A stretch of 44,406 nucleotides of DNA from Atribacteria bacterium SCGC AAA255-G05 (GTDB lineage Bacteria; Atribacterota; Phoenicimicrobiia; Phoenicimicrobiales; Phoenicimicrobiaceae): assembly GCA_000405605.1 (NCBI GenBank), contig ASPA01000005.1, positions 1-44,406 on the forward strand, in the 5' to 3' direction. The position numbers were made by a program, and so were the translations under genes. This document shows, one piece after another, positions 1 through 44,406 of this stretch. Positions within the stretch are counted from its first letter, which is position 1; every line of letters starts with the position of its first letter. The notes below the pieces were generated by a model. That model ran no database searches, was not told where the DNA came from, and saw nothing but the letters and a program-made list of their open reading frames with translations.

Positions 1-255
1 ATGGGCAATTGTATTTTAAAAGATAAAGAACATCCCGGCTATGGTGACCAGCATCCCAGGTTTGGTATCAAGGGTGGGGAAAATGATGTCAAAGAACTCA
101 CCGAATACTTAAAAGTTTTATTAGATATTGGATTCTTAAATCCACAAAATCCGCCCATTGTAAGCTTTGAGGTAAAACCATTGGCTGATGAATCCTCTGA
201 GGTAGTTATAGCTAATGCTAAACGAGTATTAAGAGAAGCTTGGGTAAGGGTGTAA
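1..255 (+). CDS. C-terminal fragment of a probable xylose-isomerase-like TIM-barrel (sugar phosphate isomerase/epimerase) protein; 5' end outside window
   Basis: Frame is open from base 1 to TAA at 253-255. The tail ...IVSFEVKPLADESSEVVIANAKRVLREAWVRV resembles C-termini of this fold. A decayed paralogous tail sits at 41381-41495 (-). Only 84 aa are visible, so the family call is tentative. Confidence 0.4.
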   Translation: MGNCILKDKEHPGYGDQHPRFGIKGGENDVKELTEYLKVLLDIGFLNPQNPPIVSFEVKPLADESSEVVIANAKRVLREAWVRV

Positions 256-341
256 GAAGTTATATGTAAGAGAAAGCTGAAAAAAATTAAATATTTTCAC
301 AGAGAATTAGATTAAGTATAAAAAAGGAGGAATGAATAGAT

Positions 342-1031
342 ATGAAAAAGGACTTAAGTAATAAGACGCTAGGTATTATACATACGGCAGTATTTACTTC
401 ACAGATAGTACAAAAGTACATGGATGAAATTATCCCTGAAGTCAATGTTATGCACTTGGGTGATGATACGATGCAAAGAGATAATCTTATTGCAGGTGTT
501 GGGGTTATTCCAAAGGTGAACTATTTCAAGTTTGTTACCTATGCAAGGTTTCTTGAAGAAGCAGGAGTAGACCTTATTATGCTTGCATGTTCCACTTTCA
601 ACAGAGCTGTTGATTATGCGAGGCCTATGATTAATACAGCGATACTGCAGATAGATAGGCCCATGATGGATCTTGCAGTAGAGAAGGGTAAACGAATTGG
701 CTTGCTTGCTACCCTTCCGACTACTGTTCCATCATCTGAGCGACTCCTTAGCCAGGCAGCAGAAGACGCAAAAAAAGAAATTGAGATAAAGACTGTATTA
801 AGTAGCGAAGCATTTAAAGCGCTAAGAGCAGGTGATCCAGAAAAGCATAATGAGATACTTCTGGATGAGATAGATAAACTTTCAAGGGAAGTTGATGTTA
901 TAGTAATGGCACAGGTATCGATGTCTGTACTGGAACCTCTTTTGACCAATACACACGTGCCTGTTTACAACAGTGGACGGACTGGTTTCGCAAAAGCAAG
1001 AGAAATTTTGGAATCCCTAATAAAAGAGTAG
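342..1031 (+). CDS. Asp/Glu/hydantoin racemase family protein
   Basis: 229 aa. GIIHT start, LACSTFN cysteine motif and a second MAQVSMS half-site are typical of the two-lobed Asp/Glu racemase fold. AAGGAGG Shine-Dalgarno lies upstream. Confidence 0.7.
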   Translation: MKKDLSNKTLGIIHTAVFTSQIVQKYMDEIIPEVNVMHLGDDTMQRDNLIAGVGVIPKVNYFKFVTYARFLEEAGVDLIMLACSTFNRAVDYARPMINTAILQIDRPMMDLAVEKGKRIGLLATLPTTVPSSERLLSQAAEDAKKEIEIKTVLSSEAFKALRAGDPEKHNEILLDEIDKLSREVDVIVMAQVSMSVLEPLLTNTHVPVYNSGRTGFAKAREILESLIKE

Positions 1032-1474
1032 ATGTGAAGAATAGGGAATCAATATAACTATGGAACAGTCTAAAGAGAAAAAAGCAAGGAAAATAGGACT
1101 CAATAAGACTAGAAGACTTTTAGGCAAGTTAATAGATTACTATAATTACAGTGTCGTATCAGGAGTATTAAAGAACAAGGTTATACGATATCAGCAGAAG
1201 AGCATTTCTCAAGGAATTTGGTACATGAAATTGGAAAGTCTTAAGAGATAAGAGAGAGAAAATAATATAATTAATCGAAGGTAAGAAAAGGGGTGATGGA
1301 AAACACTTAACTTTTATTTGTGATTTTGTTAATGTGCTAACGCAAAATGTGATAAATAAAGAGATTATGAAATGTTATTCGTGACTATGGCTCGAAGTCA
1401 GGGTAGTTTTAGAAAATGTATAAGTTTGTGGATACCGAAAAATGTAAAAATAAAATTAAGTAAGGAGGTTTGTT

Positions 1475-2482
1475 ATGAATATTAAAAAGTTTCGCTTCGT
1501 GATTTTTGTATTGGTTTTTTCTATTTTAACTGTCTTGTTATTTTCTCTAGGTATTAATGCGGAGGAACAATATGTGTTAAGACTTGCACATGATCAAACC
1601 AGTGGCCATCCATATGATTTAGGTGCTCAAAGGTTTGGAGAGGCAGTGGAAGCAAGGACCAATGGTGCAGTGACGATTAAAATTTATCCAGCTTCCCAGT
1701 TAGGCGATACGGCAGAACAAATTGAAGGACTAAAAATGGGAACCTTGGATCTATCTATAGCTGCTTTCTCTCATGTTTCACAGTTCGTCCCTGAATTGGG
1801 AATTTTTGGTGCTCCATATTTGTTTGAAAGTGATAAGCAATTTGCCAACGTCTTTGATGGCGAAGTTGGGCAGATTCTTGATGAGATTTCGCTAAAGAGA
1901 TATGATATTCGATTACTTACCACATATACCTCTGGAAATCGAGTTCTATTTAACAGTAAACGTTCTGTTTTCACTCCTAATGACTTAAGCGATTTAAAAA
2001 TTAGGGTAATGACGGGTCCAGCCGATGCGTTAACTTGGAAAACTTTTGGAGCCATAGCTACTCCCATGGCCTATTCTGAATTGTATTCAGCCATGCAAGC
2101 TGGTGTAGTGGATGGAGGAGAAAATGAGTGCGTCAGTGTTCTGAGAAATAAGTTTTATGAACCTTGCCCTTATATAGCCACAACTTACCATTTAGTGCTG
2201 CCAATGGGGGTATTTATAAGTAATAAGACATTTCAGGAGTTACCTGAAGAATATCGAAAAATAGTCCTTGAAGAAGCTCAAAAATCGGCGATTTGGGAAC
2301 GAGATTACATTACAAGGATGAATAACGAGGCTCTTGATGAGATGATTTCAAAATACGGCGTCAAAGCTAACTTGATTGATAAAGTTGCTTTTATGGAAAA
2401 AGGAAAACCTGTGCAAGAGATAGTGGCTAAAAATTTGGGTGTAATGGACTTGCTAGAAAAAATCCGAGCAGCAAAAAATTAA
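1475..2482 (+). CDS. dctP: TRAP transporter substrate-binding protein (DctP family)
   Basis: 335 aa with an N-terminal signal/anchor. DctP-type pattern (LRLAHDQTSGHPY, KIYPASQLG, EQIEGLKMGTLD). TAAGGAGG SD. Followed by DctQ and DctM genes. Confidence 0.9.
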   Translation: MNIKKFRFVIFVLVFSILTVLLFSLGINAEEQYVLRLAHDQTSGHPYDLGAQRFGEAVEARTNGAVTIKIYPASQLGDTAEQIEGLKMGTLDLSIAAFSHVSQFVPELGIFGAPYLFESDKQFANVFDGEVGQILDEISLKRYDIRLLTTYTSGNRVLFNSKRSVFTPNDLSDLKIRVMTGPADALTWKTFGAIATPMAYSELYSAMQAGVVDGGENECVSVLRNKFYEPCPYIATTYHLVLPMGVFISNKTFQELPEEYRKIVLEEAQKSAIWERDYITRMNNEALDEMISKYGVKANLIDKVAFMEKGKPVQEIVAKNLGVMDLLEKIRAAKN

Positions 2483-2646
2483 TTAGTTTTCTAAAAGTAC
2501 AAACTTAGGCATATAGGCTACCCTGGCCTTTAAGTATTTGGAAAAGCCGTCGAAAATGGTGAGGAAATTTCAACAAAGAATATACTGGTTACTGGTAGAA
2601 ATAGATAACTAAGTATAATTCTATTTGATTTAGGAAGAAAAGAAAT

Positions 2647-3156
2647 ATGAAAAAATTTGTTAATTTGCTAGAAAAAATCCAGACTTTTTGGGGAGTACTT
2701 TTATTTGTGGTTTTAGGCATAGTTGTTTTTATTCAAATTTTAAGTAGATTTATCTTTCATAATCCCGTTATATGGTCTGAAGAAGTAGCAAGATTTTTAC
2801 TATTTTGGATGGTCATGATGGGAGCCAGTATTAGTGTTAAAAAGGAAACCCATTTCACTGTCGAGTTTATTATGCCGGAAAAAATAAAAAATCAAGCTTT
2901 GCGAAAAATATTTCGACTAATTCCAAATTTATGTATACTGCTATGTGGAGTGGTAATAACAATTTTTGGTTACGAATACTTTAAAATGGGAAGATTAAGG
3001 ATAGGACCAGGTTCAAATATTAACATGCAATACGTCTTTGTAGCAATACCAATAGCTGGTGTAAGCATGTTTATTTATAGTTTTTACCATATATACCATA
3101 TATTAAATATTAAATCTCTTAAAGAACAAAGAACGGGTAACCCGACAAAAAAATGA
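2647..3156 (+). CDS. dctQ: TRAP transporter small permease (DctQ family)
   Basis: 169 aa, four predicted TM segments, WSEEVARFLLFWM motif. Its stop overlaps the dctM start (ATGA). Confidence 0.85.
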   Translation: MKKFVNLLEKIQTFWGVLLFVVLGIVVFIQILSRFIFHNPVIWSEEVARFLLFWMVMMGASISVKKETHFTVEFIMPEKIKNQALRKIFRLIPNLCILLCGVVITIFGYEYFKMGRLRIGPGSNINMQYVFVAIPIAGVSMFIYSFYHIYHILNIKSLKEQRTGNPTKK

Positions 3157-4463
3157 ATGGAGGTAATATTATTTTAATTATCCTATTTGGATCCTTTATT
3201 TTTCTATTCCTTTTACGAGTCCCGGTGAGTTTTTCACTATTTCTTTCAGCGTTCCTTTCCATTTTGATAGAAGGGAATGTTCCTCTCTCTATTGTTGTAC
3301 AGAGAATTTGGGTTGGTTTGAATAGCTTTCCATTGCTTGCAGTACCGTTTTTACTCCTCGCCGGACAATTATTAAACGAGACGGTTATTAGGGACTACTT
3401 GTTTAATTTTTCCAATAGTCTTGTGGGGCATATTAAAGGCGGGTTAGCTCATAGTAATATTATAATAAGTATGATAATGGCTGGAATGTCTGGTGTTTCC
3501 TCGGCTGATACCGCAGGAGTAGGGTCGGTTTTAATTCCAGCCATGATCAAAGAAGGATATGGGAAGGGTTTTACTGTTGGAGTAACCGCTGCTTCTTCAA
3601 CTCTTGGGAATATTATACCACCAAGTTTAATGATGATTGTTTATGCGGCTTGTTCTAATCTTTCGGTTGGAGGCTTATTTTTGACTGGAATTATCCCGGG
3701 ATTAATGATTGGTGTTGGGCAAATGGCTTATTCTTATTACTATGCTGTTAAACATGGGATTGTTGATGTCCATAAATTCTCATGGCAAACTCTGTTTAAA
3801 AATACAAAGGTTACTATCCCTTCGCTAGGAGTACCAGTAATTATTATCGGTGGAATTACTTTAGGTGTATTTACAGCCACAGAAGCATCCCTGATAGCTG
3901 TTGTGTACATTTTTTTCCTCTCATTTTTTTACCGGGAATTTTCTTTTACTAAGTTTTATAGAGTAATAAAATTTTGCGTTGAATTTTCTTCTCTTTCTCT
4001 TTTTTGCATAGCTACTGCCTCACTATGGGGGTGGGTTCTAGCTTACTACAGTATTCCGCAAGCAATCGTTTCCTATTTTGATACTATGGGGTTACTGAAT
4101 TCTCAGCTGTTAATCTTTAGTTTTGTGATCTTGCTTTTCTTGGCCATGGGAACTTTTATGGATGCTCTTCCTGCGATAGTTATCATGTATCCGATAATTG
4201 GTGAACTTACTTTAAGAGTAGGAATTAATCCATATCACATGGGGATAGTGATTGTTTTGACTTTAGCTATAGGACTTGTAACCCCTCCTTATGGATTGTG
4301 TCTGATGATTGCTTCTCGTCTGGCTGGAATATCAGTTCCTGAAGCACTAAAGTCTATAGTACCATTCTTAATTATCTCCCTGATTGTCGTATTGATTGTG
4401 GTTTTCTTTCCCAACATTATATTGTTTATTCCCAGACTCGTAATGCCAAGATTTATACGCTAA
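3153..4463 (+). CDS. dctM: TRAP transporter large permease (DctM family)
   Basis: 436 aa polytopic protein. LLAVPFLLLAGQLLN and SGVSSADTAGVGSVLIPAM motifs are typical of DctM. Confidence 0.9.
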   Translation: MNGGNIILIILFGSFIFLFLLRVPVSFSLFLSAFLSILIEGNVPLSIVVQRIWVGLNSFPLLAVPFLLLAGQLLNETVIRDYLFNFSNSLVGHIKGGLAHSNIIISMIMAGMSGVSSADTAGVGSVLIPAMIKEGYGKGFTVGVTAASSTLGNIIPPSLMMIVYAACSNLSVGGLFLTGIIPGLMIGVGQMAYSYYYAVKHGIVDVHKFSWQTLFKNTKVTIPSLGVPVIIIGGITLGVFTATEASLIAVVYIFFLSFFYREFSFTKFYRVIKFCVEFSSLSLFCIATASLWGWVLAYYSIPQAIVSYFDTMGLLNSQLLIFSFVILLFLAMGTFMDALPAIVIMYPIIGELTLRVGINPYHMGIVIVLTLAIGLVTPPYGLCLMIASRLAGISVPEALKSIVPFLIISLIVVLIVVFFPNIILFIPRLVMPRFIR

Positions 4464-4704
4464 TGTATTTGAAGATGGTTTATTGATAAGAATGAGAAGA
4501 AATATATTAAAAAATACAGTTAGTTCAAAATTGAAATAGCTTTGTCTTTTTTTATATTATTTTTAAATAACGACCTCAATACTTATAAATAAAATTAACA
4601 TAGTAGAAAATGTGTATATGCAAAAGATGGAAGAGATCCTTGCAGCTAAGGATTCTTCTGAAACTATAAAATATTTATACTTTTTAGTTAGAAAGGATTA
4701 AAGA

Positions 4705-5538
4705 ATGAACAAAGAAATAGTACTTCCTTATGGAGATAAGAAAATTTATATAAAGTTACCAGAGGGAAATCTTTCCTGGGTAGTTACCCCAAAAGAAGCA
4801 GTACATATAGAAAATGAAGCAGAAGAGATACGCAGAGCGATTCGTAGTCCTATAGGAACCTCGCCTCTTCCTGAACTTGTCAAACAAAAGGGCAAAAATG
4901 TAGTGTTATTAGTAGATGATAACACTAGAAACACCCCTCAAAAGAGGATATTACCCATTTTATTGGAAGAATTAAATAAGGCAGGGGTAAATGATAATAA
5001 CATCACTGCCCTTATTGCTTTGGGGACACATCGAGCAATGGAGAATTGGGAGATTAGAGAAAGATTTGGAAATGAGATAGTAAATCGTATTCGGTTTGTA
5101 AATCATGACTGGCAAAATATTGAGAATTTAGTAAAAATTAAAAGTAGCGAAGTTCCTTATCCGGTTTGTGTCAATCATTTGTATTATGAGGCTAATATTA
5201 GTATTGGCATAGGTAATATAATTCCACATATGTATACAGGTTGGTCTGGTGGATCAAAAATAGTGCAACCAGGTGTTTGTGGGGAAGAGACTACTGGAGA
5301 AACACACCTTAGAGCAGGGGAGAACGTATATAATATTATAGGAAATTTAGATAATATAGTGCGAAAACAGATGAATGTCATCGCTCGGGCTTCTGAACTT
5401 ACTATGATAGTTAATACTGTATTAAATAAGCGAGGCGAGATAGTAAAAGTAGTAGCTGGGGATTTTGAATTGGCCCATAAAGAGGGAGTTAAATTTGCAT
5501 GGGTCCATTCCTTCTGCGGTTACTTGTACAGGGTTTAA
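4705..5538 (+). pseudogene. LarA-like (nickel-pincer lactate/2-hydroxyacid racemase family) gene, N-terminal about 265 codons only; truncated at nt 5499
   Basis: Lar_N/DUF2088 pattern: DDNTRNTP, ALGTHR, IPHMYTGWSGGSKIVQPG. Family similarity stops after ...ELAHKEGVKFA (nt 5499). The last 12 codons are antisense of the neighbouring gene. The missing C-terminus is found at 43739-44224 on the - strand. Confidence 0.8.
5318..5499 (+). repeat. Left copy of a perfect inverted repeat (partner 44225-44406)
   Basis: Checked base by base: 5318-5499 equals the reverse complement of 44225-44406 (182/182). The outer limit is set by the window end, so the repeat may be longer. Confidence 0.95.
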
Positions 5539-6387
5539 TGCATCAACACCAATTTCAATAAAGTCATCAATTATACTAGAAACATTACCACATGAATGAA
5601 ATAATACTTTAGCGTTACTTTTCTCCTTAACCAGATTAAAGAGTTTTTGATACCTAGGTTTAACTAGTTTTCGATAATAAATAGGTGAAAACATCATTCC
5701 TTTCTGACTAGCAAAATCATCTGCAAAAGCAACAATATCAACATCACTATTTACAGCTTTAAGCGCTGTTTCAGTAGAATCCATATAAAACTTTAAAAGC
5801 CTATCAAGAAGTTCTGCTATAAGGCTTTCCCTATCAACTAAATCAATCATCCATTGCTCAAATCCTCTTAAAAACTGACTCATTGTAGTTATTCCGCCAA
5901 AGATATATAATATTATAGCATAATCAGTTTCTTTCCTTAATTTGATGGCCTTGGAAGATATTTCTTCAACCCTACCTAGATCTTTACCATCAGGCCAGTT
6001 GTAATTATCCATAACTTTAAAACTAAAATCATTTTCGAAGGGGCTTGATATTATGTCCATATAACCATTTTCTGATATTTTCCTCTTAATACCCCATTCA
6101 TCAATATGATAACCCTCATCAGTTATCACATCAAGCCAGCCTTCTGGACCTTTGTTGATTAAACCTCTTGTATCAACATTAAATACTTTTAATATTTTTT
6201 CATCTACTTCTGCACATTGGAATACCAAATGAGATACTTTAGTTTTATTCTTTATGTTCAAATATTTCTTTAATCTTTCATAAGCCTTAACAGTAATAGT
6301 TGTAAATACAGTTGAGCCAAAATCAATAGGAACCCGATCTGGTTTATTATGATTTAAAACTGCTAGAACTCGTTGCCTAGGATTCAT
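5422..6387 (-). CDS. Uroporphyrinogen-decarboxylase (URO-D/MtaA-CmuA type) family methyltransferase, 3'-truncated at nt 5500
   Basis: URO-D family pattern: PDRVPIDFG, DDFASQKGMMFSP, FHSCGNVSSIIDDFIEIGVDALNPVQ. Similarity ends at ...AEGMDP (nt 5500). The last 25 codons are antisense of the larA repeat. About 60-70 family-typical C-terminal residues are absent. Confidence 0.8.
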   Translation of the reverse strand: MNPRQRVLAVLNHNKPDRVPIDFGSTVFTTITVKAYERLKKYLNIKNKTKVSHLVFQCAEVDEKILKVFNVDTRGLINKGPEGWLDVITDEGYHIDEWGIKRKISENGYMDIISSPFENDFSFKVMDNYNWPDGKDLGRVEEISSKAIKLRKETDYAIILYIFGGITTMSQFLRGFEQWMIDLVDRESLIAELLDRLLKFYMDSTETALKAVNSDVDIVAFADDFASQKGMMFSPIYYRKLVKPRYQKLFNLVKEKSNAKVLFHSCGNVSSIIDDFIEIGVDALNPVQVTAEGMDPCKFNSLFMGQFKIPSYYFYYLASLI

Positions 6388-6436
6388 TGAGATACTCCCC
6401 CTTTAAAATAATATATGACAATGCTGAAATGAATAA

Positions 6437-7711
6437 TTACATAAATTTATTTGGTATAAAAGTTATTAATGATGGGAAAAAAGTAACTAATAGTACAACT
6501 AATAACATGGCAAAAGCAAATACCCAGATTATATTTCCAACTTTTTTTAAAGGTAAATTATTTACTCCACAAGTTGTAAATAGTAAAATCCCAACAGGTG
6601 GTGTAATCCCTCCAATTGCCAGACATAATATTATAATAAGGGCAAAATGTAATGGTTCAAAACCAAACCTTGATGCAATTGGCACCAGTGCAGGCACTAA
6701 TATTATCATAGCTGCCAGACCCTCCAAAAACATGCCAACAATTAGAAACCCAAGTATTATTAATAAATAAATAATTGTCGGGTCACTTGAAATTAAAGTA
6801 AGATAATTTACTATTACTAAAGGAAATTGTTCAATAGCTAAAATCCAACCAAAAATAGAAGAAAATGCAATTATTAATAAAACTATAGATGAACGCAAAC
6901 CCGTTTCAAGTAATGCATCATAAATACCTTTAATAGTAATTTTTTTATACAAGACTCCCAGTATTAATGAATAGACGACAGCTATTGCACCTGCTTCTGT
7001 TGCAGTAAACATGCCCCCAACGATTCCAAATAATACTATGATTGGTGTAAATAAGGGTAATATTGCACCAACAAACGCCTGCTGTACTTCCTTTATAGAT
7101 TTTCTTTTTTTCTGTGGATAGTGTCTTTTTATAGTATAACACCAACAAACTATCATCTGGGATATACCAAAGAGAATACCAGGTATTATTCCAGCTAGAA
7201 ATAACCTTCCAATAGAAAGCCCGGTCATAGAACTATAAATAACCATAGTAATACTGGGAGGAATTATAGGCCCTATTGTCGCAGAAGCAGCTGTAACTGA
7301 TAATGAAATGTCTTCATCATACCCCTCATTAATCATAGCAGGAACTAGAATTCTGCCAATGCCTGCTGCATCTGCAGTTGAAGAACCTGATACCCCTGCA
7401 AAAAACATGCTTGCAAGTACATTCACATAACTTAATCCACCTGCTACATGACCTATTAATGCATTAGCGAGGTCTATTAAACGAGTGGTAATACCTGTAA
7501 CATTCATTATTTCACCTGTCAGAACAAACAAAGGAACAGCTAATAAAGGAAAAGAATCAAGAGCAATAATAATTCTCTGAGGAATAACAACTAGAGGCAC
7601 TATTCCTGAACTAAACAAGACTAAAAAAGAACTGATTCCCATTGCAAATGCAATGGGTGTTCCGATAACCATTAAAAACGCAAAGCTGATAAGTAAGGTG
7701 ATTAAACTCAT
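6437..7711 (-). CDS. dctM: TRAP transporter large permease (DctM family)
   Basis: 424 aa polytopic protein. LLAVPLFVLTGEIMN and AGVSGSSTADAAGIGRILVPAM motifs. Confidence 0.9.
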   Translation of the reverse strand: MSLITLLISFAFLMVIGTPIAFAMGISSFLVLFSSGIVPLVVIPQRIIIALDSFPLLAVPLFVLTGEIMNVTGITTRLIDLANALIGHVAGGLSYVNVLASMFFAGVSGSSTADAAGIGRILVPAMINEGYDEDISLSVTAASATIGPIIPPSITMVIYSSMTGLSIGRLFLAGIIPGILFGISQMIVCWCYTIKRHYPQKKRKSIKEVQQAFVGAILPLFTPIIVLFGIVGGMFTATEAGAIAVVYSLILGVLYKKITIKGIYDALLETGLRSSIVLLIIAFSSIFGWILAIEQFPLVIVNYLTLISSDPTIIYLLIILGFLIVGMFLEGLAAMIILVPALVPIASRFGFEPLHFALIIILCLAIGGITPPVGILLFTTCGVNNLPLKKVGNIIWVFAFAMLLVVLLVTFFPSLITFIPNKFM

Positions 7712-7769
7712 ATATCTCCCTTTTAATATCTTTACATTATTACTTACTTCATTAATCCTTAATCGCCTT

Positions 7770-8261
7770 CTATTTTATCAGGCTATAAGTCTTTAACATT
7801 TCTTTTAATATGATAATAATCCAAATAATAGAGCTGAAAGGAAGTGCCAAATATACAATAGACATTGGAAGATGTAAAGCAGGAGATTTTGTGGTTATAA
7901 CCTTGCCAACAAGTACCCAACCATAATATATTACAAATACTAAAAAAATAATCATAATACTATAAATAAAAAATTTTATTATTGCTCTAACCTTATCTGA
8001 TTGCTTATCCAATACTATCTCAATACCAATATGCAACCCTTCTTCCAATCCCCTTGCTGAAGCAATTAATATTCCCCATATAAACAGATATCTAGCCAAT
8101 TCTTCTGTCCACATCAAAGGTACATTTAAACAATATCTAAAAAAAACCTGCAAGATTGTAACCATAACAATACTACCAAACAAAAAAACAATTATGCTAT
8201 TTAAAACTTGTTTTAATCGTCTTTCGAAATTCCTCATGGTTTTTTCAACTCCTAATATCAT
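7770..8261 (-). CDS. dctQ: TRAP transporter small permease (DctQ family)
   Basis: 163 aa, four TM segments, WTEELARYLFIWG motif. Lies between the dctP and dctM genes. Confidence 0.85.
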   Translation of the reverse strand: MILGVEKTMRNFERRLKQVLNSIIVFLFGSIVMVTILQVFFRYCLNVPLMWTEELARYLFIWGILIASARGLEEGLHIGIEIVLDKQSDKVRAIIKFFIYSIMIIFLVFVIYYGWVLVGKVITTKSPALHLPMSIVYLALPFSSIIWIIIILKEMLKTYSLIK

Positions 8262-8340
8262 CCCTTACAAAGAAGTTAATTTTTTGGTATATACAAGAAT
8301 AATCGGGACGAGAATTAAGCTCGTCCCGATTATTAACTTT

Positions 8341-9351
8341 TTAATCCCTCAATAAATCAATTTTTTCTATTAATGTTTCTGCAAGCGGACTCTGTTCTTT
8401 AAACTGTTCCCAGACCGTCTCACAGGCTTTTCTCAGGGGGGTTACGTCTATTTCTATAATTTCACATCCCTGATCCTTTAATTCTTGAATTGCTTCTATA
8501 TTTTTTCTAATCACTTTATAGCGTTGCCAAGGTACTAACAAATCCATAGTTTCATGTAAGGCCTGTTTAACATCTTCTGGTAAACTTTGATAAAAAGCTT
8601 CATTAATTGTTGGACATTCAACTGTATTTATATGATTTGTTAATGTAACATATTTGCCCACTTCATACACTTTTGTACTTGTCATTCCCTCAGGAGAAGT
8701 CTCCAGTCCATCAACAAGCTTGGTCTGCATTGCTTGATAAACATCAGTCCAGGGAATAGGTGTTGGTGTTGCTCCTAAAGCCTTAAACATATTTATGTAA
8801 GTACTAACTTCCGGCGATCTAAATTTAACCCCTTTAAAATCTTCAATTTTTCTAATAGGTGTCTTACTAGTTATCATATCTCTAAAACCAATGTGGAACC
8901 ATCCTAAAATTCTCATGCCTTCCTGTTTTATAAGTAAATCATTTAACATTGAACCAACTTCTCCAGCTACAACTCTTTCAATATGATAATAATCATTAAA
9001 TATATATGGTAAATCCATAACACCAAATGCAGGGATTAAGTTTGAAAAATAGGGCGGATTTCCAAATGTCATATCTATAGTTCCTAGTTTTACCTGCTCA
9101 ATTAAATCACGTTGAGCACCTAACTGTCCACCGGGATAGAGTTTTACTTCAACTTTATCTCCTACCTTTTGTTCTAGAATCTCCTTAAACAACAACTGTG
9201 ATTCATAGTTTATAGTATCTAACGGATGAAAATCCGCATATTTAATTACAATTTTATCTTGAGCAAGAACACTTTGAGATACCAATACGGACAACATCAC
9301 CAAAATCAACATACATAACAAAATTTTATTCCTTGATAACAAATTATTCAT
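8341..9351 (-). CDS. dctP: TRAP transporter substrate-binding protein (DctP family)
   Basis: 336 aa with a signal peptide. KLYPGGQLGAQRDLIEQVKLGTIDM is a DctP-type pattern. Confidence 0.9.
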   Translation of the reverse strand: MNNLLSRNKILLCMLILVMLSVLVSQSVLAQDKIVIKYADFHPLDTINYESQLLFKEILEQKVGDKVEVKLYPGGQLGAQRDLIEQVKLGTIDMTFGNPPYFSNLIPAFGVMDLPYIFNDYYHIERVVAGEVGSMLNDLLIKQEGMRILGWFHIGFRDMITSKTPIRKIEDFKGVKFRSPEVSTYINMFKALGATPTPIPWTDVYQAMQTKLVDGLETSPEGMTSTKVYEVGKYVTLTNHINTVECPTINEAFYQSLPEDVKQALHETMDLLVPWQRYKVIRKNIEAIQELKDQGCEIIEIDVTPLRKACETVWEQFKEQSPLAETLIEKIDLLRD

Positions 9352-9468
9352 TTTTTTCTCCTTATAATTAATTTTTTATTCACCATTCATTATACTTTTA
9401 TCTATCACAATATTATTATTTCAAACTTTTACATCCCCCCCTTTCATTTTCAAGTTGCGGAGAGTCCT

Positions 9469-10357
9469 CTAAATATTATGCATCTTTCTAAAAACATTCA
9501 TTTCCCCTAAGTTCCGTAAGAATAGTGCGCCATAATTACTTCCCCCGCAATTTACCATGTTAATAACTCCCTTCCCCTGCCAGATCTGTTTACATATCCA
9601 GCGGAAGCTTTTATATTTATTTAGCTCTACCCAGTTATCCCTGACCTGTTGCTGTAGTTTAATGGCTTCAGTTATTTCATCTTTATTAAAGGCCTCTGTT
9701 CTACAGGCCAGTAATCCCGGATAAAGATTTGCTCCTCCACCGATTATCCCTGCACTACCACAGGCCAGTGAAGGTAGGTGAAGCATCTCCACACCATGAA
9801 AAATGCTGATCTTATCACCGAAGAGGGCACTTTATTCCAGCAAATACCTCCATATCCCTGGAACTATCTTTATAGCCAACAAACATCGGAAGCTATATTA
9901 ATATATTAATCAGTACAGCATCAGGATTTTGTTTAATAAATGGAGTCCTTTAAACCACAAATGATATGCCAATCTCTCCTATTTTACGAAAATACTCTAA
10001 AATTGCTTCAGGGCCTGCAGCTATATCGCCGGCACGACAACCTCTGCTCCATCTATTCCTGATCTTTTGCATATCGGGTCAACTTGAGAACCTCTTTACG
10101 GGCTATCCCCCCGTATTTACAAAGATTACTTTTCCATCTCGCTCCACCCTGGCCAATTCCTCGAAAAATCGCATCCTCTCCTCAACATTAAGGTGCGTAT
10201 ATTCCCCGGTTGCTCCAAGAGCAAACAGGCCATCTAGATAAGGGGATTACAGTATTTCCCGAGCTAGTTGCCCTATTCCTGCAAAATCCAGTCCATCTTC
10301 ATACATGGGGGCAAGTATAGGTGCCAGAATCCCTTTCAATTTAGGAAACCGCCTCAT
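9469..10357 (-). pseudogene. Decayed DapA/DHDPS-family (class I aldolase, N-acetylneuraminate-lyase-like) gene
   Basis: ATG at 10357-10355 overlaps the TGA of the upstream gene (ATGA). The frame reads MRRFPKLKGILAPILAPMYEDGLDFAGIGQLAREIL-TAA-SPYLDGLFALGATGEYTHLNVEERMRFFEE...YAKDQ. It then needs at least two frameshifts and crosses several more stops (..PEAILEYFRKIGEIGISFVV-stop.., ..VGYKDSSRDMEVF..). After that it reaches the open 107-aa tail GSAGIIGGGANLYPGLL... Confidence 0.8.
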
Positions 10358-11052
10358 TCTGCTAAACCTTCTAACTTAAGTGCATCTTCTAAATAACTTA
10401 CATCCTCTCCTTTAATAGTGGCCCAATTTTTAGCAAATAATTCTTCTGCCTTGATACTTAATGGGTGTTCCATCATCTCCTTAATTAAGGGATAACGCAT
10501 ACCAACAGCATCTACCCCGGCAGAAAGTGCTAAATCAATATCCCCTACATTCCTCAGACTAACAGCTATAATCTCAGGAGCCTTTTCCAGCTGGCTATAA
10601 CCTTTTTTAATATTTTTAAGTATAGTTTCTGGATCCATTCCAATCTCTTTTGCTCTTGATATAAATGGACAGATACCAAAAGCACCTACACAAGCCGCTA
10701 CTGCCGCCTGTGCTATCGTAAACACACAAGTAGCAATACATTTTATGCCTTCTTGTTGTAACTGTCTAATTGCCCAAAATCCCTTTTCATCCGATATTAT
10801 CTTAAAGCCTACCTGGGGAGAAATGGCATGTAGGTTTCTAGCTTTCTCCAGTATTTCTTTTGTTGATTTTCCATGAATTTGCATAAAAATAGGTAAATCC
10901 GTAACTTCAACGATTGCTTTTGTAATTTCCTCCAGAGTCATTTTACCCTGAAAGTACTGTTCATAACCCTGGGGATTTGTTAGTATCCCCGCTACACCGA
11001 GCTGAGTACATTTCTTAATTTCTTCTGGCGTTCCCGCCCCATAGATCTTCAT
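10354..11052 (-). CDS. Transaldolase-family protein (fructose-6-phosphate aldolase/TalC-like)
   Basis: 232 aa. GILTNP (compare GVTTNP), FKIISDEKG (Schiff-base Lys position, compare VKVPvTaeG) and GIKCIATCVFTIAQAAVAACVGAFGICPFISR all align with the FSA/TalC pattern. Confidence 0.8.
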   Translation of the reverse strand: MKIYGAGTPEEIKKCTQLGVAGILTNPQGYEQYFQGKMTLEEITKAIVEVTDLPIFMQIHGKSTKEILEKARNLHAISPQVGFKIISDEKGFWAIRQLQQEGIKCIATCVFTIAQAAVAACVGAFGICPFISRAKEIGMDPETILKNIKKGYSQLEKAPEIIAVSLRNVGDIDLALSAGVDAVGMRYPLIKEMMEHPLSIKAEELFAKNWATIKGEDVSYLEDALKLEGLAE

Positions 11053-11097
11053 TATAAAAAACTCCTATTCAAATAAAATTAATATATTGTGTTAACT

Positions 11098-12348
11098 TTA
11101 TATCCTTTTAAGAGAACCTTCCCACATCATTTCAAGTAATTCTCTTGCTTCATGCTCAGTTAACTCTCGGGGATTTTTATCCCTGTAGTATTTATTGACC
11201 AACTCACTGGCAAAAACATTAATTTCTGATCTTTCTATAGCTAAATCCTGCAGTCTTGCTGGTACTTTAACCTTCAGTAAAAGTTGATAAAAACCCTCAA
11301 TAGCCTTAAATGCTCTTTCTTCATCTGAAATATTACTAATATCTTCCTGTAAAATATATCTTGCCATTTTAAGTAATACAGGTTTTATGTAATCAAAATT
11401 AAACAAGAGAGTATAGGGTAAAGCAAGCCCACATCCGACACCATGTGGCACTCCATTACGCAAGGTTAAAATATAGGATAAACTATGGGCATAAAGGCCT
11501 CCACCTTGTGCATATGACATCATTCCCAACACTGAAGCACAGGACATATAGTATCTTGCTTCAAGATCTAAGCCATTTCTACAGGCTTTTTCCAGATAAC
11601 GAAAGACATATTTGATACACTGATAGCTTAAAGCCTCTGTAAATGGGTTAGTATTGGCAATTAATCCTTCGACGCCATGTGATAGAGTATCCAATCCAGT
11701 TGCAGCAGTAACTTTTTCAGGCATTGATACGGTCAATAAAGGATCTACGAGTGCTATTGTGGCATAGATATAGGGTGAACCAATAAATAATTTCTTATCT
11801 TCCTTACTAAGTACAATAAAAGGACTTACTTCACTACCTGTACCAGAAGTAGTGGGAATTAAGACATTGGGTAATCCTTCTTTTACGATAGGAGTACCTG
11901 TCATGTAATCTTCTATATCCCCATCATTTGTTGCCATAATAGAAGCAGTTTTAGCCATGTCCATCACACTGCCACCACCAAGTCCAATTACCAGTGAATA
12001 TTCTTTTTTTCTAACCATCTCCTGAACCTTCCGGGCCATCTCAAGCTTAGGTTCCGGCTCGACCTCAGAGAAAAGAGTAACCTGGCAATCTTTCTCTTTT
12101 AAAGAATTAATTACAATTTGGTGTATCTTAAGACTTACAATATTGTTGTCAGTTATCAACAAAATCCTGTCATGAAAAAATCCTGCAACCTGTTTGTCTA
12201 TCTTCCCGGCCAGACCAAAACCGATAATAACTTTTCCTGAAGGCTTTACTCCTGCAGTCTGAAAAATAATATTATTACTCAATTTTTCGGGAATTTTCTT
12301 CTTAAGAACATTGTAATCCATTAACTCCTCCTCTAAAAAACTAACCAT
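11098..12348 (-). CDS. Iron-containing (group III) alcohol dehydrogenase
   Basis: 416 aa. GLGGGSVMDMAKTAS and IPTTSGTGSEVS motifs plus the downstream metal-binding histidine region. The start may instead be the MDYNVL Met at 12321. Confidence 0.9.
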   Translation of the reverse strand: MVSFLEEELMDYNVLKKKIPEKLSNNIIFQTAGVKPSGKVIIGFGLAGKIDKQVAGFFHDRILLITDNNIVSLKIHQIVINSLKEKDCQVTLFSEVEPEPKLEMARKVQEMVRKKEYSLVIGLGGGSVMDMAKTASIMATNDGDIEDYMTGTPIVKEGLPNVLIPTTSGTGSEVSPFIVLSKEDKKLFIGSPYIYATIALVDPLLTVSMPEKVTAATGLDTLSHGVEGLIANTNPFTEALSYQCIKYVFRYLEKACRNGLDLEARYYMSCASVLGMMSYAQGGGLYAHSLSYILTLRNGVPHGVGCGLALPYTLLFNFDYIKPVLLKMARYILQEDISNISDEERAFKAIEGFYQLLLKVKVPARLQDLAIERSEINVFASELVNKYYRDKNPRELTEHEARELLEMMWEGSLKRI

Positions 12349-13102
12349 TTATTCTCTTGCGATGCACATAATATTTGTACTTATCACCTCGGGAAAAGGA
12401 TACAACAAATTGAATTGCTCGACCATCACTTAAATAAGTTACTTGTTCAACCTTAACAACCGGTTGATTCTTTCCCATTTGTAACATCTCAGCAATAAAT
12501 TCATCTGCAAGCATAGCCTCAATCGAGGCATTAGCATCGCTTATCTTGAGACCATACTTTTCTTCAAGTATTGAAAATAGAGAACCATTTAAATCCTCTT
12601 CAATTAAGCGGGGACAGACCTTGAAAGGAATAAAGGATGTCTCCCAGATAATTGGTTGGCTATCAGATTCCCTTAACCTTGCCAGTTTGATAACTTTATC
12701 TCCGGTATTAATATCTAACCTACCGGCTATTTCTTTAGAAGCGGAAACAACTTCTTCCTTTAGGACAGTTGTTACTATTTTATATTTAGACCGCCCTAAA
12801 TCACTGGTTAAACTGGACAATTGAGAAAGATCGCGTTCTATTTTGTCATAATTAATTTTTTTAACAAAGGTCCCTTTACCCTGTTCTCTTAACAAAAGCC
12901 CTTCTTCAACCAGCTGATCTGTAGCTTTTCTTACTGTCATCCTGCTGACATTAAATAATTCACTTAATTGATTCTCTGATAAAAGTCTTTCACCAGGTTG
13001 AATTTCCCCATCTTTTATCTTAGTATGTATTGCTTCTTTCAATTGATAATAAGCAGGTATGTGATTAGATTTATCAATCTTTTTAAACTTTATCTGAAAC
13101 AC
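12341..13102 (-). CDS. GntR-family transcriptional regulator, HutC subfamily (wHTH + UTRA)
   Basis: 253 aa, GTG start. PGERLLSENQLSELFNVSRMTVRKATDQLVEEGLLLREQGKGTFV followed by a UTRA-like C-terminal domain. Confidence 0.9.
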   Translation of the reverse strand: MFQIKFKKIDKSNHIPAYYQLKEAIHTKIKDGEIQPGERLLSENQLSELFNVSRMTVRKATDQLVEEGLLLREQGKGTFVKKINYDKIERDLSQLSSLTSDLGRSKYKIVTTVLKEEVVSASKEIAGRLDINTGDKVIKLARLRESDSQPIIWETSFIPFKVCPRLIEEDLNGSLFSILEEKYGLKISDANASIEAMLADEFIAEMLQMGKNQPVVKVEQVTYLSDGRAIQFVVSFSRGDKYKYYVHRKRING

Positions 13103-13131
13103 CCGCCTCTCTAACTTATTCTAACTTATAT

Positions 13132-13169
13132 AGATGTATATATAATATACATTATACATATATACATCT
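13132..13169. promoter_or_regulatory. 12-bp perfect inverted repeat, candidate GntR/HutC operator
   Basis: AGATGTATATAT (13132-13143) and ATATATACATCT (13158-13169) are separated by 14 nt and lie 30-67 nt upstream of the GntR start. The DNA is AT-rich, so chance cannot be excluded. Confidence 0.35.
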
Positions 13170-13349
13170 TATCGTTATTTATATTATAAAACCTACTATC
13201 AGGAATGTCAATTCTTTTCTAAAGATTTTTTTCAATATTTTTTAAATTATCTAACTACCCCACCAGATTTTATACTAACGGGAATATTTTTAGAATTTTT
13301 TGAAAGAAATTAGGGTTATCAAATGAAGATGACTGAAGATAAAACTTAA

Positions 13350-14042
13350 TTAAAAAGTCTCCCTAAATTGACAATTCGTTGCCAGACAAATTTTACAAGA
13401 ATCATCTCTTTTAGATGGTATGATAATTTCTTTTCCTATTACCCAGGATAATGATTTTTTAGGAACCATCATATAAGATTCGGTTAATTTTACCCCAATT
13501 TTATCAGCTGGAATAATTTGAAAAATGTTTTTCTGTTGGTGTATATCCCAATCACCGGAGCCAGGACTAAAATGTTTAGTAGTTTGAAGATTTTGTTCTT
13601 TTGCCTCCTGGCAAACTAAACTTTTAATATAATTACTTAAAAACTTAGCCGCTACTGTACCTACCGCATCAAGAGCGATTGCCTTAGGATATTCGTTCTT
13701 AGCAAATAATTCAGCCACTTTTTCTTCTAAATGATTACCTATAGTTGATAATCCAAAAGCTAAGTAACTCGTTCCTCTTAATAAATTAAGCATAGAATTA
13801 TTTATTTCTAAATGTAATCCATTTTCTAAATTAATTCTTCCATCTGAAAAAGATATCTGTTTAATTTTAGTGGAAGAATAAATTCCTTGTGGCTCAAATA
13901 GATTATGACCGCGGGTAATCTCTTCCCGAGCAATCTGCAAAATAACTTCGCTCGGGTTTTTTACCTTATTCTTGCTATAACCTTGATATCTTAAAACTTC
14001 TTCTTCGTCTATTTTTAATTTAATATTTTTTATTATTTTCAT
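13350..14042 (-). CDS. Methionine-synthase (MetH) activation-domain-like protein
   Basis: 230 aa. HFSPGSGDWDIHQQKNIFQIIPADKIGVKLTESYMMVPKKSLSWVIG matches the Met_synt_B12 signature (SPGYGDW...LTES..M.P.KS). Cys-rich C-terminal CKICLATNC. Confidence 0.75.
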   Translation of the reverse strand: MKIIKNIKLKIDEEEVLRYQGYSKNKVKNPSEVILQIAREEITRGHNLFEPQGIYSSTKIKQISFSDGRINLENGLHLEINNSMLNLLRGTSYLAFGLSTIGNHLEEKVAELFAKNEYPKAIALDAVGTVAAKFLSNYIKSLVCQEAKEQNLQTTKHFSPGSGDWDIHQQKNIFQIIPADKIGVKLTESYMMVPKKSLSWVIGKEIIIPSKRDDSCKICLATNCQFRETF

Positions 14043-14066
14043 ATAAATTCTTTCTTAGTTAATTAT

Positions 14067-15941
14067 TTAGCTTTTAAAAAACATTGCTTTAATAAATTCT
14101 TCTTGAAAATCAGCCCTTGAAGATAATTCTATATATTTAATATCTTTGGATATCTTTTCACATATTTCCCTCGTTTTTTCAGAAAGCAAAGTTATCTCTG
14201 CTCCTCTTCCGGCTGTATTACCAACTGATTCTATTTTCTCTAAAGACAAATAAGGGATTAATCCTATTCTTATTGCACTTTTCTTATCAATAAAATTACC
14301 AAATGCTCCAGCCAGTAATATTTTTTGAATATCATCCTGAGAAATATTGACCTCTTTTAAAAGTATTTTTATTCCTGCAAATATTGCTGCTTTAGCTAAT
14401 TGCACTTCTCTAACGTCTCTCTGAGTAAGATAAATAGGATTCCCGCTTTCTGTTTCCTTCCCCCTTACTATAAGAAATTTATTACCTTTTTGTCCATCAA
14501 TAATTCTATTTTTAATCTCTTCGCTTAAATTAGGGTCACATTCTCCCCTATCTATAAGCTTGCCACTTTTATCTATCAGCCCTAATTTAACTAATTCAGC
14601 AATTAGATCAATTAACCCCGAACCGCAAATACCCCTAACTTTACCATCTTTTATTACCCTATAAGTAATAGACTTATTATCCATCTTAACTTTATCTATA
14701 GCCCCTTCCGCTGCTCTCATTCCTGAACTAATACGAGCTCCCTCAAAAGCGGGTCCAGCTGCTGTAGAGCAAGTCCACATTTTTCTCTTTGAGCCTAAAA
14801 CTATCTCTCCATTAGTCCCTAAATCGATAAAAAGAGATATTTTCTCATTTTCGTACATACGAATTGCTAAAATTCCGGCTACAATATCCGCTCCTACAAA
14901 TGCTGAAATGTTAGGGAGCATATAAACATTTGCTGTTGGCTCAAGTATTAATTTTGGAATATCTTTTGCTTTTAAATTAAGATTTTCTTTTATTACCGGA
15001 ATATAAGGGGAAGGTGCGATATAAGAAGGATTAAGCCCTAATAAAAAGTGATGCATACAGGTATTACCAGCAATTGTTATTTTATATATATTATTTGTAT
15101 CAACTCCTGCCTTTTGAGCAGCTTCTTTGATTATTTCATTTAAAGTATTTACTATCTCTCTTTGTAATATTTCTAAATTCTCTTTTTGTTTTTGAGCAAA
15201 TCCAATTCGTGAAATAACATCATCACCATAAATAATTTGAGGATTAGCTTTAGCCACAGCAGAAAGCTCTTCACCGGTATTTAAATCAACTAAATATCCT
15301 GCTACTGTAGTTGTTCCAACATCAAAAGCAATACCATAACTAGTTTTAGTAGTATTGCCTTTTTCTACATTAATAATTTCATTATTATACAAAATAACTG
15401 TTATTTTAAAATTAGCTTCCCTAATTAAAACAGGAATTTTCTTTAATATTTCTAAACAGGCCTTTAAATTAGAAATATTTTCTATCTTTTTTAAAGACAA
15501 TCCATCTTTAATTCTTTCCCAATCTGACCTCTGGTCATCTAAAGAAGGTTTTTCCAAATCTAAAAATACCTTCTTTAGATTAGTGCCAAGAGAAAAATTA
15601 TTTTTAATGCGGTCAATATCTCCTTTTAAATTAGAGGAAAATACTCTTTTAAAATCCAACCTAATTTCTGAAGGCAGCTCTATTATGCTATCCTGAAAAA
15701 GTTTAGCTTGACAGGCTAATCTAAAACCTTTTTTTATTTCTTCTTTTGATAAAAGTTCTTCTTCTAAAGGAACAGCTGCGGCAATTCCTTTTTTAACTAA
15801 TACTTTGCACTTACCACAAATTCCCTTTCCTCCACAAGGAGTATTAATGTTCATTCCTACCTCTTCTAATGCTTCCAGTATAGTAGTTCCTTCATTTACT
15901 TTAATGTTTTTTTTATCAGGTAAGAAAGTTATTTTTATCAT
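14067..15941 (-). CDS. Reductive activator of corrinoid proteins (RACo-type: N-terminal [2Fe-2S] ferredoxin + ASKHA ATPase)
   Basis: 624 aa. Plant-type ferredoxin motif CGGKGICGKCKV. ASKHA phosphate motifs (GIAFDVGTTTVAGYL, FIDLGTNGEI, GAFGN). Confidence 0.85.
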   Translation of the reverse strand: MIKITFLPDKKNIKVNEGTTILEALEEVGMNINTPCGGKGICGKCKVLVKKGIAAAVPLEEELLSKEEIKKGFRLACQAKLFQDSIIELPSEIRLDFKRVFSSNLKGDIDRIKNNFSLGTNLKKVFLDLEKPSLDDQRSDWERIKDGLSLKKIENISNLKACLEILKKIPVLIREANFKITVILYNNEIINVEKGNTTKTSYGIAFDVGTTTVAGYLVDLNTGEELSAVAKANPQIIYGDDVISRIGFAQKQKENLEILQREIVNTLNEIIKEAAQKAGVDTNNIYKITIAGNTCMHHFLLGLNPSYIAPSPYIPVIKENLNLKAKDIPKLILEPTANVYMLPNISAFVGADIVAGILAIRMYENEKISLFIDLGTNGEIVLGSKRKMWTCSTAAGPAFEGARISSGMRAAEGAIDKVKMDNKSITYRVIKDGKVRGICGSGLIDLIAELVKLGLIDKSGKLIDRGECDPNLSEEIKNRIIDGQKGNKFLIVRGKETESGNPIYLTQRDVREVQLAKAAIFAGIKILLKEVNISQDDIQKILLAGAFGNFIDKKSAIRIGLIPYLSLEKIESVGNTAGRGAEITLLSEKTREICEKISKDIKYIELSSRADFQEEFIKAMFFKS

Positions 15942-15973
15942 TTATTTTATAAAGACATCCTTTCGTTTATCAT

Positions 15974-16019
15974 GGGCACGATACATCGTGCCCCTACTTG
16001 GGCGTATTGCAATACGCCC
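15974..16019. repeat. Two tandem GC-rich palindromic units (REP-like)
   Basis: GGGCACGA-taca-TCGTGCCC (15974-15993) and GGGCGTATTGCAATACGCCC (16000-16019). Each is followed by CTACT. No U-run on either strand. Located between the fhs stop and the RACo start. Confidence 0.6.
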
Positions 16020-16055
16020 CTACTAACGACTATTCACTATTCACTAACGACTAAT

Positions 16056-17753
16056 TTAGAACAATCCCACCGTATTCCCATTCTCATCGATATCTACTTT
16101 AGTAGCCGCCGGTACGGAAGGTAGCCCTGGCATAGTCATCATGGTTCCTAAAAGAGGATAGAGAAAACCTGCTCCTACTGATGCCCTGACATCTCTTACA
16201 GGTATACGGAAATTACGAGGTCTGCCTTTAACCGAGGGATCATGAGATAGGGAAAGATGAGTCTTAGCCATACAGATGGGGAGTTTATCAAAACCTATTT
16301 CACTAAATAATTTAATCTTTTTTTCAGCTAAGCTGGTATAGTCTACACCATCTGCACCGTAAATTTTGGTGGCGATAGTCTCAATCTTCTCTTTAATGGA
16401 TATATTAAGGGGATAGAGGTGGTGAAAATCGTTGGGTTTGTTGGTTGCTTCCACTACAGCTTCTGCTAATTCTATTGCCCCTTCTCCTCCTTTGGCCCAG
16501 ACTTCATGGGTAACCGCAGCGGTTGCTCCGGCAGCTAAGGCTTTTTCTTTAACCAGTTTGATCTCAGCCGGGGTATCGGTGGGGAAGCGGTTGATAACTA
16601 CTATGGGAGGCAGGCCGTGCAAGAGGACATTTTCTATGTGTTTCTCTAAGTTCTCACAACCTTTAGCTACAGAGTCTAAATCTTCCCGGGCTAGTGTTTC
16701 CTGGTCCAATGGTTCCCCGGCTACTACTTTTATCGCCCCACCGTGCATCTTTAAGGCGCGTACGGTACATACCACCACTGCTGAATCTACTTTCAGGCCG
16801 CTGGTACGGCACTTGATATTACACATCTTTTCAAAACCCATATCAGCACCAAAGCCGGATTCGGTGACCACATAGTCAGCACATTTGCAGGCGATGAGGT
16901 CAGCCAGAACGGAATTATTCCCGTGGGCAATATTGGCAAAGGGACCGCAGTGCATCAGACAGGGTCCGTGTTCCAAGGTCTGGATGAGGTTGGGTTTTAG
17001 AGCCTCTTTTAAGAGGACGGTCATGGCCCCGGCCGCCTTCAGGTCTTCGGCGGTGACCGGGAGGCCATCTTTGGTATAAGCCACGGTCATCCGAGCCAAT
17101 CGCGCTCGAAGATCAAAGATATCGGTAGCCAGAGAGAGGATAGCCATCACCTCTGAGGCCACGGTAATATCATAACCAGTTTCCCGGGGGAGGCCGTTGG
17201 CTTTACCCCCCAGGCCGATCACTATTTGACGTAAGGCACGGTCAGAGATATCCACCACCCGGTTGATATTGATGTTATGGATATCGATACCCAATTTATT
17301 ACCTTTCTGCAGGTGGGTATCCAGCAGGGCACAGAGCAGGTTATTGGCTGCGCCTACGGCATGGATGTCTCCGGTAAAGTGAAGATTAAGGTCTTCCATA
17401 GGAACGACTTGAGAATATCCTCCTCCGGCTGCTCCACCTTTAATACCGAAGACCGGACCCATAGATGGTTCCCTTAAAGTATTAATTACTTTCTTACCTA
17501 TTTTAGCCAGACCCTGGCCTAAGCCGATAGAAGTTACTGTCTTACCTTCACCCAGTGGGGTAGGGGTAATAGCAGTTACTACAATGTATTTGCCTTGAGG
17601 TCTATCTTGTAGTCTCTTTAAGATATCGGGGGAGACTTTGGCTTTGTACTTACCATAAAGGTCTAATTCATCTTCTTTTATCCCGATTGATTCTGCTATT
17701 TCGGTAATAGGTTTTAATTTTGCTTCCTGGGCAATTTTTAGATCTGATTTCAT
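16056..17753 (-). CDS. fhs: Formate--tetrahydrofolate ligase
   Basis: 565 aa. Highly conserved FTHFS pattern (TPTPLGEGKTVTSIGL, EPSMGPVFGIKGGAAGGGY, GFGADMGFEKM). GGAGG SD. Confidence 0.97.
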   Translation of the reverse strand: MKSDLKIAQEAKLKPITEIAESIGIKEDELDLYGKYKAKVSPDILKRLQDRPQGKYIVVTAITPTPLGEGKTVTSIGLGQGLAKIGKKVINTLREPSMGPVFGIKGGAAGGGYSQVVPMEDLNLHFTGDIHAVGAANNLLCALLDTHLQKGNKLGIDIHNININRVVDISDRALRQIVIGLGGKANGLPRETGYDITVASEVMAILSLATDIFDLRARLARMTVAYTKDGLPVTAEDLKAAGAMTVLLKEALKPNLIQTLEHGPCLMHCGPFANIAHGNNSVLADLIACKCADYVVTESGFGADMGFEKMCNIKCRTSGLKVDSAVVVCTVRALKMHGGAIKVVAGEPLDQETLAREDLDSVAKGCENLEKHIENVLLHGLPPIVVINRFPTDTPAEIKLVKEKALAAGATAAVTHEVWAKGGEGAIELAEAVVEATNKPNDFHHLYPLNISIKEKIETIATKIYGADGVDYTSLAEKKIKLFSEIGFDKLPICMAKTHLSLSHDPSVKGRPRNFRIPVRDVRASVGAGFLYPLLGTMMTMPGLPSVPAATKVDIDENGNTVGLF

Positions 17754-17772
17754 GGGGCGCCTCCTTGAGTTT

Positions 17773-18591
17773 TTATTTTATTTCGAAAGTTAACTTACCT
17801 TCTCTATAGGCCTGGATATAGCCACTGCAAAAATTATCCTCTCCCAGAAGAGTCATAGCAGTCTTGGTAATAGCCATCATTCTTTTATCTGTAGAATCAA
17901 TGATTGCTGCATCCATGCCACAGCCCATAGTCAAAATCATAAAGACTTGATTGATGAGCTTTCTCTCCGGAAGACCATAAGATATATTACTTAAACCCGT
18001 GACTATTTTAACTTCAGGATGGGCTTCCTTAACGCTTTTTATCGTTTCCATGGTTACCAAGCCATTTTTATCACTGGTTCCGATAGGCACTACTAAGGGA
18101 TCAATAAATATGTCTTTTAAAGGAACTCCGACATCAGTTAATACTTTTATTAATTTTTTGGCAATCTCAACCCGGGTTTTGGAATTATCAGGAATGCCTC
18201 GTTCATCCATAACAAGCGCTACTACCGCACATTTATATTTTACTATGGCAGGTAATAATCTATCAATTTTTTCTTTCTCACCGGTAATTGAATTAATTAA
18301 AGCTTTGCCTTTGTCCCAATTGTAAACTTCCAAGCCTTTTTCAATCTCTTCTGCGTTAGGACTATCAATGCATAAAGGGACATCTACCGCCTCTTGAACT
18401 GTTTTTACTAACCATTCCATATTTTCTTCTTTGTCACCACTGGCAGCGGAGGAATTTACATCCAGCATCTCAGCTCCACCTTCTACTTGCTTTTTGGCTA
18501 AATCCTGAATAGATTTTACATCTCTATTCTCAATCATTTCTCTAACTTGTTTCCGAGCAGAATTTAATTTTTCTCCGATAATTAACATCAT
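17773..18591 (-). CDS. Methyltetrahydrofolate:corrinoid methyltransferase (pterin-binding, MeTr/MtgA-like)
   Basis: 272 aa. IIGEKLNS start, LDVN, CIDS, NSI and GLSNISYGLP motifs of the pterin-binding TIM barrel. GGAGG SD. Confidence 0.85.
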   Translation of the reverse strand: MMLIIGEKLNSARKQVREMIENRDVKSIQDLAKKQVEGGAEMLDVNSSAASGDKEENMEWLVKTVQEAVDVPLCIDSPNAEEIEKGLEVYNWDKGKALINSITGEKEKIDRLLPAIVKYKCAVVALVMDERGIPDNSKTRVEIAKKLIKVLTDVGVPLKDIFIDPLVVPIGTSDKNGLVTMETIKSVKEAHPEVKIVTGLSNISYGLPERKLINQVFMILTMGCGMDAAIIDSTDKRMMAITKTAMTLLGEDNFCSGYIQAYREGKLTFEIK

Positions 18592-18679
18592 TTAACCTCC
18601 TTTTTTTACAAATACAAATAAATTATATCAAATGATTATACCTTATTGCTCAGTATCTATTGCAATAAGAATATTTGTT

Positions 18680-19699
18680 CTAAAGGTTGGTTATCCCCTT
18701 GACAATTTCAGGAATGATTTCAAACAGATCCCCGACTACGGCTATATCCGCAATCTGCATCATAGGTGTATCGGGGTTTTTGTCTATAGCTATGATCAAA
18801 TCACAAGACTGCATTCCTACAAGATGCTGAATCTGTCCGGAAATACCGCAGGCTATATAAACCTTTGTCTGAACTGTCTGTCCTGTCTGTCCGACCTGGT
18901 GTGCATAAGGGATCCAGCCCGAATCAACAGCTGCCCTGCTTGCACCTACAGCAGCTCCGCCTACCCTTTGGGCAAACTGTTTTAAAAGCTTAAAGCCTTC
19001 TGGACCTTTCATTCCCCTTCCGCCTGATATTATTATCTGTGCATCGGCAAGATTATAAGCAGTTTCGGTACTATGAAAAACATCTATTATCTGCTTGATC
19101 TTTTCGCTATCACTTGTAAGCATTTCTTCTTTTATAATTCTGCCGGTACGGCCGGGATCAGGTTCCGGTGATTTCATGACTCTTGGTCGTACGGTGGCCA
19201 TCTGAGGTCTGTGGTTTGAACAGCGGATAGTAGCCATGATATTACCACCAAAAGCCGGTCTTGTTTGAAGAAGGTCACCGTTTTCAGGGTCAATTGAAAG
19301 ACCCGTGCAGTCAGCTGTAAGACCACAATGTGTCATTACGGAAACTCGTGGAATCAGGGCACGTCCTCTCGTTGTGGCTCCGCAGATCACGACTTCGGGC
19401 TTATATTTTATGATAAGACGTTTCATGATTTTTGCTTCGGTTTCATCAATAAAACCGGATAATCCCGGATGGTCAACCACTATTACAACATCCGCTCCAT
19501 AGGCAAAAAGCGACTCTGGTTTTTCTTCAATACCGGATCCCATGACAACAACCCAGACTTCACTCTTTCTGAGATCTGCAAGAGTTCTTGCAGCACCTGT
19601 CAGCTCGTGTGTCACAGATTGTATTCCGCCGGCCAAAATCTCAGCGACTACCCATATATTGCGATATTCTTTTCTTTTAGCATCTGTAAAAGCTATCAT
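18680..19699 (-). CDS. etfA: Electron transfer flavoprotein alpha subunit (EtfA/FixB type)
   Basis: 339 aa. C-terminal FAD domain pattern: IIISGGRGMKGPEGF, VGASRAAVDSGW, QVGQTGQTV, YIACGISGQIQH. Confidence 0.9.
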   Translation of the reverse strand: MIAFTDAKRKEYRNIWVVAEILAGGIQSVTHELTGAARTLADLRKSEVWVVVMGSGIEEKPESLFAYGADVVIVVDHPGLSGFIDETEAKIMKRLIIKYKPEVVICGATTRGRALIPRVSVMTHCGLTADCTGLSIDPENGDLLQTRPAFGGNIMATIRCSNHRPQMATVRPRVMKSPEPDPGRTGRIIKEEMLTSDSEKIKQIIDVFHSTETAYNLADAQIIISGGRGMKGPEGFKLLKQFAQRVGGAAVGASRAAVDSGWIPYAHQVGQTGQTVQTKVYIACGISGQIQHLVGMQSCDLIIAIDKNPDTPMMQIADIAVVGDLFEIIPEIVKGITNL

Positions 19700-19715
19700 T
19701 TTTATCTCCTCTGGA

Positions 19716-20504
19716 TCAAACTATACTTCGCAGTCTTAACTCTCTTAGCAGACTCTGTGCACATTCTATTGAAGATCCTTCAATCTTTTTTGTGCTTGTG
19801 TGTCTGGGTGGTGGAGGCTGCGTTTTTACAACCCTTGTGGGTGATCCGTTCAGACCGATTTTTGATGTATCCGCACCTATATCACCGGGTTTCCATACTG
19901 GTACTTCACATTTATTTGAAGCCAGTCGGCCTTTAAGTGATGGTACACGGGGTGTATTGATGTCTTTTACGACGGTTATTACTGCAGGAAAAGACATTTC
20001 ACATATATCATAACCATCTTCATGCATCCTTTTGACCCTGATGGATGAGGAAGATATCTCTTCCACAGCCATAACATAAGTTGCTTGAAGCCAGTCAAGA
20101 TGAGCTGCAATTCCAGGACCTACCTGGGCTGTATCACCATCTATGGCCTGCTTACCGCAAATGACCAGATCAATATCCCCGATCTTTTTAATAGCTTTTG
20201 CAAGGGCATAGCTTGTAGCCCATGTATCCGAACCACCAAAAGCCCGGTCACTGAGCAGAATGGCTCTGTCAACTCCCACTGAAATAGCCTCTCTCAGGCT
20301 TGCTTCAGCTTTTGGCGGACCCATTGACAGGGCAATCACTTCTCCTCCGAATTTGTCTCTCAACTGTACACCTTCTTCCACAGCGTAAGTGTCAAAAGGA
20401 TTCAAGATCGCTTTCATACCTTCTCTTATGATGCGTTTTGTTTCAGGATCGATTTTAGCATCGTTAGTTGCCGGTACCTGCTTGATACATACTACTATTT
20501 TCAT
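19716..20504 (-). CDS. etfB: Electron transfer flavoprotein beta subunit (EtfB/FixA type), bifurcating-type signature
   Basis: 262 aa. MKIVVCIKQVP start. CGKQAIDGDTAQVGPGIAAHLDW motif. Confidence 0.9.
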   Translation of the reverse strand: MKIVVCIKQVPATNDAKIDPETKRIIREGMKAILNPFDTYAVEEGVQLRDKFGGEVIALSMGPPKAEASLREAISVGVDRAILLSDRAFGGSDTWATSYALAKAIKKIGDIDLVICGKQAIDGDTAQVGPGIAAHLDWLQATYVMAVEEISSSSIRVKRMHEDGYDICEMSFPAVITVVKDINTPRVPSLKGRLASNKCEVPVWKPGDIGADTSKIGLNGSPTRVVKTQPPPPRHTSTKKIEGSSIECAQSLLRELRLRSIV

Positions 20505-20529
20505 AACGCCTCCCTGCGATTACGGGTTC

Positions 20530-21327
20530 TCAGACCCAGGTATCTTTAATCAGATGGTATTGTGTTTTAAATCCGAGCAGTGATAGGTAAACACCGCACC
20601 CCGGATATAATTTGTGGAGCATTTTTAAAGTGGATATCGGGTCAAATTCTGTATTCTCAGGTATTTCATAACCGACTGCTTCCGAAAGAAGATGCAGTTT
20701 TCTGCTCATCCAGGCCTCTACAATTACCGGTATTCCAGGATATTTTTCAAGAAGTCTGTCGACAATTTCATTTCTCTCTATCAAAGGCTGGGTAATAATG
20801 AAAGTGGCCCCTGCTTTTATTTTTCTTTCCATCTTTTCAAGTTCGTGTTCTTCCGGTTCATAAGGATTGAATGCGACTCCGAGTACAAAAGTATCCGGAT
20901 ACTCTCGGTTTATGTACTTTAACAGTTCAACAGAAGTGACGGACTCGACATCAGTGGCGCCTACATCGGAAGGATGAAGCTTTGGAAGACGCTCCGAACC
21001 ATCTCCTGTTATTATCAAGAGATATCTGATTCCTTTTGTCTTACATATGTTAAGAATGTTGTCTAGATCATCTTTTGTATGAAAAGTATTCAGGTGAATC
21101 ATTACCTGCTCTGGTATGACGGGAAGGTCAAGTTCCTCAATTATTTCTGTTCCCTGGAATGACAGGAGACCCATTGCATTATCGGTTATACATGCACAAT
21201 AACCGCTGTCCATAACCCTGAGATATTTATTTGAAAATCTTTCAAGATCCTTTTCAAGCTTTTCTGAATCCTGTTTGGGTGGTAAAACTTCAACGTGGTA
21301 GATCTTATTCTGGATGTGATGAATCAT
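20530..21327 (-). CDS. Divergent methylenetetrahydrofolate reductase (MTHFR)-family protein
   Basis: 265 aa. Loose but colinear MTHFR pattern: VEVLPPK, CITDNAMG, IHLNTFHT, IRYLLIITGDGS, LGVAFNPYEPE, KIKAGATFIITQP, IPVIVEAW. Shorter and more diverged than classical MetF. Confidence 0.65.
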   Translation of the reverse strand: MIHHIQNKIYHVEVLPPKQDSEKLEKDLERFSNKYLRVMDSGYCACITDNAMGLLSFQGTEIIEELDLPVIPEQVMIHLNTFHTKDDLDNILNICKTKGIRYLLIITGDGSERLPKLHPSDVGATDVESVTSVELLKYINREYPDTFVLGVAFNPYEPEEHELEKMERKIKAGATFIITQPLIERNEIVDRLLEKYPGIPVIVEAWMSRKLHLLSEAVGYEIPENTEFDPISTLKMLHKLYPGCGVYLSLLGFKTQYHLIKDTWV

Positions 21328-21504
21328 GATACTCTCCTATCTCAATTAAATTGGTTAAATTAAGCCTTTTCCCCGTAATATGCCACCGGCTTCTCTATGG
21401 TTCCATCCTGGGGATCTTCATATCTTATCTTAATTTTCCCTTCTTTGTCTTGCATCATTTGAGAAGGAAAGAAATAGATTTAAGATATTGAATATTATAA
21501 ATAT

Positions 21505-22137
21505 TTAGGCTATAAAAGATTTTGCACTATCCACAGCAGAAGCAGCATCAGGAGAATAAGCATCTGCCCCTATCTGATCAGCATAATTTTGAGTTATCGG
21601 TGCTCCCCCAATCATTATCTTTACTTTATCTCTAAGACCGGCAGCTTCCAGCGCCTTTACAACTTCTGGCATATTTACCATCGTAGTAGTTAAAAGAGCA
21701 GACATACCCACTATATCTGGTTGATCTACTTTTACAGCTTCCACAAATTTATCTACAGACACATCTGTTCCCAAATCTATAACTTCAAAACCTCCGCCCT
21801 CTAACATCATCTTTACTAAATTTTTCCCAATATCGTGCAAATCTCCCTTTACAGTGCCTATTGCTACTTTACCTATATTTTTTACTCCGGTTTCAACTAA
21901 CTTGGGTCGTAAAATATCCATTCCTGCATGCATTGCTCGAGCAGCAATTAAGACTTCCGGAACATATACCTCATTTCTTTTAAATTTTCCCCCAATAATT
22001 TCCATTCCTTTAATTAAACCATTTTCTAAGATATCCTTGGGTAATAAATTCTCTTCCAAAGCTTGTTTAACAAGTTCTGCTACTTTTTCTGCATCTCCTC
22101 TTTGTAGGGCTTCAGATACATTATTTAAATCTACCAT
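21505..22137 (-). CDS. Corrinoid (cobalamin-binding) methyl-carrier protein
   Basis: 210 aa. B12-binding_2 helical cap plus a Rossmann domain with the DxHxxG motif (GDLHDIGKN) and MSALLTTTM. GGAGG SD. Confidence 0.9.
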   Translation of the reverse strand: MVDLNNVSEALQRGDAEKVAELVKQALEENLLPKDILENGLIKGMEIIGGKFKRNEVYVPEVLIAARAMHAGMDILRPKLVETGVKNIGKVAIGTVKGDLHDIGKNLVKMMLEGGGFEVIDLGTDVSVDKFVEAVKVDQPDIVGMSALLTTTMVNMPEVVKALEAAGLRDKVKIMIGGAPITQNYADQIGADAYSPDAASAVDSAKSFIA

Positions 22138-22282
22138 GATAGAACCTCCTATATTTATTAAAATTTGATATAATTCTACAAAACAAAAAACATTAATACT
22201 ATAGATATAATTGCACTATTAGGTAAAATCTTGCTTTTCTTAATACTATATAGAATCAGACTAAACAGAAAATAATTAAAAA

Positions 22283-22323
22283 AATAAAACAATAGAAAAA
22301 ATCTATTTTTCTATTGTTTTATT
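22283..22323 (-). terminator. Long AT-rich perfect hairpin in the mttB-family/corrinoid-gene spacer
   Basis: AATAAAACAATAGAAAAA..TTTTTCTATTGTTTTATT. On the - strand it is followed by a T-rich run (TTTTTTTAATTATTTT). Confidence 0.45.
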
Positions 22324-22427
22324 TAAATTGCAATTTATACTTTTTAAGTATTAAACAAACTCTATTTCTAAAAAGTTAATGAGTAAAATATCTATGTTCC
22401 GCTGTAAAAACATTTAATTGTTTAAAT

Positions 22428-23864
22428 TTACATTAATCCTTTTATCTTTGACTTTAGTTTCTGGTAAACTTCTATAGGAATAGGTAATGGTTTATGATTA
22501 GTTAGAATTTCTTCTACTTTTTCCCGTGCTCGAGTTCTGGTATCTTTGCTTCCTAAATTTTCCCATTCAGTTCTATGTTGACGATCTGCAAGAGTGGGGA
22601 AATATAATTCTTTACGCATATTTTGTACTGTATGCATCTCGGCAAGAAAATTCCCAGCTGGACCAACTTTAGCAATTAAATCTTCTGCCAAGGTCTCTTT
22701 ATCTACTTTAATCCCTTGCACCATTCGCATAACCATCCCTAAAATATCATTATCAATTACTGCTTTTTCAAAACTGATAGTCATACAAAACTCTAAGTTA
22801 CCAGCAGCATCATGGATAAAATTCGCTCCTGACAAAGCAACAGCTAACGCGCTGATTGCCGATTCATATCCTGCTTGAGCATCAGGAATTTTGGAATCAG
22901 ACATTCCAGCAGTAGCATAATAAGGAAGTTTTACATTCTGAGCTAATTGGGCTACACCAGCATTTATAAGACCCGGCTCCGCTCCGGCTCCAAGATAAAT
23001 ACCTTTTTGCATATCCATAATAGAAGCGGTTGAAGCATATATAACCGGAGTTCCGGGGTTAACTAACTGAGCCAGGGTTACACAAGCCAAAGTCTCTGCG
23101 TTAATTAAAACTAAATCACCTGCTAAAGTAACTGGACCAGTTGCTCCGGTTAGAACTTCACTGGGGCAAGCTACCGGTAGACCTTTACGAGCAATCTCAA
23201 TTAGAAATTCAGTATAAGTATTTTCTAATTTTAAAGGACTCATGACACAAGTAATAAAAGAAATAAATGGACATTTTTTTAACTGCTCTGCACCTCCAGC
23301 AATTTCTTCTGCCATTTTAATAGTTTCCAGTAATCCTGCTTTATCATAGATACCTCCCATAATATGTTTGGAAGTATTGGAAATACCTGCGTAAAATCTA
23401 TTTACATCAACTGTTTCTTTGGGTAATTCTGTAGGATATAAAGGTAAGAGATAAAAATGAACATTATCTAAGGCATCAACTAACTTAGCAAATTGCGCAA
23501 CATCTTCTAAAGTAGAAGGTCTCTTTTTGTTAGTTTCCCAATCAAGTACGTTTAAAACAGTACCACCAGTCCCAAAATATACATTTGAACCTTCTAAAAC
23601 AAGATTATGTTTATCTTCTCTACCGTAAAGAATCACCTTGGAAGGAGCTGTGTCAATAGCATTTTCTACCATCTTATGGGGTATTTTTACTATACGCTTG
23701 TCAAAATCAACCTCTGCTCCTTTTTCTTTAAATATATCTAATGCTTCTTTACAGTTTACTTCCATCCCTACATTTTCCAAAAGTCGAAGTGATGTGTTAT
23801 GAATATCTTTGATTCCCTCTGGCGAAAGAGGTTTATATTGACCTCCCGGTAAACCACCTATCAT
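22428..23864 (-). CDS. MttB-superfamily methyltransferase, non-pyrrolysine member (substrate:corrinoid methyltransferase; substrate unknown)
   Basis: 478 uninterrupted codons with no in-frame TAG. Family pattern throughout (LSPEGIKDIHNTSLRLLENVGMEV, FGTGG, GATGPVTLAG, YYATAGMSDSK, GANFIHDAAG, GPAGNFL). GGAGG SD. Confidence 0.9.
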   Translation of the reverse strand: MIGGLPGGQYKPLSPEGIKDIHNTSLRLLENVGMEVNCKEALDIFKEKGAEVDFDKRIVKIPHKMVENAIDTAPSKVILYGREDKHNLVLEGSNVYFGTGGTVLNVLDWETNKKRPSTLEDVAQFAKLVDALDNVHFYLLPLYPTELPKETVDVNRFYAGISNTSKHIMGGIYDKAGLLETIKMAEEIAGGAEQLKKCPFISFITCVMSPLKLENTYTEFLIEIARKGLPVACPSEVLTGATGPVTLAGDLVLINAETLACVTLAQLVNPGTPVIYASTASIMDMQKGIYLGAGAEPGLINAGVAQLAQNVKLPYYATAGMSDSKIPDAQAGYESAISALAVALSGANFIHDAAGNLEFCMTISFEKAVIDNDILGMVMRMVQGIKVDKETLAEDLIAKVGPAGNFLAEMHTVQNMRKELYFPTLADRQHRTEWENLGSKDTRTRAREKVEEILTNHKPLPIPIEVYQKLKSKIKGLM

Positions 23865-23973
23865 TAACTTTACCTCCTAAAAATATCTTTTTATAAACAT
23901 ATAGTACATTATAATAACAGCTAAACTATAGTAATATATTGCTTCTATAGGTAATAAATTGCGAAAACATTTT

Positions 23974-24477
23974 TTACGGAATAAATTTGGAATATAGCTG
24001 CAATAGATATGTTTTAATTCTAAAATATTTTACATTTTTAAATTCTAAAAGCTCACCATCTTTGAATATCTTATACAAAAGAATTACTTTGTTATCGACG
24101 GTCAAATTATATTTGGCAATCACGCTGGACCTAATATAGAACTTCTCAATATCTTTATTTATATTATCTACAATGAAAAAATTATCCTGGTGTTTGAAAT
24201 TTTTATCTATCTCTGAAGGCAACCCTGCTCCTTGCCCTACAAATTTTGTACTAAGAAGGACGATATTCTCTTTGCCGGAATAAGCTCTAAAAGTCTCTGA
24301 AGTAGATGTTTTTTCCACAGAATGAGTATATTCAATAGTAAAATCAATCTTGTCTTTATAAGGAAATACTAAAATATTTTTTCTTTCGCCCTTCACCAAC
24401 AATACATCTTGAGGAGAGAAAAAGACCGCAAATAAGATAATTATAATCGCTGTAACTATATATTTCTTAATTTTCAT
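23974..24477 (-). CDS. DUF1850-domain protein (TAXI-TRAP-associated, function unknown)
   Basis: 167 aa with an N-terminal TM anchor. YTHSVEKTSTSETF...GQGAGLPSE resembles the DUF1850 core. Sits in its usual genomic context next to TAXI-TRAP genes. Confidence 0.65.
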   Translation of the reverse strand: MKIKKYIVTAIIIILFAVFFSPQDVLLVKGERKNILVFPYKDKIDFTIEYTHSVEKTSTSETFRAYSGKENIVLLSTKFVGQGAGLPSEIDKNFKHQDNFFIVDNINKDIEKFYIRSSVIAKYNLTVDNKVILLYKIFKDGELLEFKNVKYFRIKTYLLQLYSKFIP

Positions 24478-24545
24478 TTTTCTATTTTACCAATCTATTA
24501 ATCAAAAATAATTTGAGACTAATTTTCTACAAAAATCATGTTTTA

Positions 24546-25889
24546 TTATTTTAAACCTAATAATTCTCTTATGGTTAAATTCGATTTTTCAAAAGTCTTA
24601 ATATTATTCAAGATAGCTTCCTGCCTTTTTGATGAAATAATCCCATTAGTCTGCCACAAAAATTTAGTTACAATTTCTTGATAAGAAAAAGGATCAGCAG
24701 GACATCCTTTTGCTTGTGTCGGTTCAGAAATTATAAAACTCCCATCATTCAGATAAATTTTTAATAGTGCAGTATTAAAAGCCGGAAAACAATCTTCCCG
24801 TTCCTGGGAATAAACTAAATGAATTCTTTTTGCCATTTCTACTACTTTTTTATTTTTAATATTTTTCTTGCTTAATTGTTCTGCCCCCATTTTGTTATAC
24901 AAAATAATATTTGCCAGAACAAAAGGTATGCTATACTCAGCTTGAATATAATTAATGGGTTCAATATTGTTTAACGATGTAGCTTTTTTATGTGTAAAAA
25001 CTTCAATTTTTTCAATCTTTTGAGGATTAATATTATTTTTTTGTCTCAAATTAAAAAAGGCGTCGATGGGGGGATGCGACCATCTACAAGAAGTATAGCG
25101 TTTAAAATAGGTATCTAATATTTTATATTTTTCCCCCAAATCATTAAGGGAATAGCCTTTACTTTCTTCTTTATGTATCAACATACTCTCTACGCCAAGA
25201 AATCCTTTCTTGGCTAACACCGCTGCACTAATAGCTGTAGCCGCTGCCCAACCCATTGCTTCTTTTGTATTACTTCCATTTTCGATACTTTTTATTACTG
25301 GAGACAGGGGTGCATATGCTTCGGCAATTCCGAGTGCATTTAAAAAATCTTTCCCTGAAAAATTATATAATCTACTTAAGCCCGCTGCCGCCCCTATGAT
25401 AGCCCAGGTCCCTGCTCCAAAAAATCTATTCACTGTATTTTGAAAAATTAATTCACCGAAACGAATTCCAATATCATAAGCAATAATTACTGCTTCAATT
25501 AAAACAGTGGGAGAAACTTTTAAGCGCTCTCCTTCTGCTAATAAAGCAGGAAAAATTACTCCTCCGGGATGTCCGGCAGCTGACCTTACACCATCATCAA
25601 TATCCAAATCAGTTGCCATTGTTCCGTTTACGAAGGCAGCCCCGAAAGTTGAAAGAGTATTTCCATCTATCCATACAGAACTCTCAGTGCCTGGGAAGGA
25701 TTCTTTTACATAATCATAAACTATATTGCTTGAATCAGTATTGCTACCGGCAATTCCACAACCTAATATGTCTAATAAACATTTTTTAACTAACTTAATG
25801 ACTTCCGGAGGCAATAAATGATATTGAAGGTTTTCGTAATAATTAAGTAATTGTCTTTTTTTTTGGAAAGAAATATTAATTTCTTTCAT
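24546..25889 (-). CDS. MmgE/PrpD-family protein
   Basis: 447 aa. N-terminal LLDILGCGIAGS and ATDLDIDDG..AAGHPGGVIFPALLA motifs and the two-domain length are typical of the 2-methylcitrate dehydratase family. Confidence 0.85.
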   Translation of the reverse strand: MKEINISFQKKRQLLNYYENLQYHLLPPEVIKLVKKCLLDILGCGIAGSNTDSSNIVYDYVKESFPGTESSVWIDGNTLSTFGAAFVNGTMATDLDIDDGVRSAAGHPGGVIFPALLAEGERLKVSPTVLIEAVIIAYDIGIRFGELIFQNTVNRFFGAGTWAIIGAAAGLSRLYNFSGKDFLNALGIAEAYAPLSPVIKSIENGSNTKEAMGWAAATAISAAVLAKKGFLGVESMLIHKEESKGYSLNDLGEKYKILDTYFKRYTSCRWSHPPIDAFFNLRQKNNINPQKIEKIEVFTHKKATSLNNIEPINYIQAEYSIPFVLANIILYNKMGAEQLSKKNIKNKKVVEMAKRIHLVYSQEREDCFPAFNTALLKIYLNDGSFIISEPTQAKGCPADPFSYQEIVTKFLWQTNGIISSKRQEAILNNIKTFEKSNLTIRELLGLK

Positions 25890-26001
25890 ACCCCATCCTT
25901 TTTTATTTACTTTAAATTTAATCGAGTAAAAAGTAATTGATTAATTCATACTAAAAAAGAGGAGCAAATTTGCTCCTCTTTTTTAGTAATTGTAAACTAT
26001 T

Positions 26002-26961
26002 CTATTTTATTAGCCCAATTTCTTTGTAATATTTTTCAGCACCTGGGTGAAGAGGGATACTCATTCCGTTAAGGGCTGTTTCTACGGTAATATCCCTACC
26101 TCTTACATGGGCAGCTATTAAATCTTCTGTATGCTCAAATATTACTTTTGTAATATTATAAACTAAATCTTCGCTTAAATCAGTGGAACAAACTAACATC
26201 GCAGGTATTGCTACTGTCATTACATCTTCTTCAAAACCAGGATATGTTCCAGCTTTAATTAGATGATCAGCACAATAAGACATTTTTGCCTTTAAAGCAT
26301 CTAATTTTTCTCTATCTATGGCAATAATTCTAATTTGTTTTTGGCTGGATATATCTACTATTGCTGCTGTAGGTACTCCCGCCCATATTACTCCTGCACT
26401 AGTTGTATTATCCTTTAACCCTGTAGCCACTTCTGAAAAACTAAGGAAATCTTCAGTGATATCATCATAACTCATATTATAAACGCTAAGAATTTCTCGC
26501 GCCATAACTTCGGTGCCACTTCCAGGTGCACCAACCGCAACTTTTTTGCCTTTTAGATCTGAAACACTTTTTATCCCAGAGCTTTCTAATACCACTAATT
26601 GTACGGCTTCAGGATATAAGCAAGTTATTCCTGCCATATTCTTTGCCGGTTCGCCTTCAAAACTTCCAATACCTTCAAAAGCATTATAGGTAACATTTGC
26701 AGCGGTTATGGCTAATTCTGCGCTACCGCTTTTAATAAGGTTACAATTTGCTACAGTTGCGCCGGTAGCCTCTACCGTACTGCTTACACTTTTAATATTG
26801 GCATTTATAATACTGGAAATTGCTCCTCCAATAGGGTAATAGGTTCCAGCCATTCCACCGGTAGCTATTGAAAGATACTCGGTAGCAGATACAGAAACGG
26901 TTAAAAATACTACTAACAACAAACTTAATAGTAAAACACTATTTACTTTAAATCTTTTCAT
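26002..26961 (-). CDS. TAXI-family TRAP transporter solute receptor
   Basis: 319 aa with a signal peptide. IATGGMAGTYYPIGGAIS, VEATGATVANCNLI and KVAVGAPGSGTE motifs. Confidence 0.85.
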   Translation of the reverse strand: MKRFKVNSVLLLSLLLVVFLTVSVSATEYLSIATGGMAGTYYPIGGAISSIINANIKSVSSTVEATGATVANCNLIKSGSAELAITAANVTYNAFEGIGSFEGEPAKNMAGITCLYPEAVQLVVLESSGIKSVSDLKGKKVAVGAPGSGTEVMAREILSVYNMSYDDITEDFLSFSEVATGLKDNTTSAGVIWAGVPTAAIVDISSQKQIRIIAIDREKLDALKAKMSYCADHLIKAGTYPGFEEDVMTVAIPAMLVCSTDLSEDLVYNITKVIFEHTEDLIAAHVRGRDITVETALNGMSIPLHPGAEKYYKEIGLIK

Positions 26962-26995
26962 TTATTTTCCTCCTAAATATTTTTTTATGATAATA

Positions 26996-28843
26996 CTATA
27001 CTATGGCAATTTCTCTTTCTTTTCGCTGTTTTTGAGCAAAATAGATTATTGCCAAAATAACAATCCCGATTAAATCTGTAATCACGCCATAAAATATCAA
27101 GCTAACTGATGCAAATACTAACAACCCCCTTTCATACCACTTGCAGTTGGTTATAAAATAACCTCCCAAACCAACTCCAAGACATAATATACCTATTAGT
27201 GATGTAGAAATGGTCAACATTAAAGGAATAAAACTTGCTTTGTACATTAAAAGATTGAGATTATATATAAACAAAAATGGCACTAAAAATGCCGCAAAAG
27301 ATAATCTAAGCCCTTGTAATGCAGTTTCTACACTGGGACTACCAGCTACTGCTGCAGCCGCATAAGAAGTTAATGCAACCGGCGGGGTTACTTCTGCTAT
27401 TACTCCATAATAGAATATAAATAAGTGTGCTGCTATGAGAGGTACGCCTAATTTTACTAAAACTGGTGCTGCTATAGTAGCTAAAACAATATATTTGGCA
27501 GTTGTAGGAAGACCCATACCTAATATTATTGAAGTAATCATGGTTAGTAAAAGAGTAATGAAAAGATTATTTCCTGATATAGTTAAAATAATTTGAGAGA
27601 ATTTCAATCCTACACCAGTTAATGATACTATCCCGATAATTATTCCACAAACTGCACAAGCTGCTGTGATTGAAATAGAATTATATGCAGCCAATTCAAA
27701 AGTCCTGAGAATATCTTTAATGCTTAATCTTGTTTCTTTTTTAAAACTGACCATTATTATCATGGTAATAGTGGAATATAATGCTGCCTTCAGAGGGCTA
27801 AAACCCATCATTAACAAAAAGATAATTGTAAAAATAGGAATCAATAATGGTAAACTATTTTTGATAGATTCTTTAATATCAGGTAAATCTTTCCTGGGTA
27901 TTGCTTTTAAATCTAATCTTACTGCTTCGAAATGTACCATAATAAAAATCGAAATAAAGTATAGAGTAGCAGGGATAAATGATGCTTTCACAATTTGAAG
28001 ATAGGGAATACCAGTCATCTCTACCATTATAAAGGCTGCCGCACCCATTATGGGAGGCATTATTTGTCCGCCGGAAGAAGCAGCTGCTTCAACGCCTCCT
28101 GCAAAGGAAGGCTTATAACCCAATTTCTTCATCAAAGGAATTGTAAAAGAACCCGTAGTTACTACATTAGCCAAAGAACTTCCCGATATTGTTCCCATTA
28201 AGCCACTCGCAACAACCGCAGTTTTTGCCGGTCCTCCTCTTGAACCACCGGTTAAAGCATAAGCAAGGGTTATAAAACGCTTCGCGCCTCCAGTACTTTG
28301 CAAGAAAGCGCCAAAAAGTATAAAAGCAAATATATATGTAGACATAACATATAAGGGAACTCCAAAAATCCCTTCAGTTGCTAAAAATAAATGCTCTGCA
28401 ATTCTGTTTATTGAATATCCTCTATGACCGATTATTATAGGCATATAAGGACCTAAAAACCCGTATAAAATAAAGACTATTGCTACAATAACTAGTGGTG
28501 TCCCAATAGATCTTCTTGCTGCCTCTAACACTATTAACGTTGCAATAATTCCTAAAATAATATCGGTGGATGTTGAAGCGGCCGCTCTATTCGCCAAAGC
28601 TTTAAAATTAATAATAAGGTATGAGATGCAAATGATACTTAAAATTATAAATACTAAATCATAAATGGGTAATTTATTCTTATCATTTTTTGAAAATTTT
28701 GTACGGTAACATAAAAAGGCAAGAGTTAATCCAAATCCAAGAGTTAACGGTCTTTGAACTAATGATGGAAATAAGCCAAAAGCAGAAGTATAAACCTGGA
28801 ATATTGTCCAGGATATAGCTATGACTTTTACTAATAAATCCAA
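26996..28843 (-). CDS. TAXI-type TRAP transporter fused (DctQ-DctM-like) permease
   Basis: At least 615 aa, polytopic. The ORF-track start is TTG. The frame stays open and family-like up to 28924 (..QELVTEKLEDIYNFRKYNNF..) with only ATT/CTG candidate starts behind a GAAGGGAAG SD. The true start is probably upstream of 28843. Confidence 0.85.
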   Translation of the reverse strand: MDLLVKVIAISWTIFQVYTSAFGLFPSLVQRPLTLGFGLTLAFLCYRTKFSKNDKNKLPIYDLVFIILSIICISYLIINFKALANRAAASTSTDIILGIIATLIVLEAARRSIGTPLVIVAIVFILYGFLGPYMPIIIGHRGYSINRIAEHLFLATEGIFGVPLYVMSTYIFAFILFGAFLQSTGGAKRFITLAYALTGGSRGGPAKTAVVASGLMGTISGSSLANVVTTGSFTIPLMKKLGYKPSFAGGVEAAASSGGQIMPPIMGAAAFIMVEMTGIPYLQIVKASFIPATLYFISIFIMVHFEAVRLDLKAIPRKDLPDIKESIKNSLPLLIPIFTIIFLLMMGFSPLKAALYSTITMIIMVSFKKETRLSIKDILRTFELAAYNSISITAACAVCGIIIGIVSLTGVGLKFSQIILTISGNNLFITLLLTMITSIILGMGLPTTAKYIVLATIAAPVLVKLGVPLIAAHLFIFYYGVIAEVTPPVALTSYAAAAVAGSPSVETALQGLRLSFAAFLVPFLFIYNLNLLMYKASFIPLMLTISTSLIGILCLGVGLGGYFITNCKWYERGLLVFASVSLIFYGVITDLIGIVILAIIYFAQKQRKEREIAIV

Positions 28844-29490
28844 AAAATTGTTATATTTACGAAAATTATAAATATCTTCTAATTTTTCTGTGACCAGTTC
28901 TTGCTTATTATCTTTCAGCTTAATTTACTTCCCTTCTATCAATATTTTTATAAACAATTATAGAATTACTTTTTTCTGCACATATACTTATTTATTGTGT
29001 TTCTATCTTAGAGTAAACAATTTATAATGTGCTGATACAAAAATATTTTTAGAGATAATAAAAACACCAGAAAGTTCTTTTCAATAAAACTATGCTTACG
29101 TTAGTTCCTTAATGCTGTCTTACGTTATAAATAAATATATAACTATGTTTTCTAATAAGTGGAATCCATGTTTTCTTAAACCTTAGATAGAAGGCTAAAA
29201 TAGTCTATGTAAAAATTCTGCAAATACAAAATAAATTTTAAAAAATAATATTAAAAATTTATACGTGATGGATGAAAATAGCGTAATTATTACAGAAACA
29301 ATTTAATGTTTAAATTATATAAACATTGTTTACTGAGATATTGTAGTATATTGCTATATCAGGTAATTTGTTGCTTAATTAATGTCTTTATCAATTTAAT
29401 TTACTTATACTAAAAAATGGATTAGATAGTGGAGACCCTAATGATAAAAATTGAGGGGTTATTTATAATATTGGAAGCAAGCTGTTTTGC

Positions 29491-30846
29491 CTACTTTCTC
29501 ATTCTTTTTCTATACTCATAAGGTGATATACCTGCCTTTTTTTTAAAAACTTTACAAAAATAACTTTGATCTGTACAACCTATTTCAAAGGAAATCCGAG
29601 TTGCACTCCATCGAGTAGTTTCTAATAATCTTTTAGCTTCTTCAATCCGAACGTTAGTTAAAAATTGAAATAGAGTATATCCGGTTTCCTTTTTGAAAAT
29701 ATGGCTTAAATAATAAGGACTTAAATAAACTACCTTGCTTATGTCTTCTAATTTTATCTTCTTTTTATAATTTGTTCGAATAAATTCTTGCGCGTTTCTT
29801 ATAATATTAACATTTTTAATATTTTTATTCTCATAAACACACTCAGTAAATCTATCTAAAACTTCTACGATCCAAACACATAATTCTTCAATAGATTTAA
29901 GCATACCTAATTTTTGAATATATTCAAAGTTCAGTCCCAAAATCATTTCTAATTCTGCATTACCTTCTACGGCAGCTCGGGAAAGAACTACGGCTAATTC
30001 CAGGATTCGAGCTCGTACTATTTCTATTCGACCAGCATTTTTAAATAGTATCTTACCTAAAATTTTGTTTAAAACCTCTTTGGCTCCTTCTTTATCCCCT
30101 AACCTAACTCTCCTTAGCAGCTCTCTCTCTGTTTCTAAAGGATAAATCGAACTGATATAAATAAAAGAATCCTCCTCTTCTTCTTCTTTTTCAAGTAATT
30201 CTAACTCTTTTCTTTTCATCATCTGAATTTCTTCGGATATTTTTGCTTGTTGAATATATTTTTCTTGGCGTATCTTAGTATCTAACAACTCCGTATTAGA
30301 TAAATAATTAGCTGCAATATAAAGTATATCTGCAGCAGCCATAACCTTTTTTTCAGAAACAATTCTTAGCTTCTCCAGAGCTTCTCTTAATTTAAATTCT
30401 TCTATTCCTAAATTCTTAGTCTTTTCTATTACTTCTTTTATAAAATTAGGAGCTGGTTTTCGCATTAAAATTCCCTCAGAAATAAAAGAACCTAAAAGTT
30501 CCCCATTAATTAACACCGGGGTAATCCAGGTTATGATACCGAAACGGCATTGAAAAATATAAGAGTTTCCATATTCAGCACTTCTTAAACTATTATCATA
30601 GAATGATTTATAGCACTCTTTTCTTCCCTCTGAACTGCTTTGAACTAATTTACAAAAGGCACTCCCACTTCTAAGAGAATTTGAAGGTGAGAATATTCTC
30701 TCACCCTTATTATTTAAAAAATGAACTTGGAATTCAGTTAATCTCACGTAAGAATCCAAGATCCATTTAATTATTTTTTCCATTTGAAAAATATTTACAT
30801 CATTGGGTTCTTTATTTACTGAATTATTCTGCATAATTTTCCCCAT
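29491..30846 (-). CDS. PocR sensory domain + AraC-type HTH transcriptional regulator
   Basis: 451 aa. N-terminal PocR-like region (FCKLVQSSSEGRKECYKS...FQCRFGI). C-terminal double HTH (YLSHIFKKETGYTLFQFLTNVRIEEAKRLL...GCTDQSYFCKVFKKKAGISPYEYR). Confidence 0.85.
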   Translation of the reverse strand: MGKIMQNNSVNKEPNDVNIFQMEKIIKWILDSYVRLTEFQVHFLNNKGERIFSPSNSLRSGSAFCKLVQSSSEGRKECYKSFYDNSLRSAEYGNSYIFQCRFGIITWITPVLINGELLGSFISEGILMRKPAPNFIKEVIEKTKNLGIEEFKLREALEKLRIVSEKKVMAAADILYIAANYLSNTELLDTKIRQEKYIQQAKISEEIQMMKRKELELLEKEEEEEDSFIYISSIYPLETERELLRRVRLGDKEGAKEVLNKILGKILFKNAGRIEIVRARILELAVVLSRAAVEGNAELEMILGLNFEYIQKLGMLKSIEELCVWIVEVLDRFTECVYENKNIKNVNIIRNAQEFIRTNYKKKIKLEDISKVVYLSPYYLSHIFKKETGYTLFQFLTNVRIEEAKRLLETTRWSATRISFEIGCTDQSYFCKVFKKKAGISPYEYRKRMRK

Positions 30847-31007
30847 ATCTTTCTAAAATAAAATGAGCAGATATTTTTTTGGTTAAATTTTCCTTCTTTT
30901 GTATTGAAAAAATATATATTTATTAACGTTATTATAGCAAATTTAAAATTCTTTACAAGTTCAGCAATAGACTGTATAGTATGCCATGAACTACGTATAA
31001 ATATATT

Positions 31008-31036
31008 TTGACAAAAAGCTATCAAGTAATTATCAT
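31008..31036 (+). promoter_or_regulatory. Candidate sigma-70 promoter for the SSS symporter gene
   Basis: TTGACA (31008-31013), 17-nt spacer, TATCAT (31031-31036). About 45 nt upstream of the ATG at 31083. The ORF-track TTG start at 31008 is this -35 box. Confidence 0.5.
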
Positions 31037-31082
31037 AAATGTTAATTGTTTTAAACTTAGATTAAATAGGGTAAATAAAATT

Positions 31083-32477
31083 ATGATGTTTTTTTTAAAG
31101 CCTCTTCATATAATTGGTTTCCTTTCAGTCATTCTTTTAATAACCGTAGTAAGTGTCCTTTCAGGGAAAAAAGTCAAATCAGCAGATGATTTTATTACAA
31201 GCAAAAAAATGTCAAATTCCTGGATGGTAACCGGTACAATTACAGGTGTTTTAGTGGGCGGAGCTTCTACTATTGGTACTACTCAATTAGCTTTTCAATG
31301 TGGCATGTCAGCTTGGTGGTTTACTTTAGGTGAAGGGATTGCCTGTTTACTATTATTATTTTTAATTAAACCTTTAAAAGAAAGCGGAGTCCAAACCATC
31401 CCTCAATTTTTATCTCAAAGTTATGGCCAAAAGAGCATTATTCCTTCTTGTTTTTTTTCTTCTGCTGGAATGTTTATTTCTGTAGTTGCTCAACTGTTAT
31501 CTTTAGTAGCTCTTATCAGTAGCATGTTTACTTTAAATCCTTTATTAATAGCTTTTATCGGAATTTTATTAATGGCAACTTATATTATCTTCGGAGGAAT
31601 TTGGGGAAGTAGTTTAGTAGGAATAATAAAAATAATTTTAATTTATACGTTTTTAGCTATGGCAAGTATTTTTTGTTATAAATCATTTGGAAGTATCAGC
31701 AATTTAAAAGATATTTTTCCTTACTATCCCTGGTTCAGTCTTTTTGGTCGAGGATTTATGGTTGATTCATCTGCTTTATTTTCAACCCTCGTAGGGGTAA
31801 TTTCTACTCAAACTTGTATCCAGGCTGTCCTATCAGGAAAAAATATCTCAGTCTCTCGTAAAGGAGTTTTATTAAGTGCTTTTTTAATTCCTCCCACCGG
31901 AATTGCCGGAATTTTAATAGGTTTTTACATGAGAATTAACTATCCTGATATTAATTCAGCTCAAGCACTTCCTCTTTTTATTATTAAGCATTTCAACCCT
32001 CTTTTAAGCGGTATGGCTTTAGCAACTTTACTAATTGCCGCAACTGTAACTGGAGCAAGTTTAATATTGGGAATAAGTACTATGTTTACCCGAGATATCT
32101 ACCCGAAATTTTTCCGCTTTAACGAAAAAAGCGCACTACTACTATCGAGATTAACAATAATAATTATCTTATTTATTGCCCTTTTGTTTGTGAAACAAAA
32201 TTTATATTCTCTTATCATAAAATGGAATTTCCTTTCAATGGGATTAAGAGGGACTACAATTTTTTTCCCATTTTTGGCTTCAATTTTCTTTAAGGATTAT
32301 GTTTCTCTCTCAGCTGGTTTTTGGGCTATTACCATAGCCCCGCTATCAATTATAATTTGGAAAATAATATACCCCGAAGGATTAAATCCCGTTTTTATTG
32401 GCCTAACAATAAGTTTATTTATTTTAATAGGAATCTCTAAAATTTCTCTTTATAAGGAAAGAAAAAAATCCTTTTAG
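31083..32477 (+). CDS. Sodium:solute symporter (SSS) family transporter
   Basis: About 464 aa from MMFFLKPLH. About 13 TM segments, GGASTIGTTQLAF-type motif. The 25 codons upstream in the ORF track overlap the promoter and are not hydrophobic. Confidence 0.8.
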   Translation: MMFFLKPLHIIGFLSVILLITVVSVLSGKKVKSADDFITSKKMSNSWMVTGTITGVLVGGASTIGTTQLAFQCGMSAWWFTLGEGIACLLLLFLIKPLKESGVQTIPQFLSQSYGQKSIIPSCFFSSAGMFISVVAQLLSLVALISSMFTLNPLLIAFIGILLMATYIIFGGIWGSSLVGIIKIILIYTFLAMASIFCYKSFGSISNLKDIFPYYPWFSLFGRGFMVDSSALFSTLVGVISTQTCIQAVLSGKNISVSRKGVLLSAFLIPPTGIAGILIGFYMRINYPDINSAQALPLFIIKHFNPLLSGMALATLLIAATVTGASLILGISTMFTRDIYPKFFRFNEKSALLLSRLTIIIILFIALLFVKQNLYSLIIKWNFLSMGLRGTTIFFPFLASIFFKDYVSLSAGFWAITIAPLSIIIWKIIYPEGLNPVFIGLTISLFILIGISKISLYKERKKSF

Positions 32478-32666
32478 AGAATAACAAATAAATATTATCT
32501 TTAGTTTTTCTAATCTTATATCAAGGATATTATCTTATAACAGACTTTCTATTTTTCATTTCACCCGCTCCTCTTATAATTAATAAAATCCTATTACTTT
32601 TTTATTCCATACATTATCACTATAATCGTAAATTATTTTTTTATAATACTTTAAAATTTAACCTCA

Positions 32667-33376
32667 CTGAAACCCTTACAAAATAAGGCTTTCCGCCCAC
32701 ATCTAAGATAAGCCCTTTTAAGCGCCTATTTTAAAAAATATGAACAATCACTCCAGGCCACCTTAAAAAACGTAACTACGACAATATTTTTCTGAAAGCC
32801 TTATATCGCAAGGCTTTCAGACACGTAAAAATAGAGATTTTAGCCCTTTTTTGTCTCATTTTCTCTCTATTTTAGAAGCACTATCACTATCCTATATAAA
32901 AAAACGCTGAAACCCTTATGTTTGCTTTGTTTTAAAGCCTTCCTATTTTTTATTGTAAAAACTAATAATCCTCTAATTCCATATATATCTACTTCCCTTG
33001 TTTAGATAAAAACCTGTTCTCTGTTCCCCCTCTTTTTCTCCTTTACTGTAAAAAATGGTCTTCCTGAAAGCCTTGTATAATAAGGGTTTCAAAGGTAGGC
33101 TGCGTATTTTTGATTTTAAGCGACTATTTTGCCTCAACTTATGGTTTTACCCTCGGAAAATAGGTGTTTTTTGGCCTATTTTCACCCCCCCCCCAAAAAA
33201 ACCTAAAAATGGCTTCCTGTAAGGTTTACAGAATTTCGGGGAGGTCAAAAAAGACTAAAAAAAATGTCGTAATTACCGATTTTTCGAAAATTGAAGCCCG
33301 TTTAAAGGCACTCTACGTGCGTTAAAAGGATATTCCTGAAGAGGGTCTGAAAACCTTGTATAAAAAAGGCTTTCAG
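32667..33376. repeat. Array of 5 (6 with a variant) related palindromic hairpins in an ORF-free stretch
   Basis: CTGAAAGCCTT-N7-AAGGCTTTCAG is perfect at 32792-32820. Near-perfect copies at 33347-33376 and 33064-33092. Weaker copies at 32667-32694 and 32907-32940. Variant CTGTAAGGTTTACAG at 33217-33231. Spacing is 115-157 bp. Confidence 0.6.
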
Positions 33377-33411
33377 GGGGGATAAATATATTAAAATAAC
33401 AACACATCCTA

Positions 33412-33560
33412 TTTTTTCTATGGTTCAGCTTTCCATTTCGCGAGGCCTTCCTTTAGGACATCTATCTATAGCAATACCTAAAACTCAACTATCCGGTAAG
33501 GAACTCCTAAGACTCAATAGTTTGTCCGCTAAAAGTTATCGAACTATTAACCTGGTAACC
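33412..33560 (-). repeat. Internally deleted paralog (copy A) of the structured-RNA-like element at 34745-35205
   Basis: 33412-33472 is near-identical to 34745-34805, with 2 substitutions in the ~50-nt core. The next ~60 nt are diverged but alignable. 33527-33560 aligns with 35171-35205. The 306-nt core of copy B is missing. Confidence 0.55.
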
Positions 33561-33623
33561 TTCTATTTATTTAATTTAAAAACAAAAATGTTAATTGTCT
33601 AGGAAAATGGGATGGGTACCTAT

Positions 33624-34637
33624 TTATTTCAAAAGTCCTCTCTTAATCATGGAATCAACTTCATCGTTTGCACCCACATGGTGGATAGTGATATTTGGAT
33701 ATTCATTTTTGAAAACACGGAATACTTCATCTACGAAAGCTTGCCCTACAGATACGACTCCTTTGAAATCTAGAATGATTGTATTGAATTTTTCAAGACC
33801 CATTAATAATCGTTTTGCTTCTGACCTTGATACGTGAGGATCATTCGGATCCCCGCTTAACGCCACTGCTACGATTGTTTTTCCGAATCCAATCTCTTGG
33901 TCGGCGTATTGATCGAACACGCCTTTTGGTGTCTTTTTTGAATCGAGCGAGAGAACCATTTTAATGAGCGTGCCTTTTTTGAAATCTTCATTTTTTTCTG
34001 GCGAAAAAAACCAATCCTCGTTTTGAAATGTATAGAATATATCACTTGAAAGGATTGAAAAGCTATCAAACATCCTGGATGTAAAGAATATCCCCTCTCC
34101 TGTATGGTGTAATGGATCAGTTGTGAATTTACCTTTTGACAAATGGAGGATGGATTCCTTGATGGAATCTAAGTGTAGCGCTTTTTGAATTTTTTTGAAT
34201 ATCCCGATTCCATTATCCTTGATTATAATATTTAAAGTATTATTGCTAACTTCTATTTCCGTAATAATTGTGGTTCCTTTTGAATGGTCGATGGCATTAT
34301 TAAAAATCTCGGTAAAGCCGTAAGCACAAATTCTATAAATATTTTCCGGGTAGGATAAAATCATTGGTTTAACATATTTTAACCAAACTCTGTCTTCTGC
34401 TATACCAGGTTTTATTTTTTCGATGAATTGAATATATTTTCCATCAGCAAGAAAGTAATGTGTCCACCTCGTGCGCCCCGTTTTGATGATATTTCCATTT
34501 TCTACTTCTCTTATTAGGCATCGATGGGCTCTCTGCCTTGAAAATCCAAATTTCTTGGCCAGAACTATTGCAATGTCCCCTGGATGATTTTCTACATTAT
34601 CGAGGATAAATTTTTGTATAGTACTGCTTTTATTCAT
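33624..34637 (-). CDS. wHTH - GHKL (histidine-kinase-like) ATPase - STAS-like (DUF4325) fusion protein
   Basis: 337 aa. N-terminal wHTH-like 60 aa. GHKL N-box (EIFNNAIDHS), G1 (IKDNGIGI), G2-like (HHTGEGIFF). C-terminal ILDFKGVVSVGQAFVDEVFRVF is typical of DUF4325/STAS. No SD; an apparently leaderless promoter lies upstream. Confidence 0.8.
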   Translation of the reverse strand: MNKSSTIQKFILDNVENHPGDIAIVLAKKFGFSRQRAHRCLIREVENGNIIKTGRTRWTHYFLADGKYIQFIEKIKPGIAEDRVWLKYVKPMILSYPENIYRICAYGFTEIFNNAIDHSKGTTIITEIEVSNNTLNIIIKDNGIGIFKKIQKALHLDSIKESILHLSKGKFTTDPLHHTGEGIFFTSRMFDSFSILSSDIFYTFQNEDWFFSPEKNEDFKKGTLIKMVLSLDSKKTPKGVFDQYADQEIGFGKTIVAVALSGDPNDPHVSRSEAKRLLMGLEKFNTIILDFKGVVSVGQAFVDEVFRVFKNEYPNITIHHVGANDEVDSMIKRGLLK

Positions 34638-34642
34638 AAATT

Positions 34643-34718
34643 AATTATAATCTATTTGTAGTTCTTTGTAAACCCCCAAATCATTCTTTGTAAACCCTGC
34701 TCAGGACTTTTTGTAAAC
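34643..34718 (-). promoter_or_regulatory. Leaderless-type promoter overlapped by three iteron-like direct repeats
   Basis: The - strand reads GGTTTACAAAGAACTACAAATAGATTATAATTAATTTATG: -35 TTTACA (34671-34666), 17-nt spacer, -10 TATAAT (34648-34643), 6 nt, then ATG (34637). GGGTTTACAAAGAA occurs at 34674-34661 and 34696-34683, and GGTTTACAAAAAG at 34718-34706, 22-23 bp apart. Confidence 0.5.
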
Positions 34719-34744
34719 CTTGATTATTTAAACAGGGATACATC

Positions 34745-35205
34745 TTTTTTTCTACGGTTTAGCTTTCCATTTCGCGAGGCCTTCCTTTAGGACATCTATC
34801 TATTATAGTAATATCTAAAGCCTCAACCATCTAGTTAAGAAACTCTTCAGATCCTATGGTTGTCACGGTAGGACAGCCAGTTACCTGACTGCCCCCGCAC
34901 AGATCCTCTTTAGAATCTCACATTTAGCGATTCTTTTGTATAGGCTTCCGTTGCAGAAATGACGGCGCCATCTGCATTCATCTTTATTTACGAGGCTGTA
35001 TCATTCACTTTTGGGAAGTACGGTCTTCCCTATGGCCTATCTGTTTCCCTGTGTACGCTTCATCTAATGGTTACCCATTTTGATGCAACGCTTGGTATGG
35101 GTGGTTGGTTAGACCTTGCCCAGCAAGGACTTTCACCCTGCAAGACATATAAAACTTCTTGGCGCTCTTTCGCTAAAAGTTTTCGAATTATTAATCCGGC
35201 ACACC
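34745..35205 (-). ncRNA. Unclassified structured-RNA-like element (copy B), about 460 nt; strand assigned from GNRA loops
   Basis: GC-richer than its flanks. On the - strand there are two GUAA-capped hairpins (34874-34891; 35061-85 with an internal loop). Further clean hairpins at 35013-35030 and 35114-35128. No - strand ORF of 60 aa or more. The + strand ORF of copy A is broken in copy B (ATG to ACG, CAG to TAG). No known RNA family recognised. Confidence 0.4.
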
Positions 35206-35249
35206 TCGTTTCCTGTCACATTGACTGGCTGCTTCATCATTTCAAAATA

Positions 35250-35276
35250 AAAAGTCTCCTGTAAAAGGAGACTTTT
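35250..35276. terminator. Intrinsic-terminator-like hairpin, usable on both strands
   Basis: AAAAGTCTCCT-gtaaa-AGGAGACTTTT, an 11-bp perfect stem. T-run TTTTTAT on the + strand; TTTTTATTTTG on the - strand. Confidence 0.6.
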
Positions 35277-35324
35277 TATCGACCGGCATCCCGATCTAAA
35301 TTAACAAGCTTATCGTACAATTGT

Positions 35325-35352
35325 ATTATACCTTAGAGAAATGATTTGTCAA
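35325..35352 (-). promoter_or_regulatory. Consensus sigma-70 promoter on the - strand
   Basis: - strand TTGACA (35352-35347), 16-nt spacer, TATAAT (35330-35325). Both hexamers match consensus exactly. Divergent from the UDG gene. Confidence 0.55.
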
Positions 35353-35496
35353 TAGTTTAAAACTTTTCTCTTAATTCCTTGCTAAAAAGTATAAAAAAAT
35401 GGTAAAATTATAAAAATATTTAATGACTTAAAATAATTATCAGTAGTTTTCCATTAATATTTACTTCGATAATTAAAATAAAGGGGAGTAAAATTG

Positions 35497-36084
35497 ATGT
35501 CTAAAAATTTTAATCCACTTACGATAGAAGAAGTTGCAGAAGAATGTAAAAGTTGTGAAAAATGTCCTTTGTATCTTTCTCGCACAGAGGTTGTTCCCGG
35601 GGAAGGAAATGCAAAATCTAAAGTAATGTTTATCGGAGAAGCTCCGGGAGAAGATGAAGACCTCAATGGTAAACCTTTTGTGGGTAAAGCTGGCCAACTT
35701 TTGACTAAAATTTTGCAGTCAGTTGATATTAAAAGAGAAGATATATTCATCACTAATATGTTAAAATGCCGACCGCCTGCTAATCGTAATCCTTCAAAAA
35801 GCGAAATAGAAACCTGTCTTCCTTATTTGGAAACCCAGATCGCTTTAATCAATCCCAAAATTATCGTTACTCTGGGTAATGTCCCCACTCAACATCTTTT
35901 AGAAACCACTCAGGGAATCACTAAAATTCGAGGCCAGTGGTTTGATTGGTTAGGAGGAATAAAGATATTTCCTATGTTTCATCCCAGTTATTTATTAAGA
36001 AACGAAGCAACTTTCCCGGGCAGCCCCAAAGAACTAACCTGGAAGGATATAAAAACTCTCAAAAAAGCTATTGATGAACTTTAA
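35497..36084 (+). CDS. Uracil-DNA glycosylase, family 4
   Basis: 195 aa from the ATG at 35497 (SD AGGGGAG 8 nt upstream). CEKCPLYLSRTEVVPGEGNAKSKVMFIGEAPGEDEDLNGKPFVGKAGQLL and HPSYLLRN motifs. Confidence 0.9.
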   Translation: MSKNFNPLTIEEVAEECKSCEKCPLYLSRTEVVPGEGNAKSKVMFIGEAPGEDEDLNGKPFVGKAGQLLTKILQSVDIKREDIFITNMLKCRPPANRNPSKSEIETCLPYLETQIALINPKIIVTLGNVPTQHLLETTQGITKIRGQWFDWLGGIKIFPMFHPSYLLRNEATFPGSPKELTWKDIKTLKKAIDEL

Positions 36085-36291
36085 TATTTACTTTTGATTT
36101 TTATTCTGAGTCATTATTTTTTGTAGAAACATTCTCTTGCAGCTCAATCTGTTGCAAAAGGTCTTCCTTACCATTTTCTATATGTTTTTTCATTAATTGT
36201 TCTACCAGTTCTTCATCTTTTTTGATAAGAGCTTCTAAGATTATCTTATGTTCATCTTTCGATTCTTTCTGTTTTTTTTTCGAGATAATAT

Positions 36292-37521
36292 CTAAGTTTC
36301 ATTAGATTTTCTAATTATATACCAGGGTTTGACCGGTTTAGACATCTTTATTTTGATAATTTGCTTAGCATGGGGAGCAACTTCGATTTCTCCCCCCTCC
36401 TCATCCCACATTTTCTCGATTTTCTGGGTAAAAAAATCATCATCCGGACCAAATATTTCAATTTCATCTCCTACAAATATCCTGTTTTTCTGTTCTATGG
36501 TAGCTATCTGATTGTCTGTATTATAATCAAGTATCAATCCGGCAAAATCATAAGTCTTTATATAAGCGCTGCTATCATATCTTTGTTCCTCTCCACCTGG
36601 TTTGGCAAAGTAAAATCCGGTAGTAAAATATCTATGACTTACTTTTTTTATCTCATCTAACCATTTTTCAGCACCAAAATATTCCTTAGGTTTTGAAAAA
36701 TAACCATCAATAAGATGCCGATAAGCTTTGACCACGGTAGCCACATAATACGAACTCTTCATTCTCCCTTCAATCTTAAAAACGGAAATCCCTGCTTCTA
36801 TCAATAAAGGAAGGTGCTCTATCATACACAAGTCTTTGGAATTAAAAATATAAGTTCCTTTTTTATCCTCATATACCGGAAAATATTCCCCCGGTCTCGT
36901 CTCTTCCATGAGATAATATCTCCATCTGCAGGATTGTGCGCAATCTCCCCTGTTAGCATCCCGACCTACCATATAATTACTTAACAGACATCTGCCCGAA
37001 TAAGAGATACACATAGCTCCGTGCACGAATGTTTCAATTTTCATGTCAGGAGGAGATTTTTTTATTATCTCTTCTATCTCTTCTAGGGATAATTCGCGAG
37101 CCAGAATTATTCTTCTAATACCCTGCTCATACCAAAAATTAACTGCCGCATAATTAGTAGTGCTTGCCTGGGTACTTAAATGAACCTCCATCTCCGGGAT
37201 AATATTCTTAACTATCTTAAGTACTCCCGGATCTGAAATTATCAGGGCATCTAAATCCAGCTCCTTTAATTTAGCCACATATTCGGGCAATCCTATCAAA
37301 TCTTCGTTGTGAGGTATTATATTAAGAGTCAGGTAAACCCTCTTCCCTCTATCATGTGCAAACTTTATCCCCTCTGCTAATTGCTCCAAAGTAAAGTTTT
37401 TTGCTCCTGCCCTTAATCCAAAATTTTCGCCACCTAAATATACTGCATCAGCCCCATAAATAACCGCAATCTTTAATTTTTCTAAATTACCAGCCGGGGC
37501 CAATAACTCCGGTTTTTTCAT
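36292..37521 (-). CDS. Peptidase U32 family protein
   Basis: 409 aa. ELLAPAGNLEKLKIAVIYGADAVYLGG and the ETFVHGAMCISYSGRCLLS Cys motif. Confidence 0.9.
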   Translation of the reverse strand: MKKPELLAPAGNLEKLKIAVIYGADAVYLGGENFGLRAGAKNFTLEQLAEGIKFAHDRGKRVYLTLNIIPHNEDLIGLPEYVAKLKELDLDALIISDPGVLKIVKNIIPEMEVHLSTQASTTNYAAVNFWYEQGIRRIILARELSLEEIEEIIKKSPPDMKIETFVHGAMCISYSGRCLLSNYMVGRDANRGDCAQSCRWRYYLMEETRPGEYFPVYEDKKGTYIFNSKDLCMIEHLPLLIEAGISVFKIEGRMKSSYYVATVVKAYRHLIDGYFSKPKEYFGAEKWLDEIKKVSHRYFTTGFYFAKPGGEEQRYDSSAYIKTYDFAGLILDYNTDNQIATIEQKNRIFVGDEIEIFGPDDDFFTQKIEKMWDEEGGEIEVAPHAKQIIKIKMSKPVKPWYIIRKSNET

Positions 37522-37731
37522 CTTTTATCTCCTCTTAATTGAGTAATTTACTATTTATTTGTCATTTTACTTTTAAATTTATGAAAATATATTATAATGA
37601 TAACATAATTTAAAACAATTAACCTAATAGACCGGGAGAATATGGTATCAAGTATATAGTATCGAGTATCGAGTTAAGAAAGAGAAAGAAAAGATAGAAA
37701 AAAGTTTACACTAACCAGAGAAGGTGAAAAA

Positions 37732-38823
37732 ATGAAAGTAAAAAATCTTTTAAATAATTTAGATAATATTGCCCCTTTTTTCTTGCAAGAAAGTTTTGAT
37801 AACAGCGGCATTCAATTTGCTGACCTTAATGCCCCTGTAATAAATATTTTACTATCCTTAGATGTAACTCAAGGTGTTTTGGATGAGGCTTTAGAAAATA
37901 AGGCAAATTTAATTATTGCCCACCATCCCCTTCTCTTTTCTCCTTTAAAGCAAATTACTAAACAGAAGAATCCTTTGCTTTATCAAGCTATTACTCATAA
38001 AATAAATCTTGTAGCCTTTCATACCAATTTTGACTTAGCCGAAAAGGGATTAAACGATTATGTAGCCAATTTATTAGGAATAAAGAAAATTACTCCTCTG
38101 CAGAGCAGTTCAGAAAAAATATTTAAATTTGCAGTATATGTGCCTACACAATATGCTGATAAAGTTAGCCGGGCAATTTTTGAAGCAGGAGCGGGGAAGA
38201 TCGGCAGATACACTGAAACATCTTTTGGTGTTACCGGAAAAGGAACTTTTAAACCTATGGAAGGAACTAACCCTTTCATCGGGAAAATAGGAGAAAGAGA
38301 GGAAGTCCAGGAGATAAAAATTGAAATTGTGGTAGCAGAAAGAGATCTAGATTCAGTTGTACAGGCGATGAAAAGTGTACACCCCTATGAAGAACCGGCT
38401 TATGATATATATGAGCTTAAAACAAAACCATCGTATGGGATAGGTATATTCGGAGAGATAGATAGGGAAGTAGAAATTTCTAAATTCTCCCTGGAGGTAA
38501 AAAATAGACTTCAAGCTCACTATATCAGACTTATTAAATCTAATGAACAAAAGATAAAAAGAGTAGCCCTTTGCACGGGAGGAGGAGGTTCTCTTTTAGA
38601 ACAAGTTAATACTAAAGGCGCTGACTTATATATAACCGGAGACATCACTTATCATACTGCACTTAGAGCTAAAGAATTAGGATTGAATGTTTTGGATATT
38701 GAACATTTTGATACCGAAAAATTCTTTGTGGAAGCTCTTTATAATCAATTGATAAAACTTGGAATTTCAAAAGATATTTTAATCAAAAGTAAAAAAATGG
38801 AATCGCCGTATCAAATAATATAA
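37732..38823 (+). CDS. Nif3-like dinuclear metal centre protein (YqfO type with PII-like insert)
   Basis: 363 aa. IIAHHPLLF, AFHTNFD and ITGDITYH motifs. A central ~100-aa insert (KFAVYVP...HPYEEPAYDIYEL). Confidence 0.85.
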   Translation: MKVKNLLNNLDNIAPFFLQESFDNSGIQFADLNAPVINILLSLDVTQGVLDEALENKANLIIAHHPLLFSPLKQITKQKNPLLYQAITHKINLVAFHTNFDLAEKGLNDYVANLLGIKKITPLQSSSEKIFKFAVYVPTQYADKVSRAIFEAGAGKIGRYTETSFGVTGKGTFKPMEGTNPFIGKIGEREEVQEIKIEIVVAERDLDSVVQAMKSVHPYEEPAYDIYELKTKPSYGIGIFGEIDREVEISKFSLEVKNRLQAHYIRLIKSNEQKIKRVALCTGGGGSLLEQVNTKGADLYITGDITYHTALRAKELGLNVLDIEHFDTEKFFVEALYNQLIKLGISKDILIKSKKMESPYQII

Positions 38824-38868
38824 TGAGTGACGAGTAATGTGTAATTGAAGATTTAGCAATTCTATAAC

Positions 38869-38899
38869 AAATCCCCCTCCCCCTTGAGGGGGGAGGATT
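38869..38899. terminator. GC-rich hairpin between convergent genes
   Basis: CCCCCTCCCCC-ttga-GGGGGGAGG with flanking AAT/ATT. No clear U-run, so terminator function is uncertain. Confidence 0.35.
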
Positions 38900-38923
38900 A
38901 AAGTGGGGGTGAGATAATAACGG

Positions 38924-39310
38924 CTATTCGCCCTTCTCAATGATAATTTTTGCTCCAGAACTGACTTTTTTAAATACTTTAGGATCCCCTATTATCTTTC
39001 CGAAGATATTCACCGGGCTGGCTGGCCTGATTTCATCACCCTGACTTGCTGGAGTGAGTCCAAAGAAGATACAAAAAGCACTACCAGGCGGCCAATAACC
39101 TAAATCACCTTCTAAAACCACTGCTTTCGCCTTCTCCAATTCAACACTAACCGGTATGGAAAAATAAATCTCATCACCCCAGGTATTTACCCTGCCTTCA
39201 ATGGGAAGTGCTTCCCATATTTTTTGAGCGGTATTGCTATCATTTAAACCGACATCCACTTTAAGGTCTTCGGTTTTAATGGTAATCTTTTTAATAGCCA
39301 TTTTTATCAT
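38924..39310 (-). CDS. Cyclophilin-like fold protein (TM1367-like)
   Basis: 128 aa. GDLGYWPPGSAFCIFFG and PVNIFGKI resemble the Cyclophil_like family. Only 10 nt downstream of the transketolase gene. Confidence 0.6.
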   Translation of the reverse strand: MIKMAIKKITIKTEDLKVDVGLNDSNTAQKIWEALPIEGRVNTWGDEIYFSIPVSVELEKAKAVVLEGDLGYWPPGSAFCIFFGLTPASQGDEIRPASPVNIFGKIIGDPKVFKKVSSGAKIIIEKGE

Positions 39311-39320
39311 TCCTTTTTAT

Positions 39321-41345
39321 TTATTTCTTTTCGCTTAACGCTTTCGTCTTTTTTGCAATATGCTCGGCAGTAAGTTCAAAGGTCTTAAGCAGTTCCCATG
39401 GGGCACCGGATAAGCCAAACTGATCCTCTACGCCCATCATATCCAATAATAAGGGAGCGTTATACTTTTTACCGGCGGCAATCACGCCGGCAATGATGTT
39501 TCCGAATCCACCCTTTTGGTGTTCTTCCACGGTCATCACCAGTCCGATTTCTTCAGCAGCTTTAAGAATACTCTCTTTATCCAGGGGTTTGACCGTGTGA
39601 ATGTTTAGTATCCTGGTTTCAAGGTTATACTCTTTCTTTAAGATATAGGCTGCCCGCATGGCCTCTGCCACCATGGGCCCACAGGCAATAATGCAAACAT
39701 CTTCTTCTTCTGATTGGTAGTCAGATGCAAGCTTAGTGTCAAAGGCATCGACAAATTCTTCTTTTTCCCCTCTGAAACGAATAACGTTGGCTTTACCAAA
39801 TGCATAAGGTGTGTCCTCTTTGGTAACAATGGGGGTGGCTTCCCGGGCATATCTGATCACTGCAGGGCCATGAATTTTAGCTACAGCCAGGGTTCCTTTT
39901 TCTGTCTCCAGAGAATCACTGGGAACAATGAGGTGCATGTTGGGTAAATAATACATATTACTGATTTCTTCCAAAGCCTGATGGGTTGCACCATCTTGAC
40001 CTACTGATAAACCGGCATGGGCGTTGGCAATTTTCACATTATAATTATTATAACAAACGGTGGTCCTGATCTGGTCCCAATTCCTACCGGTAACAAAGAC
40101 TCCGTATGAACCGATAAAGGCAGTTTTACCTTCTTTGGCAAATCCAGAAGCCACTGAGGTCATGTTCTGTTCGGCAATACCCATTTGGAAAAACCGCTCT
40201 TTTCTTTCCGTATGATTTTCATAAAATTGATTCATGCAGATTGAATTGGTAATGTCGGCACCTAATGCTACCACCGATTTCGATTCACCTAATTTCTCAA
40301 GGGCATTCCCGAATCCTTTTCGGGTTGGCACCATTTTCACCTTCATGGTTTCTGCTTTATTCCACCAGTAATCCCGGCTGAATCTAGGCATCGCTTTATC
40401 AACCTTCTGATCGACTTCTTCCTGATATGTACAGGCCTTTTGAAGTAGGGCATCTACTTTTTTCTCATCAAAATTTTTAGCATTAATATCCTGTATGGCT
40501 TTTTCTAATGATTCTGCTCCTTTTCGCCCATCCTTGGGGGGTGCACCATGATAACCGACTACATTTTCAGCATAGGATACTCCTTTTCCCTTTATCGTAT
40601 GGGCAATAATGACTATGGGTTTACCTTTTAGGGTTTTTGCCTTCTCGAAGGACTTTAGAATCTCTCTCATATCATTGCCATCAATCTCTAGGGTATGCCA
40701 GCCAAATGATTGCCATTTGGAAAGCAAAGATTCTAATTGCATAACTTCTTCGGTCGGTCCGTCAATCTGCAGATTATTTCTATCCACTATAGCTATCAGG
40801 TTATCTAATTTGTAATGAGCGGCTGACATCACACTTTCCCATATTGAACCTTCATCTAACTCACCATCCCCTAAAATACAAAAAGTCCTATAGTCTTTTT
40901 TCTCTAACCTGGCATTTAAGGCACAGCCGACAGCAACCCCCAAACCCTGTCCCAATGAGCCACTTGACATTTCTAATCCCGTTAATTTAAAGCGGTTGGG
41001 ATGTCCTTCAAAACCGGACCATAGTTTTCTTAATTTGACCATTTCATCAATGGAAAAATAACCCGCCTCGCCCAGGGCAACATAGATAGCCGGCGCCTTA
41101 TGCCCCACTGACCAAAAAACTCTGTCCCGATTTTCCCAGTCAGGATTCGCCGGATCATGGTTTATCTCATTTAAGTATAGGGCTGCGGTTACATCCATAA
41201 TGGATAAAGTACCTCCGGTATGTCCGGAACCGGCAGCAGTAATGGCTGTCATGCTATAAGCTCTCATCTCTTTTGCTTTTTCAATTAATTCTTCAATTGT
41301 ATAATCTTTTTTTACTTTTCCGGTTTTGGAATCTATAATTGGCAT
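39321..41345 (-). CDS. Transketolase-family protein, single chain (N- and C-terminal modules fused, with a long linker)
   Basis: 674 aa. TPP motifs SGHTGGTLS, GSLGQGLGVAVG, GDGELDEGSIWE. Pyrimidine-binding and C-terminal modules (MGIAEQNM, GATHQALEEIS). Confidence 0.85.
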   Translation of the reverse strand: MPIIDSKTGKVKKDYTIEELIEKAKEMRAYSMTAITAAGSGHTGGTLSIMDVTAALYLNEINHDPANPDWENRDRVFWSVGHKAPAIYVALGEAGYFSIDEMVKLRKLWSGFEGHPNRFKLTGLEMSSGSLGQGLGVAVGCALNARLEKKDYRTFCILGDGELDEGSIWESVMSAAHYKLDNLIAIVDRNNLQIDGPTEEVMQLESLLSKWQSFGWHTLEIDGNDMREILKSFEKAKTLKGKPIVIIAHTIKGKGVSYAENVVGYHGAPPKDGRKGAESLEKAIQDINAKNFDEKKVDALLQKACTYQEEVDQKVDKAMPRFSRDYWWNKAETMKVKMVPTRKGFGNALEKLGESKSVVALGADITNSICMNQFYENHTERKERFFQMGIAEQNMTSVASGFAKEGKTAFIGSYGVFVTGRNWDQIRTTVCYNNYNVKIANAHAGLSVGQDGATHQALEEISNMYYLPNMHLIVPSDSLETEKGTLAVAKIHGPAVIRYAREATPIVTKEDTPYAFGKANVIRFRGEKEEFVDAFDTKLASDYQSEEEDVCIIACGPMVAEAMRAAYILKKEYNLETRILNIHTVKPLDKESILKAAEEIGLVMTVEEHQKGGFGNIIAGVIAAGKKYNAPLLLDMMGVEDQFGLSGAPWELLKTFELTAEHIAKKTKALSEKK

Positions 41346-41380
41346 TAAATACCCCTCCTATTATTTATATATATTTTTCC

Positions 41381-41495
41381 TTAAACTCTTGCCCACGCCT
41401 CTTTTAGCACCCTCTTGGCGTTAGCTATAACTACTTCTGATGTCTACCAGCCAATGGCTTTACCTCAAAGCTTACGATGAGTGGATTCTAATGAT
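41381..41495 (-). pseudogene. Frameshifted relic of a paralog of the gene ending at 255
   Basis: The - strand reads ..SFEVKPLAG / frameshift / SEVVIANAKRVLKEAWARV-stop. Compare SFEVKPLADESSEVVIANAKRVLREAWVRV-stop at 160-255. Long identical nucleotide runs (gtaagctttgaggtaaa, ccattggctg, gtagttatagctaa). Confidence 0.6.
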
Positions 41496-41687
41496 TTAAG
41501 AAATCAATATTTGATAATACTTTTAAAAAAACTATTAATCCTTTTACTTATTTCCTCTTCTCTCTGATGGTTTGAGGATATCAGGCAATTAATATTCTTG
41601 CTATGGTTATGATTCTTTAATGCAAGGAGATTTTCCATATATTTTCTATTCAAAATTTAGAAAGTAAAAAATTGTCTTTTTAATATA

Positions 41688-42623
41688 TTATTTTCTAGAA
41701 AAAAGAAGCTTAGATTTTGCAACAATATTCTCTGCGCATAATCCATATTTATTCAAGAGTTGCTCATAATCTCCCGATTCACAAAAGACATCTTGTATAC
41801 CAACTATTTCCATCGGAACGGGATAATTACGAACAATAACTTCAGCAACGGATGAACCCAGGCCACCATATATACTATGTTCTTCTACTGTTACAATGGC
41901 CCCAGTTTCTCTTGCACATTTTATAATTAATTCAGTGTCAATCGGTTTGATTGTATGGATATTAACAACTCTAGCATTGATGCCCTCATTTTTCAGGAGC
42001 TTTGCAGCATCTAAAGCTTTGTGAACCATATAACCTGTGGCGATAATTGTAAGATCTGAACCATCCACTAAGATATTTCCTTTTCCAAACTTAAATTTAT
42101 AGTTATTATCATATATATAAGGTACCTCTGCTCTACTAAGACGAATATATACTGGTCCATCTATATTAAGACAAGTTTCGATACTTTTTTCAGTTTCTAT
42201 TGGATCGGATACAGAAATAATAGACATGTTTGGAATGGCTCTCATGAATGCAATATCAATAAGAGAATGGTGACTTGCACCATCGTACGAATCTGAAAGA
42301 CCAGAATAAGCACCCGCTATTTTAACATTAAGATTTGAATAAGCTATCAGGCTACGAATAGGATCACCAGCACGAAGAACCATAAAGGCAGCAAAAGTAT
42401 TAATAAATGGAATCTTACCCGTAGTTGCCAAACCAGCTGCCATACCAGCCATATTTGCCTCAGAAATACCAACATCAAAAAATCTTTCAGGATATTTTTT
42501 TCCAAAAAGACAACTTTTAGTAGAATTTGCAACGTCCGAATCTAAAACTACAATCCTTTCATTTTTCTCACCTATTCGAACCAAAGCTTCTCCATATGCC
42601 TGTCTTATCTGTTTTGTTTTCAT
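41688..42623 (-). CDS. Transketolase, C-terminal (pyrimidine-binding) subunit of a split enzyme
   Basis: 311 aa. GISEANMAGMAAGLA and GASHHSLIDIAFMRAIPN. The start lies 2 nt after the N-terminal subunit gene. Confidence 0.9.
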   Translation of the reverse strand: MKTKQIRQAYGEALVRIGEKNERIVVLDSDVANSTKSCLFGKKYPERFFDVGISEANMAGMAAGLATTGKIPFINTFAAFMVLRAGDPIRSLIAYSNLNVKIAGAYSGLSDSYDGASHHSLIDIAFMRAIPNMSIISVSDPIETEKSIETCLNIDGPVYIRLSRAEVPYIYDNNYKFKFGKGNILVDGSDLTIIATGYMVHKALDAAKLLKNEGINARVVNIHTIKPIDTELIIKCARETGAIVTVEEHSIYGGLGSSVAEVIVRNYPVPMEIVGIQDVFCESGDYEQLLNKYGLCAENIVAKSKLLFSRK

Positions 42624-42625
42624 AA

Positions 42626-43459
42626 TTAATTCCCTCCACTCAATTCTTTCATTGCAATATTAAAATGTTCATCGTCAATAGGCTTACCATGCCAAATATT
42701 CTTTCCTTCCATAAACGATATTCCTTTTCCCTTAACTGTCTCTGCAATAATAATTGTTGGTTTAACTTTTACTTGTTTTGCTTCTTTCAGTGCACTTGAA
42801 ATATCTCTGATATTATGACCATTCGTCTCTATCACTTTCCAACCAAAAGACTCCCATTTGGCATTTATATTTCCTAATGGCATAATTTCATCAATTGTCC
42901 CATCCAACTGCACTTTATTATGATCAAGTATAACAATAAGATTCTCTAATTTATATTTTGAAGCTGCCATGGCGGCTTCCCAAATAATTCCTTCTTGTGT
43001 TTCTCCATCTCCGATTAGAACATATACATTGTATTTCTTTTTATCTAGTTTACCAGCTAAAGCCATACCAACTGCAGCAGAAACTCCAAGCCCTAAGGGA
43101 CCTGTTGAAAGATCAACGCCCGGTGTAGTTTTTGCACACGGATGCCCTTGAAGCATGTGGTTGAGTTGCCGAAGATTGCAAAGTTCACGCATATCAAAGT
43201 ACCCTTTCTCTGCTAAATTTAAATAAAGCATAGGAGCTGCATGTCCTTTGCTAAGAATAAATCTATCTCTATCGGGATCATTAGGATTTTTTGGATTAAC
43301 ATTCAGTTCGCAGAAATATAATGTTGTAATTATTTCTGTCGCTGATAAAGACCCCCCTGGATGCCCTGATCCAACTGCATGAAGGCACTCAATGAGTTCT
43401 TTGCGAAATTTTTTACATAAATCTATTAATTTTGCCTCTTGCGCATTAGATAAAATCAT
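42626..43459 (-). CDS. Transketolase, N-terminal (TPP-binding) subunit of a split enzyme
   Basis: 277 aa. SGHPGGSLS, GPLGLGVSAAVG, GDGETQEGIIWEA, LDHNKVQLDG. Confidence 0.9.
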   Translation of the reverse strand: MILSNAQEAKLIDLCKKFRKELIECLHAVGSGHPGGSLSATEIITTLYFCELNVNPKNPNDPDRDRFILSKGHAAPMLYLNLAEKGYFDMRELCNLRQLNHMLQGHPCAKTTPGVDLSTGPLGLGVSAAVGMALAGKLDKKKYNVYVLIGDGETQEGIIWEAAMAASKYKLENLIVILDHNKVQLDGTIDEIMPLGNINAKWESFGWKVIETNGHNIRDISSALKEAKQVKVKPTIIIAETVKGKGISFMEGKNIWHGKPIDDEHFNIAMKELSGGN

Positions 43460-43738
43460 TAAAATACTCCTTTTTTAGTTTGAATAATATAGTTAGTAAA
43501 TAGTTCGGAAATTGTTTTTTGAAAATATATAGGTAAAGTTTCTGCATTACCCGGAAAATTTGTTTCAATTACTTCTTTTTTCTAACTGCTCTCCGAAGAT
43601 ATTTATTGATTAACCTCATAGAATCTAGAGCGAATAAATCACTCATTGGATTCGATTTTTTGCCTTTTCTGTAAGTTCCACTATTAATTTCTCTGTATGA
43701 AAATTCATTTTAATTCTCCCCTTTGAGGAATTTTATTT

Positions 43739-44406
43739 CTATTTGAGCTTATCAATCCTGAACATAATATCTCCTCCATGAGTAACTACTCCTATCTTTA
43801 ACTCTTCACATTTTTGTTTTAAAACATAATTTAAAGCACTATTAATCTGATTAAAAACTTTAAAACCAATTTTAGATGCCTCATTAGGATCAATTCCTTC
43901 ACTAACCAGAATTACTTTTATACGCTGACGAGTGACATCCATAGCCAAGTAAGTAGCCAGTGCGACCTTATCTTTGATCTTTCCTTCTTTGAACCGTTTT
44001 TTAGCTTCTTGAGGGGAGCAAGTCCCCAAACTTATAAAATCTGGGTGATCAGGAGCAATTCCTTCGGGATCAGGACATAAAAGAATAAGTGTACCCCTAT
44101 CTTTTACAGCCATACCACAGTTATTTAACGCTTTTATTGATTGCCAGAAATCTCTATCTGCTGGATGACTACTTGCTATAATAATATCCTGTTGCTCTGC
44201 AATATTAAAGCAATAAATCCCTTCTGCAAATTTAACTCCCTCTTTATGGGCCAATTCAAAATCCCCAGCTACTACTTTTACTATCTCGCCTCGCTTATTT
44301 AATACAGTATTAACTATCATAGTAAGTTCAGAAGCCCGAGCGATGACATTCATCTGTTTTCGCACTATATTATCTAAATTTCCTATAATATTATATACGT
44401 TCTCCC
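43739..44406 (-). CDS. LarA-like racemase-family gene, 3' portion; frame open to the window edge (5' end outside window)
   Basis: The frame continues through the repeat (..RKQMNVIARASELTMIVNTVLNKRGEIVKVVAGDFELAHKEGVKFA) straight into the family-typical C-terminal domain (EGIYCFNIAEQQDIIIASSHPADRDFWQSIKAL...). Here the gene looks intact. Confidence 0.85.
   Translation of the reverse strand, partial: ENVYNIIGNLDNIVRKQMNVIARASELTMIVNTVLNKRGEIVKVVAGDFELAHKEGVKFAEGIYCFNIAEQQDIIIASSHPADRDFWQSIKALNNCGMAVKDRGTLILLCPDPEGIAPDHPDFISLGTCSPQEAKKRFKEGKIKDKVALATYLAMDVTRQRIKVILVSEGIDPNEASKIGFKVFNQINSALNYVLKQKCEELKIGVVTHGGDIMFRIDKLK
44225..44406 (-). repeat. Right copy of the perfect inverted repeat (partner 5318-5499)
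   Basis: Reverse complement identical to 5318-5499 at all 182 positions I could compare. Runs into the window end. Confidence 0.95.

Follow-up and report, generated by a model that had tools for sequence, protein, structure and literature searches.

A conserved gene trio joins a divergent MTHFR-like protein to bifurcating-type Etf subunits: a candidate Etf-dependent methylene-tetrahydrofolate reductase in Atribacterota and other anaerobes

Gene content of the Atribacterota locus

The window, that is, the whole stretch of 44,406 nucleotides analysed (contig ASPA01000005.1 of Atribacteria bacterium SCGC AAA255-G05), carries on its minus strand a run of co-directional genes in which a gene for a divergent protein of the methylene-tetrahydrofolate (methylene-THF) reductase (MTHFR) family is followed by those for EtfB and EtfA (Table 1). 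The three genes are separated by only 25 nt (20505-20529, MTHFR-like/EtfB) and 16 nt (19700-19715, EtfB/EtfA), and a Shine-Dalgarno-like AGGAG/GGAGG sequence precedes each of them. Both this arrangement and the placement of the trio between a corrinoid protein and the methyl-THF methyltransferase/Fhs genes had been described in the initial annotation; the former is present as described and the latter was confirmed with Pfam and NCBIfam models. No terminator-like sites were found in the intergenic regions from 13 to 24.7 kb, and no Rfam riboswitches near the trio.

Table 1. Features of the trio and its surroundings (window coordinates)
Feature	Coordinates	Strand	Evidence
MetH-activation-domain-like protein, last gene of the co-directional run	13350-14042	-	PF02965 26 bits (cut-off 25), weak
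RACo/AcsV-like reductive activase of corrinoid proteins; downstream	14067-15941	-	RACo_C_ter, Raco_middle, RACo_linker and Fer2 domains
Fhs, formate-tetrahydrofolate ligase; ATP-forming last step of methyl-group oxidation; downstream	16056-17753	-	PF01268 866 bits; NF010030 830.8 bits (cut-off 652)
Methyl-THF:corrinoid methyltransferase (MT2), makes/uses methyl-THF; downstream	17773-18591	-	PRK07535 344.5 bits (cut-off 259); Pfam Pterin_bind
EtfA, large subunit, 339 aa	18680-19699	-	PF01012 144.6 bits; PF00766 ETF_alpha 117.3 bits
EtfB, small subunit, predicted bifurcating type, 262 aa	19716-20504	-	PF01012 ETF 155.9 bits
MTHFR-fold protein, 265 aa; proposed catalytic methyl-/methylene-THF subunit	20530-21327	-	PF02219, AF2, Foldseek, hhalign
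Corrinoid (B12-binding) protein, MtgC/MtbC type; upstream	21505-22137	-	PF02310 and PF02607; TIGR02370 215.5 bits (cut-off 215.3)
MttB-superfamily substrate:corrinoid methyltransferase (MT1), non-pyrrolysine; upstream	22428-23864	-	PF06253 396.7 bits
PocR-sensor/AraC regulator, possible cluster regulator	29491-30846	-	PF10114 and HTH_18

The MT1 gene is free of in-frame TAG codons, and its product matches MtgB (2qne/9yce) and 7xcl equally well (~295 bits each). The MetH-activation-like protein has a homologue in a single related locus (L008), and homologues of the PocR/AraC protein adjoin the cluster in 10 related loci; this protein may regulate the cluster. It had also been claimed that no other dehydrogenase partner for the Etf lies nearby. 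Indeed, Pfam scans of the 40 window ORFs retrieved neither acyl-CoA dehydrogenase nor FAD-linked oxidase domains, and neither FixC/X nor MTHFR_C (PF12225), the domain of MetV, which is the adjacent iron-sulfur subunit of MetFV-type enzymes; the gaps within the trio are too small for another gene. FolD is not encoded in the window, and no linked ferredoxin or flavodoxin gene was found in the window scans or among the recurrent families of related loci. The GC content of the window rises at 16-22 kb. Recent horizontal transfer was considered as the cause and rejected, because amino-acid constraint explains the bump equally well; in other genomes the trio mostly exceeds its flanks by 1-5 GC points, and by about 10 points in locus L006.

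Fold, active-site residues and Etf type

The 265-aa protein is very divergent. Its match to PF02219 (55.6 bits, cut-off 24) is restricted to profile positions 10-184 of 287, its scores against the NCBIfam MTHFR equivalogs are well under the cut-offs (39.5 versus 293.7 and 46.3 versus 310), and solved MTHFRs are matched at 16-38 bits. The AF2 model (pLDDT 85.5, pTM 0.86) is an eight-stranded beta/alpha barrel built of eight strand-helix units. The 21 best Foldseek matches of this model in the PDB all have the MTHFR fold (E-values down to 1.6e-12, TM 0.60-0.71) and include bacterial, fungal and human MTHFRs, the flavin-free MSMEG_6649 and Cthe_2304. The best of them are MTHFRs (TM 0.64-0.71), with TM only about 0.65-0.7 in keeping with the divergence.

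Alignment to canonical MetF with hhalign (99.8% probability) placed the conserved residues E13, T48, H78, G108, D109, K169, A174 and Q180 opposite E. coli Glu28, Thr59, His88, Gly119, Asp120, Lys172, Ala177 and Gln183, respectively (the numbering of the E. coli MetF sequence used agrees with the known positions of these residues). The catalytic residues E13, D109 and Q180 are invariant in the 80 Etf-linked and 46 sister-clade sequences, and T48, H78 and K169, counterparts of residues that we take to be flavin contacts in E. coli MetF, are conserved in the Etf-linked clade. As judged from the alignment, the positions that are invariant or nearly so in canonical MetF are all kept, the Glu/Asp/Gln triad among them. 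The sole mapped position that is replaced is Arg118, a ligand of the FAD phosphate in E. coli MetF, which is Ser/Thr here. Thus, the expectation that flavin- and folate-binding residues of MetF would be retained holds for the equivalents of Glu28, Thr59, His88, Asp120, Lys172 and Gln183, but fails at Arg118. Because of this replacement, and because flavin-free MTHFR-fold proteins exist (7wmz, 3ijd), flavin binding by the MTHFR-like subunit is not certain. The clade-specific cysteines C44, C46, C95 and C244 were considered as iron-sulfur ligands standing in for MetV. They are located in beta2, alpha3 and just before beta8, and from these secondary-structure positions a common site seems geometrically unlikely; the residues that replace them in the sister clades (V/I, S, A, F/Y/W) suggest packing within the core.

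EtfB of the window contains the string AIDGDTAQVGPGIA, with the motif AIDGDTAQVGP. The initial annotation had named DGDTAQVGP as a signature of bifurcating Etfs, and this proved correct: CarD and the EtfBs of C. difficile and A. fermentans have AIDGDTAQVG(P/S) at this site (including 5ol2_B and 4kpu_B), LctB and T. maritima FixA (7koe_A) differ slightly (TTDGDTAQVGP and AVDGDTGQVGP), whereas the non-bifurcating human ETFB (1efv_B) reads AIDDDCNQTGQ. The overall scores follow the same division. The best PDB matches of EtfB are CarD, C. difficile EtfB, T. maritima FixA, A. fermentans EtfB and LctB (203-230 bits), compared with 64-114 bits for non-bifurcating ETFs (human ETFB, 114). EtfA matches CarE at 319 bits, in an alignment that starts at CarE residue 67, the window protein being devoid of the N-terminal ferredoxin domain, and T. 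maritima FixB, 5ol2_A, 4kpu_A and LctC at 241-300 bits, versus 102-149 bits for non-bifurcating ETFs (human ETFA, 149). For both subunits, the scores with solved bifurcating Etfs are roughly double those with human or Paracoccus ETF. Motif and overall score together point to an Etf of the bifurcating type (group 2, two-FAD).

Occurrence and neighbourhood of the trio across genomes

A scan of genome contigs (one genome per species) yielded 282 stretches encoding a relative, and 80 loci were fetched, 75 of which were informative, with 600 bp or more of downstream sequence. In 74 of these 75 loci the gene immediately downstream, on the same strand, is that for EtfB, at a median gap of ~25 nt, and in 68 of 69 loci the EtfB and EtfA genes both follow. 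This adjacency is far beyond chance. The carriers are Atribacterota, Clostridia, Erysipelotrichaceae, Spirochaetota (including termite Treponema), bins labelled Lentisphaerales/Verrucomicrobiota, and Planctomycetota. In a neighbour-joining tree all 80 Etf-linked members are found in one clade with one internal exception. In the sister clades, at 40-55% identity, 45 of 48 genes have neither a downstream Etf nor a conserved neighbour. The co-occurrence with etfBA suggested from this single genome is thus borne out in several phyla, but does not extend to the whole family of short MTHFR-like proteins, a candidate generalisation that we rejected, the link being confined to one monophyletic subclade.

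It counts against a coupling to Etf that sister-clade proteins work without an adjacent Etf and that one locus inside the clade (L017) is devoid of Etf genes.

Between distant loci the mean identities of the trio are 73/75/70%, versus 44% for MT2 and 55% for Fhs. The identities of the MTHFR-like protein and the Etf subunits co-vary (r = 0.82 and 0.87), and the trio therefore behaves as a unit, one which appears to have spread horizontally among anaerobes. A homologue of MT2 is present in 60 of the 80 related loci and Fhs in 34; the other recurrent neighbours are an FNT formate-channel-like protein (17) and FolD (5). Among the 80 loci there is no further recurrent family of dehydrogenases, be it acyl-CoA dehydrogenase, GlcD-type oxidase or FixCX, nor is MetV (PF12225) among the recurrent families. 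Since the MTHFR-like gene is the sole conserved partner and the known partners are absent, it would represent a new class of Etf partner. Organisms often have several etf sets (PMC9888536), and one might suppose that the adjacency reflects co-regulation or chance while the true partner dehydrogenase is encoded elsewhere. We find this scarcely credible in view of the near-universal, tightly spaced adjacency across phyla, the monophyly of the Etf-linked clade, the co-varying identities and the occurrence of the trio on its own in Clostridium thermosuccinogenes; the supposition is close to refuted already.

The setting of the trio varies. In the window and in related Atribacterota loci it is located between the MT1/corrinoid protein and MT2/RACo genes, and in spirochaete loci MTHFR-like, EtfB, EtfA, Fhs, FNT and FolD genes are found together. 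In the cultured C. thermosuccinogenes (protein AUS96928.1) the trio is by itself, surrounded by glycoside hydrolase and PFOR genes and with no methyltransferase or Fhs gene close by, and for this reason an oxidative catabolic role cannot be general. The recurrent neighbours bear on yet another explanation, namely, that the MTHFR-fold protein acts on a different substrate or is a non-catalytic folate binder, with the Etf serving an unrelated redox reaction. Its extreme divergence from characterised MTHFRs and the loss of Arg118 would fit, as would the crystallised MTHFR-fold protein 3ijd, which merely binds 5-methyl-THF and has no known function. However, conservation of the MetF positions and the catalytic triad, together with a neighbourhood of folate C1 enzymes (MT2, Fhs, FolD), makes this very improbable.

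Proposed reaction and relation to known systems

On balance, we favour the reading that the trio encodes one enzyme, an Etf-dependent methylene-THF reductase/methyl-THF dehydrogenase. The TIM-barrel subunit would bind folate and most likely its own flavin, interconvert 5-methyl-THF and 5,10-methylene-THF (E0' about -200 mV) and pass electrons one at a time to and from the mobile alpha-FAD of EtfA. On EtfB, the bifurcating beta-FAD would link this branch of high potential with NAD+/NADH (-320 mV) as well as with ferredoxin or flavodoxin, the overall reaction being CH2-THF + 2 NADH + Fd(ox) <-> CH3-THF + 2 NAD+ + Fd(red). Methylene-THF (-200 mV) and pyruvate (-190 mV) have been set side by side as bifurcation acceptors, and a bifurcating MTHFR was estimated at about -5 kJ/mol (PMC5861303); the reaction would be reversible, because it is near equilibrium. 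The logic would be that of the lactate dehydrogenase-Etf complex LctBCD (pyruvate/lactate, -190 mV).

In the window the oxidative direction is the likely one. The non-pyrrolysine MttB-family methyltransferase, the corrinoid protein and MT2 would transfer a substrate methyl group onto THF, and in the Etf complex reduced ferredoxin would pull the oxidation of methyl-THF to NAD+ by confurcation; FolD, encoded elsewhere, and Fhs would then give formate and ATP. The conversion of methyl groups to formate with ATP gained through Fhs is an established route (PMC10284823), and because CODH/ACS is mostly missing from Atribacterota (PMC11227167), the methyl group here can only be oxidised. With NAD+ this oxidation is uphill, as the initial annotation had held, by +23 kJ/mol (PMC13391211).

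A real complex might also operate without bifurcation, the Etf being an NADH-oxidising entry module, like RnfC2 of A. woodii, or a shuttle to another acceptor. Carriers such as Atribacterota, Clostridia and Treponema live by fermentation, which makes Etf:quinone routes improbable in them, and score and beta-FAD/NADH-site motif alike place both Etf subunits with the solved bifurcating Etfs. We consider a non-bifurcating complex unlikely, even though the trio has no ferredoxin, flavodoxin or FixCX gene linked to it and the MTHFRs of A. woodii and B. producta do not bifurcate (PMC5861303), since a plain NADH-linked enzyme would leave the methyl-THF barrier in place (PMC13391211).

Alternatively, the enzyme may run reductively, as a housekeeping or acetogenic MTHFR that supplies methyl-THF for methionine or the Wood-Ljungdahl pathway while reducing ferredoxin, the link to MttB being secondary. 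The isolated trio of C. thermosuccinogenes, the termite-gut Treponema loci with Fhs, FNT and FolD arranged like a methyl branch, and an overall reaction near equilibrium (PMC5861303) are compatible with this direction, but in the window and in related Atribacterota loci the trio is embedded between genes whose products bring methyl groups to THF (MT1/corrinoid protein and MT2/RACo), in organisms generally missing CODH/ACS (PMC11227167), so that we regard it as decidedly improbable. This alternative differs in direction alone; the enzyme mechanism could be the same.

The observations support the Etf-coupled MTHFR put forward in the initial annotation, and none of the refuting conditions named there that can be computed was borne out; bifurcation with ferredoxin coupling, physical interaction of the subunits, flavin content and direction we infer from them. 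The known MTHFR architectures, said there to be without Etf, remain so: neither the 2021 classification (PMC8515935) nor the July 2026 paper with its four types (PMC13391211) contains an Etf type. No earlier description of an Etf-linked MTHFR was found in the searched literature, and the same synteny in JS1 appears, labelled mtgB-metH-carD-carE and uninterpreted, in Fig. 6c of PMC10826368. The chances are about even that the trio constitutes a fifth MTHFR class, the first Etf-coupled and truly ferredoxin-linked one, which would lift the barrier in methyl fermenters and be ferredoxin-reducing in acetogenic spirochaetes and Clostridia.

Of the redox steps in the Wood-Ljungdahl/folate C1 pathway, that of MTHFR is the least settled, and its electron carrier varies by organism. 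If the proposal is correct, organisms that ferment methyl groups, JS1 Atribacterota for example, would have a simple soluble ferredoxin-linked way past the +23 kJ/mol barrier, much like the mechanism proven for lactate dehydrogenase-Etf. In reverse, the enzyme would be the energy-conserving MTHFR that reduces ferredoxin, as has long been postulated, in acetogenic spirochaetes of termite guts and in many Clostridia. Calculations of ATP yield for methylotrophic fermentation and acetogenesis would change in the carriers, among them the abundant and mostly uncultured Atribacterota of the subsurface, Treponema of termite guts and Clostridia of digesters, and the TIM-barrel MTHFR fold would join the short list of Etf partners. 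Since cultured C. thermosuccinogenes has the trio as an isolated unit, the hypothesis is directly testable.

Among known systems, the mycobacterial flavin-independent MTHFR MSMEG_6649 (7wmz) and Cthe_2304 (3ijd) are likewise short, divergent MTHFR-fold proteins (TM about 0.6), but have 14-16% identity and no Etf link, and either use NADH directly or are of unknown function; unlike them, the window protein keeps the equivalents of Thr59, His88 and Lys172. MetFV of C. ljungdahlii (2S) and MetFV-RnfC2 of A. woodii (3S) contain anaerobe MetF barrels with E-x-x-PP-K/R, GDP, NP and TQP motifs, to which those of the window protein are nearer than to E. coli MetF. Both use the MetV iron-sulfur subunit and are without linked etf genes; EtfAB coupling of the C. 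ljungdahlii enzyme was once hypothesised and judged unlikely in the same paper (PMC8515935). MetFV-HdrABC-MvhD of Moorella thermoacetica (type IV/6S) catalyses the same reaction and has likewise been proposed to be an NADH-dependent bifurcating MTHFR. There, however, HdrA rather than Etf bifurcates, MetV is required and the second acceptor, still unidentified, is not ferredoxin, whereas the window has no MetV, Hdr or MvhD and its MetF-like subunit falls into a very divergent clade of its own. Folate-linked N-methyl oxidation with electrons passing to ETF is known from the mitochondrial dimethylglycine and sarcosine dehydrogenases, but their ETF is non-bifurcating (one FAD and AMP), the dehydrogenase fold is different and electrons reach quinone in an aerobic setting. 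Among solved structures, both Etf subunits are most closely related to Bcd-EtfAB, CarCDE and FixABCX (5ol2, 4kpu, 6fah, 7koe; 209-319 bits), with which the window enzyme would share the path from beta-FAD via alpha-FAD to a partner flavin; their partners, however, are of acyl-CoA dehydrogenase fold or FixCX, and their acceptors have far higher potentials (-10, -30 and +90 mV). In LctBCD of A. woodii (PDB 7qh2), EtfBA is likewise of the bifurcating type and matches the window proteins at 203 and 241 bits; the substrate couple has nearly the same potential (-190 versus -200 mV), and confurcation is known, in which reduced ferredoxin and substrate reduce NAD+. LctBCD differs in that LctC has an N-terminal ferredoxin domain, absent from the window EtfA, and that the dehydrogenase is a GlcD-type FAD protein instead of an MTHFR TIM barrel.

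Gene neighborhood of the MTHFR-like gene in the window

The MTHFR-like gene and the genes for EtfB and EtfA are the third to fifth of nine genes that follow one another on the minus strand (see table). As the initial annotation had it, the three are separated by 25 nt (MTHFR-like/EtfB) and 16 nt (EtfB/EtfA), and on the minus strand they lie at precisely the position given there. Each gene of the trio is preceded by a Shine-Dalgarno-like sequence, and no intergenic terminator-like sites were found at 13-24.7 kb of the window. Elsewhere the window carries genes for TRAP transporters, for sugar-phosphate enzymes and for regulators. A Pfam domain scan of 40 window ORFs detected neither an acyl-CoA dehydrogenase nor a GlcD-type oxidase, FixCX or MetV, in agreement with the earlier observation that no alternative partner for the Etf is encoded nearby.

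Features of the window
Feature	Position	Strand	Details
MttB-family methyltransferase (MT1)	22428-23864	-	gene 1/9
Corrinoid protein	21505-22137	-	gene 2/9
MTHFR-like protein	20530-21327	-	gene 3/9; 265 aa; PF02219 (MTHFR), 55.6 bits (cut-off 24)
EtfB	19716-20504	-	gene 4/9; 262 aa; PF01012
EtfA	18680-19699	-	gene 5/9; 339 aa; PF01012 + PF00766
Methyl-THF:corrinoid methyltransferase (MT2)	17773-18591	-	gene 6/9
Fhs	16056-17753	-	gene 7/9
RACo/AcsV-like activase	14067-15941	-	gene 8/9
Protein resembling MetH activation domain	13350-14042	-	gene 9/9
PYLIS_3 (Rfam)	22805-22904	-	62.1 bits (gathering score 38)
PocR sensor + AraC DNA-binding regulator	29491-30846	-	5.6 kb upstream of MttB-family gene
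Group II intron D1-D4 RNA domain (RF02005)	34885-35133	-	98.1 bits; no long ORF listed nearby
LarA N-terminal domain only	4705-5538	+	end overlapped by URO-D-family gene
URO-D family (MtaA-like?)	5422-6387	-	overlaps end of ORF 4705-5538; TRAP transporter genes adjoin
LarA C-terminal domain only	43739-44365	-	38 kb from LarA N-terminal ORF

The pyrrolysine insertion sequence of mttB (PYLIS_3) has a match inside the MttB-family gene. The gene has no in-frame TAG, and the match starts at codon 321, an ATG (Met; ...YYATAG precedes it and MSDSK... begins with it). It looks like a non-Pyl MttB retaining a PYLIS-like stretch; judging by similarity to PDB entries, it could act on glycine betaine or on another compound. 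GC content is 0.40-0.46 at positions 16001-22000 (Fhs, MT2, MTHFR-like and Etf genes) versus 0.30-0.34 in the flanks. The Atribacterota locus L006 displays a like contrast (0.43 versus 0.33), which is weaker in other phyla; constraints at the amino-acid level, high expression or a horizontal origin may account for it.

MTHFR-like protein and the type of the adjacent Etf

The MTHFR-like protein is an outlier in sequence: its PF02219 match leaves the C-terminal third of the profile uncovered, and the only solved structures matched by sequence were yeast Met12 (29.7 bits; 38.4 with the family profile) and Thermus thermophilus MetF (~16 bits). Since a search of 1.84 billion cluster representatives returned just 27 matches below 1e-30, many of them fragments, and canonical MTHFRs reached only ~45 bits, the family is a small, isolated island. 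The AlphaFold2 model is an eight-fold beta/alpha barrel (pLDDT 85.5, pTM 0.86), for which the top 21 Foldseek matches in the PDB all have the MTHFR fold (TM 0.60-0.71): MTHFRs of T. thermophilus, C. thermophilum, yeast, human and E. coli, and after these MSMEG_6649, a flavin-free protein of mycobacteria, and the uncharacterized Cthe_2304 of Clostridium thermocellum (PDB 3ijd; TM 0.63, 15% identity). The latter also comes from an anaerobe, is likewise an orphan among MTHFR-like proteins and was crystallized with two bound 5-methyl-THF molecules.

Profile-profile alignment related the window protein to canonical MetF with 99.8% probability. The numbering of the E. coli MetF reference reproduces the known E28, T59, H88, R118, D120, A177, Q183 and F223. 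In this alignment, E. coli Glu28, Thr59, His88, Gly119, Asp120, Lys172, Ala177 and Gln183 correspond to E13, T48, H78, G108, D109, K169, A174 and Q180, respectively. Arg118 corresponds to Thr107, a position that is Ser/Thr throughout the clade. The invariant or near-invariant positions of the canonical MetF alignment are kept, and none of the 126 family sequences examined deviates in the catalytic triad. A general lack of flavin- and folate-binding residues, which the initial annotation had named as a refuting observation, is thus not seen: of the equivalents listed, only that of Arg118 is changed. Flavin binding itself is putative, because Arg118 is changed and flavin-free relatives exist. 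That the protein acts on another substrate or has a non-catalytic role is very unlikely, considering both the conserved catalytic residues and the folate enzymes encoded next to it.

EtfB matches CarD (6fah), Clostridium difficile EtfB (5ol2), Thermotoga maritima FixA (7koe), A. fermentans EtfB (4kpu) and LctB (7qh2) at 203-230 bits, and human ETFB at 114 bits; EtfA scores 241-319 bits against bifurcating relatives and 149 bits against its human counterpart. EtfA has no N-terminal ferredoxin domain, since its alignment with CarE begins at CarE residue 67. The motif AIDGDTAQVGP of the window EtfB aligns with AIDGDTAQVG(P/S) in CarD, 5ol2_B and 4kpu_B, TTDGDTAQVGP in LctB and AVDGDTGQVGP in 7koe_A, whereas a peptide search located GKQAIDDDCNQTGQ at this site in human ETFB. 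Because the solved bifurcating Etfs match and human ETFB differs, the initial annotation was right to take the motif as a mark of bifurcating Etfs, and the window Etf is assigned to the bifurcating type.

Distribution and limits of the Etf linkage

Scanning one genome per species, we collected 282 stretches encoding a relative of the MTHFR-like protein and examined 80 of these loci, scoring neighbors by tblastn with window proteins. Their sources are Atribacterota, many Clostridia, Erysipelotrichaceae, Spirochaetota (termite-gut Treponema among them), Lentisphaerales, Akkermansia-labelled bins and Planctomycetota. The closest matches are mostly from Atribacterota (at most 94% identity), and one Bacillota-labelled bin reaches 98%. 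In 74 of the 75 loci with room for it, EtfB is the next gene 3' in the same orientation, so the adjacency is not peculiar to this genome, and both EtfB and EtfA follow the MTHFR-like gene in 68/69; the median gap is ~25 nt. Adjacency by chance is effectively refuted. The sole locus of the clade without Etf, L017 (7001-10755), has Fhs and then an FNT-type channel gene 3' of the MTHFR-like gene.

In loci below 85% identity, the MTHFR-like protein, EtfB and EtfA are on average 73, 75 and 70% identical to their window counterparts, compared with 44% for the neighboring MT2 and 55% for Fhs. MTHFR-like identity also correlates with that of EtfB (r = 0.82) and EtfA (r = 0.87). Because its identities are both higher than those of MT2 and Fhs and correlated, the trio behaves as a single inherited unit, which is probably horizontally mobile. 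Clustering of all ORFs in the 80 loci revealed no other recurrent dehydrogenase. Recurrent partners are MT2 (60 loci, tblastn), Fhs (34), FNT formate-channel-like proteins (17), corrinoid proteins (17) and, more rarely, RACo (9), FolD (5) and PocR-AraC regulators (10), the last beside the corrinoid/MTHFR-like cluster in L003, L006, L008, L028, L037, L041, L044, L049, L063 and L078.

Four Spirochaetota loci (L051, L055, L056 and L062) combine the trio with Fhs, an FNT formate-channel-like protein and FolD, which suggests that the trio is the methyl-branch MTHFR in these (termite-gut) spirochaetes. In L051 and L056 the near-complete folate methyl branch is co-directional; in L055 and L062 Fhs runs the other way. 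MT2 lies upstream in these loci, on the opposite strand. The trio of the cultured Clostridium thermosuccinogenes (CDQ84_02165 and the two etf genes downstream) is isolated, with glycoside hydrolase genes on one side and a PFOR gene on the other.

The catalytic residues persist in more divergent relatives (31-50% identity) drawn from a library of representatives; a search of metagenomes that started from these yielded 80 further loci (L083-L162), 48 with enough downstream sequence. Etf was downstream in only three: two belong to the core clade, and the third is a deep branch of 53% identity. The remaining 45 had neither Etf downstream nor a conserved neighbor, which rules out an Etf link for the whole short MTHFR-like family. 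Co-occurrence with etfBA, envisaged at the outset for the short clade at large, therefore holds for one subclade across phyla and not for its sister clades. In a neighbor-joining tree all 80 Etf-linked sequences fall into one clade, the only other members being L017 and three uninformative sequences, and all Etf-less genes except L017 lie outside. Since Etf-linked sequences share one clade and sister clades are without Etf, the coupling is a derived trait of this subclade. The clade is marked by C44, C46, T48, C95 and C244 (V/I, S, P/C, A and F/Y/W, respectively, in sister clades); the four cysteines, conserved in at least 76 of the 80 members, may form a metal or redox site or serve core packing. 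The sister group from the metagenome loci (40-55% identity) keeps the catalytic Glu/Asp/Gln, has Pro/Cys at the Thr59 equivalent and stands alone.

Proposed reaction and relation to known enzymes

The best-supported reading, drawn solely from comparative sequence evidence, is an Etf-coupled soluble heterotrimer with the MTHFR-like subunit as dehydrogenase partner, in the role of Bcd, CarC or LctD; we infer complex formation, flavin content, ferredoxin coupling and direction alike. Methyl-THF oxidation by NAD+ alone, rightly taken as uphill in the initial annotation, costs +23 kJ/mol and has been termed thermodynamically challenging (PMC13391211). Confurcation with reduced ferredoxin would lift this barrier. 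The bifurcating MTHFR reaction is estimated at ~-5 kJ/mol (PMC5861303), which is near equilibrium, so the enzyme would be reversible. An Etf-MTHFR complex that does not bifurcate would accord with the lack of a linked ferredoxin gene but agrees less well with the sequence type of the Etf and with the energetics, and we consider it unlikely.

In the window, methyl groups would reach THF via the MttB-family MT1, corrinoid protein, MT2 and RACo, and ATP would be harvested from formyl-THF by Fhs. We favor the oxidative direction there because the methyl-supply genes and Fhs adjoin, CODH/ACS is generally missing in Atribacterota (PMC11227167), and the conversion of methyl groups to formate, with Fhs yielding ATP, is an established pathway (PMC10284823). 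That its physiological role is purely reductive, a matter of direction only, seems unlikely for the window; where the trio stands alone or is linked to Fhs/FolD, the enzyme may work in the reductive direction.

In the openly accessible full-text literature searched, we found no description of an Etf-linked MTHFR. A 2021 Clostridium ljungdahlii paper recalls that EtfAB-MTHFR coupling had been hypothesized and dismisses it for that organism because every etf set is paired with its own dehydrogenase (PMC8515935). A single-cell study of JS1 Atribacterota published in 2024 depicts the synteny seen here, without comment and with the automatically assigned labels mtgB, metH, carD and carE (PMC10826368). 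The MTHFR architectures listed in the initial annotation, none with Etf, hold up against published classifications: E. coli-type, 2S, 3S, 6S and a NuoEFG-linked X type (PMC8515935), and still four known types in July 2026 (PMC13391211). Reviews of bifurcating enzymes list MetFV-HdrABC-MvhD as the only MTHFR (PMC5861303 among them). An Etf-linked MTHFR would bear directly on a long-standing bioenergetic question, is widespread and can be tested in a cultured organism. It would pair a bifurcating module with an enzyme fold, each known already, in a conserved combination that is new. Among couples serving as acceptor 1 in flavin-based bifurcation, pyruvate/lactate (-190 mV) and methylene-/methyl-THF (-200 mV) are given in the same list (PMC5861303), and the closest functional analogue of the proposed complex is LctBCD, the lactate dehydrogenase-Etf complex.

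Follow-up and report, generated by a model that had tools for sequence, protein, structure and literature searches.

The odd 2.9-kb block at positions 32,478-35,352 of a 44,406-nt stretch of DNA from Atribacteria bacterium SCGC AAA255-G05 (the window) is very likely a patchwork of mobile-DNA debris around one apparently self-regulated gene that moves between genomes and seems to be its only working part. An initial annotation, made from the sequence alone, had singled out the block, located between genes for a symporter and UDG, as a candidate undescribed system of structured RNAs and a protein. It is not a new RNA-plus-protein machine, and its component types are ordinary. What looked like a system breaks down into selfish DNA of familiar types, which removes a false lead. 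The analysis shows what each part is, where it begins and ends, how many copies exist and that the parts are distributed independently of one another (Table 1). The features listed in the initial annotation are all present at or close to the positions it gave, and the low coding density it described is borne out, with 1014 of 2875 nt (~35%) coding.

Table 1 Features of the block in window coordinates
Feature	Position	Strand	Evidence or detail
polX remnant, last ~9 codons	32530..32558	-	MKNRKSVIR* in the window, LKNKKYI* in L045
H1, second noncoding repeat, two or three of the same palindromes as H2	32660..33012		Comparison with other loci
H2, ~330-nt dispersed noncoding repeat between two ~27-nt palindromes	33055..33385		Comparison with other loci
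A-type repeat copy 2 (mini-copy A), complete, intron-less	33393..33625	-	TIRs 33625-33604 and 33415-33394
337-aa ORF: winged HTH (wHTH), SpoIIAB/RsbW-like GHKL ATPase, STAS-like DUF4325	33624..34637	-	Pfam, AF2, Foldseek
Gene promoter, TTTACA, 17 nt, TATAAT	34644..34672	-	11/12 consensus match
Three 13-nt direct repeats GGTTTACAAAGAA	34662..34722	-	At -82, -59 and -37 from the ATG
A-type repeat copy 1, 3' part (3' exon), begins AACCATAGGATC	34729..34861	-	nhmmer model positions 94-236
Group II intron remnant, 306 nt, GAGCGCC...CCGTGAC	34862..35167	-	RF02005; alignment to 636-642-nt sibling copies
A-type repeat copy 1, 5' part (5' exon), ends ...CTTTTAGCGAAA	35168..35204	-	Comparison with sibling copies
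Element B, structured stretch	35204-34729	-	Fold z-score -4.8; Rfam RF02005
Perfect 14-bp inverted repeat ATAAAAAGTCTCCT / AGGAGACTTTTTAT, 5-nt loop	35247..35279		Inverted-repeat search and sequence reading
Sigma-70-type promoter, TTGACA, 16 nt, TATAAT	35325..35352	-	12/12 consensus match

A variable interval upstream of the UDG gene

An exact search with the UDG protein gave no match, and relatives were found through its homologues. In L045, a syntenic Atribacterota relative, a polX gene occupies the exact place of window positions 32559-35377. This comparison independently puts the edges of the block at ~32559 and ~35377; the initial annotation gave 32478 and 35352. In other relatives the same interval holds restriction-modification (DpnII) and transposase genes or a Panacea antitoxin gene. 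In Atribacterota, accessory DNA thus accumulates in a hot spot ahead of the UDG gene. The block is a variable segment that was inserted or replaced, in line with the earlier view of an inserted module. The left edge of the replaced segment is the polX remnant; tblastn detected no polX remains in the window beyond these last codons. The block holds no recombinase-sized ORF, as had been noted, and a search for tRNA and tmRNA genes as possible integration targets found none. We propose that polX was replaced in this genome by a mosaic of four kinds of material: a gene cassette, a group II intron, the repeats H1 and H2, and ~170 nt of unique DNA.

For the unique DNA (35205-35377), no similar sequence was found in ~1 Mb of related contigs. 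It carries a strong promoter and a terminator-like hairpin, and both the consensus promoter, which sits within the variable segment, and the short terminated leader of the initial annotation were recovered here. The hairpin is flanked by A/T runs and looks like a bidirectional intrinsic terminator. A terminator scan left it unflagged because the A/T runs were counted into the stem. Transcription from the promoter to the hairpin would yield a predicted RNA of ~70 nt, and the pair could constitute a small RNA gene.

At the other end of the block, four or five palindromes of ~27-29 nt are present, and within the 44-kb window they are confined to this block. The hairpin array seen there is thus real in its palindromes, but it consists of two dispersed noncoding repeats and is not part of a system; both H repeats occur elsewhere without the gene. 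The window copy of H2 contains a C10A8 tract (33185-33205). Several identities were considered for this region and rejected. H2 lacks covariation (term +0.23) and an Rfam match, which argues against a structured RNA, and its ORF frames differ among copies, which argues against a small protein gene. The spacings of 125, 272 and 283 nt and the conservation of the "spacers" in other loci are incompatible with a CRISPR array. Likewise, the irregular spacing and conserved intervening sequence do not fit attC sites.

The A-type repeat and the mobile cassette

The core of the block (35204-33390) is a cassette in which the gene lies between two direct copies of a noncoding repeat, here called the A-type repeat. 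The repeat is ~170-240 nt long and bounded by terminal inverted repeats (TIRs, AAATAGGGACACATCC...GGATGTGTCCCTATTT) of 16-35 nt, the longest, of 35 nt, in L012. We found 254 copies in ~1 Mb of contigs, with zero expected by chance in the window. When the count is restricted to the 243 copies whose loci had been retrieved without reference to the gene, 234 (~96%) are not near it. Both the repeat and the intron described below are very abundant in Atribacterota contigs.

With its TIRs, small noncoding body and hundreds of dispersed intergenic copies, the repeat resembles miniature inverted-repeat transposable elements (MITEs). Unlike in MITEs, the A/T-rich flanks show no clear target-site duplication, and no transposase is enclosed by matching TIR pairs in the DNA scanned. 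It is therefore by its TIRs, size and copy number that the repeat is called MITE-like. The terminal repeats are able to pair into a long stem. The core of the repeat was rejected as a structured RNA: RNAalifold gave an energy of -2.3 kcal/mol, with few pairs showing double changes, and neither this core nor H2 has an Rfam match at E<=1.

Copy 1, upstream of the gene, is split by the intron and has a degenerate left end; its 3' part includes a degenerate right TIR. Copy 2 corresponds to the mini-copy A of the initial annotation, and its left end abuts the stop codon of the gene. Its similarity to the 3' end of element B is confirmed (58 nt at 97% identity, 106 nt at 85%); mini-copy A is a second, intact repeat copy.

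The repeat-gene-repeat unit recurs at 87-98% identity in at least four different genomic contexts in Atribacterota, indicating that it behaves as a mobile cassette. Besides the window, it was found in a pur operon (L183), next to AbiE genes (L016/L186), in L133 and in a DarTG island (L001/L018). In L183 the cassette is 98.4% identical and stops exactly at the right TIR of mini-copy A. Recurrence of the core in several contexts supports the non-autonomous integrated element suggested earlier. It resembles composite cassettes bounded by MITEs in that a cargo gene sits between two repeat copies and the whole is present at several loci. Unlike in such composites, the copies are in direct orientation and copy 1 is degenerate at its left end, and movement could equally reflect recombination between dispersed copies.

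All Atribacterota gene copies seen (88-100% amino acid identity) keep the repeat at the same upstream place, so that a co-opted role, for example as an insulator or terminator, is possible. The upstream copy would then insulate the gene or terminate read-through, and the downstream copy would act as a terminator or stabiliser. The junctions are constant in the window, L016, L032 and L183, with ~110 nt between the end of the upstream repeat and the ATG and with the left TIR of the downstream copy directly against the stop codon, and the long stem of the terminal repeats would suit such a function. However, constant junctions are equally explained by one ancestral cassette, given that the copies are 87-99% identical. 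In L001 and L018 the downstream part is only a 65-nt fragment at another distance from the stop codon, and homologues outside Atribacterota manage without the repeats. We consider co-option of the repeats improbable and treat them as the boundaries of the cassette.

Element B and the group II intron

The fold of element B is better than that of its shuffled controls, which might point to a functional RNA. Within it, Rfam identified the ribozyme core (D1 to D4) of a group II intron: on the - strand, positions 35133-34885 match the full RF02005 model (1-225) with 98.1 bits (gathering threshold 49). The window intron retains D1 and D6. Relative to its siblings of 636-642 nt, it carries an internal deletion of ~336 alignment columns between 34908 and 34907, with about half of the intron length gone. 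Lost with it are the distal domains of the ribozyme and almost the whole of the catalytic domain V, of which the last 5 nt remain; RF00029 has no match in the window copy at E<=1. In the sibling L032, D5-D6 match RF00029 with 36.7 bits, just under the gathering threshold of 40, and a 32-mer that runs from the 3' part of D5 into the beginning of D6 occurs exactly in at least 120 metagenome contigs. Domain VI, with its bulged A and AY 3' end, is kept in the window at 34895-34862 (GGGGCAGTCAGGTAACTGGCTGTCCTACCGTGAC) and aligns with the D6 part of RF00029 in L032. At the 5' end, the junctions of filled and empty sites show that all copies start with GAGCG and not with the group II consensus GUGYG.

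The window copy contains no RT/maturase gene. Related copies of 1880 nt (L119 and L139) code for a protein of 440-452 aa that matches TIGR04416 (357 bits, cut-off 300) and RVT_1; no En/HNH domain was matched in it. Judged by its domains, the window copy would have lost both splicing and mobility.

Of the 126 intron copies in the 120 metagenome contigs scanned, most have the same repeat sequences on either side, and at one repeat copy the intron is present in L018 but missing in L001. Alignment of these junctions indicates that the A-type repeat holds the putative preferred homing site of the intron, ...TTTTAGCGGAA/AACCTATAGG..., with the slash marking the insertion point. A possible stem-loop and T-run precedes the insertion site in the repeat consensus. 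Insertion a few nucleotides after such a structure is reminiscent of class C introns. We propose that the intron retrohomed into the upstream repeat copy and later decayed by internal deletion of domain V.

Element B is this filled repeat copy. The structured stretch of ~460 nt described in the initial annotation exists, but it is a decayed group II intron inside a dispersed repeat and not a partner of the protein. Two other arrangements were discarded. In one, B was a complete ORF-less intron starting at GTGTG (35204) and A an internally deleted mini-intron; the D5/D6 of the siblings and the filled and empty sites, which place the intron ends at 35167 and 34862, led us to drop it. In the other, the ORF lay within intron domain IV in place of the RT, but the intron ends upstream of the operator.

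Other bacterial group II introns are known to insert into mobile or repeated DNA and to multiply in ORF-less form, including RmInt1 in ISRm2011-2 of Sinorhizobium meliloti and the Thermosynechococcus elongatus family (PMC2882425; review PMC4424553). According to the same review (PMC4424553), ORF-less introns are rare in bacteria. The Atribacterota intron shares with them the RF02005 ribozyme core, siblings with D5/D6, many ORF-less copies, site-specific insertion into a repeat and filled/empty polymorphism. As in these introns, an RT/maturase without an En domain is encoded by some of its copies and could work in trans. Unlike these introns, the window copy is dead, lacking domain V and an intron-encoded protein, and the host site is a noncoding TIR repeat of ~200 nt and not an IS gene. 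A literature search for group II introns in Atribacteria returned nothing relevant. These comparisons describe a massive proliferation of a ~640-nt ORF-less group II intron in Atribacterota via a MITE-like repeat, spanning at least 120 metagenome contigs. In some metagenome contigs, the intron forms tandem arrays.

The distribution of all these parts bears on the proposal that the block is a single regulatory, defence or addiction system whose ATPase-STAS protein is guarded by, or senses, structured RNAs made from B, A and the hairpin array. In its favour, no Atribacterota locus was seen in which the gene lacked a flanking repeat, gene and H region occur together in the window, L032 and L133, and B has a better fold than shuffled controls (z = -4.8). 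Yet this fold belongs to an intron remnant without domain V, and the site of B is free of the intron in L001, L016 and L018. Moreover, 96% of the repeat copies are not near the gene, covariation is lacking in both the repeat core and H2, and no PADLOC model matches. The parts also occur apart: thousands of copies of the gene lack the repeats, homologues in Patescibacteria and on viral contigs have none of these elements, the H region exists without the gene, and L183 holds a cassette without the H region. Independent occurrence of the parts is the outcome that the initial annotation had itself named as speaking against a single system. It largely refutes the proposal, which we regard as very improbable.

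The gene and its operator

The domain architecture assigned to the ORF was confirmed by Pfam, AF2 and Foldseek. Pfam detects HATPase_c (E = 1.2e-5) and DUF4325 (E = 3.8e-13), and the AF2 model has a mean pLDDT of 81.6. Searched against the PDB, the model matched SpoIIAB, RsbW, RsbS, the prestin STAS domain and MarR/ArsR; the top matches were SpoIIAB and RsbW (probability 1.0, target TM-score 0.66-0.78). The GHKL ATP-binding fold is present with its N, G1 and G2 boxes, and the invariant residues are E110, N113/N114, H118, D141xGxG145 and G180xG182. S296, conserved in at least 90% of sequences, is a putative counterpart of the phosphorylated STAS serine, Ser58 in SpoIIAA. More than 7000 homologues were found, mostly in Patescibacteria and in varied contexts; those in Patescibacteria and on viral contigs lack the repeats, intron and hairpins. 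The literature searched contains three incidental mentions of DUF4325 and no experimental characterisation.

Upstream of the gene, the three direct repeats and the leaderless promoter previously annotated are both present. The promoter-proximal GGTTTACAAAGAA repeat provides the -35 hexamer TTTACA. With the end of the -10 hexamer 6 nt ahead of the ATG, the mRNA is predicted to be leaderless. Repeats and promoter are conserved in the homologues of L007/L008 (74-80% amino acid identity), and similar repeats occur upstream of relatives at 37-40% identity. The three repeats are a candidate operator of the gene itself. The winged HTH would bind them two helical turns apart, overlapping its own -35 element, and autoregulation is the probable result.

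Three evenly spaced 13-nt direct repeats adjoining the gene of a DNA-binding ATPase could also be expected in the remnant of an iteron replicon or partition locus of a plasmid, as had been suggested. However, the repeats overlap the -35 element of the gene and travel with it in chromosomal contexts across phyla. The GHKL/STAS fold is not that of Rep or ParA, no Rep or Par protein was found, and tblastn of the ORF against the 72,556 plasmids of PLSDB gave no match. A plasmid origin is thus extremely improbable, and we retain the reading of the repeats as an operator.

It is possible, but on balance unlikely, that the gene is an autonomous one-gene conflict or immunity module (anti-phage, abortive infection, or prophage immunity or addiction). 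The wHTH, ATPase and STAS domains with their operator would then form a single-chain sensor-repressor that has spread horizontally among Patescibacteria, Atribacterota and prophages. In Atribacterota it would travel inside a MITE-bounded composite cassette with defence hot spots as landing places, the repeats being only its vehicle. In L001-L003 the gene lies in or beside DarTG, REase, TIR and AbiE genes, AbiEi/AbiEii are directly downstream in L016/L186, and the same hot spot of relatives holds DpnII restriction-modification or Panacea antitoxin genes. Relatives at 37-40% identity adjoin an integrase or CI-like repressors on prophage-like contigs, and identities of 65-80% across phyla suggest horizontal spread. 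These associations are anecdotal rather than statistical, and the Patescibacteria copies are located among housekeeping genes. Furthermore, the protein has no recognisable effector domain (nuclease, TIR domain or pore former), none of the 5027 PADLOC models matches it at E<=0.01, and GenBank phages gave no match.

The closest known relatives in mechanism are the SpoIIAB/SpoIIAA and RsbW/RsbV pairs of a GHKL anti-sigma kinase and a STAS antagonist. As in these pairs, a central domain that best matches SpoIIAB/RsbW, with invariant N, G1 and G2 ATP-binding motifs, is combined with a STAS-like domain, here C-terminal. Unlike SpoIIAB/SpoIIAA, the ORF fuses both partners in one chain behind a winged HTH. 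It is also solitary, with its own three-repeat operator, and no sigma factor or other switched partner is evident. The fused ATPase and STAS domain may form a partner switch within the molecule, through which the protein would change its DNA-binding or oligomeric state. The gene thus belongs to a very large uncharacterised family that unites both halves of a partner switch with a DNA-binding domain and a conserved, putatively autoregulatory operator, a combination that makes the family an easy target for biochemistry.

Composition and borders of the symporter–UDG interval

The initial annotation had described the interval between an SSS symporter gene and the UDG gene as a candidate inserted, self-contained module of RNAs and a protein. 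Every feature that it listed is present. The coding density of the block is 35%, and the ~27–29-nt palindromes are confined, within the 44-kb window, to one noncoding stretch. Element A, the smaller of two related elements, matches the 3' end of the structured element B over 58 nt at 97% and 106 nt at 85% identity, and the 5' end of B over ~29 nt. The best matches of UDG and the flanking genes are Atribacterota MAGs.

Features of the block and loci of the UDG-upstream site
Feature	Position or size	Strand	Remark
SSS symporter gene	31008-32477		one border of the interval
H1	32660-33012		noncoding module
H2	33055-33385		noncoding module
Noncoding stretch	~830 nt		four or five palindromes, ~27–29 nt each
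Element A	~230 nt		similar to both ends of B
ORF	34637-33624	-	337 aa
Three 13-nt direct repeats and 11/12 promoter			promoter ends 6 nt before ATG
Element B	~460 nt	-	structured; downstream of the 14-bp inverted repeat
Perfect 14-bp inverted repeat with A/T runs	35279-35247
12/12 sigma-70 consensus promoter	35352-35325	-
UDG gene	35494-36084		other border of the interval
UDG-upstream hot spot loci	L041:2344-3132; L042:2967-7706; window 32559-35377		window occupant is the cassette

The interval is variable in relatives. Contig L045 is colinear with the window as far as 32558 and from 35378 onwards, at 84–90% DNA identity, which defines the edges of the block; the UDG fragment of L045 is 94% identical over the covered 80% of the query. 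In L045, the place of the block is taken by polX, encoding a 575-aa family-X DNA polymerase with a PHP domain (L045:5951-7678). Since the last ~9 codons of this gene remain in the window (32530-32558), polX was replaced. In other relatives, either a DpnII restriction–modification system with a UPF0236 transposase or an HTH-SocA_Panacea gene, which is antitoxin-like, lies directly upstream of the conserved UDG promoter. This site is an accessory-gene hot spot.

A perfect, terminator-like hairpin follows ~45 nt past the consensus promoter (window 35245-35352). The predicted transcript of ~70 nt holds a second small hairpin, GATCGGGATGCCGGTC. The promoter-plus-terminator stretch 35377-35205 had no similar sequence in ~1 Mb of related contigs. 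The 35245-35352 segment may represent a small RNA gene, or else a relic of the donor locus.

Element B and the A-type repeat

Element B represents a degraded group II intron lying within a dispersed repeat. The Rfam model RF02005 (group-II-D1D4-6) is covered in full at 35133-34885 on the minus strand (98 bits), while no domain V/VI match was detected by Rfam in the window. Fuller copies are found in L032 (the window's own locus, 96% identity), L018 and L027. Their domain V is of textbook form, GAGCCCAGTGCGGTAGTTCCGCACGCTGGGATC, and their domain VI ends in CCTACCGTGAC; D5–D6 of a fuller copy aligns end-to-end with RF00029 (36.7 bits). Alignment to standard copies delimits the window intron to 306 nt, from 35167 (GAGCGCC...) to 34862 (...CCGTGAC), with ~336 aligned columns missing between 34908 and 34907. 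This deletion, bounded by short repeats GGRTCTGTSCGGGG, takes the distal domains and domain V except its last five bases. As expected from group II catalysis, the window copy cannot splice or move, because it has neither domain V nor an IEP.

A 32-mer that reaches from the 3' portion of D5 into the beginning of D6 has exact matches in at least 120 metagenome contigs (L046-L165). Among these, the standard intron is ORF-less and 636–642 nt long, many derivatives are shortened by deletion (154–523 nt), and longer copies of 1.6–2.7 kb are also present. The protein content of the longer copies was checked in two of 1880 nt (L119 and L139), both of which encode a group II intron RT/maturase of 440–452 aa (TIGR04416, 357 bits, plus an RVT_1 match) and carry ribozymes scoring 123–128 bits with RF02005. 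These RT-bearing copies are inserted at other, non-repeat sites. The ORF-less ~640-nt intron is massively expanded, with most copies at one site of the A-type repeat; three copies stand head-to-tail at L140:6651-8563 (...GTGAC|GAGCGCC...).

Iterated nhmmer searches from A gave a 238-nt A-type consensus, ending in terminal inverted repeats (TIRs) AAATAGGGACACATCC...GGATGTGTCCCTATTT; in L012, the TIRs extend to 35 nt. In a shorter subtype, ~55 nt near the left end are missing. The repeat is found in 254 copies in ~1 Mb of contigs; its core pattern matches 30 contigs of genome assemblies, most from Atribacterota and several from one and the same MAG. Empty copies read ...TTTTAGCGGAA AACCTATAGG..., and these halves flank the intron in most of 126 intron copies. 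B is therefore an A-type copy that the intron divides into 35204-35168 and 34861-34729, and A (33625-33393) is an intact, intron-less copy. One repeat copy is filled in L018 (L018:1-482) and empty in L001 (L001:4875-5035), with flanks 94–96% identical, which is direct filled/empty evidence of intron gain or loss. At the repeat copy preceding the gene, the window, L032 and L133 carry the intron, and L001, L016 and L018 lack it; the intron has therefore been mobile into that site.

The A-type repeat behaves as MITE-like, and neither a target-site duplication in the repeat flanks nor a cognate transposase in the scanned contigs was found. The repeat core showed no covariation supporting an RNA fold (alifold -2.3 kcal/mol), and the repeat had no Rfam match. 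Nothing supports the suggestion that the block is an RNA–protein machine. Homing and ORF-less proliferation of the Atribacterota intron resemble RmInt1, which homes into an IS element, and the ORF-less introns of Thermosynechococcus (PMC2882425, PMC4424553), but its scale and MITE-like target are unusual.

A short recurrent motif, (A)AGGGGACGGTTCT(T), adjoins A-type and H2 copies (e.g. in L035, L028, L036, L078:11205-11240, L130, L145) and probably represents yet another repeat family of these genomes. At L138:1264-3776, two repeat-terminus matches enclose two ORFs, one of 273 aa and one of 383 aa, the latter with a SIR2-like motif (FILGAGAS) at its N terminus. This arrangement may represent a further cargo cassette flanked by the A-type repeat.

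A one-gene cassette between two repeat copies

The recurrent unit inside the block consists of repeat, operator, gene and repeat. The protein encoded in L183 is identical, and the DNA identity from 34857 to 33389 is 98.4%; the homology ends exactly at the right TIR of A, followed by a pur operon. In L016 and L186, the shared unit extends from the upstream repeat's left end through the downstream repeat's right end, and AbiEi/AbiEii come next. L133 has 35206-33472 in common with the window, then a protease gene and the H region. The proposed self-contained module therefore holds only for a one-gene cassette between two MITE-like copies; the leader, the H repeats and the intron remnant are separate from it, as passengers or neighbours. 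Directly after the cassette in L183, upstream of purE, lies a putative purine riboswitch by appearance (L183:1560-1640, …CGTATAAACTCTTGAATATGGCAAGGGTGTTTCTACC…).

H1 and H2, the two modules of the hairpin array, are each composed of degenerate ~125–150-nt units with a palindrome at the unit start. H2 occurs in 13 other contigs. Within the sequence covered, the gene accompanies H2 only in L032 and L133 and is absent from the other H2 contigs. In L132 and L133, the entire H region adjoins an unrelated 198-aa gene, and the polX–UDG spacer of L045 also has a similar palindrome. ORFs over H2 use different frames in different copies, and no covariation was found in H2. We regard H1 and H2 as generic Atribacterota intergenic repeats. 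The C10A8 homopolymer tract in the window H2 (33185-33205), a short CTC...AAAA in other copies, may be a slippage product.

The ORF matches DUF4325 (STAS-like, E = 3.8e-13) and HATPase_c in Pfam. Its AlphaFold model (mean pLDDT 81.6) gives three kinds of structural match: MarR/ArsR/Z-alpha winged helices for the N-terminal ~75 residues, SpoIIAB and RsbW as best matches of the central domain, and STAS proteins (RsbS, stressosome, prestin, YchM) for the C-terminal domain. The ATP-binding motifs do not vary among 40 homologues. Upstream of the ORF, three GGTTTACAAAGAA repeats are located at -82, -59 and -37, the third being the source of the -35 hexamer. Their position and sequence are kept in 74–80%-identity homologues in unrelated contexts, while the spacers vary; the spacing between the -10 hexamer and the ATG (6–8 nt) is also conserved among homologues. 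The operator therefore belongs to the gene and not to the block. We infer wHTH-mediated autoregulation and an intramolecular ATPase–STAS switch; the protein could be likened to a fused SpoIIAB/SpoIIAA pair tethered to DNA.

Homologues are abundant (>7000 matches); the best 120 are 65–99% identical and mostly carry the annotation 'DUF4325 domain-containing protein' of Patescibacteria. The gene neighbourhood varies by locus: the gene lies within a defence island in L001-L003 (DarTG, REase, TIR, AbiE) and amid housekeeping genes in L007-L010. The ORF had no match in PADLOC models, GenBank phages or PLSDB plasmids. Relatives at 37–40% identity are present on 17 IMG/VR contigs (L166-L182), and the start codons of several of these relatives are preceded by TTTACA-type direct repeats at a distance of ~22 nt from each other. 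Two of the contigs were examined and are prophage-like: the gene adjoins an IS-disrupted integrase in L167 and two CI-like S24 repressor genes in L170. No characterised system is documented to include the window protein. Both its gene family and the expansion of the intron merit a note as side observations.

Other regions of the window

A ~5.6-kb segment (23865-29490) encodes DUF1850, PrpD/MmgE, a TAXI-type solute-binding protein and a fused TRAP DctM permease. The mttB gene of L045 has a PrpD/MmgE-type gene on one side and, on the other, a ~360-bp spacer that separates it from a PocR/AraC regulator. The segment may be an ordinary metabolic insertion or a rearrangement. Rfam PYLIS_3 matches at 22805-22904 on the minus strand (62 bits), within a 478-aa MttB-family ORF (22428-23864). 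Since this ORF is uninterrupted, with no in-frame stop, it looks like a non-pyrrolysine MttB homologue, the PYLIS_3 match presumably arising from sequence similarity.

Follow-up and report, generated by a model that had tools for sequence, protein, structure and literature searches.

An apparently mobile one-chain winged helix, GHKL kinase-like and DUF4325 protein family with candidate operators at a predicted leaderless promoter

Locus and domain architecture

In the window, the whole stretch of 44,406 nucleotides analysed, a gene for a 337-aa protein lies on the minus strand among genes that are metabolic or housekeeping, which bears out the mismatch with its surroundings noted in the sequence-only reading. 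The ATG is the earliest start past an in-frame TAA and is preceded by a predicted promoter and three direct repeats; copies of a repeated boundary unit lie on both sides, the upstream one adjoining a group II intron remnant (Table 1).

Table 1. Features at the locus, in window coordinates
Feature	Position	Strand	Evidence or remark
CDS, 337-aa wHTH / GHKL kinase-like / DUF4325 (VapS-type STAS) protein	33624..34637	minus	ORF, Pfam, AlphaFold2 model, Foldseek, dN/dS
-10 box TATAAT, end 6 nt before ATG (predicted leaderless mRNA)	34644..34649	minus	Scan and homologous loci
Candidate operator repeat 3 (GGGTTTACAAAGAAC), repeat family D11	34661..34675; GTTTACAAA core 34673-34665	minus	Holds -35 box TTTACA
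Candidate operator repeat 2 (GGGTTTACAAAGAAT)	34683..34697; GTTTACAAA core 34695-34687	minus	22 bp upstream of repeat 3
Candidate operator repeat 1 (GGTTTACAAAAAG)	34707..34719; GTTTACAAA core 34718-34710	minus	23 bp upstream of repeat 2
3' part of ~170-nt boundary unit = 3' exon of group II intron remnant	34724..34861	minus	82-85% identical to 33512-33387
Group II intron remnant, GUGUG to CCUACCGUGAC; D1-D4 and D6 kept, D5 deleted, no ORF	34862..35204	minus	Rfam RF02005
Downstream boundary-unit copy, ~170 nt; marks shared-cassette end	33390..33563	minus	37 nt of intron 5' end fused to 3'-exon sequence

The C-terminal tail gave a clear Pfam match to DUF4325 (PF14213) over residues 274-327 (E = 3.8e-13), and its 49.4 bits exceed the gathering cutoff of 23 and place it in that family. 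The HATPase_c score of 26.2 bits lay slightly below its cutoff of 26.4, HATPase_c_2 scored 22.1 bits and the MarR_2 and PaaX matches to residues 5-65 were weak; HATPase_c or HATPase_c_2 is listed in the precomputed Pfam domains of many homologues. The AlphaFold2 model (pLDDT 80.3) agreed with this order of domains: a winged helix at residues 1-75 leads into a GHKL fold and then into a beta/alpha tail that resembles STAS, this last portion being of moderate confidence (pLDDT 57-84). When the model was compared to the PDB by Foldseek, the top matches were SpoIIAB (1til, 1l0o, 1th8, 1tid) and RsbW (6m36), with target TM-scores of 0.63-0.79. Hsp90 and GyrB were also matched, as were STAS-containing SLC26/prestin entries, the query being the AlphaFold2 model as such. 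The claim that a winged helix, a GHKL domain and DUF4325 are joined on one chain is therefore upheld by Pfam, the structure model and Foldseek together. Sequence searches of the PDB returned nothing useful for the whole protein or for a profile of its C-terminal domain and recovered neither CapS nor VapS. No PADLOC model matched the protein and an NCBIfam search gave weak kinase matches only.

ATP site, STAS tail and conservation

Residue conservation was counted in 421 homologues. N114, H118, D141, G143, G145, H178 and G180 were kept in all 421, and E110 and G182 in 420 each, so that the GHKL domain, judged by its sequence, retains a conserved ATP site. The hallmarks of the GHKL superfamily are all present: an N-box (E-x3-N), a G1 motif (D-x-G-x-G), the G2 glycines and a Bergerat fold. 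A short S270-R271-S272 stretch was almost invariant in the same set.

The tail departs from the canonical pattern at the phospho-acceptor. Position 299, which corresponds to S48 of VapS by the hhalign register and by the start of helix alpha-2 in the AlphaFold2 model, is Gln in 361 homologues and Ile (25), Pro (19), Arg (8), Leu (3) or His (2) in the others; no homologue has Ser or Thr there. Another possible acceptor, S296, was rejected because the residue varies among homologues (S 225, T 63, E 38, F 15, A 12, L 9). On these alignments the canonical STAS phospho-acceptor is absent from the DUF4325 tail, which consequently cannot be a canonical substrate of the RsbV/SpoIIAA type. The protein had been read as an RsbW/SpoIIAB-type kinase carrying its RsbV/SpoIIAA-type antagonist; the pairing of kinase and STAS domains stands, whereas the phosphorylated-substrate role of the tail does not.

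The family is large: more than 7000 homologues were found, many of them from Patescibacteria, and clustering at 50% identity gave no fewer than 712 clusters with E < 1e-30. Mean column identity was 62% even though the clades compared share only about 43% identity. In comparison to three homologous loci (L005-L007) dN/dS was 0.14-0.21, which indicates purifying selection on the gene. One homologue carries a Fic domain fusion.

Predicted leaderless promoter and candidate operators

Reading towards the gene, TTTACA (34672-34667) is followed by a 17-nt spacer, TATAAT (34649-34644), TAATTT and the ATG at 34637, an arrangement that scored 11/12 in the consensus scan and leaves no space for a Shine-Dalgarno sequence between the -10 box and the ATG. 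The -10-to-ATG distance was 6-7 nt in 12/12 close loci from Atribacterota, Patescibacteria (CPR) and Bdellovibrionales, with the sequence of the spacer itself variable among them. This agrees with the leaderless promoter proposed earlier, and the mRNA is predicted to start at or beside the A of the ATG.

The three direct repeats were confirmed at spacings of 23 and 22 bp, and the one nearest the gene supplies the -35 box. The core GTTTACAAA occurs three times in the window, every copy being inside this promoter. Chance alone predicts 0.86 copies per window, and three or more copies anywhere were found in 4 of 100 shuffles; it is the clustering of the copies and their conservation in homologues that place them well past chance. 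Repeat 2 is conserved in three CPR loci (L008-L010), which become similar to the window at the DNA level from near 34697. A de novo search recovered three or four copies of GTT(T/G)ACAA at 21-23 bp in 32 of 61 loci from several phyla, 22 bp (34 cases) and 21 bp (22 cases) being the spacings tallied across homologous loci, and no such repeats were seen in a Firmicute-phage clade. The operator 8-mer was concentrated in the same way, with 37 occurrences in 21 own-promoter windows compared to 15 in the remaining ~258 kb, and no further operator clusters were found within about 6 kb of the gene in 21 loci or elsewhere in the 44-kb window.

The repeats also covary with the protein. Of 10 loci with His38 in the recognition helix, 9 have TTTACA, and every listed locus with Asn38 (about 16) has TTGACA; a divergent recognition helix accompanies divergent repeats in homologous loci. 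This pattern leads us to predict a one-residue, one-base specificity code, His38 with T and Asn38 with G. The repeats include hexamers that resemble -35 (TTGACA) and -10 (GACAAT/TACAAT) boxes and are spaced as in a promoter, and some of the repeats could be tandem promoters instead of operators. Most likely, however, they are operators through which the gene's leaderless promoter would be self-repressed. Autoregulation and iteron-type binding had both been suggested for the repeats; the first is favoured by their recovery in about half of the loci, their restriction to the gene's own promoter and the helix covariation, and the second found no counterpart in plasmids (below).

Flanking repeats and intron remnant

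Over 58 nt the segments at 33412-33469 and 34746-34803 share 97% identity, and similarity reaches ~130-170 nt. Upstream of the gene the boundary unit follows a group II intron remnant that matched RF02005 with 98.1 bits (gathering score 49) at 35133-34885. GUGUG at 35204 corresponds to the intron 5' end motif (GUGYG), and the 3' end was placed by aligning D6 and the 3' splice site in relatives. These relatives are about 115-330 nt longer, including D5-D6, and match RF00029 with 36.7 bits, slightly below the threshold of 40 (E = 1.6e-5). Because D5 is absent from the window copy, the intron there is a dead remnant. It lies on the same strand as the gene, 225 nt upstream of the ATG, and ends at 34862, ahead of the promoter. 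The possibility that the gene sits inside domain IV of a group II intron was ruled out, as the D5/D6 region and the 3' splice site lie upstream of the promoter.

The boundary element is common in metagenomes, and the gene was present at 0 of 80 sampled copies. Folding of the ~170-nt unit gave weak covariation (1 compensatory pair in 39) and a convincing conserved fold was not found. The flanking repeats consist of remnants of a group II intron joined to this recurrent boundary element and are not specific to the gene, so of the earlier description of a gene bracketed by RNA-like repeats, the repeats are real but partner RNAs of the gene they are not.

Genomic context and mobility

No conserved neighbour was found in 41 loci or in 48 further loci surveyed in IMG/VR. 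A sigma gene was neither near the gene in the window nor conserved as a neighbour in more than 80 loci. No PIN gene adjoins the gene in the window or ranks among the commonest neighbour families of the surveyed loci, and a STAS-wHTH neighbour gene was found in none of them. These results support the solo status proposed for the gene, which had been described as having no partner sigma factor nearby. A role as controller of an adjacent operon was rejected, given that 30 of 76 loci have a convergent gene downstream; the neighbours are heterogeneous.

Enrichment in defence islands or mobile elements had been raised as a question for the homologues. Only a handful of 121 immediate neighbours matched defence models and most are housekeeping, which gives no general defence-island signature. 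The mobile setting, by comparison, was recovered: members of the family occur at 48 loci of prophages or viruses in IMG/VR, adjacent cassettes carry genes for AbiEi/AbiEii and NTP_transf_8, and the gene also sits within a cassette-like array. One locus (L001) encodes an identical protein in the same cassette but in other surroundings, diverging from the window at about 33389, and DNA identity of 75-82% with Patescibacteria loci is limited to the promoter plus the gene. Plasmids gave nothing, a tblastn search of 72,556 plasmid records returning no match, as did deposited phage records; all homologous loci are chromosomal or prophage. In the ~170-nt unit no canonical attC cores R''/R' (RYYYAAC...GTTRRRY) were seen by eye, and no integrase was found among the genes annotated beside the array. 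Taken from these sequence comparisons, the gene behaves as a stand-alone, horizontally mobile unit.

Comparison with characterised systems

The closest precedents are CapK (HTH-STAS-GHKL) with CapS (STAS-wHTH), and VapK/VapS/VapC, in which VapS is a STAS antitoxin; both have been characterised experimentally (Chambers et al., EMBO J 2026, PMC13373217). That paper lacks the one-chain wHTH-GHKL-STAS arrangement described here. The architecture had been called uncharacterised, which holds for this exact form and no longer for its CapK/CapS and VapK/VapS/VapC relatives.

With CapK/CapS the protein has three module types in common (HTH, anti-sigma-type GHKL kinase and STAS), and a winged-helix repressor acting at its own promoter, with cooperative binding of DNA at several sites, a property of the CapS side that is predicted here. 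The CapK N-box FSELIGNVRDHSES resembles FTEIFNNAIDHSKG of the 337-aa protein; overall similarity to CapK is marginal, hhalign comparisons with CapK and VapK being weak and confined to the N-box-to-G1 stretch. CapK and CapS are encoded by two adjacent genes, whereas a single chain is found here; the phospho-Ser invariant in CapS is replaced by Gln299; CapS targets TTAA palindromes and the repeats here are direct copies of GTTTACAAA; and capKS lies upstream of co-directional immune operons, whereas no conserved downstream operon accompanies this gene.

The link to VapKSC runs through the tail, as VapS also matches DUF4325 (E = 2.7e-17, 62.7 bits) and the GHKL kinase is of the same general type. 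A PIN.4 VapC has moreover been described as 'transcriptionally coupled to DUF4325' (PMC5499597). VapKSC is, however, a three-gene operon with a PIN toxin, neither of which was found here; S48 of VapS is replaced by Gln299, a winged helix and candidate operators of its own are added here, and the STAS domain is N-terminal in VapK and C-terminal in the 337-aa protein. With the acceptor Ser missing, the published CapS/VapS phosphorylation logic cannot apply.

The SpoIIAB/SpoIIAA and RsbW/RsbV modules share with the protein the GHKL fold (as its top structural matches), a STAS-like tail fold and an N-box of the form E-x3-N-A-x2-H, and differ from it in that here kinase and STAS are fused, a DNA-binding head is added, and there is neither a sigma partner nor an acceptor Ser. 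The gene resembles autoregulated type II toxin-antitoxin cassettes in its small, self-contained form, a promoter of its own, promoter-overlapping repeats (repression being predicted here), prophage sites and adjoining AbiE and other TA cassettes; unlike them it encodes a single polypeptide, and no toxin activity is readable from its sequence.

Proposed mechanism and alternatives

We propose that the protein is a functional, mobile, self-repressing one-chain analogue of the CapK/CapS and VapK/VapS pairs, combining DNA binding, a GHKL kinase and STAS, a reading to which we give about an even chance. Transcription from TTTACA-17-TATAAT would yield a leaderless mRNA starting at or beside the A of the ATG. 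The N-terminal winged helix would occupy the three GTTTACAAA direct repeats, two helical turns apart and on one face of the DNA, and as the gene-proximal repeat covers the -35 box, the protein is proposed to repress its own synthesis. The GHKL domain would bind ATP, and the C-terminal DUF4325 may dock onto the kinase of the same chain, as SpoIIAA does onto SpoIIAB; with Gln in place of a phosphorylatable Ser, it would serve as pseudosubstrate or as a partner that regulates the kinase. A cue from stress or from phage (ssDNA, by analogy to CapK/VapK) would then alter this internal docking or the oligomeric state, releasing the promoter and freeing the kinase surface for a target in trans. The parts that we infer are that the protein itself binds DNA, that docking occurs within the chain, what kind of signal acts on it and that the output is defence- or addiction-like.

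A more specific version is, as a whole, quite unlikely. In it, the protein would be a one-protein addiction or abortive-infection switch, an anti-sigma-type Ser kinase tethered at its promoter and kept inactive by the Gln299 STAS pseudosubstrate until phage or DNA damage releases it to phosphorylate or sequester a highly conserved host target (e.g., RNA polymerase or sigma), while promoter plus gene spreads across phyla, including the small genomes of Patescibacteria.

Unlikely, yet the strongest of the competing explanations, is that the protein is a transcription factor only, whose GHKL and STAS domains sense a nucleotide or ligand and tune DNA binding at a distant regulon and at its own gene, with no kinase target or toxic output. 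It would account for the winged helix, the own-promoter operators and their covariation with the recognition helix, and is consistent with the missing acceptor Ser and the mostly housekeeping neighbours. A distant regulon is not matched by the absence of extra operator clusters around 21 loci and in the window, neither the N-box Glu of catalytic type nor the residues of the lid vary, and movement of promoter plus gene between phyla, together with sites in prophages and cassette arrays, is unusual for the controller of a host regulon.

That the protein acts as an anti-sigma factor in classical partner switching, like RsbW/SpoIIAB, sequestering a remotely encoded sigma factor with the fused STAS as antagonist, is improbable. 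No sigma gene recurs as a neighbour in more than 80 loci, the tail has no Ser/Thr at the acceptor position by which partner switching is defined, and RsbW and SpoIIAB have no DNA-binding head or dedicated operators. On its side are the top structural matches and a phrog_36 regulator encoded within about 1.1 kb in 12 related phage loci (upstream in 10, downstream in 2), one such regulator weakly matching sigma-70 region 4 (E = 0.0033).

Two further explanations are extremely unlikely. A protein that binds iterons to replicate or maintain a small mobile replicon would explain why the ~22-bp direct repeats look iteron-like, but not the empty plasmid search, the fold that Foldseek finds not to be Rep-like, the chromosomal or prophage position of all loci, or repeats that overlap the gene's own promoter. 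Cargo of, or functional coupling to, the flanking intron and repeat RNAs is likewise hardly credible: the same-strand remnant and the repeat units on both sides suggest it, whereas the intron ends before the promoter and lacks D5, Patescibacteria homologues have the promoter plus gene in common and nothing more, and the gene is missing from all 80 metagenome loci sampled for the repeat unit.

Significance

GHKL-kinase/STAS pairs have lately been shown to control immune operons (CapKS) and a VapC toxin (VapKSC) (PMC13373217). Compared to the CapK/CapS and VapK/VapS pairs, the present family is a one-chain variant, so far unstudied, that packs sensor, kinase, STAS and DNA-binding output into a single 337-aa chain. 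It offers a compact test system with a defined operator, a predicted His38/T-Asn38/G code, a predicted leaderless start and a natural Ser-to-Gln swap, and the Gln replacement raises the question of how STAS-kinase signalling may proceed without STAS phosphorylation.

Domain architecture and conservation

The architecture proposed in the sequence-only reading, a winged helix, a GHKL ATPase domain and a STAS-like DUF4325 tail on one 337-aa chain, was borne out. In profile searches DUF4325 was a clear Pfam match (E = 3.8e-13), HATPase_c at 26.2 bits fell just short of its 26.4-bit cutoff, and matches to HATPase_c_2 and to MarR/PaaX-type winged helices were weak. The AlphaFold2 model (input alignment of 69 sequences; pLDDT 80.3, pTM 0.68) placed a winged helix at residues 1-75, followed by a GHKL fold and, past a linker of low confidence (247-257), a beta/alpha tail. 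Target TM-scores of 0.63-0.79 were reached by its top PDB matches, the anti-sigma kinases SpoIIAB (1til, 1l0o, 1th8, 1tid) and RsbW (6m36); STAS-containing SLC26/prestin entries were also among the matches obtained with the full model as query. No PADLOC model matched the protein, and one PHROGs family did, annotated without function.

Relatives numbered more than 7000 in a 90%-clustered collection, many of them from Patescibacteria, and 712 clusters at 50% identity matched with E < 1e-30, nearly all of ~340 aa and over their full length. The nearest genomes were Atribacterota MAGs (89-99% identity). Database names of relatives were automatic labels only ("DUF4325 domain-containing", "STAS-like domain-containing", "anti-sigma regulatory factor"). 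N114, H118, D141, G143, G145, H178 and G180 were present in all 421 members aligned and E110 and G182 in 420 each, and the lid segment K-G-K-x-T-T-D-P-x2-H-T-G-E-G-I-F-F and the motif S270-R271-S272 were almost invariant. This conservation, together with a dN/dS of 0.14-0.21 against three Atribacterota copies, indicates a functional gene under strong constraint.

Promoter, proposed operators and predicted leaderless start

The expected promoter, TTTACA-17-TATAAT ending 6 nt before the ATG (the intervening sequence being TAATTT), was present and scored 11/12 in a consensus scan. Three direct repeats were likewise found, with GTTTACAAA occurring three times in the 44-kb window (~0.86 expected), all in the gene's promoter and spaced by 23 and 22 bp. 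The -35 box had been attributed to the first repeat; it is instead supplied by the gene-proximal one, GGGTTTACAAAGAAC.

Coordinates of the gene, its promoter elements and the flanking repeats in the window
Feature	Position	Strand	Remark
337-aa ORF	33624-34637	-	ATG is the first possible start past an in-frame TAA
Repeat GGTTTACAAAAAG	34719-34707	-	farthest of the three from the gene
Repeat GGGTTTACAAAGAAT	34697-34683	-	middle of the three
Repeat GGGTTTACAAAGAAC	34675-34661	-	nearest the gene; holds TTTACA
-10 box TATAAT	34649-34644	-	17 nt after TTTACA of the gene-proximal repeat
Repeat unit, ~170 nt	33563-33390	-	37 nt of intron 5' end fused to 3'-exon sequence (~125 nt)
Repeat unit, 3' part	34861-34724	-	second copy of the 3'-exon sequence
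Group II intron remnant, ORF-less	34862-35204	-	GUGUG to CCUACCGUGAC

Close loci (Atribacterota, Patescibacteria, Peregrinibacteria, Bdellovibrionales) had the upstream repeat (G)GTTTACA(A/G)A in 3-4 copies spaced by 22-23 bp, and in 12 of 12 the -10 box (TATAAT or TACAAT) lay 6 nt, in one case 7 nt, before the ATG, with a spacer that varied in sequence. A distant clade (Proteobacteria, Cyanobacteria and others; ~43% identity) had 3-4 (G)GTTGACAAT repeats at 21-22 bp, but there the last repeat stood 0-30 nt from the start codon and a Shine-Dalgarno-like sequence was sometimes present, which narrows the proposed leaderless mRNA to a predicted design of the window's clade, not one shared by the family as a whole. 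Patescibacteria loci were similar to the window in DNA sequence (75-82%) from ~60 nt upstream of the ATG to the stop codon; these boundaries indicate that promoter, operators and gene move as one unit.

In a de novo search, which took the commonest 9-mer of each upstream region at 61 loci, the operator motif had at least three copies in 32, mostly spaced by 22 bp (34 cases) or 21 bp (22 cases). GTT[GT]ACAA occurred 37 times in 21 own-promoter windows of 140 nt each and 15 times in the ~258 kb outside them, where no second cluster was found. An S-R-Q-x-A-His38 recognition helix was paired with TTTACA in nine of ten loci and an R-Q-A-x-Asn38 helix with TTGACA in all Asn38 loci listed (~16), while two loci with a divergent helix (L031, L060) had divergent repeats. 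This covariation of an operator base with residue 38 is the strongest available indication that the repeats are read by the winged helix of the protein itself and, with their clustering solely at the gene's own promoter, it supports the autoregulation suggested earlier. Since the repeats hold -35-like and -10-like hexamers at promoter spacing, those of the TTGACAAT clade may double as tandem promoters.

Relation to CapK/CapS and VapK/VapS

Once activated by ssDNA, CapK (order HTH-STAS-GHKL) adds a phosphate to a conserved Ser of CapS (STAS-wHTH), which represses its own promoter and the downstream immune operon; in VapKSC, phosphorylation of the STAS antitoxin VapS at S48 by VapK frees the PIN toxin VapC (Chambers et al., EMBO J 2026, PMC13373217). 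When the published sequences were searched, VapS proved to be a DUF4325 protein (62.7 bits, E = 2.7e-17), in agreement with an older report of coupling between PIN.4 VapC genes and DUF4325 genes (PMC5499597), and CapS and CapK received no DUF4325 assignment. Residues 280-296 of the 337-aa protein aligned ungapped with VapS 29-45 (hhalign), and when this register was extended through the conserved anchors L, D, F, V and F, VapS S48 fell opposite Gln299, with which helix alpha-2 of the AlphaFold2 model begins. In 421 homologues this position was occupied by Q (361), I (25), P (19), R (8), L (3) or H (2) and never by Ser or Thr; the neighbouring S296 was variable. The tail can thus be assigned to the VapS family, yet with Gln299 in place of the acceptor S48 its canonical site is predicted not to be phosphorylatable.

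The kinase domain resembled CapK and VapK in the N-box-to-G1 stretch alone, which includes a common (D/E)HS motif. CapK/CapS are two proteins; here wHTH, GHKL and DUF4325 form one chain. This one-chain form is not described in PMC13373217, and a full-text literature search returned no further mention of the Pfam accession of DUF4325 and only three mentions of its name, all incidental. The architecture had been called uncharacterised, which holds for the one-chain form but not for the related pairs.

Genomic neighbourhood

Neighbours in the window included genes for a sodium:solute symporter, uracil-DNA glycosylase, U32 peptidase, NIF3 and transketolase, and similar genes. Neither the 41 species-representative loci nor the 48 loci from IMG/VR had a conserved neighbour. 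A controller of the adjacent operon in the CapKS sense was ruled out because the downstream gene was convergent in 30 of 76 loci; CapKS controls its downstream operon, and the 337-aa gene has no such conserved arrangement.

The question of enrichment in defence islands or mobile elements received a divided answer: prophage, integrase and TA-cassette settings occurred, but immediate neighbours were mostly housekeeping, with a few integrases, a resolvase, a terminase and a handful of defence-model matches. No homologue was found in a curated plasmid or a curated phage collection. The 48 IMG/VR homologues had 33-44% identity; in 12 the gene lay upstream of the genes for the small and large terminase, and a phrog_36 regulator was located immediately upstream (10) or shortly downstream (2) of it. 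In further loci it was close to CI/LexA-like repressors or integrases. A link to an effector is hinted at by two rare fusions: in a Ca. Porisulfidus MAG (L038, 5905-8187) the whole module continues into a C-terminal Fic/DOC domain, and in the homologue P0133 it is joined to an RHS-like N-terminal region. Both could be assembly or gene-calling artefacts, with sequencing error possible in L038.

Elsewhere in the window, Rfam PYLIS_3 (mttB pyrrolysine insertion element) matched 22805-22904 (-) with 62 bits inside an uninterrupted 478-aa ORF (22428-23864; Pfam MTTB, E = 1e-118), presumably a non-pyrrolysine MttB homologue, so that the match probably reflects coding-sequence similarity. G+C was 0.38-0.47 at 16001-21000 against a background of 0.28-0.36.

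Intron remnant and cassette array

The gene is bracketed by repeats, as had been noted, with an intron remnant upstream. Rfam RF02005 (D1-D4) matched at 35133-34885 on the gene's strand (98 bits), and the remnant begins GUGUGCC. Relatives at five loci (L004, L007, L135, L165, L169) were ~115-330 nt longer, the extra nucleotides containing a D5 hairpin and a D6 with bulged A (fold energy -41.8 kcal/mol, z = -3.7; RF00029 36.7 bits, below its gathering score of 40, E = 1.6e-5). This placement puts the predicted 3' splice site after CCUACCGUGAC, at 34862. The window copy is short of ~320 nt, D5 among it, apparently by deletion between the short similar repeats GGGTCTGTCGGGG and GGGATCTGTGCGGGGG, and with D5 lost it is predicted to be dead. 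That the gene is intron cargo was ruled out, since the intron stops short of its promoter. The region immediately upstream of the intron 5' end contains, in divergent orientation to the gene for uracil-DNA glycosylase, a perfect sigma-70 promoter (TTGACA-16-TATAAT, 12/12; 35325-35352, -) and, ~45 nt past it, a perfect 11-bp hairpin with T-run (AAAAGTCTCCT...AGGAGACTTTTTATTTT; 35247-35279, -), which could be a very short transcript or attenuator.

The repeat unit was abundant in metagenomes: a scan returned at least 120 stretches with it, and 80 loci were analysed. In 16 of the 80 the unit was present more than once, invariably on the same strand and at distances of 0.2-5.6 kb (five copies in L111; further examples L117 and L099). 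ORFs between units were co-oriented with them in 40 of 44 cases and encoded HigB, GmrSD, AlbA_2, Beta_protein, DUF4145, FRG, HerA, GGDEF/HD, deaminase and HAD products, overall a mixture of accessory, TA and defence-type genes; none of the 80 loci held the GHKL gene. On Atribacterota MAG contigs, neighbouring cassettes carried AbiEi/AbiEii, an NTP_transf_8 pair and a DUF6941 set. One Atribacterota copy (L005) has its downstream flank in common with the window plus one extra cassette. An identical protein at L001, in another assembly, lies in another context, where the DNA matches window positions 34857 to 33389 with 98% identity and diverges beyond them; a purine riboswitch (L001 1544-1647) directly follows the cassette, then a purE-purC-purSQL-purF-purM-purN cluster. 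The mixed cassettes between same-strand units and the differences at L001 and L005 indicate that the gene is one cassette of a variable, integron-like array whose boundary repeats carry an intron scar. No canonical attC cores were seen by eye in the unit, nor an integrase among genes beside the array, and no convincing conserved fold was found in the unit. These arrays may be a finding in their own right.

Between the symporter gene and the cassette, a ~900-nt stretch without a long ORF contains four ~28-nt palindromic hairpins (TGAAAGCCTT-N8-AAGGCTTTCA; 32657-33377) at irregular spacings of 125, 272 and 283 nt; L005 shares part of this flank (72% identity).

Proposed mechanism

A conflict or addiction role is suggested by the Fic fusion and by the mobile, prophage and TA-cassette settings of the gene, but only weakly, because neighbourhoods are mostly housekeeping and the protein has no effector domain. 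In the best model the protein would be a one-chain counterpart of the CapK/CapS and VapK/VapS pairs. Its winged helix would repress the gene's own leaderless promoter through the three direct repeats on one face of the DNA, the GHKL domain, of kinase type, would bind ATP, and the VapS-type STAS tail, with Gln for the acceptor Ser, would act as an internal, non-consumable kinase partner. By analogy, a stress or phage cue, perhaps ssDNA, would flip the switch.

Follow-up and report, generated by a model that had tools for sequence, protein, structure and literature searches.

A group II intron remnant in a transposase-derived repeat: nested mobile DNA as the probable nature of a structured-RNA-like locus in Atribacterota

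The window, the 44,406-nt stretch of DNA analyzed here, lies on contig C5 of an Atribacterota genome (1.65 Mb, 63% complete) and carries two related sequences on either side of a single gene. They raise the question of whether the longer one, copy B, represents a new kind of structured RNA. A sequence-only reading had described copy B (34745-35205) as an unclassified element of about 460 nt and copy A (33412-33560) as its miniature, in which both ends were kept and the interior was lost. The analysis gives a different answer: the copy B region is, with high probability, a decayed group II intron sitting in a repeat derived from a RAYT transposase gene, that is, nested mobile DNA and not a new RNA class.

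Both copies lie where that reading placed them, and the sharing of both ends is seen in the sequence as well as in alignments. On the minus strand, the near-identical core (34746-34803 in copy B, 33412-33467 in copy A) matches at 54 of 56 positions, leaving the two substitutions that had been counted, and blastn aligns copy A with the 3' part of copy B at E = 2e-25. The diverged but alignable stretch covers ~58 nt 5' of the core and is 71% identical, and the shared sequence at the other end is a 5' piece of ~42 nt with 74% identity. Between these ends copy B holds 306 nt on the minus strand (34862-35167, with limits taken from the intron boundaries given below) that are missing from copy A; the earlier limits of 34865-35170 are correct within a 3-nt junction ambiguity (GAA/GAC). 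This block is indeed richer in GC (0.471) than the repeat parts (0.33-0.36) or the window (0.352), and, on the minus strand, the complete element scores better in folding than shuffled sequences do (z = -3.6). The base changes between the copies that turn ATG into ACG and CAG into TAG are also as described. Copies A and B alone share a derived GGCCTCGCG variant of the core, which points to local gene conversion as the probable source of the near-identical 56 nt.

The identity of the 306-nt block was revealed by a scan of the whole window with Rfam at gathering thresholds. RF02005 (group II intron D1-D4-6) matches the minus strand at 34885-35133 with 98.1 bits (cut-off 49, E = 1e-26), and model positions 1-225 are aligned end to end. 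The element that had been called unclassified thus has a confident match to a known family, the outcome that the sequence-only reading had itself named as refuting it. Rfam also placed RF02510 (PYLIS_3, the pyrrolysine insertion element of mttB) at 22805-22904 on the minus strand with 62 bits (cut-off 38), which suggests a trimethylamine methyltransferase gene with an in-frame UAG in this genome.

The anatomy of the remnant follows the minus strand. Its 5' end, GAGCG, lies at 35167, and domain 1 extends from 35167 to ~34899, as placed by RF02005 and by alignment to a related intron on contig C3 of the same genome. Domain 6 occupies 34865-34898, with a GUAA tip and a bulged A at 34869 in a fold with a 2-nt bulge, and the 3' end, GAC, lies at 34862, seven nucleotides past the bulged A. 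It reads GCGGGGGCAGUCAG-GUAA-CUGGCUGUCC-UA-CCGU-GAC and is homologous to the domain 6 that RF00029 places in the C3 intron. GAGCG shows one deviation from the consensus GUGYG, and GAC stands against AY at the 3' end; both boundaries are fixed by ectopic intron copies and by empty sites. Both GUAA hairpins singled out in the sequence-only reading exist: 34874-34891 forms the tip of domain 6, and 35061-35085 corresponds to the GNRA-capped hairpin of the RF02005 consensus, in domain 1. RF00029, the D5/D6 model, finds no match in copy B even at E <= 10.

The C3 intron shows what has been lost. It is 90-91% identical to copy B (the 91% figure applies to domain 1) and consists of domain 1, further RNA domains, an ORF for a reverse transcriptase/maturase of 428 aa, a canonical 34-nt domain 5 (GAGCCCAGUGCGGUAAUUCCGCACGCUGGGAUC) and domain 6. 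Its D5/D6 model match of 34.9 bits is under the 40-bit cut-off, though the domain 5 sequence looks canonical. The encoded protein (IEP) matches RVT_1 with 121 bits and GIIM with 21 bits, under the cut-off of 23, and aligns with group II reverse transcriptases in the PDB at E = 5e-41, its PDB matches being about equally distant. In the alignment, domain 1 of copy B is joined straight to domain 6, and domains 2-5 and the IEP gene are missing; no reverse transcriptase/maturase is encoded in copy B. Copy B follows the C3 intron as far as GAGGAUCUGU and then jumps to domain 6; the junction falls within a UCUGU that both sides share. Domains 2-5 and the ORF were therefore lost together when the sequence between two UCUGU(G)CGGGG stretches was deleted, and the intron that is left should be unable to splice. 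Having no domain 5, the remnant cannot be expected to be catalytically active. Its EBS1 loop, CAUUUCUGCAAC at 34950-34961 on the minus strand, was located by aligning 14 related introns and has decayed from GUUUUCGCAAC, the form that pairs with GCGGAA of the repeat; the pairing of the loop UUUCUGC in copy B with its own flank GCGAAA is no longer perfect. The 306-nt block is thus shown to be a degenerate ORF-less group II intron and not a functional member of its class.

Copy B is one of five full-model RF02005 matches in its genome. The other four score higher, and three of them have reverse transcriptase ORFs of ~430-460 aa and D5/D6 matches. Other intron lineages of this genome start with GUGCG or GUGUG at the homologous position where the lineage of copy B and C3 has GAGCG, which places the 5' splice site at 35167. 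When the domain 1 sequence of the C3 intron was used as a query against 30 genomes of the family, 16 of the 18 intron copies with a 5' flank proved to sit at the same spot of the repeat (GCGGAA/AACC, the slash marking the insertion point), where TTTTAGCGGAA is followed directly by GAGCG. All full repeat copies of the window's own genome have TTTTAGCGGAA joined to AACCTATAGG at this junction. The two remaining introns (L098 and L100) are ectopic, with unrelated flanks up to GAGCG or AAGCG, and so define the 5' end.

The basis of this specificity is visible in domain 1. Across the 14 aligned introns, one hairpin loop changes in step with the six nucleotides upstream of the intron: a GCGGAA flank goes with the loop UUUCGC, ACGGAA with UUUCGU, which is a compensatory change, and the flank ACUAAA of the ectopic L100 intron with UUUAGU, so that this flank is fully complementary to its changed EBS1. 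The covariation identifies EBS1 and IBS1 and confirms the intron boundary. The two ectopic introns differ in the internal loop of domain 1, though no convincing EBS2/IBS2 pairing could be derived. A fixed target and covarying sequences together indicate that this intron lineage homes into the repeat through EBS1-IBS1 base pairing.

Copy B is not alone in its decay, and several independent deletion forms of the intron are found at the same repeat site. Two repeat copies on contig C28 are interrupted at this point by a mini-intron made of the first 91 nt of domain 1 followed by the end of domain 4, domain 5 and domain 6. Its deletion junction is identical in three genomes, in different flanks. 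A mini-intron devoid of EBS1 and most of domain 1 would be unable to reverse-splice, and its presence in different flanks in three genomes would thus reflect spread with the repeat at the DNA level. At C28:1-2340, two units of repeat plus mini-intron, 97% identical to each other, bracket a Schlafen/AlbA_2-HATPase_c_4 gene in a repeat-gene-repeat layout that mirrors that of the window. On the same contig, a long-form repeat is closely preceded by an ORF of 446 aa (C28:11944-13284, minus strand) whose N-terminus is reverse-transcriptase-like (...LHSAWKE) and which may represent a further retroelement of this island.

The repeat itself is a family in its own right. A search for further copies, as the sequence-only reading had proposed, found many in this genome and its relatives. 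The own genome has nine full-length and about 15 partial copies of the A-type repeat (blastn, nhmmer), and 27 of 41 related genomes have matches, among them nearly every genome of the genus and members of several further genera in the family; most of these genomes have several to two dozen among the matches listed. Copies are ~186-250 nt long and diverged, with a mean pairwise identity of 77%, so that the repeat may be long inactive. A pattern made from the core had 0 matches in IMG/VR. Spacings of 1.3-1.9 kb between matches on one strand are frequent, and in well-assembled pieces the repeats separate units of 1-4 co-oriented genes; the metagenome-assembled genomes are fragmented at exactly these repeats.

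The origin of the repeat is revealed by contig C40, where what appeared to be another copy (model positions 3-185) turns out to form the 3' end of a gene for an IS200-like Y1 transposase of 223 aa (C40:4031-4702; PF01797, Y1_Tnp, 61 bits), here termed RAYT. Translated in the RAYT frame, the repeat consensus ends in TFSGKPIGSEEFLNQMVEALGIIIDRRPKGRPRKMES and a stop, and the RAYT C-terminus is TISGKPIGSKEFFNHMLETLGVTINTRSKGRPRKKKN and a stop; they are 68% identical (E = 1e-15), and the nucleotide alignment agrees. The tail motif is present even in RAYT paralogues that are only 34-40% identical to the C40 protein, and so it belongs to the RAYT protein family. This conservation in distant paralogues suggests that the derivation ran from gene to repeat. 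By homology, the repeat appears to be the last ~150 nt of a RAYT gene together with its 3' REP hairpin.

The REP sequences complete the comparison. The C40 RAYT gene is flanked upstream by a 29-bp REP doublet that forms a perfect hairpin and downstream by a lone REP, AAAAUAGGAUGUGUCCCUAUUU, and each RAYT paralogue of the family has an inverted REP pair of its own. A 5' inverted REP with at most three mismatches is found in 19 of 56 repeat copies, and about a dozen more, diverged, were recognized by eye, for a total of roughly 30; roughly 40% of the copies are without it and have the 3' REP only. In long-form copies a linker runs from the 5' REP into RAYT ORF sequence, and the two REPs are ~210 nt apart with a spacer derived from the RAYT ORF. 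The long-form repeat, copy A included, is therefore an internally deleted RAYT unit, comparable to a long REPIN or MITE. REP and REPIN hairpins fold well. Free-standing REP hairpins are rare, with only 5 motif matches genome-wide, 3 of them in or beside repeat copies, which sets the family apart from an ordinary population of short REPs. Shared REPs and many copies in many contexts suggest that RAYT may have mobilized the repeats. A matching RAYT gene was found in only 4 of 30 family genomes, one of them partial at a contig end, among metagenome assemblies that are fragmented. At C40:4700-4900 (locus L118, 2214-2412), the RAYT unit adjoins tRNA-Sec, with the perfect doublet hairpin (-32 kcal/mol as DNA) between them. 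The family contains at least five further RAYT subfamilies (loci L121, L122, L125, L130 and L145, in related genomes), bracketed by their own inverted REPs, such as AATAGGGACAGACACCTATT, GGGGACGGTTCT and GGGGTCAGGTCT; some of these REPs also adjoin A-type repeats.

Both copies in the window can be read in these terms, all features lying on the minus strand. Copy A is an uninterrupted long form at 33391-33629 (nhmmer 154 bits, model positions 7-186). It begins with an inverted REP at 33600-33629 that overlaps the stop codon of the gene between the copies, continues through a linker at 33572-33599 and a remnant of the RAYT gene tail at 33418-33571 (alignment to the RAYT 3' end), and closes with a decayed 3' REP at 33391-33417. 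The empty intron target, GCGGAC/AAAC, lies at 33524/33523. In copy B, the 5' part (35168-35209, repeat positions ~10-51, from nhmmer and alignments) ends in the IBS1 GCGAAA (35173-35168), and the 3' part (34727-34861, repeat positions 48-186, nhmmer 123 bits) comprises the near-identical core and the remnant of the 3' REP hairpin at 34727-34753. No inverted REP lies upstream, and copy B is thus 5'-truncated. The kinship with mobile DNA proposed by the sequence-only reading is borne out by both constituents, a group II intron and a RAYT-derived repeat.

The surroundings of the two copies have features of their own. Upstream of copy B, a promoter scan found a perfect sigma-70 site, TTGACA-16-TATAAT, at 35352-35325 on the minus strand (12/12). 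About 50 nt past it, just upstream of copy B, Rfam alignments show a strong hairpin with U-runs on both sides (35277-35249, minus strand), and the stretch 35236-35352 looks like a short terminated leader or a bidirectional terminator. The near relative G006 has an insertion or duplication of 216 nt within the matching stretch. Downstream of copy A lies a gene-free stretch of 0.9 kb (32478-33390) with other repeats in it, for example CTTCCTGAAAGCCTTGTATAA...GGGTTTCAAAGG hairpins and a C9A7 run, and pieces of this stretch are ~80% identical in G010, G006 and G003.

The gene between the copies (33624-34637, minus strand) encodes a 337-aa HTH/GHKL-ATPase/STAS-like protein with Pfam matches to DUF4325 (49 bits) and HATPase_c (26.2 bits, just under the 26.4-bit cut-off). 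A promoter-like site at 34672-34644 on the minus strand (11/12 match) lies between the repeat and its start codon. Direct repeats bracketing a single gene, as the sequence-only reading had observed here, are a general habit of the repeat family, whose copies lie between accessory and defense genes in the same orientation. In the same genome they accompany GmrSD, a 3'-5' exonuclease, AbiEi/AbiEii, a Schlafen/AlbA_2 ATPase, AIM24, a hydrolase and a UPF0236 transposase, which makes the DUF4325 gene only one of many cargos. The same gene lies between two intact repeats in G024, a member of another genus, and many other copies flank different genes. The gene downstream of the C59 copy is unique to its own genome and is on that account marked as accessory.

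Several comparisons bear on how cargo is exchanged. In G024, a block consisting of the 3' part of the repeat, the promoter, the 337-aa gene and copy A is 87% identical to the window over 1463 nt. It lies between AbiE cassettes, in a different context, and its upstream repeat is uninterrupted and represents copy B with the intron site empty. In G006 the 5' repeat part is the same and the intron is 99% identical, and identity drops to 77% exactly at the 3' splice junction, beyond which the cargo genes differ. Crossover or conversion with an intron-less repeat would produce this pattern. Synteny of the window with its relatives ends ~130 nt upstream of a uracil-DNA glycosylase gene (35362-35493 and leftwards), and a hypervariable slot lies upstream of that gene across the genus. 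Depending on the genome, the slot holds PolX, a LexA-like regulator with restriction-modification-like genes, AlbA_2 or lipoproteins, and it appears to be a hot spot of integration or replacement. The repeats probably now act mainly as portable homology for cassette swapping. A bolder proposal, which we consider unlikely, is that RAYT-derived repeats are the junction elements of an integrase-free cassette system and the introns its specialized parasite. A gene between a 5' inverted REP and a 3' REP would mimic a RAYT unit, RAYT would move the REP-bracketed gene as single-stranded DNA, and the homology of ~190 nt would also permit cassettes to be swapped by recombination. RAYT transfer and recombination together would build the accessory and defense arrays of Atribacterota, and intron fossils would serve as barcodes of cassette history.

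Other explanations of the locus have to be weighed against this body of evidence. One view makes copy B the full-length form of a new structured-RNA or self-propagating element, with copy A as the miniature left by internal deletion. It draws on the two shared ends and on an interior that folds well, and we give it almost no credence. The interior is group II domain 1 plus domain 6 with defined splice boundaries, the deletion forms at one site are several, and uninterrupted A-type copies number more than 50 against a handful that are interrupted; related introns outside the repeat have the same GAGCG 5' end. Because of these dozens of uninterrupted copies and the introns outside the repeat, the polarity has to be reversed: copy B began as an A-type repeat, into which a group II intron was inserted at a precise position. 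Ends kept and interior lost describes the locus one level down, in the deleted RAYT unit that is the long repeat. The structured-RNA signal, with its GNRA hairpins and GC-rich stems, comes entirely from the intron, and RNAalifold finds 0 consensus pairs in 48 copies of the repeat (on 11 copies the result is weak, -5.6 kcal/mol). This absence of pairs also counts against the repeat being a selected cis-regulatory leader, small RNA or micro-protein of ~45 residues, a view that we judge to be very improbable despite two attractions: a start codon usually follows the repeat on the same strand, 6-90 nt downstream, and about three quarters of its copies keep a 45-codon frame open to a conserved stop. 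The compensatory base changes that the sequence-only reading had asked after are absent from candidate stems of the repeat, among them, by eye, the stems of a long hairpin given by a RIBOSUM-scored fold. Rfam returned nothing meaningful for copy A (33391-33629) at E <= 10, and repeat alignments show no covariation. Substitution rates at codon positions 1, 2 and 3 are even (0.119, 0.141 and 0.114) and some copies have frameshifts, which marks the frame as an ORF remnant free of coding selection. The micro-ORF, though often open, has no codon-position signature, and the element is non-coding, as had been argued. Nor is the repeat a promoter, having no sigma-70-like site within it and a downstream gene with a promoter-like site of its own.

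The arrays themselves invite comparison with integrons. The repeat could be the attC-like site of an integron or CALIN array and the intron an attC-homing intron: the arrays run in one orientation with 1-4 accessory, toxin-antitoxin or defense genes per unit, and attC sites and CALINs are known to harbor group II introns (PMC7923331). We nonetheless see very little chance of this being correct. An integron integrase (TIGR02249) scores above the cut-off in 0 of 26 genomes. The nearest IntI-like protein, a tyrosine recombinase of 358 aa (G010:C36:15249-16061, locus L079), reaches 143 + 105 bits against a cut-off of 265, and its contig has no A-type repeat among the matches listed. With its 186-250 nt, the repeat lacks an attC-like fold: only a short terminal hairpin folds, and end-to-end palindrome pairing is absent in 48 copies. 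It is homologous to the RAYT gene tail and REP, and the intron recognizes it by plain EBS1-IBS1 pairing.

The nested mobile DNA that we favor would have been built in three layers. A lineage-specific RAYT unit of the IS200-like type would have given rise, by internal deletion, to a non-autonomous repeat of ~190-250 nt, in which a short linker joins a 5' inverted REP to the final ~150 nt of the transposase ORF and a 3' REP hairpin follows. This repeat would have multiplied across one Atribacterota family and would now lie, co-oriented, between accessory and defense cassettes, with copy A as an example. A group II intron with an endonuclease-less reverse transcriptase would then retrohome into a single fixed position in the repeat through pairing of its EBS1 loop with GCGGAA in the remnant of the transposase tail. 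Finally, copy B would be a repeat that received the intron and subsequently lost domains 2-5 and the ORF, leaving domain 1 fused to domain 6, presumably a dead ribozyme.

This explanation removes a false candidate for a new RNA class and illustrates that two selfish elements can mimic one. It also documents a REP/RAYT system in an uncultured, deep-branching phylum. The non-autonomous partner of this system can be seen to be a transposase unit with its interior deleted, a point of relevance to the origins of REPINs. Across several genera, a lineage of group II introns uses the repeat as its standard landing pad. The repeats delimit strain-specific defense and toxin-antitoxin cassettes and show signs of swapping. 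If RAYT does move such units, this would amount to integron-like gene shuffling without an integrase.

A comparison with known systems shows how familiar components are combined here. PATEs are MITE-like derivatives of IS200/IS605 that keep only the hairpin-bearing ends of an element with a Y1 transposase. The Atribacterota repeat is likewise a short non-autonomous derivative of a Y1-transposase element, but its end hairpins are inverted copies in the REP/RAYT style instead of same-strand LE/RE hairpins. Fragmented and ORF-less bacterial group II introns, with the IEP and catalytic domains deleted, reportedly feature in the 2002 survey of Dai and Zimmerly, in intergenic or mobile DNA. Copy B resembles them in the internal deletion of its IEP and catalytic domains and in its location in mobile DNA. 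The usual ORF-less introns, however, keep domain 5 and can splice with help in trans, whereas copy B keeps complete domains 1 and 6 and has no domain 5.

Group II introns specialized on the sites of cassette arrays, truncated copies included, have been described for attC sites and CALINs (Sonbol and Siam 2021, PMC7923331); named cases are the IIC-attC introns (e.g., S.ma.I2) and UHB.I2, H.ha.F1 and H.ha.F2 in integrons or CALINs (PMC7923331). There, as here, the site on which an intron lineage specializes is repeated and intergenic, the cassettes on either side are rich in toxin-antitoxin and defense genes, and truncated copies are common. The target in Atribacterota, in contrast, is a RAYT-derived repeat and not an attC hairpin, recognition is by a 6-nt EBS1-IBS1 duplex in former coding sequence, and no integron integrase was found above the cut-off in 26 genomes.

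REPIN-RAYT systems, well described in Proteobacteria (Bertels and Rainey 2011, PMC3116915; PMC3337134; PMC5581495), share several traits with the repeat family. Both have an IS200-like Y1 gene, one of this type in the window's own genome, flanked by inverted REPs, many non-autonomous copies bounded by the same REPs in inverted orientation, and a cognate REP for each RAYT paralogue. In Atribacterota, however, the REPs are ~210 nt apart instead of a few tens of nucleotides, the spacer between them consists of the final third of the transposase gene in decayed form, many copies have no 5' REP, and the copies lie in one orientation between accessory cassettes. No target-site signature of the repeat was identified, and a full-text search of the literature found no paper linking RAYT/REPIN elements with group II intron homing. 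What distinguishes this system from those known is its long ORF-derived spacer, its position between accessory cassettes and its role as an intron landing pad in Atribacterota.
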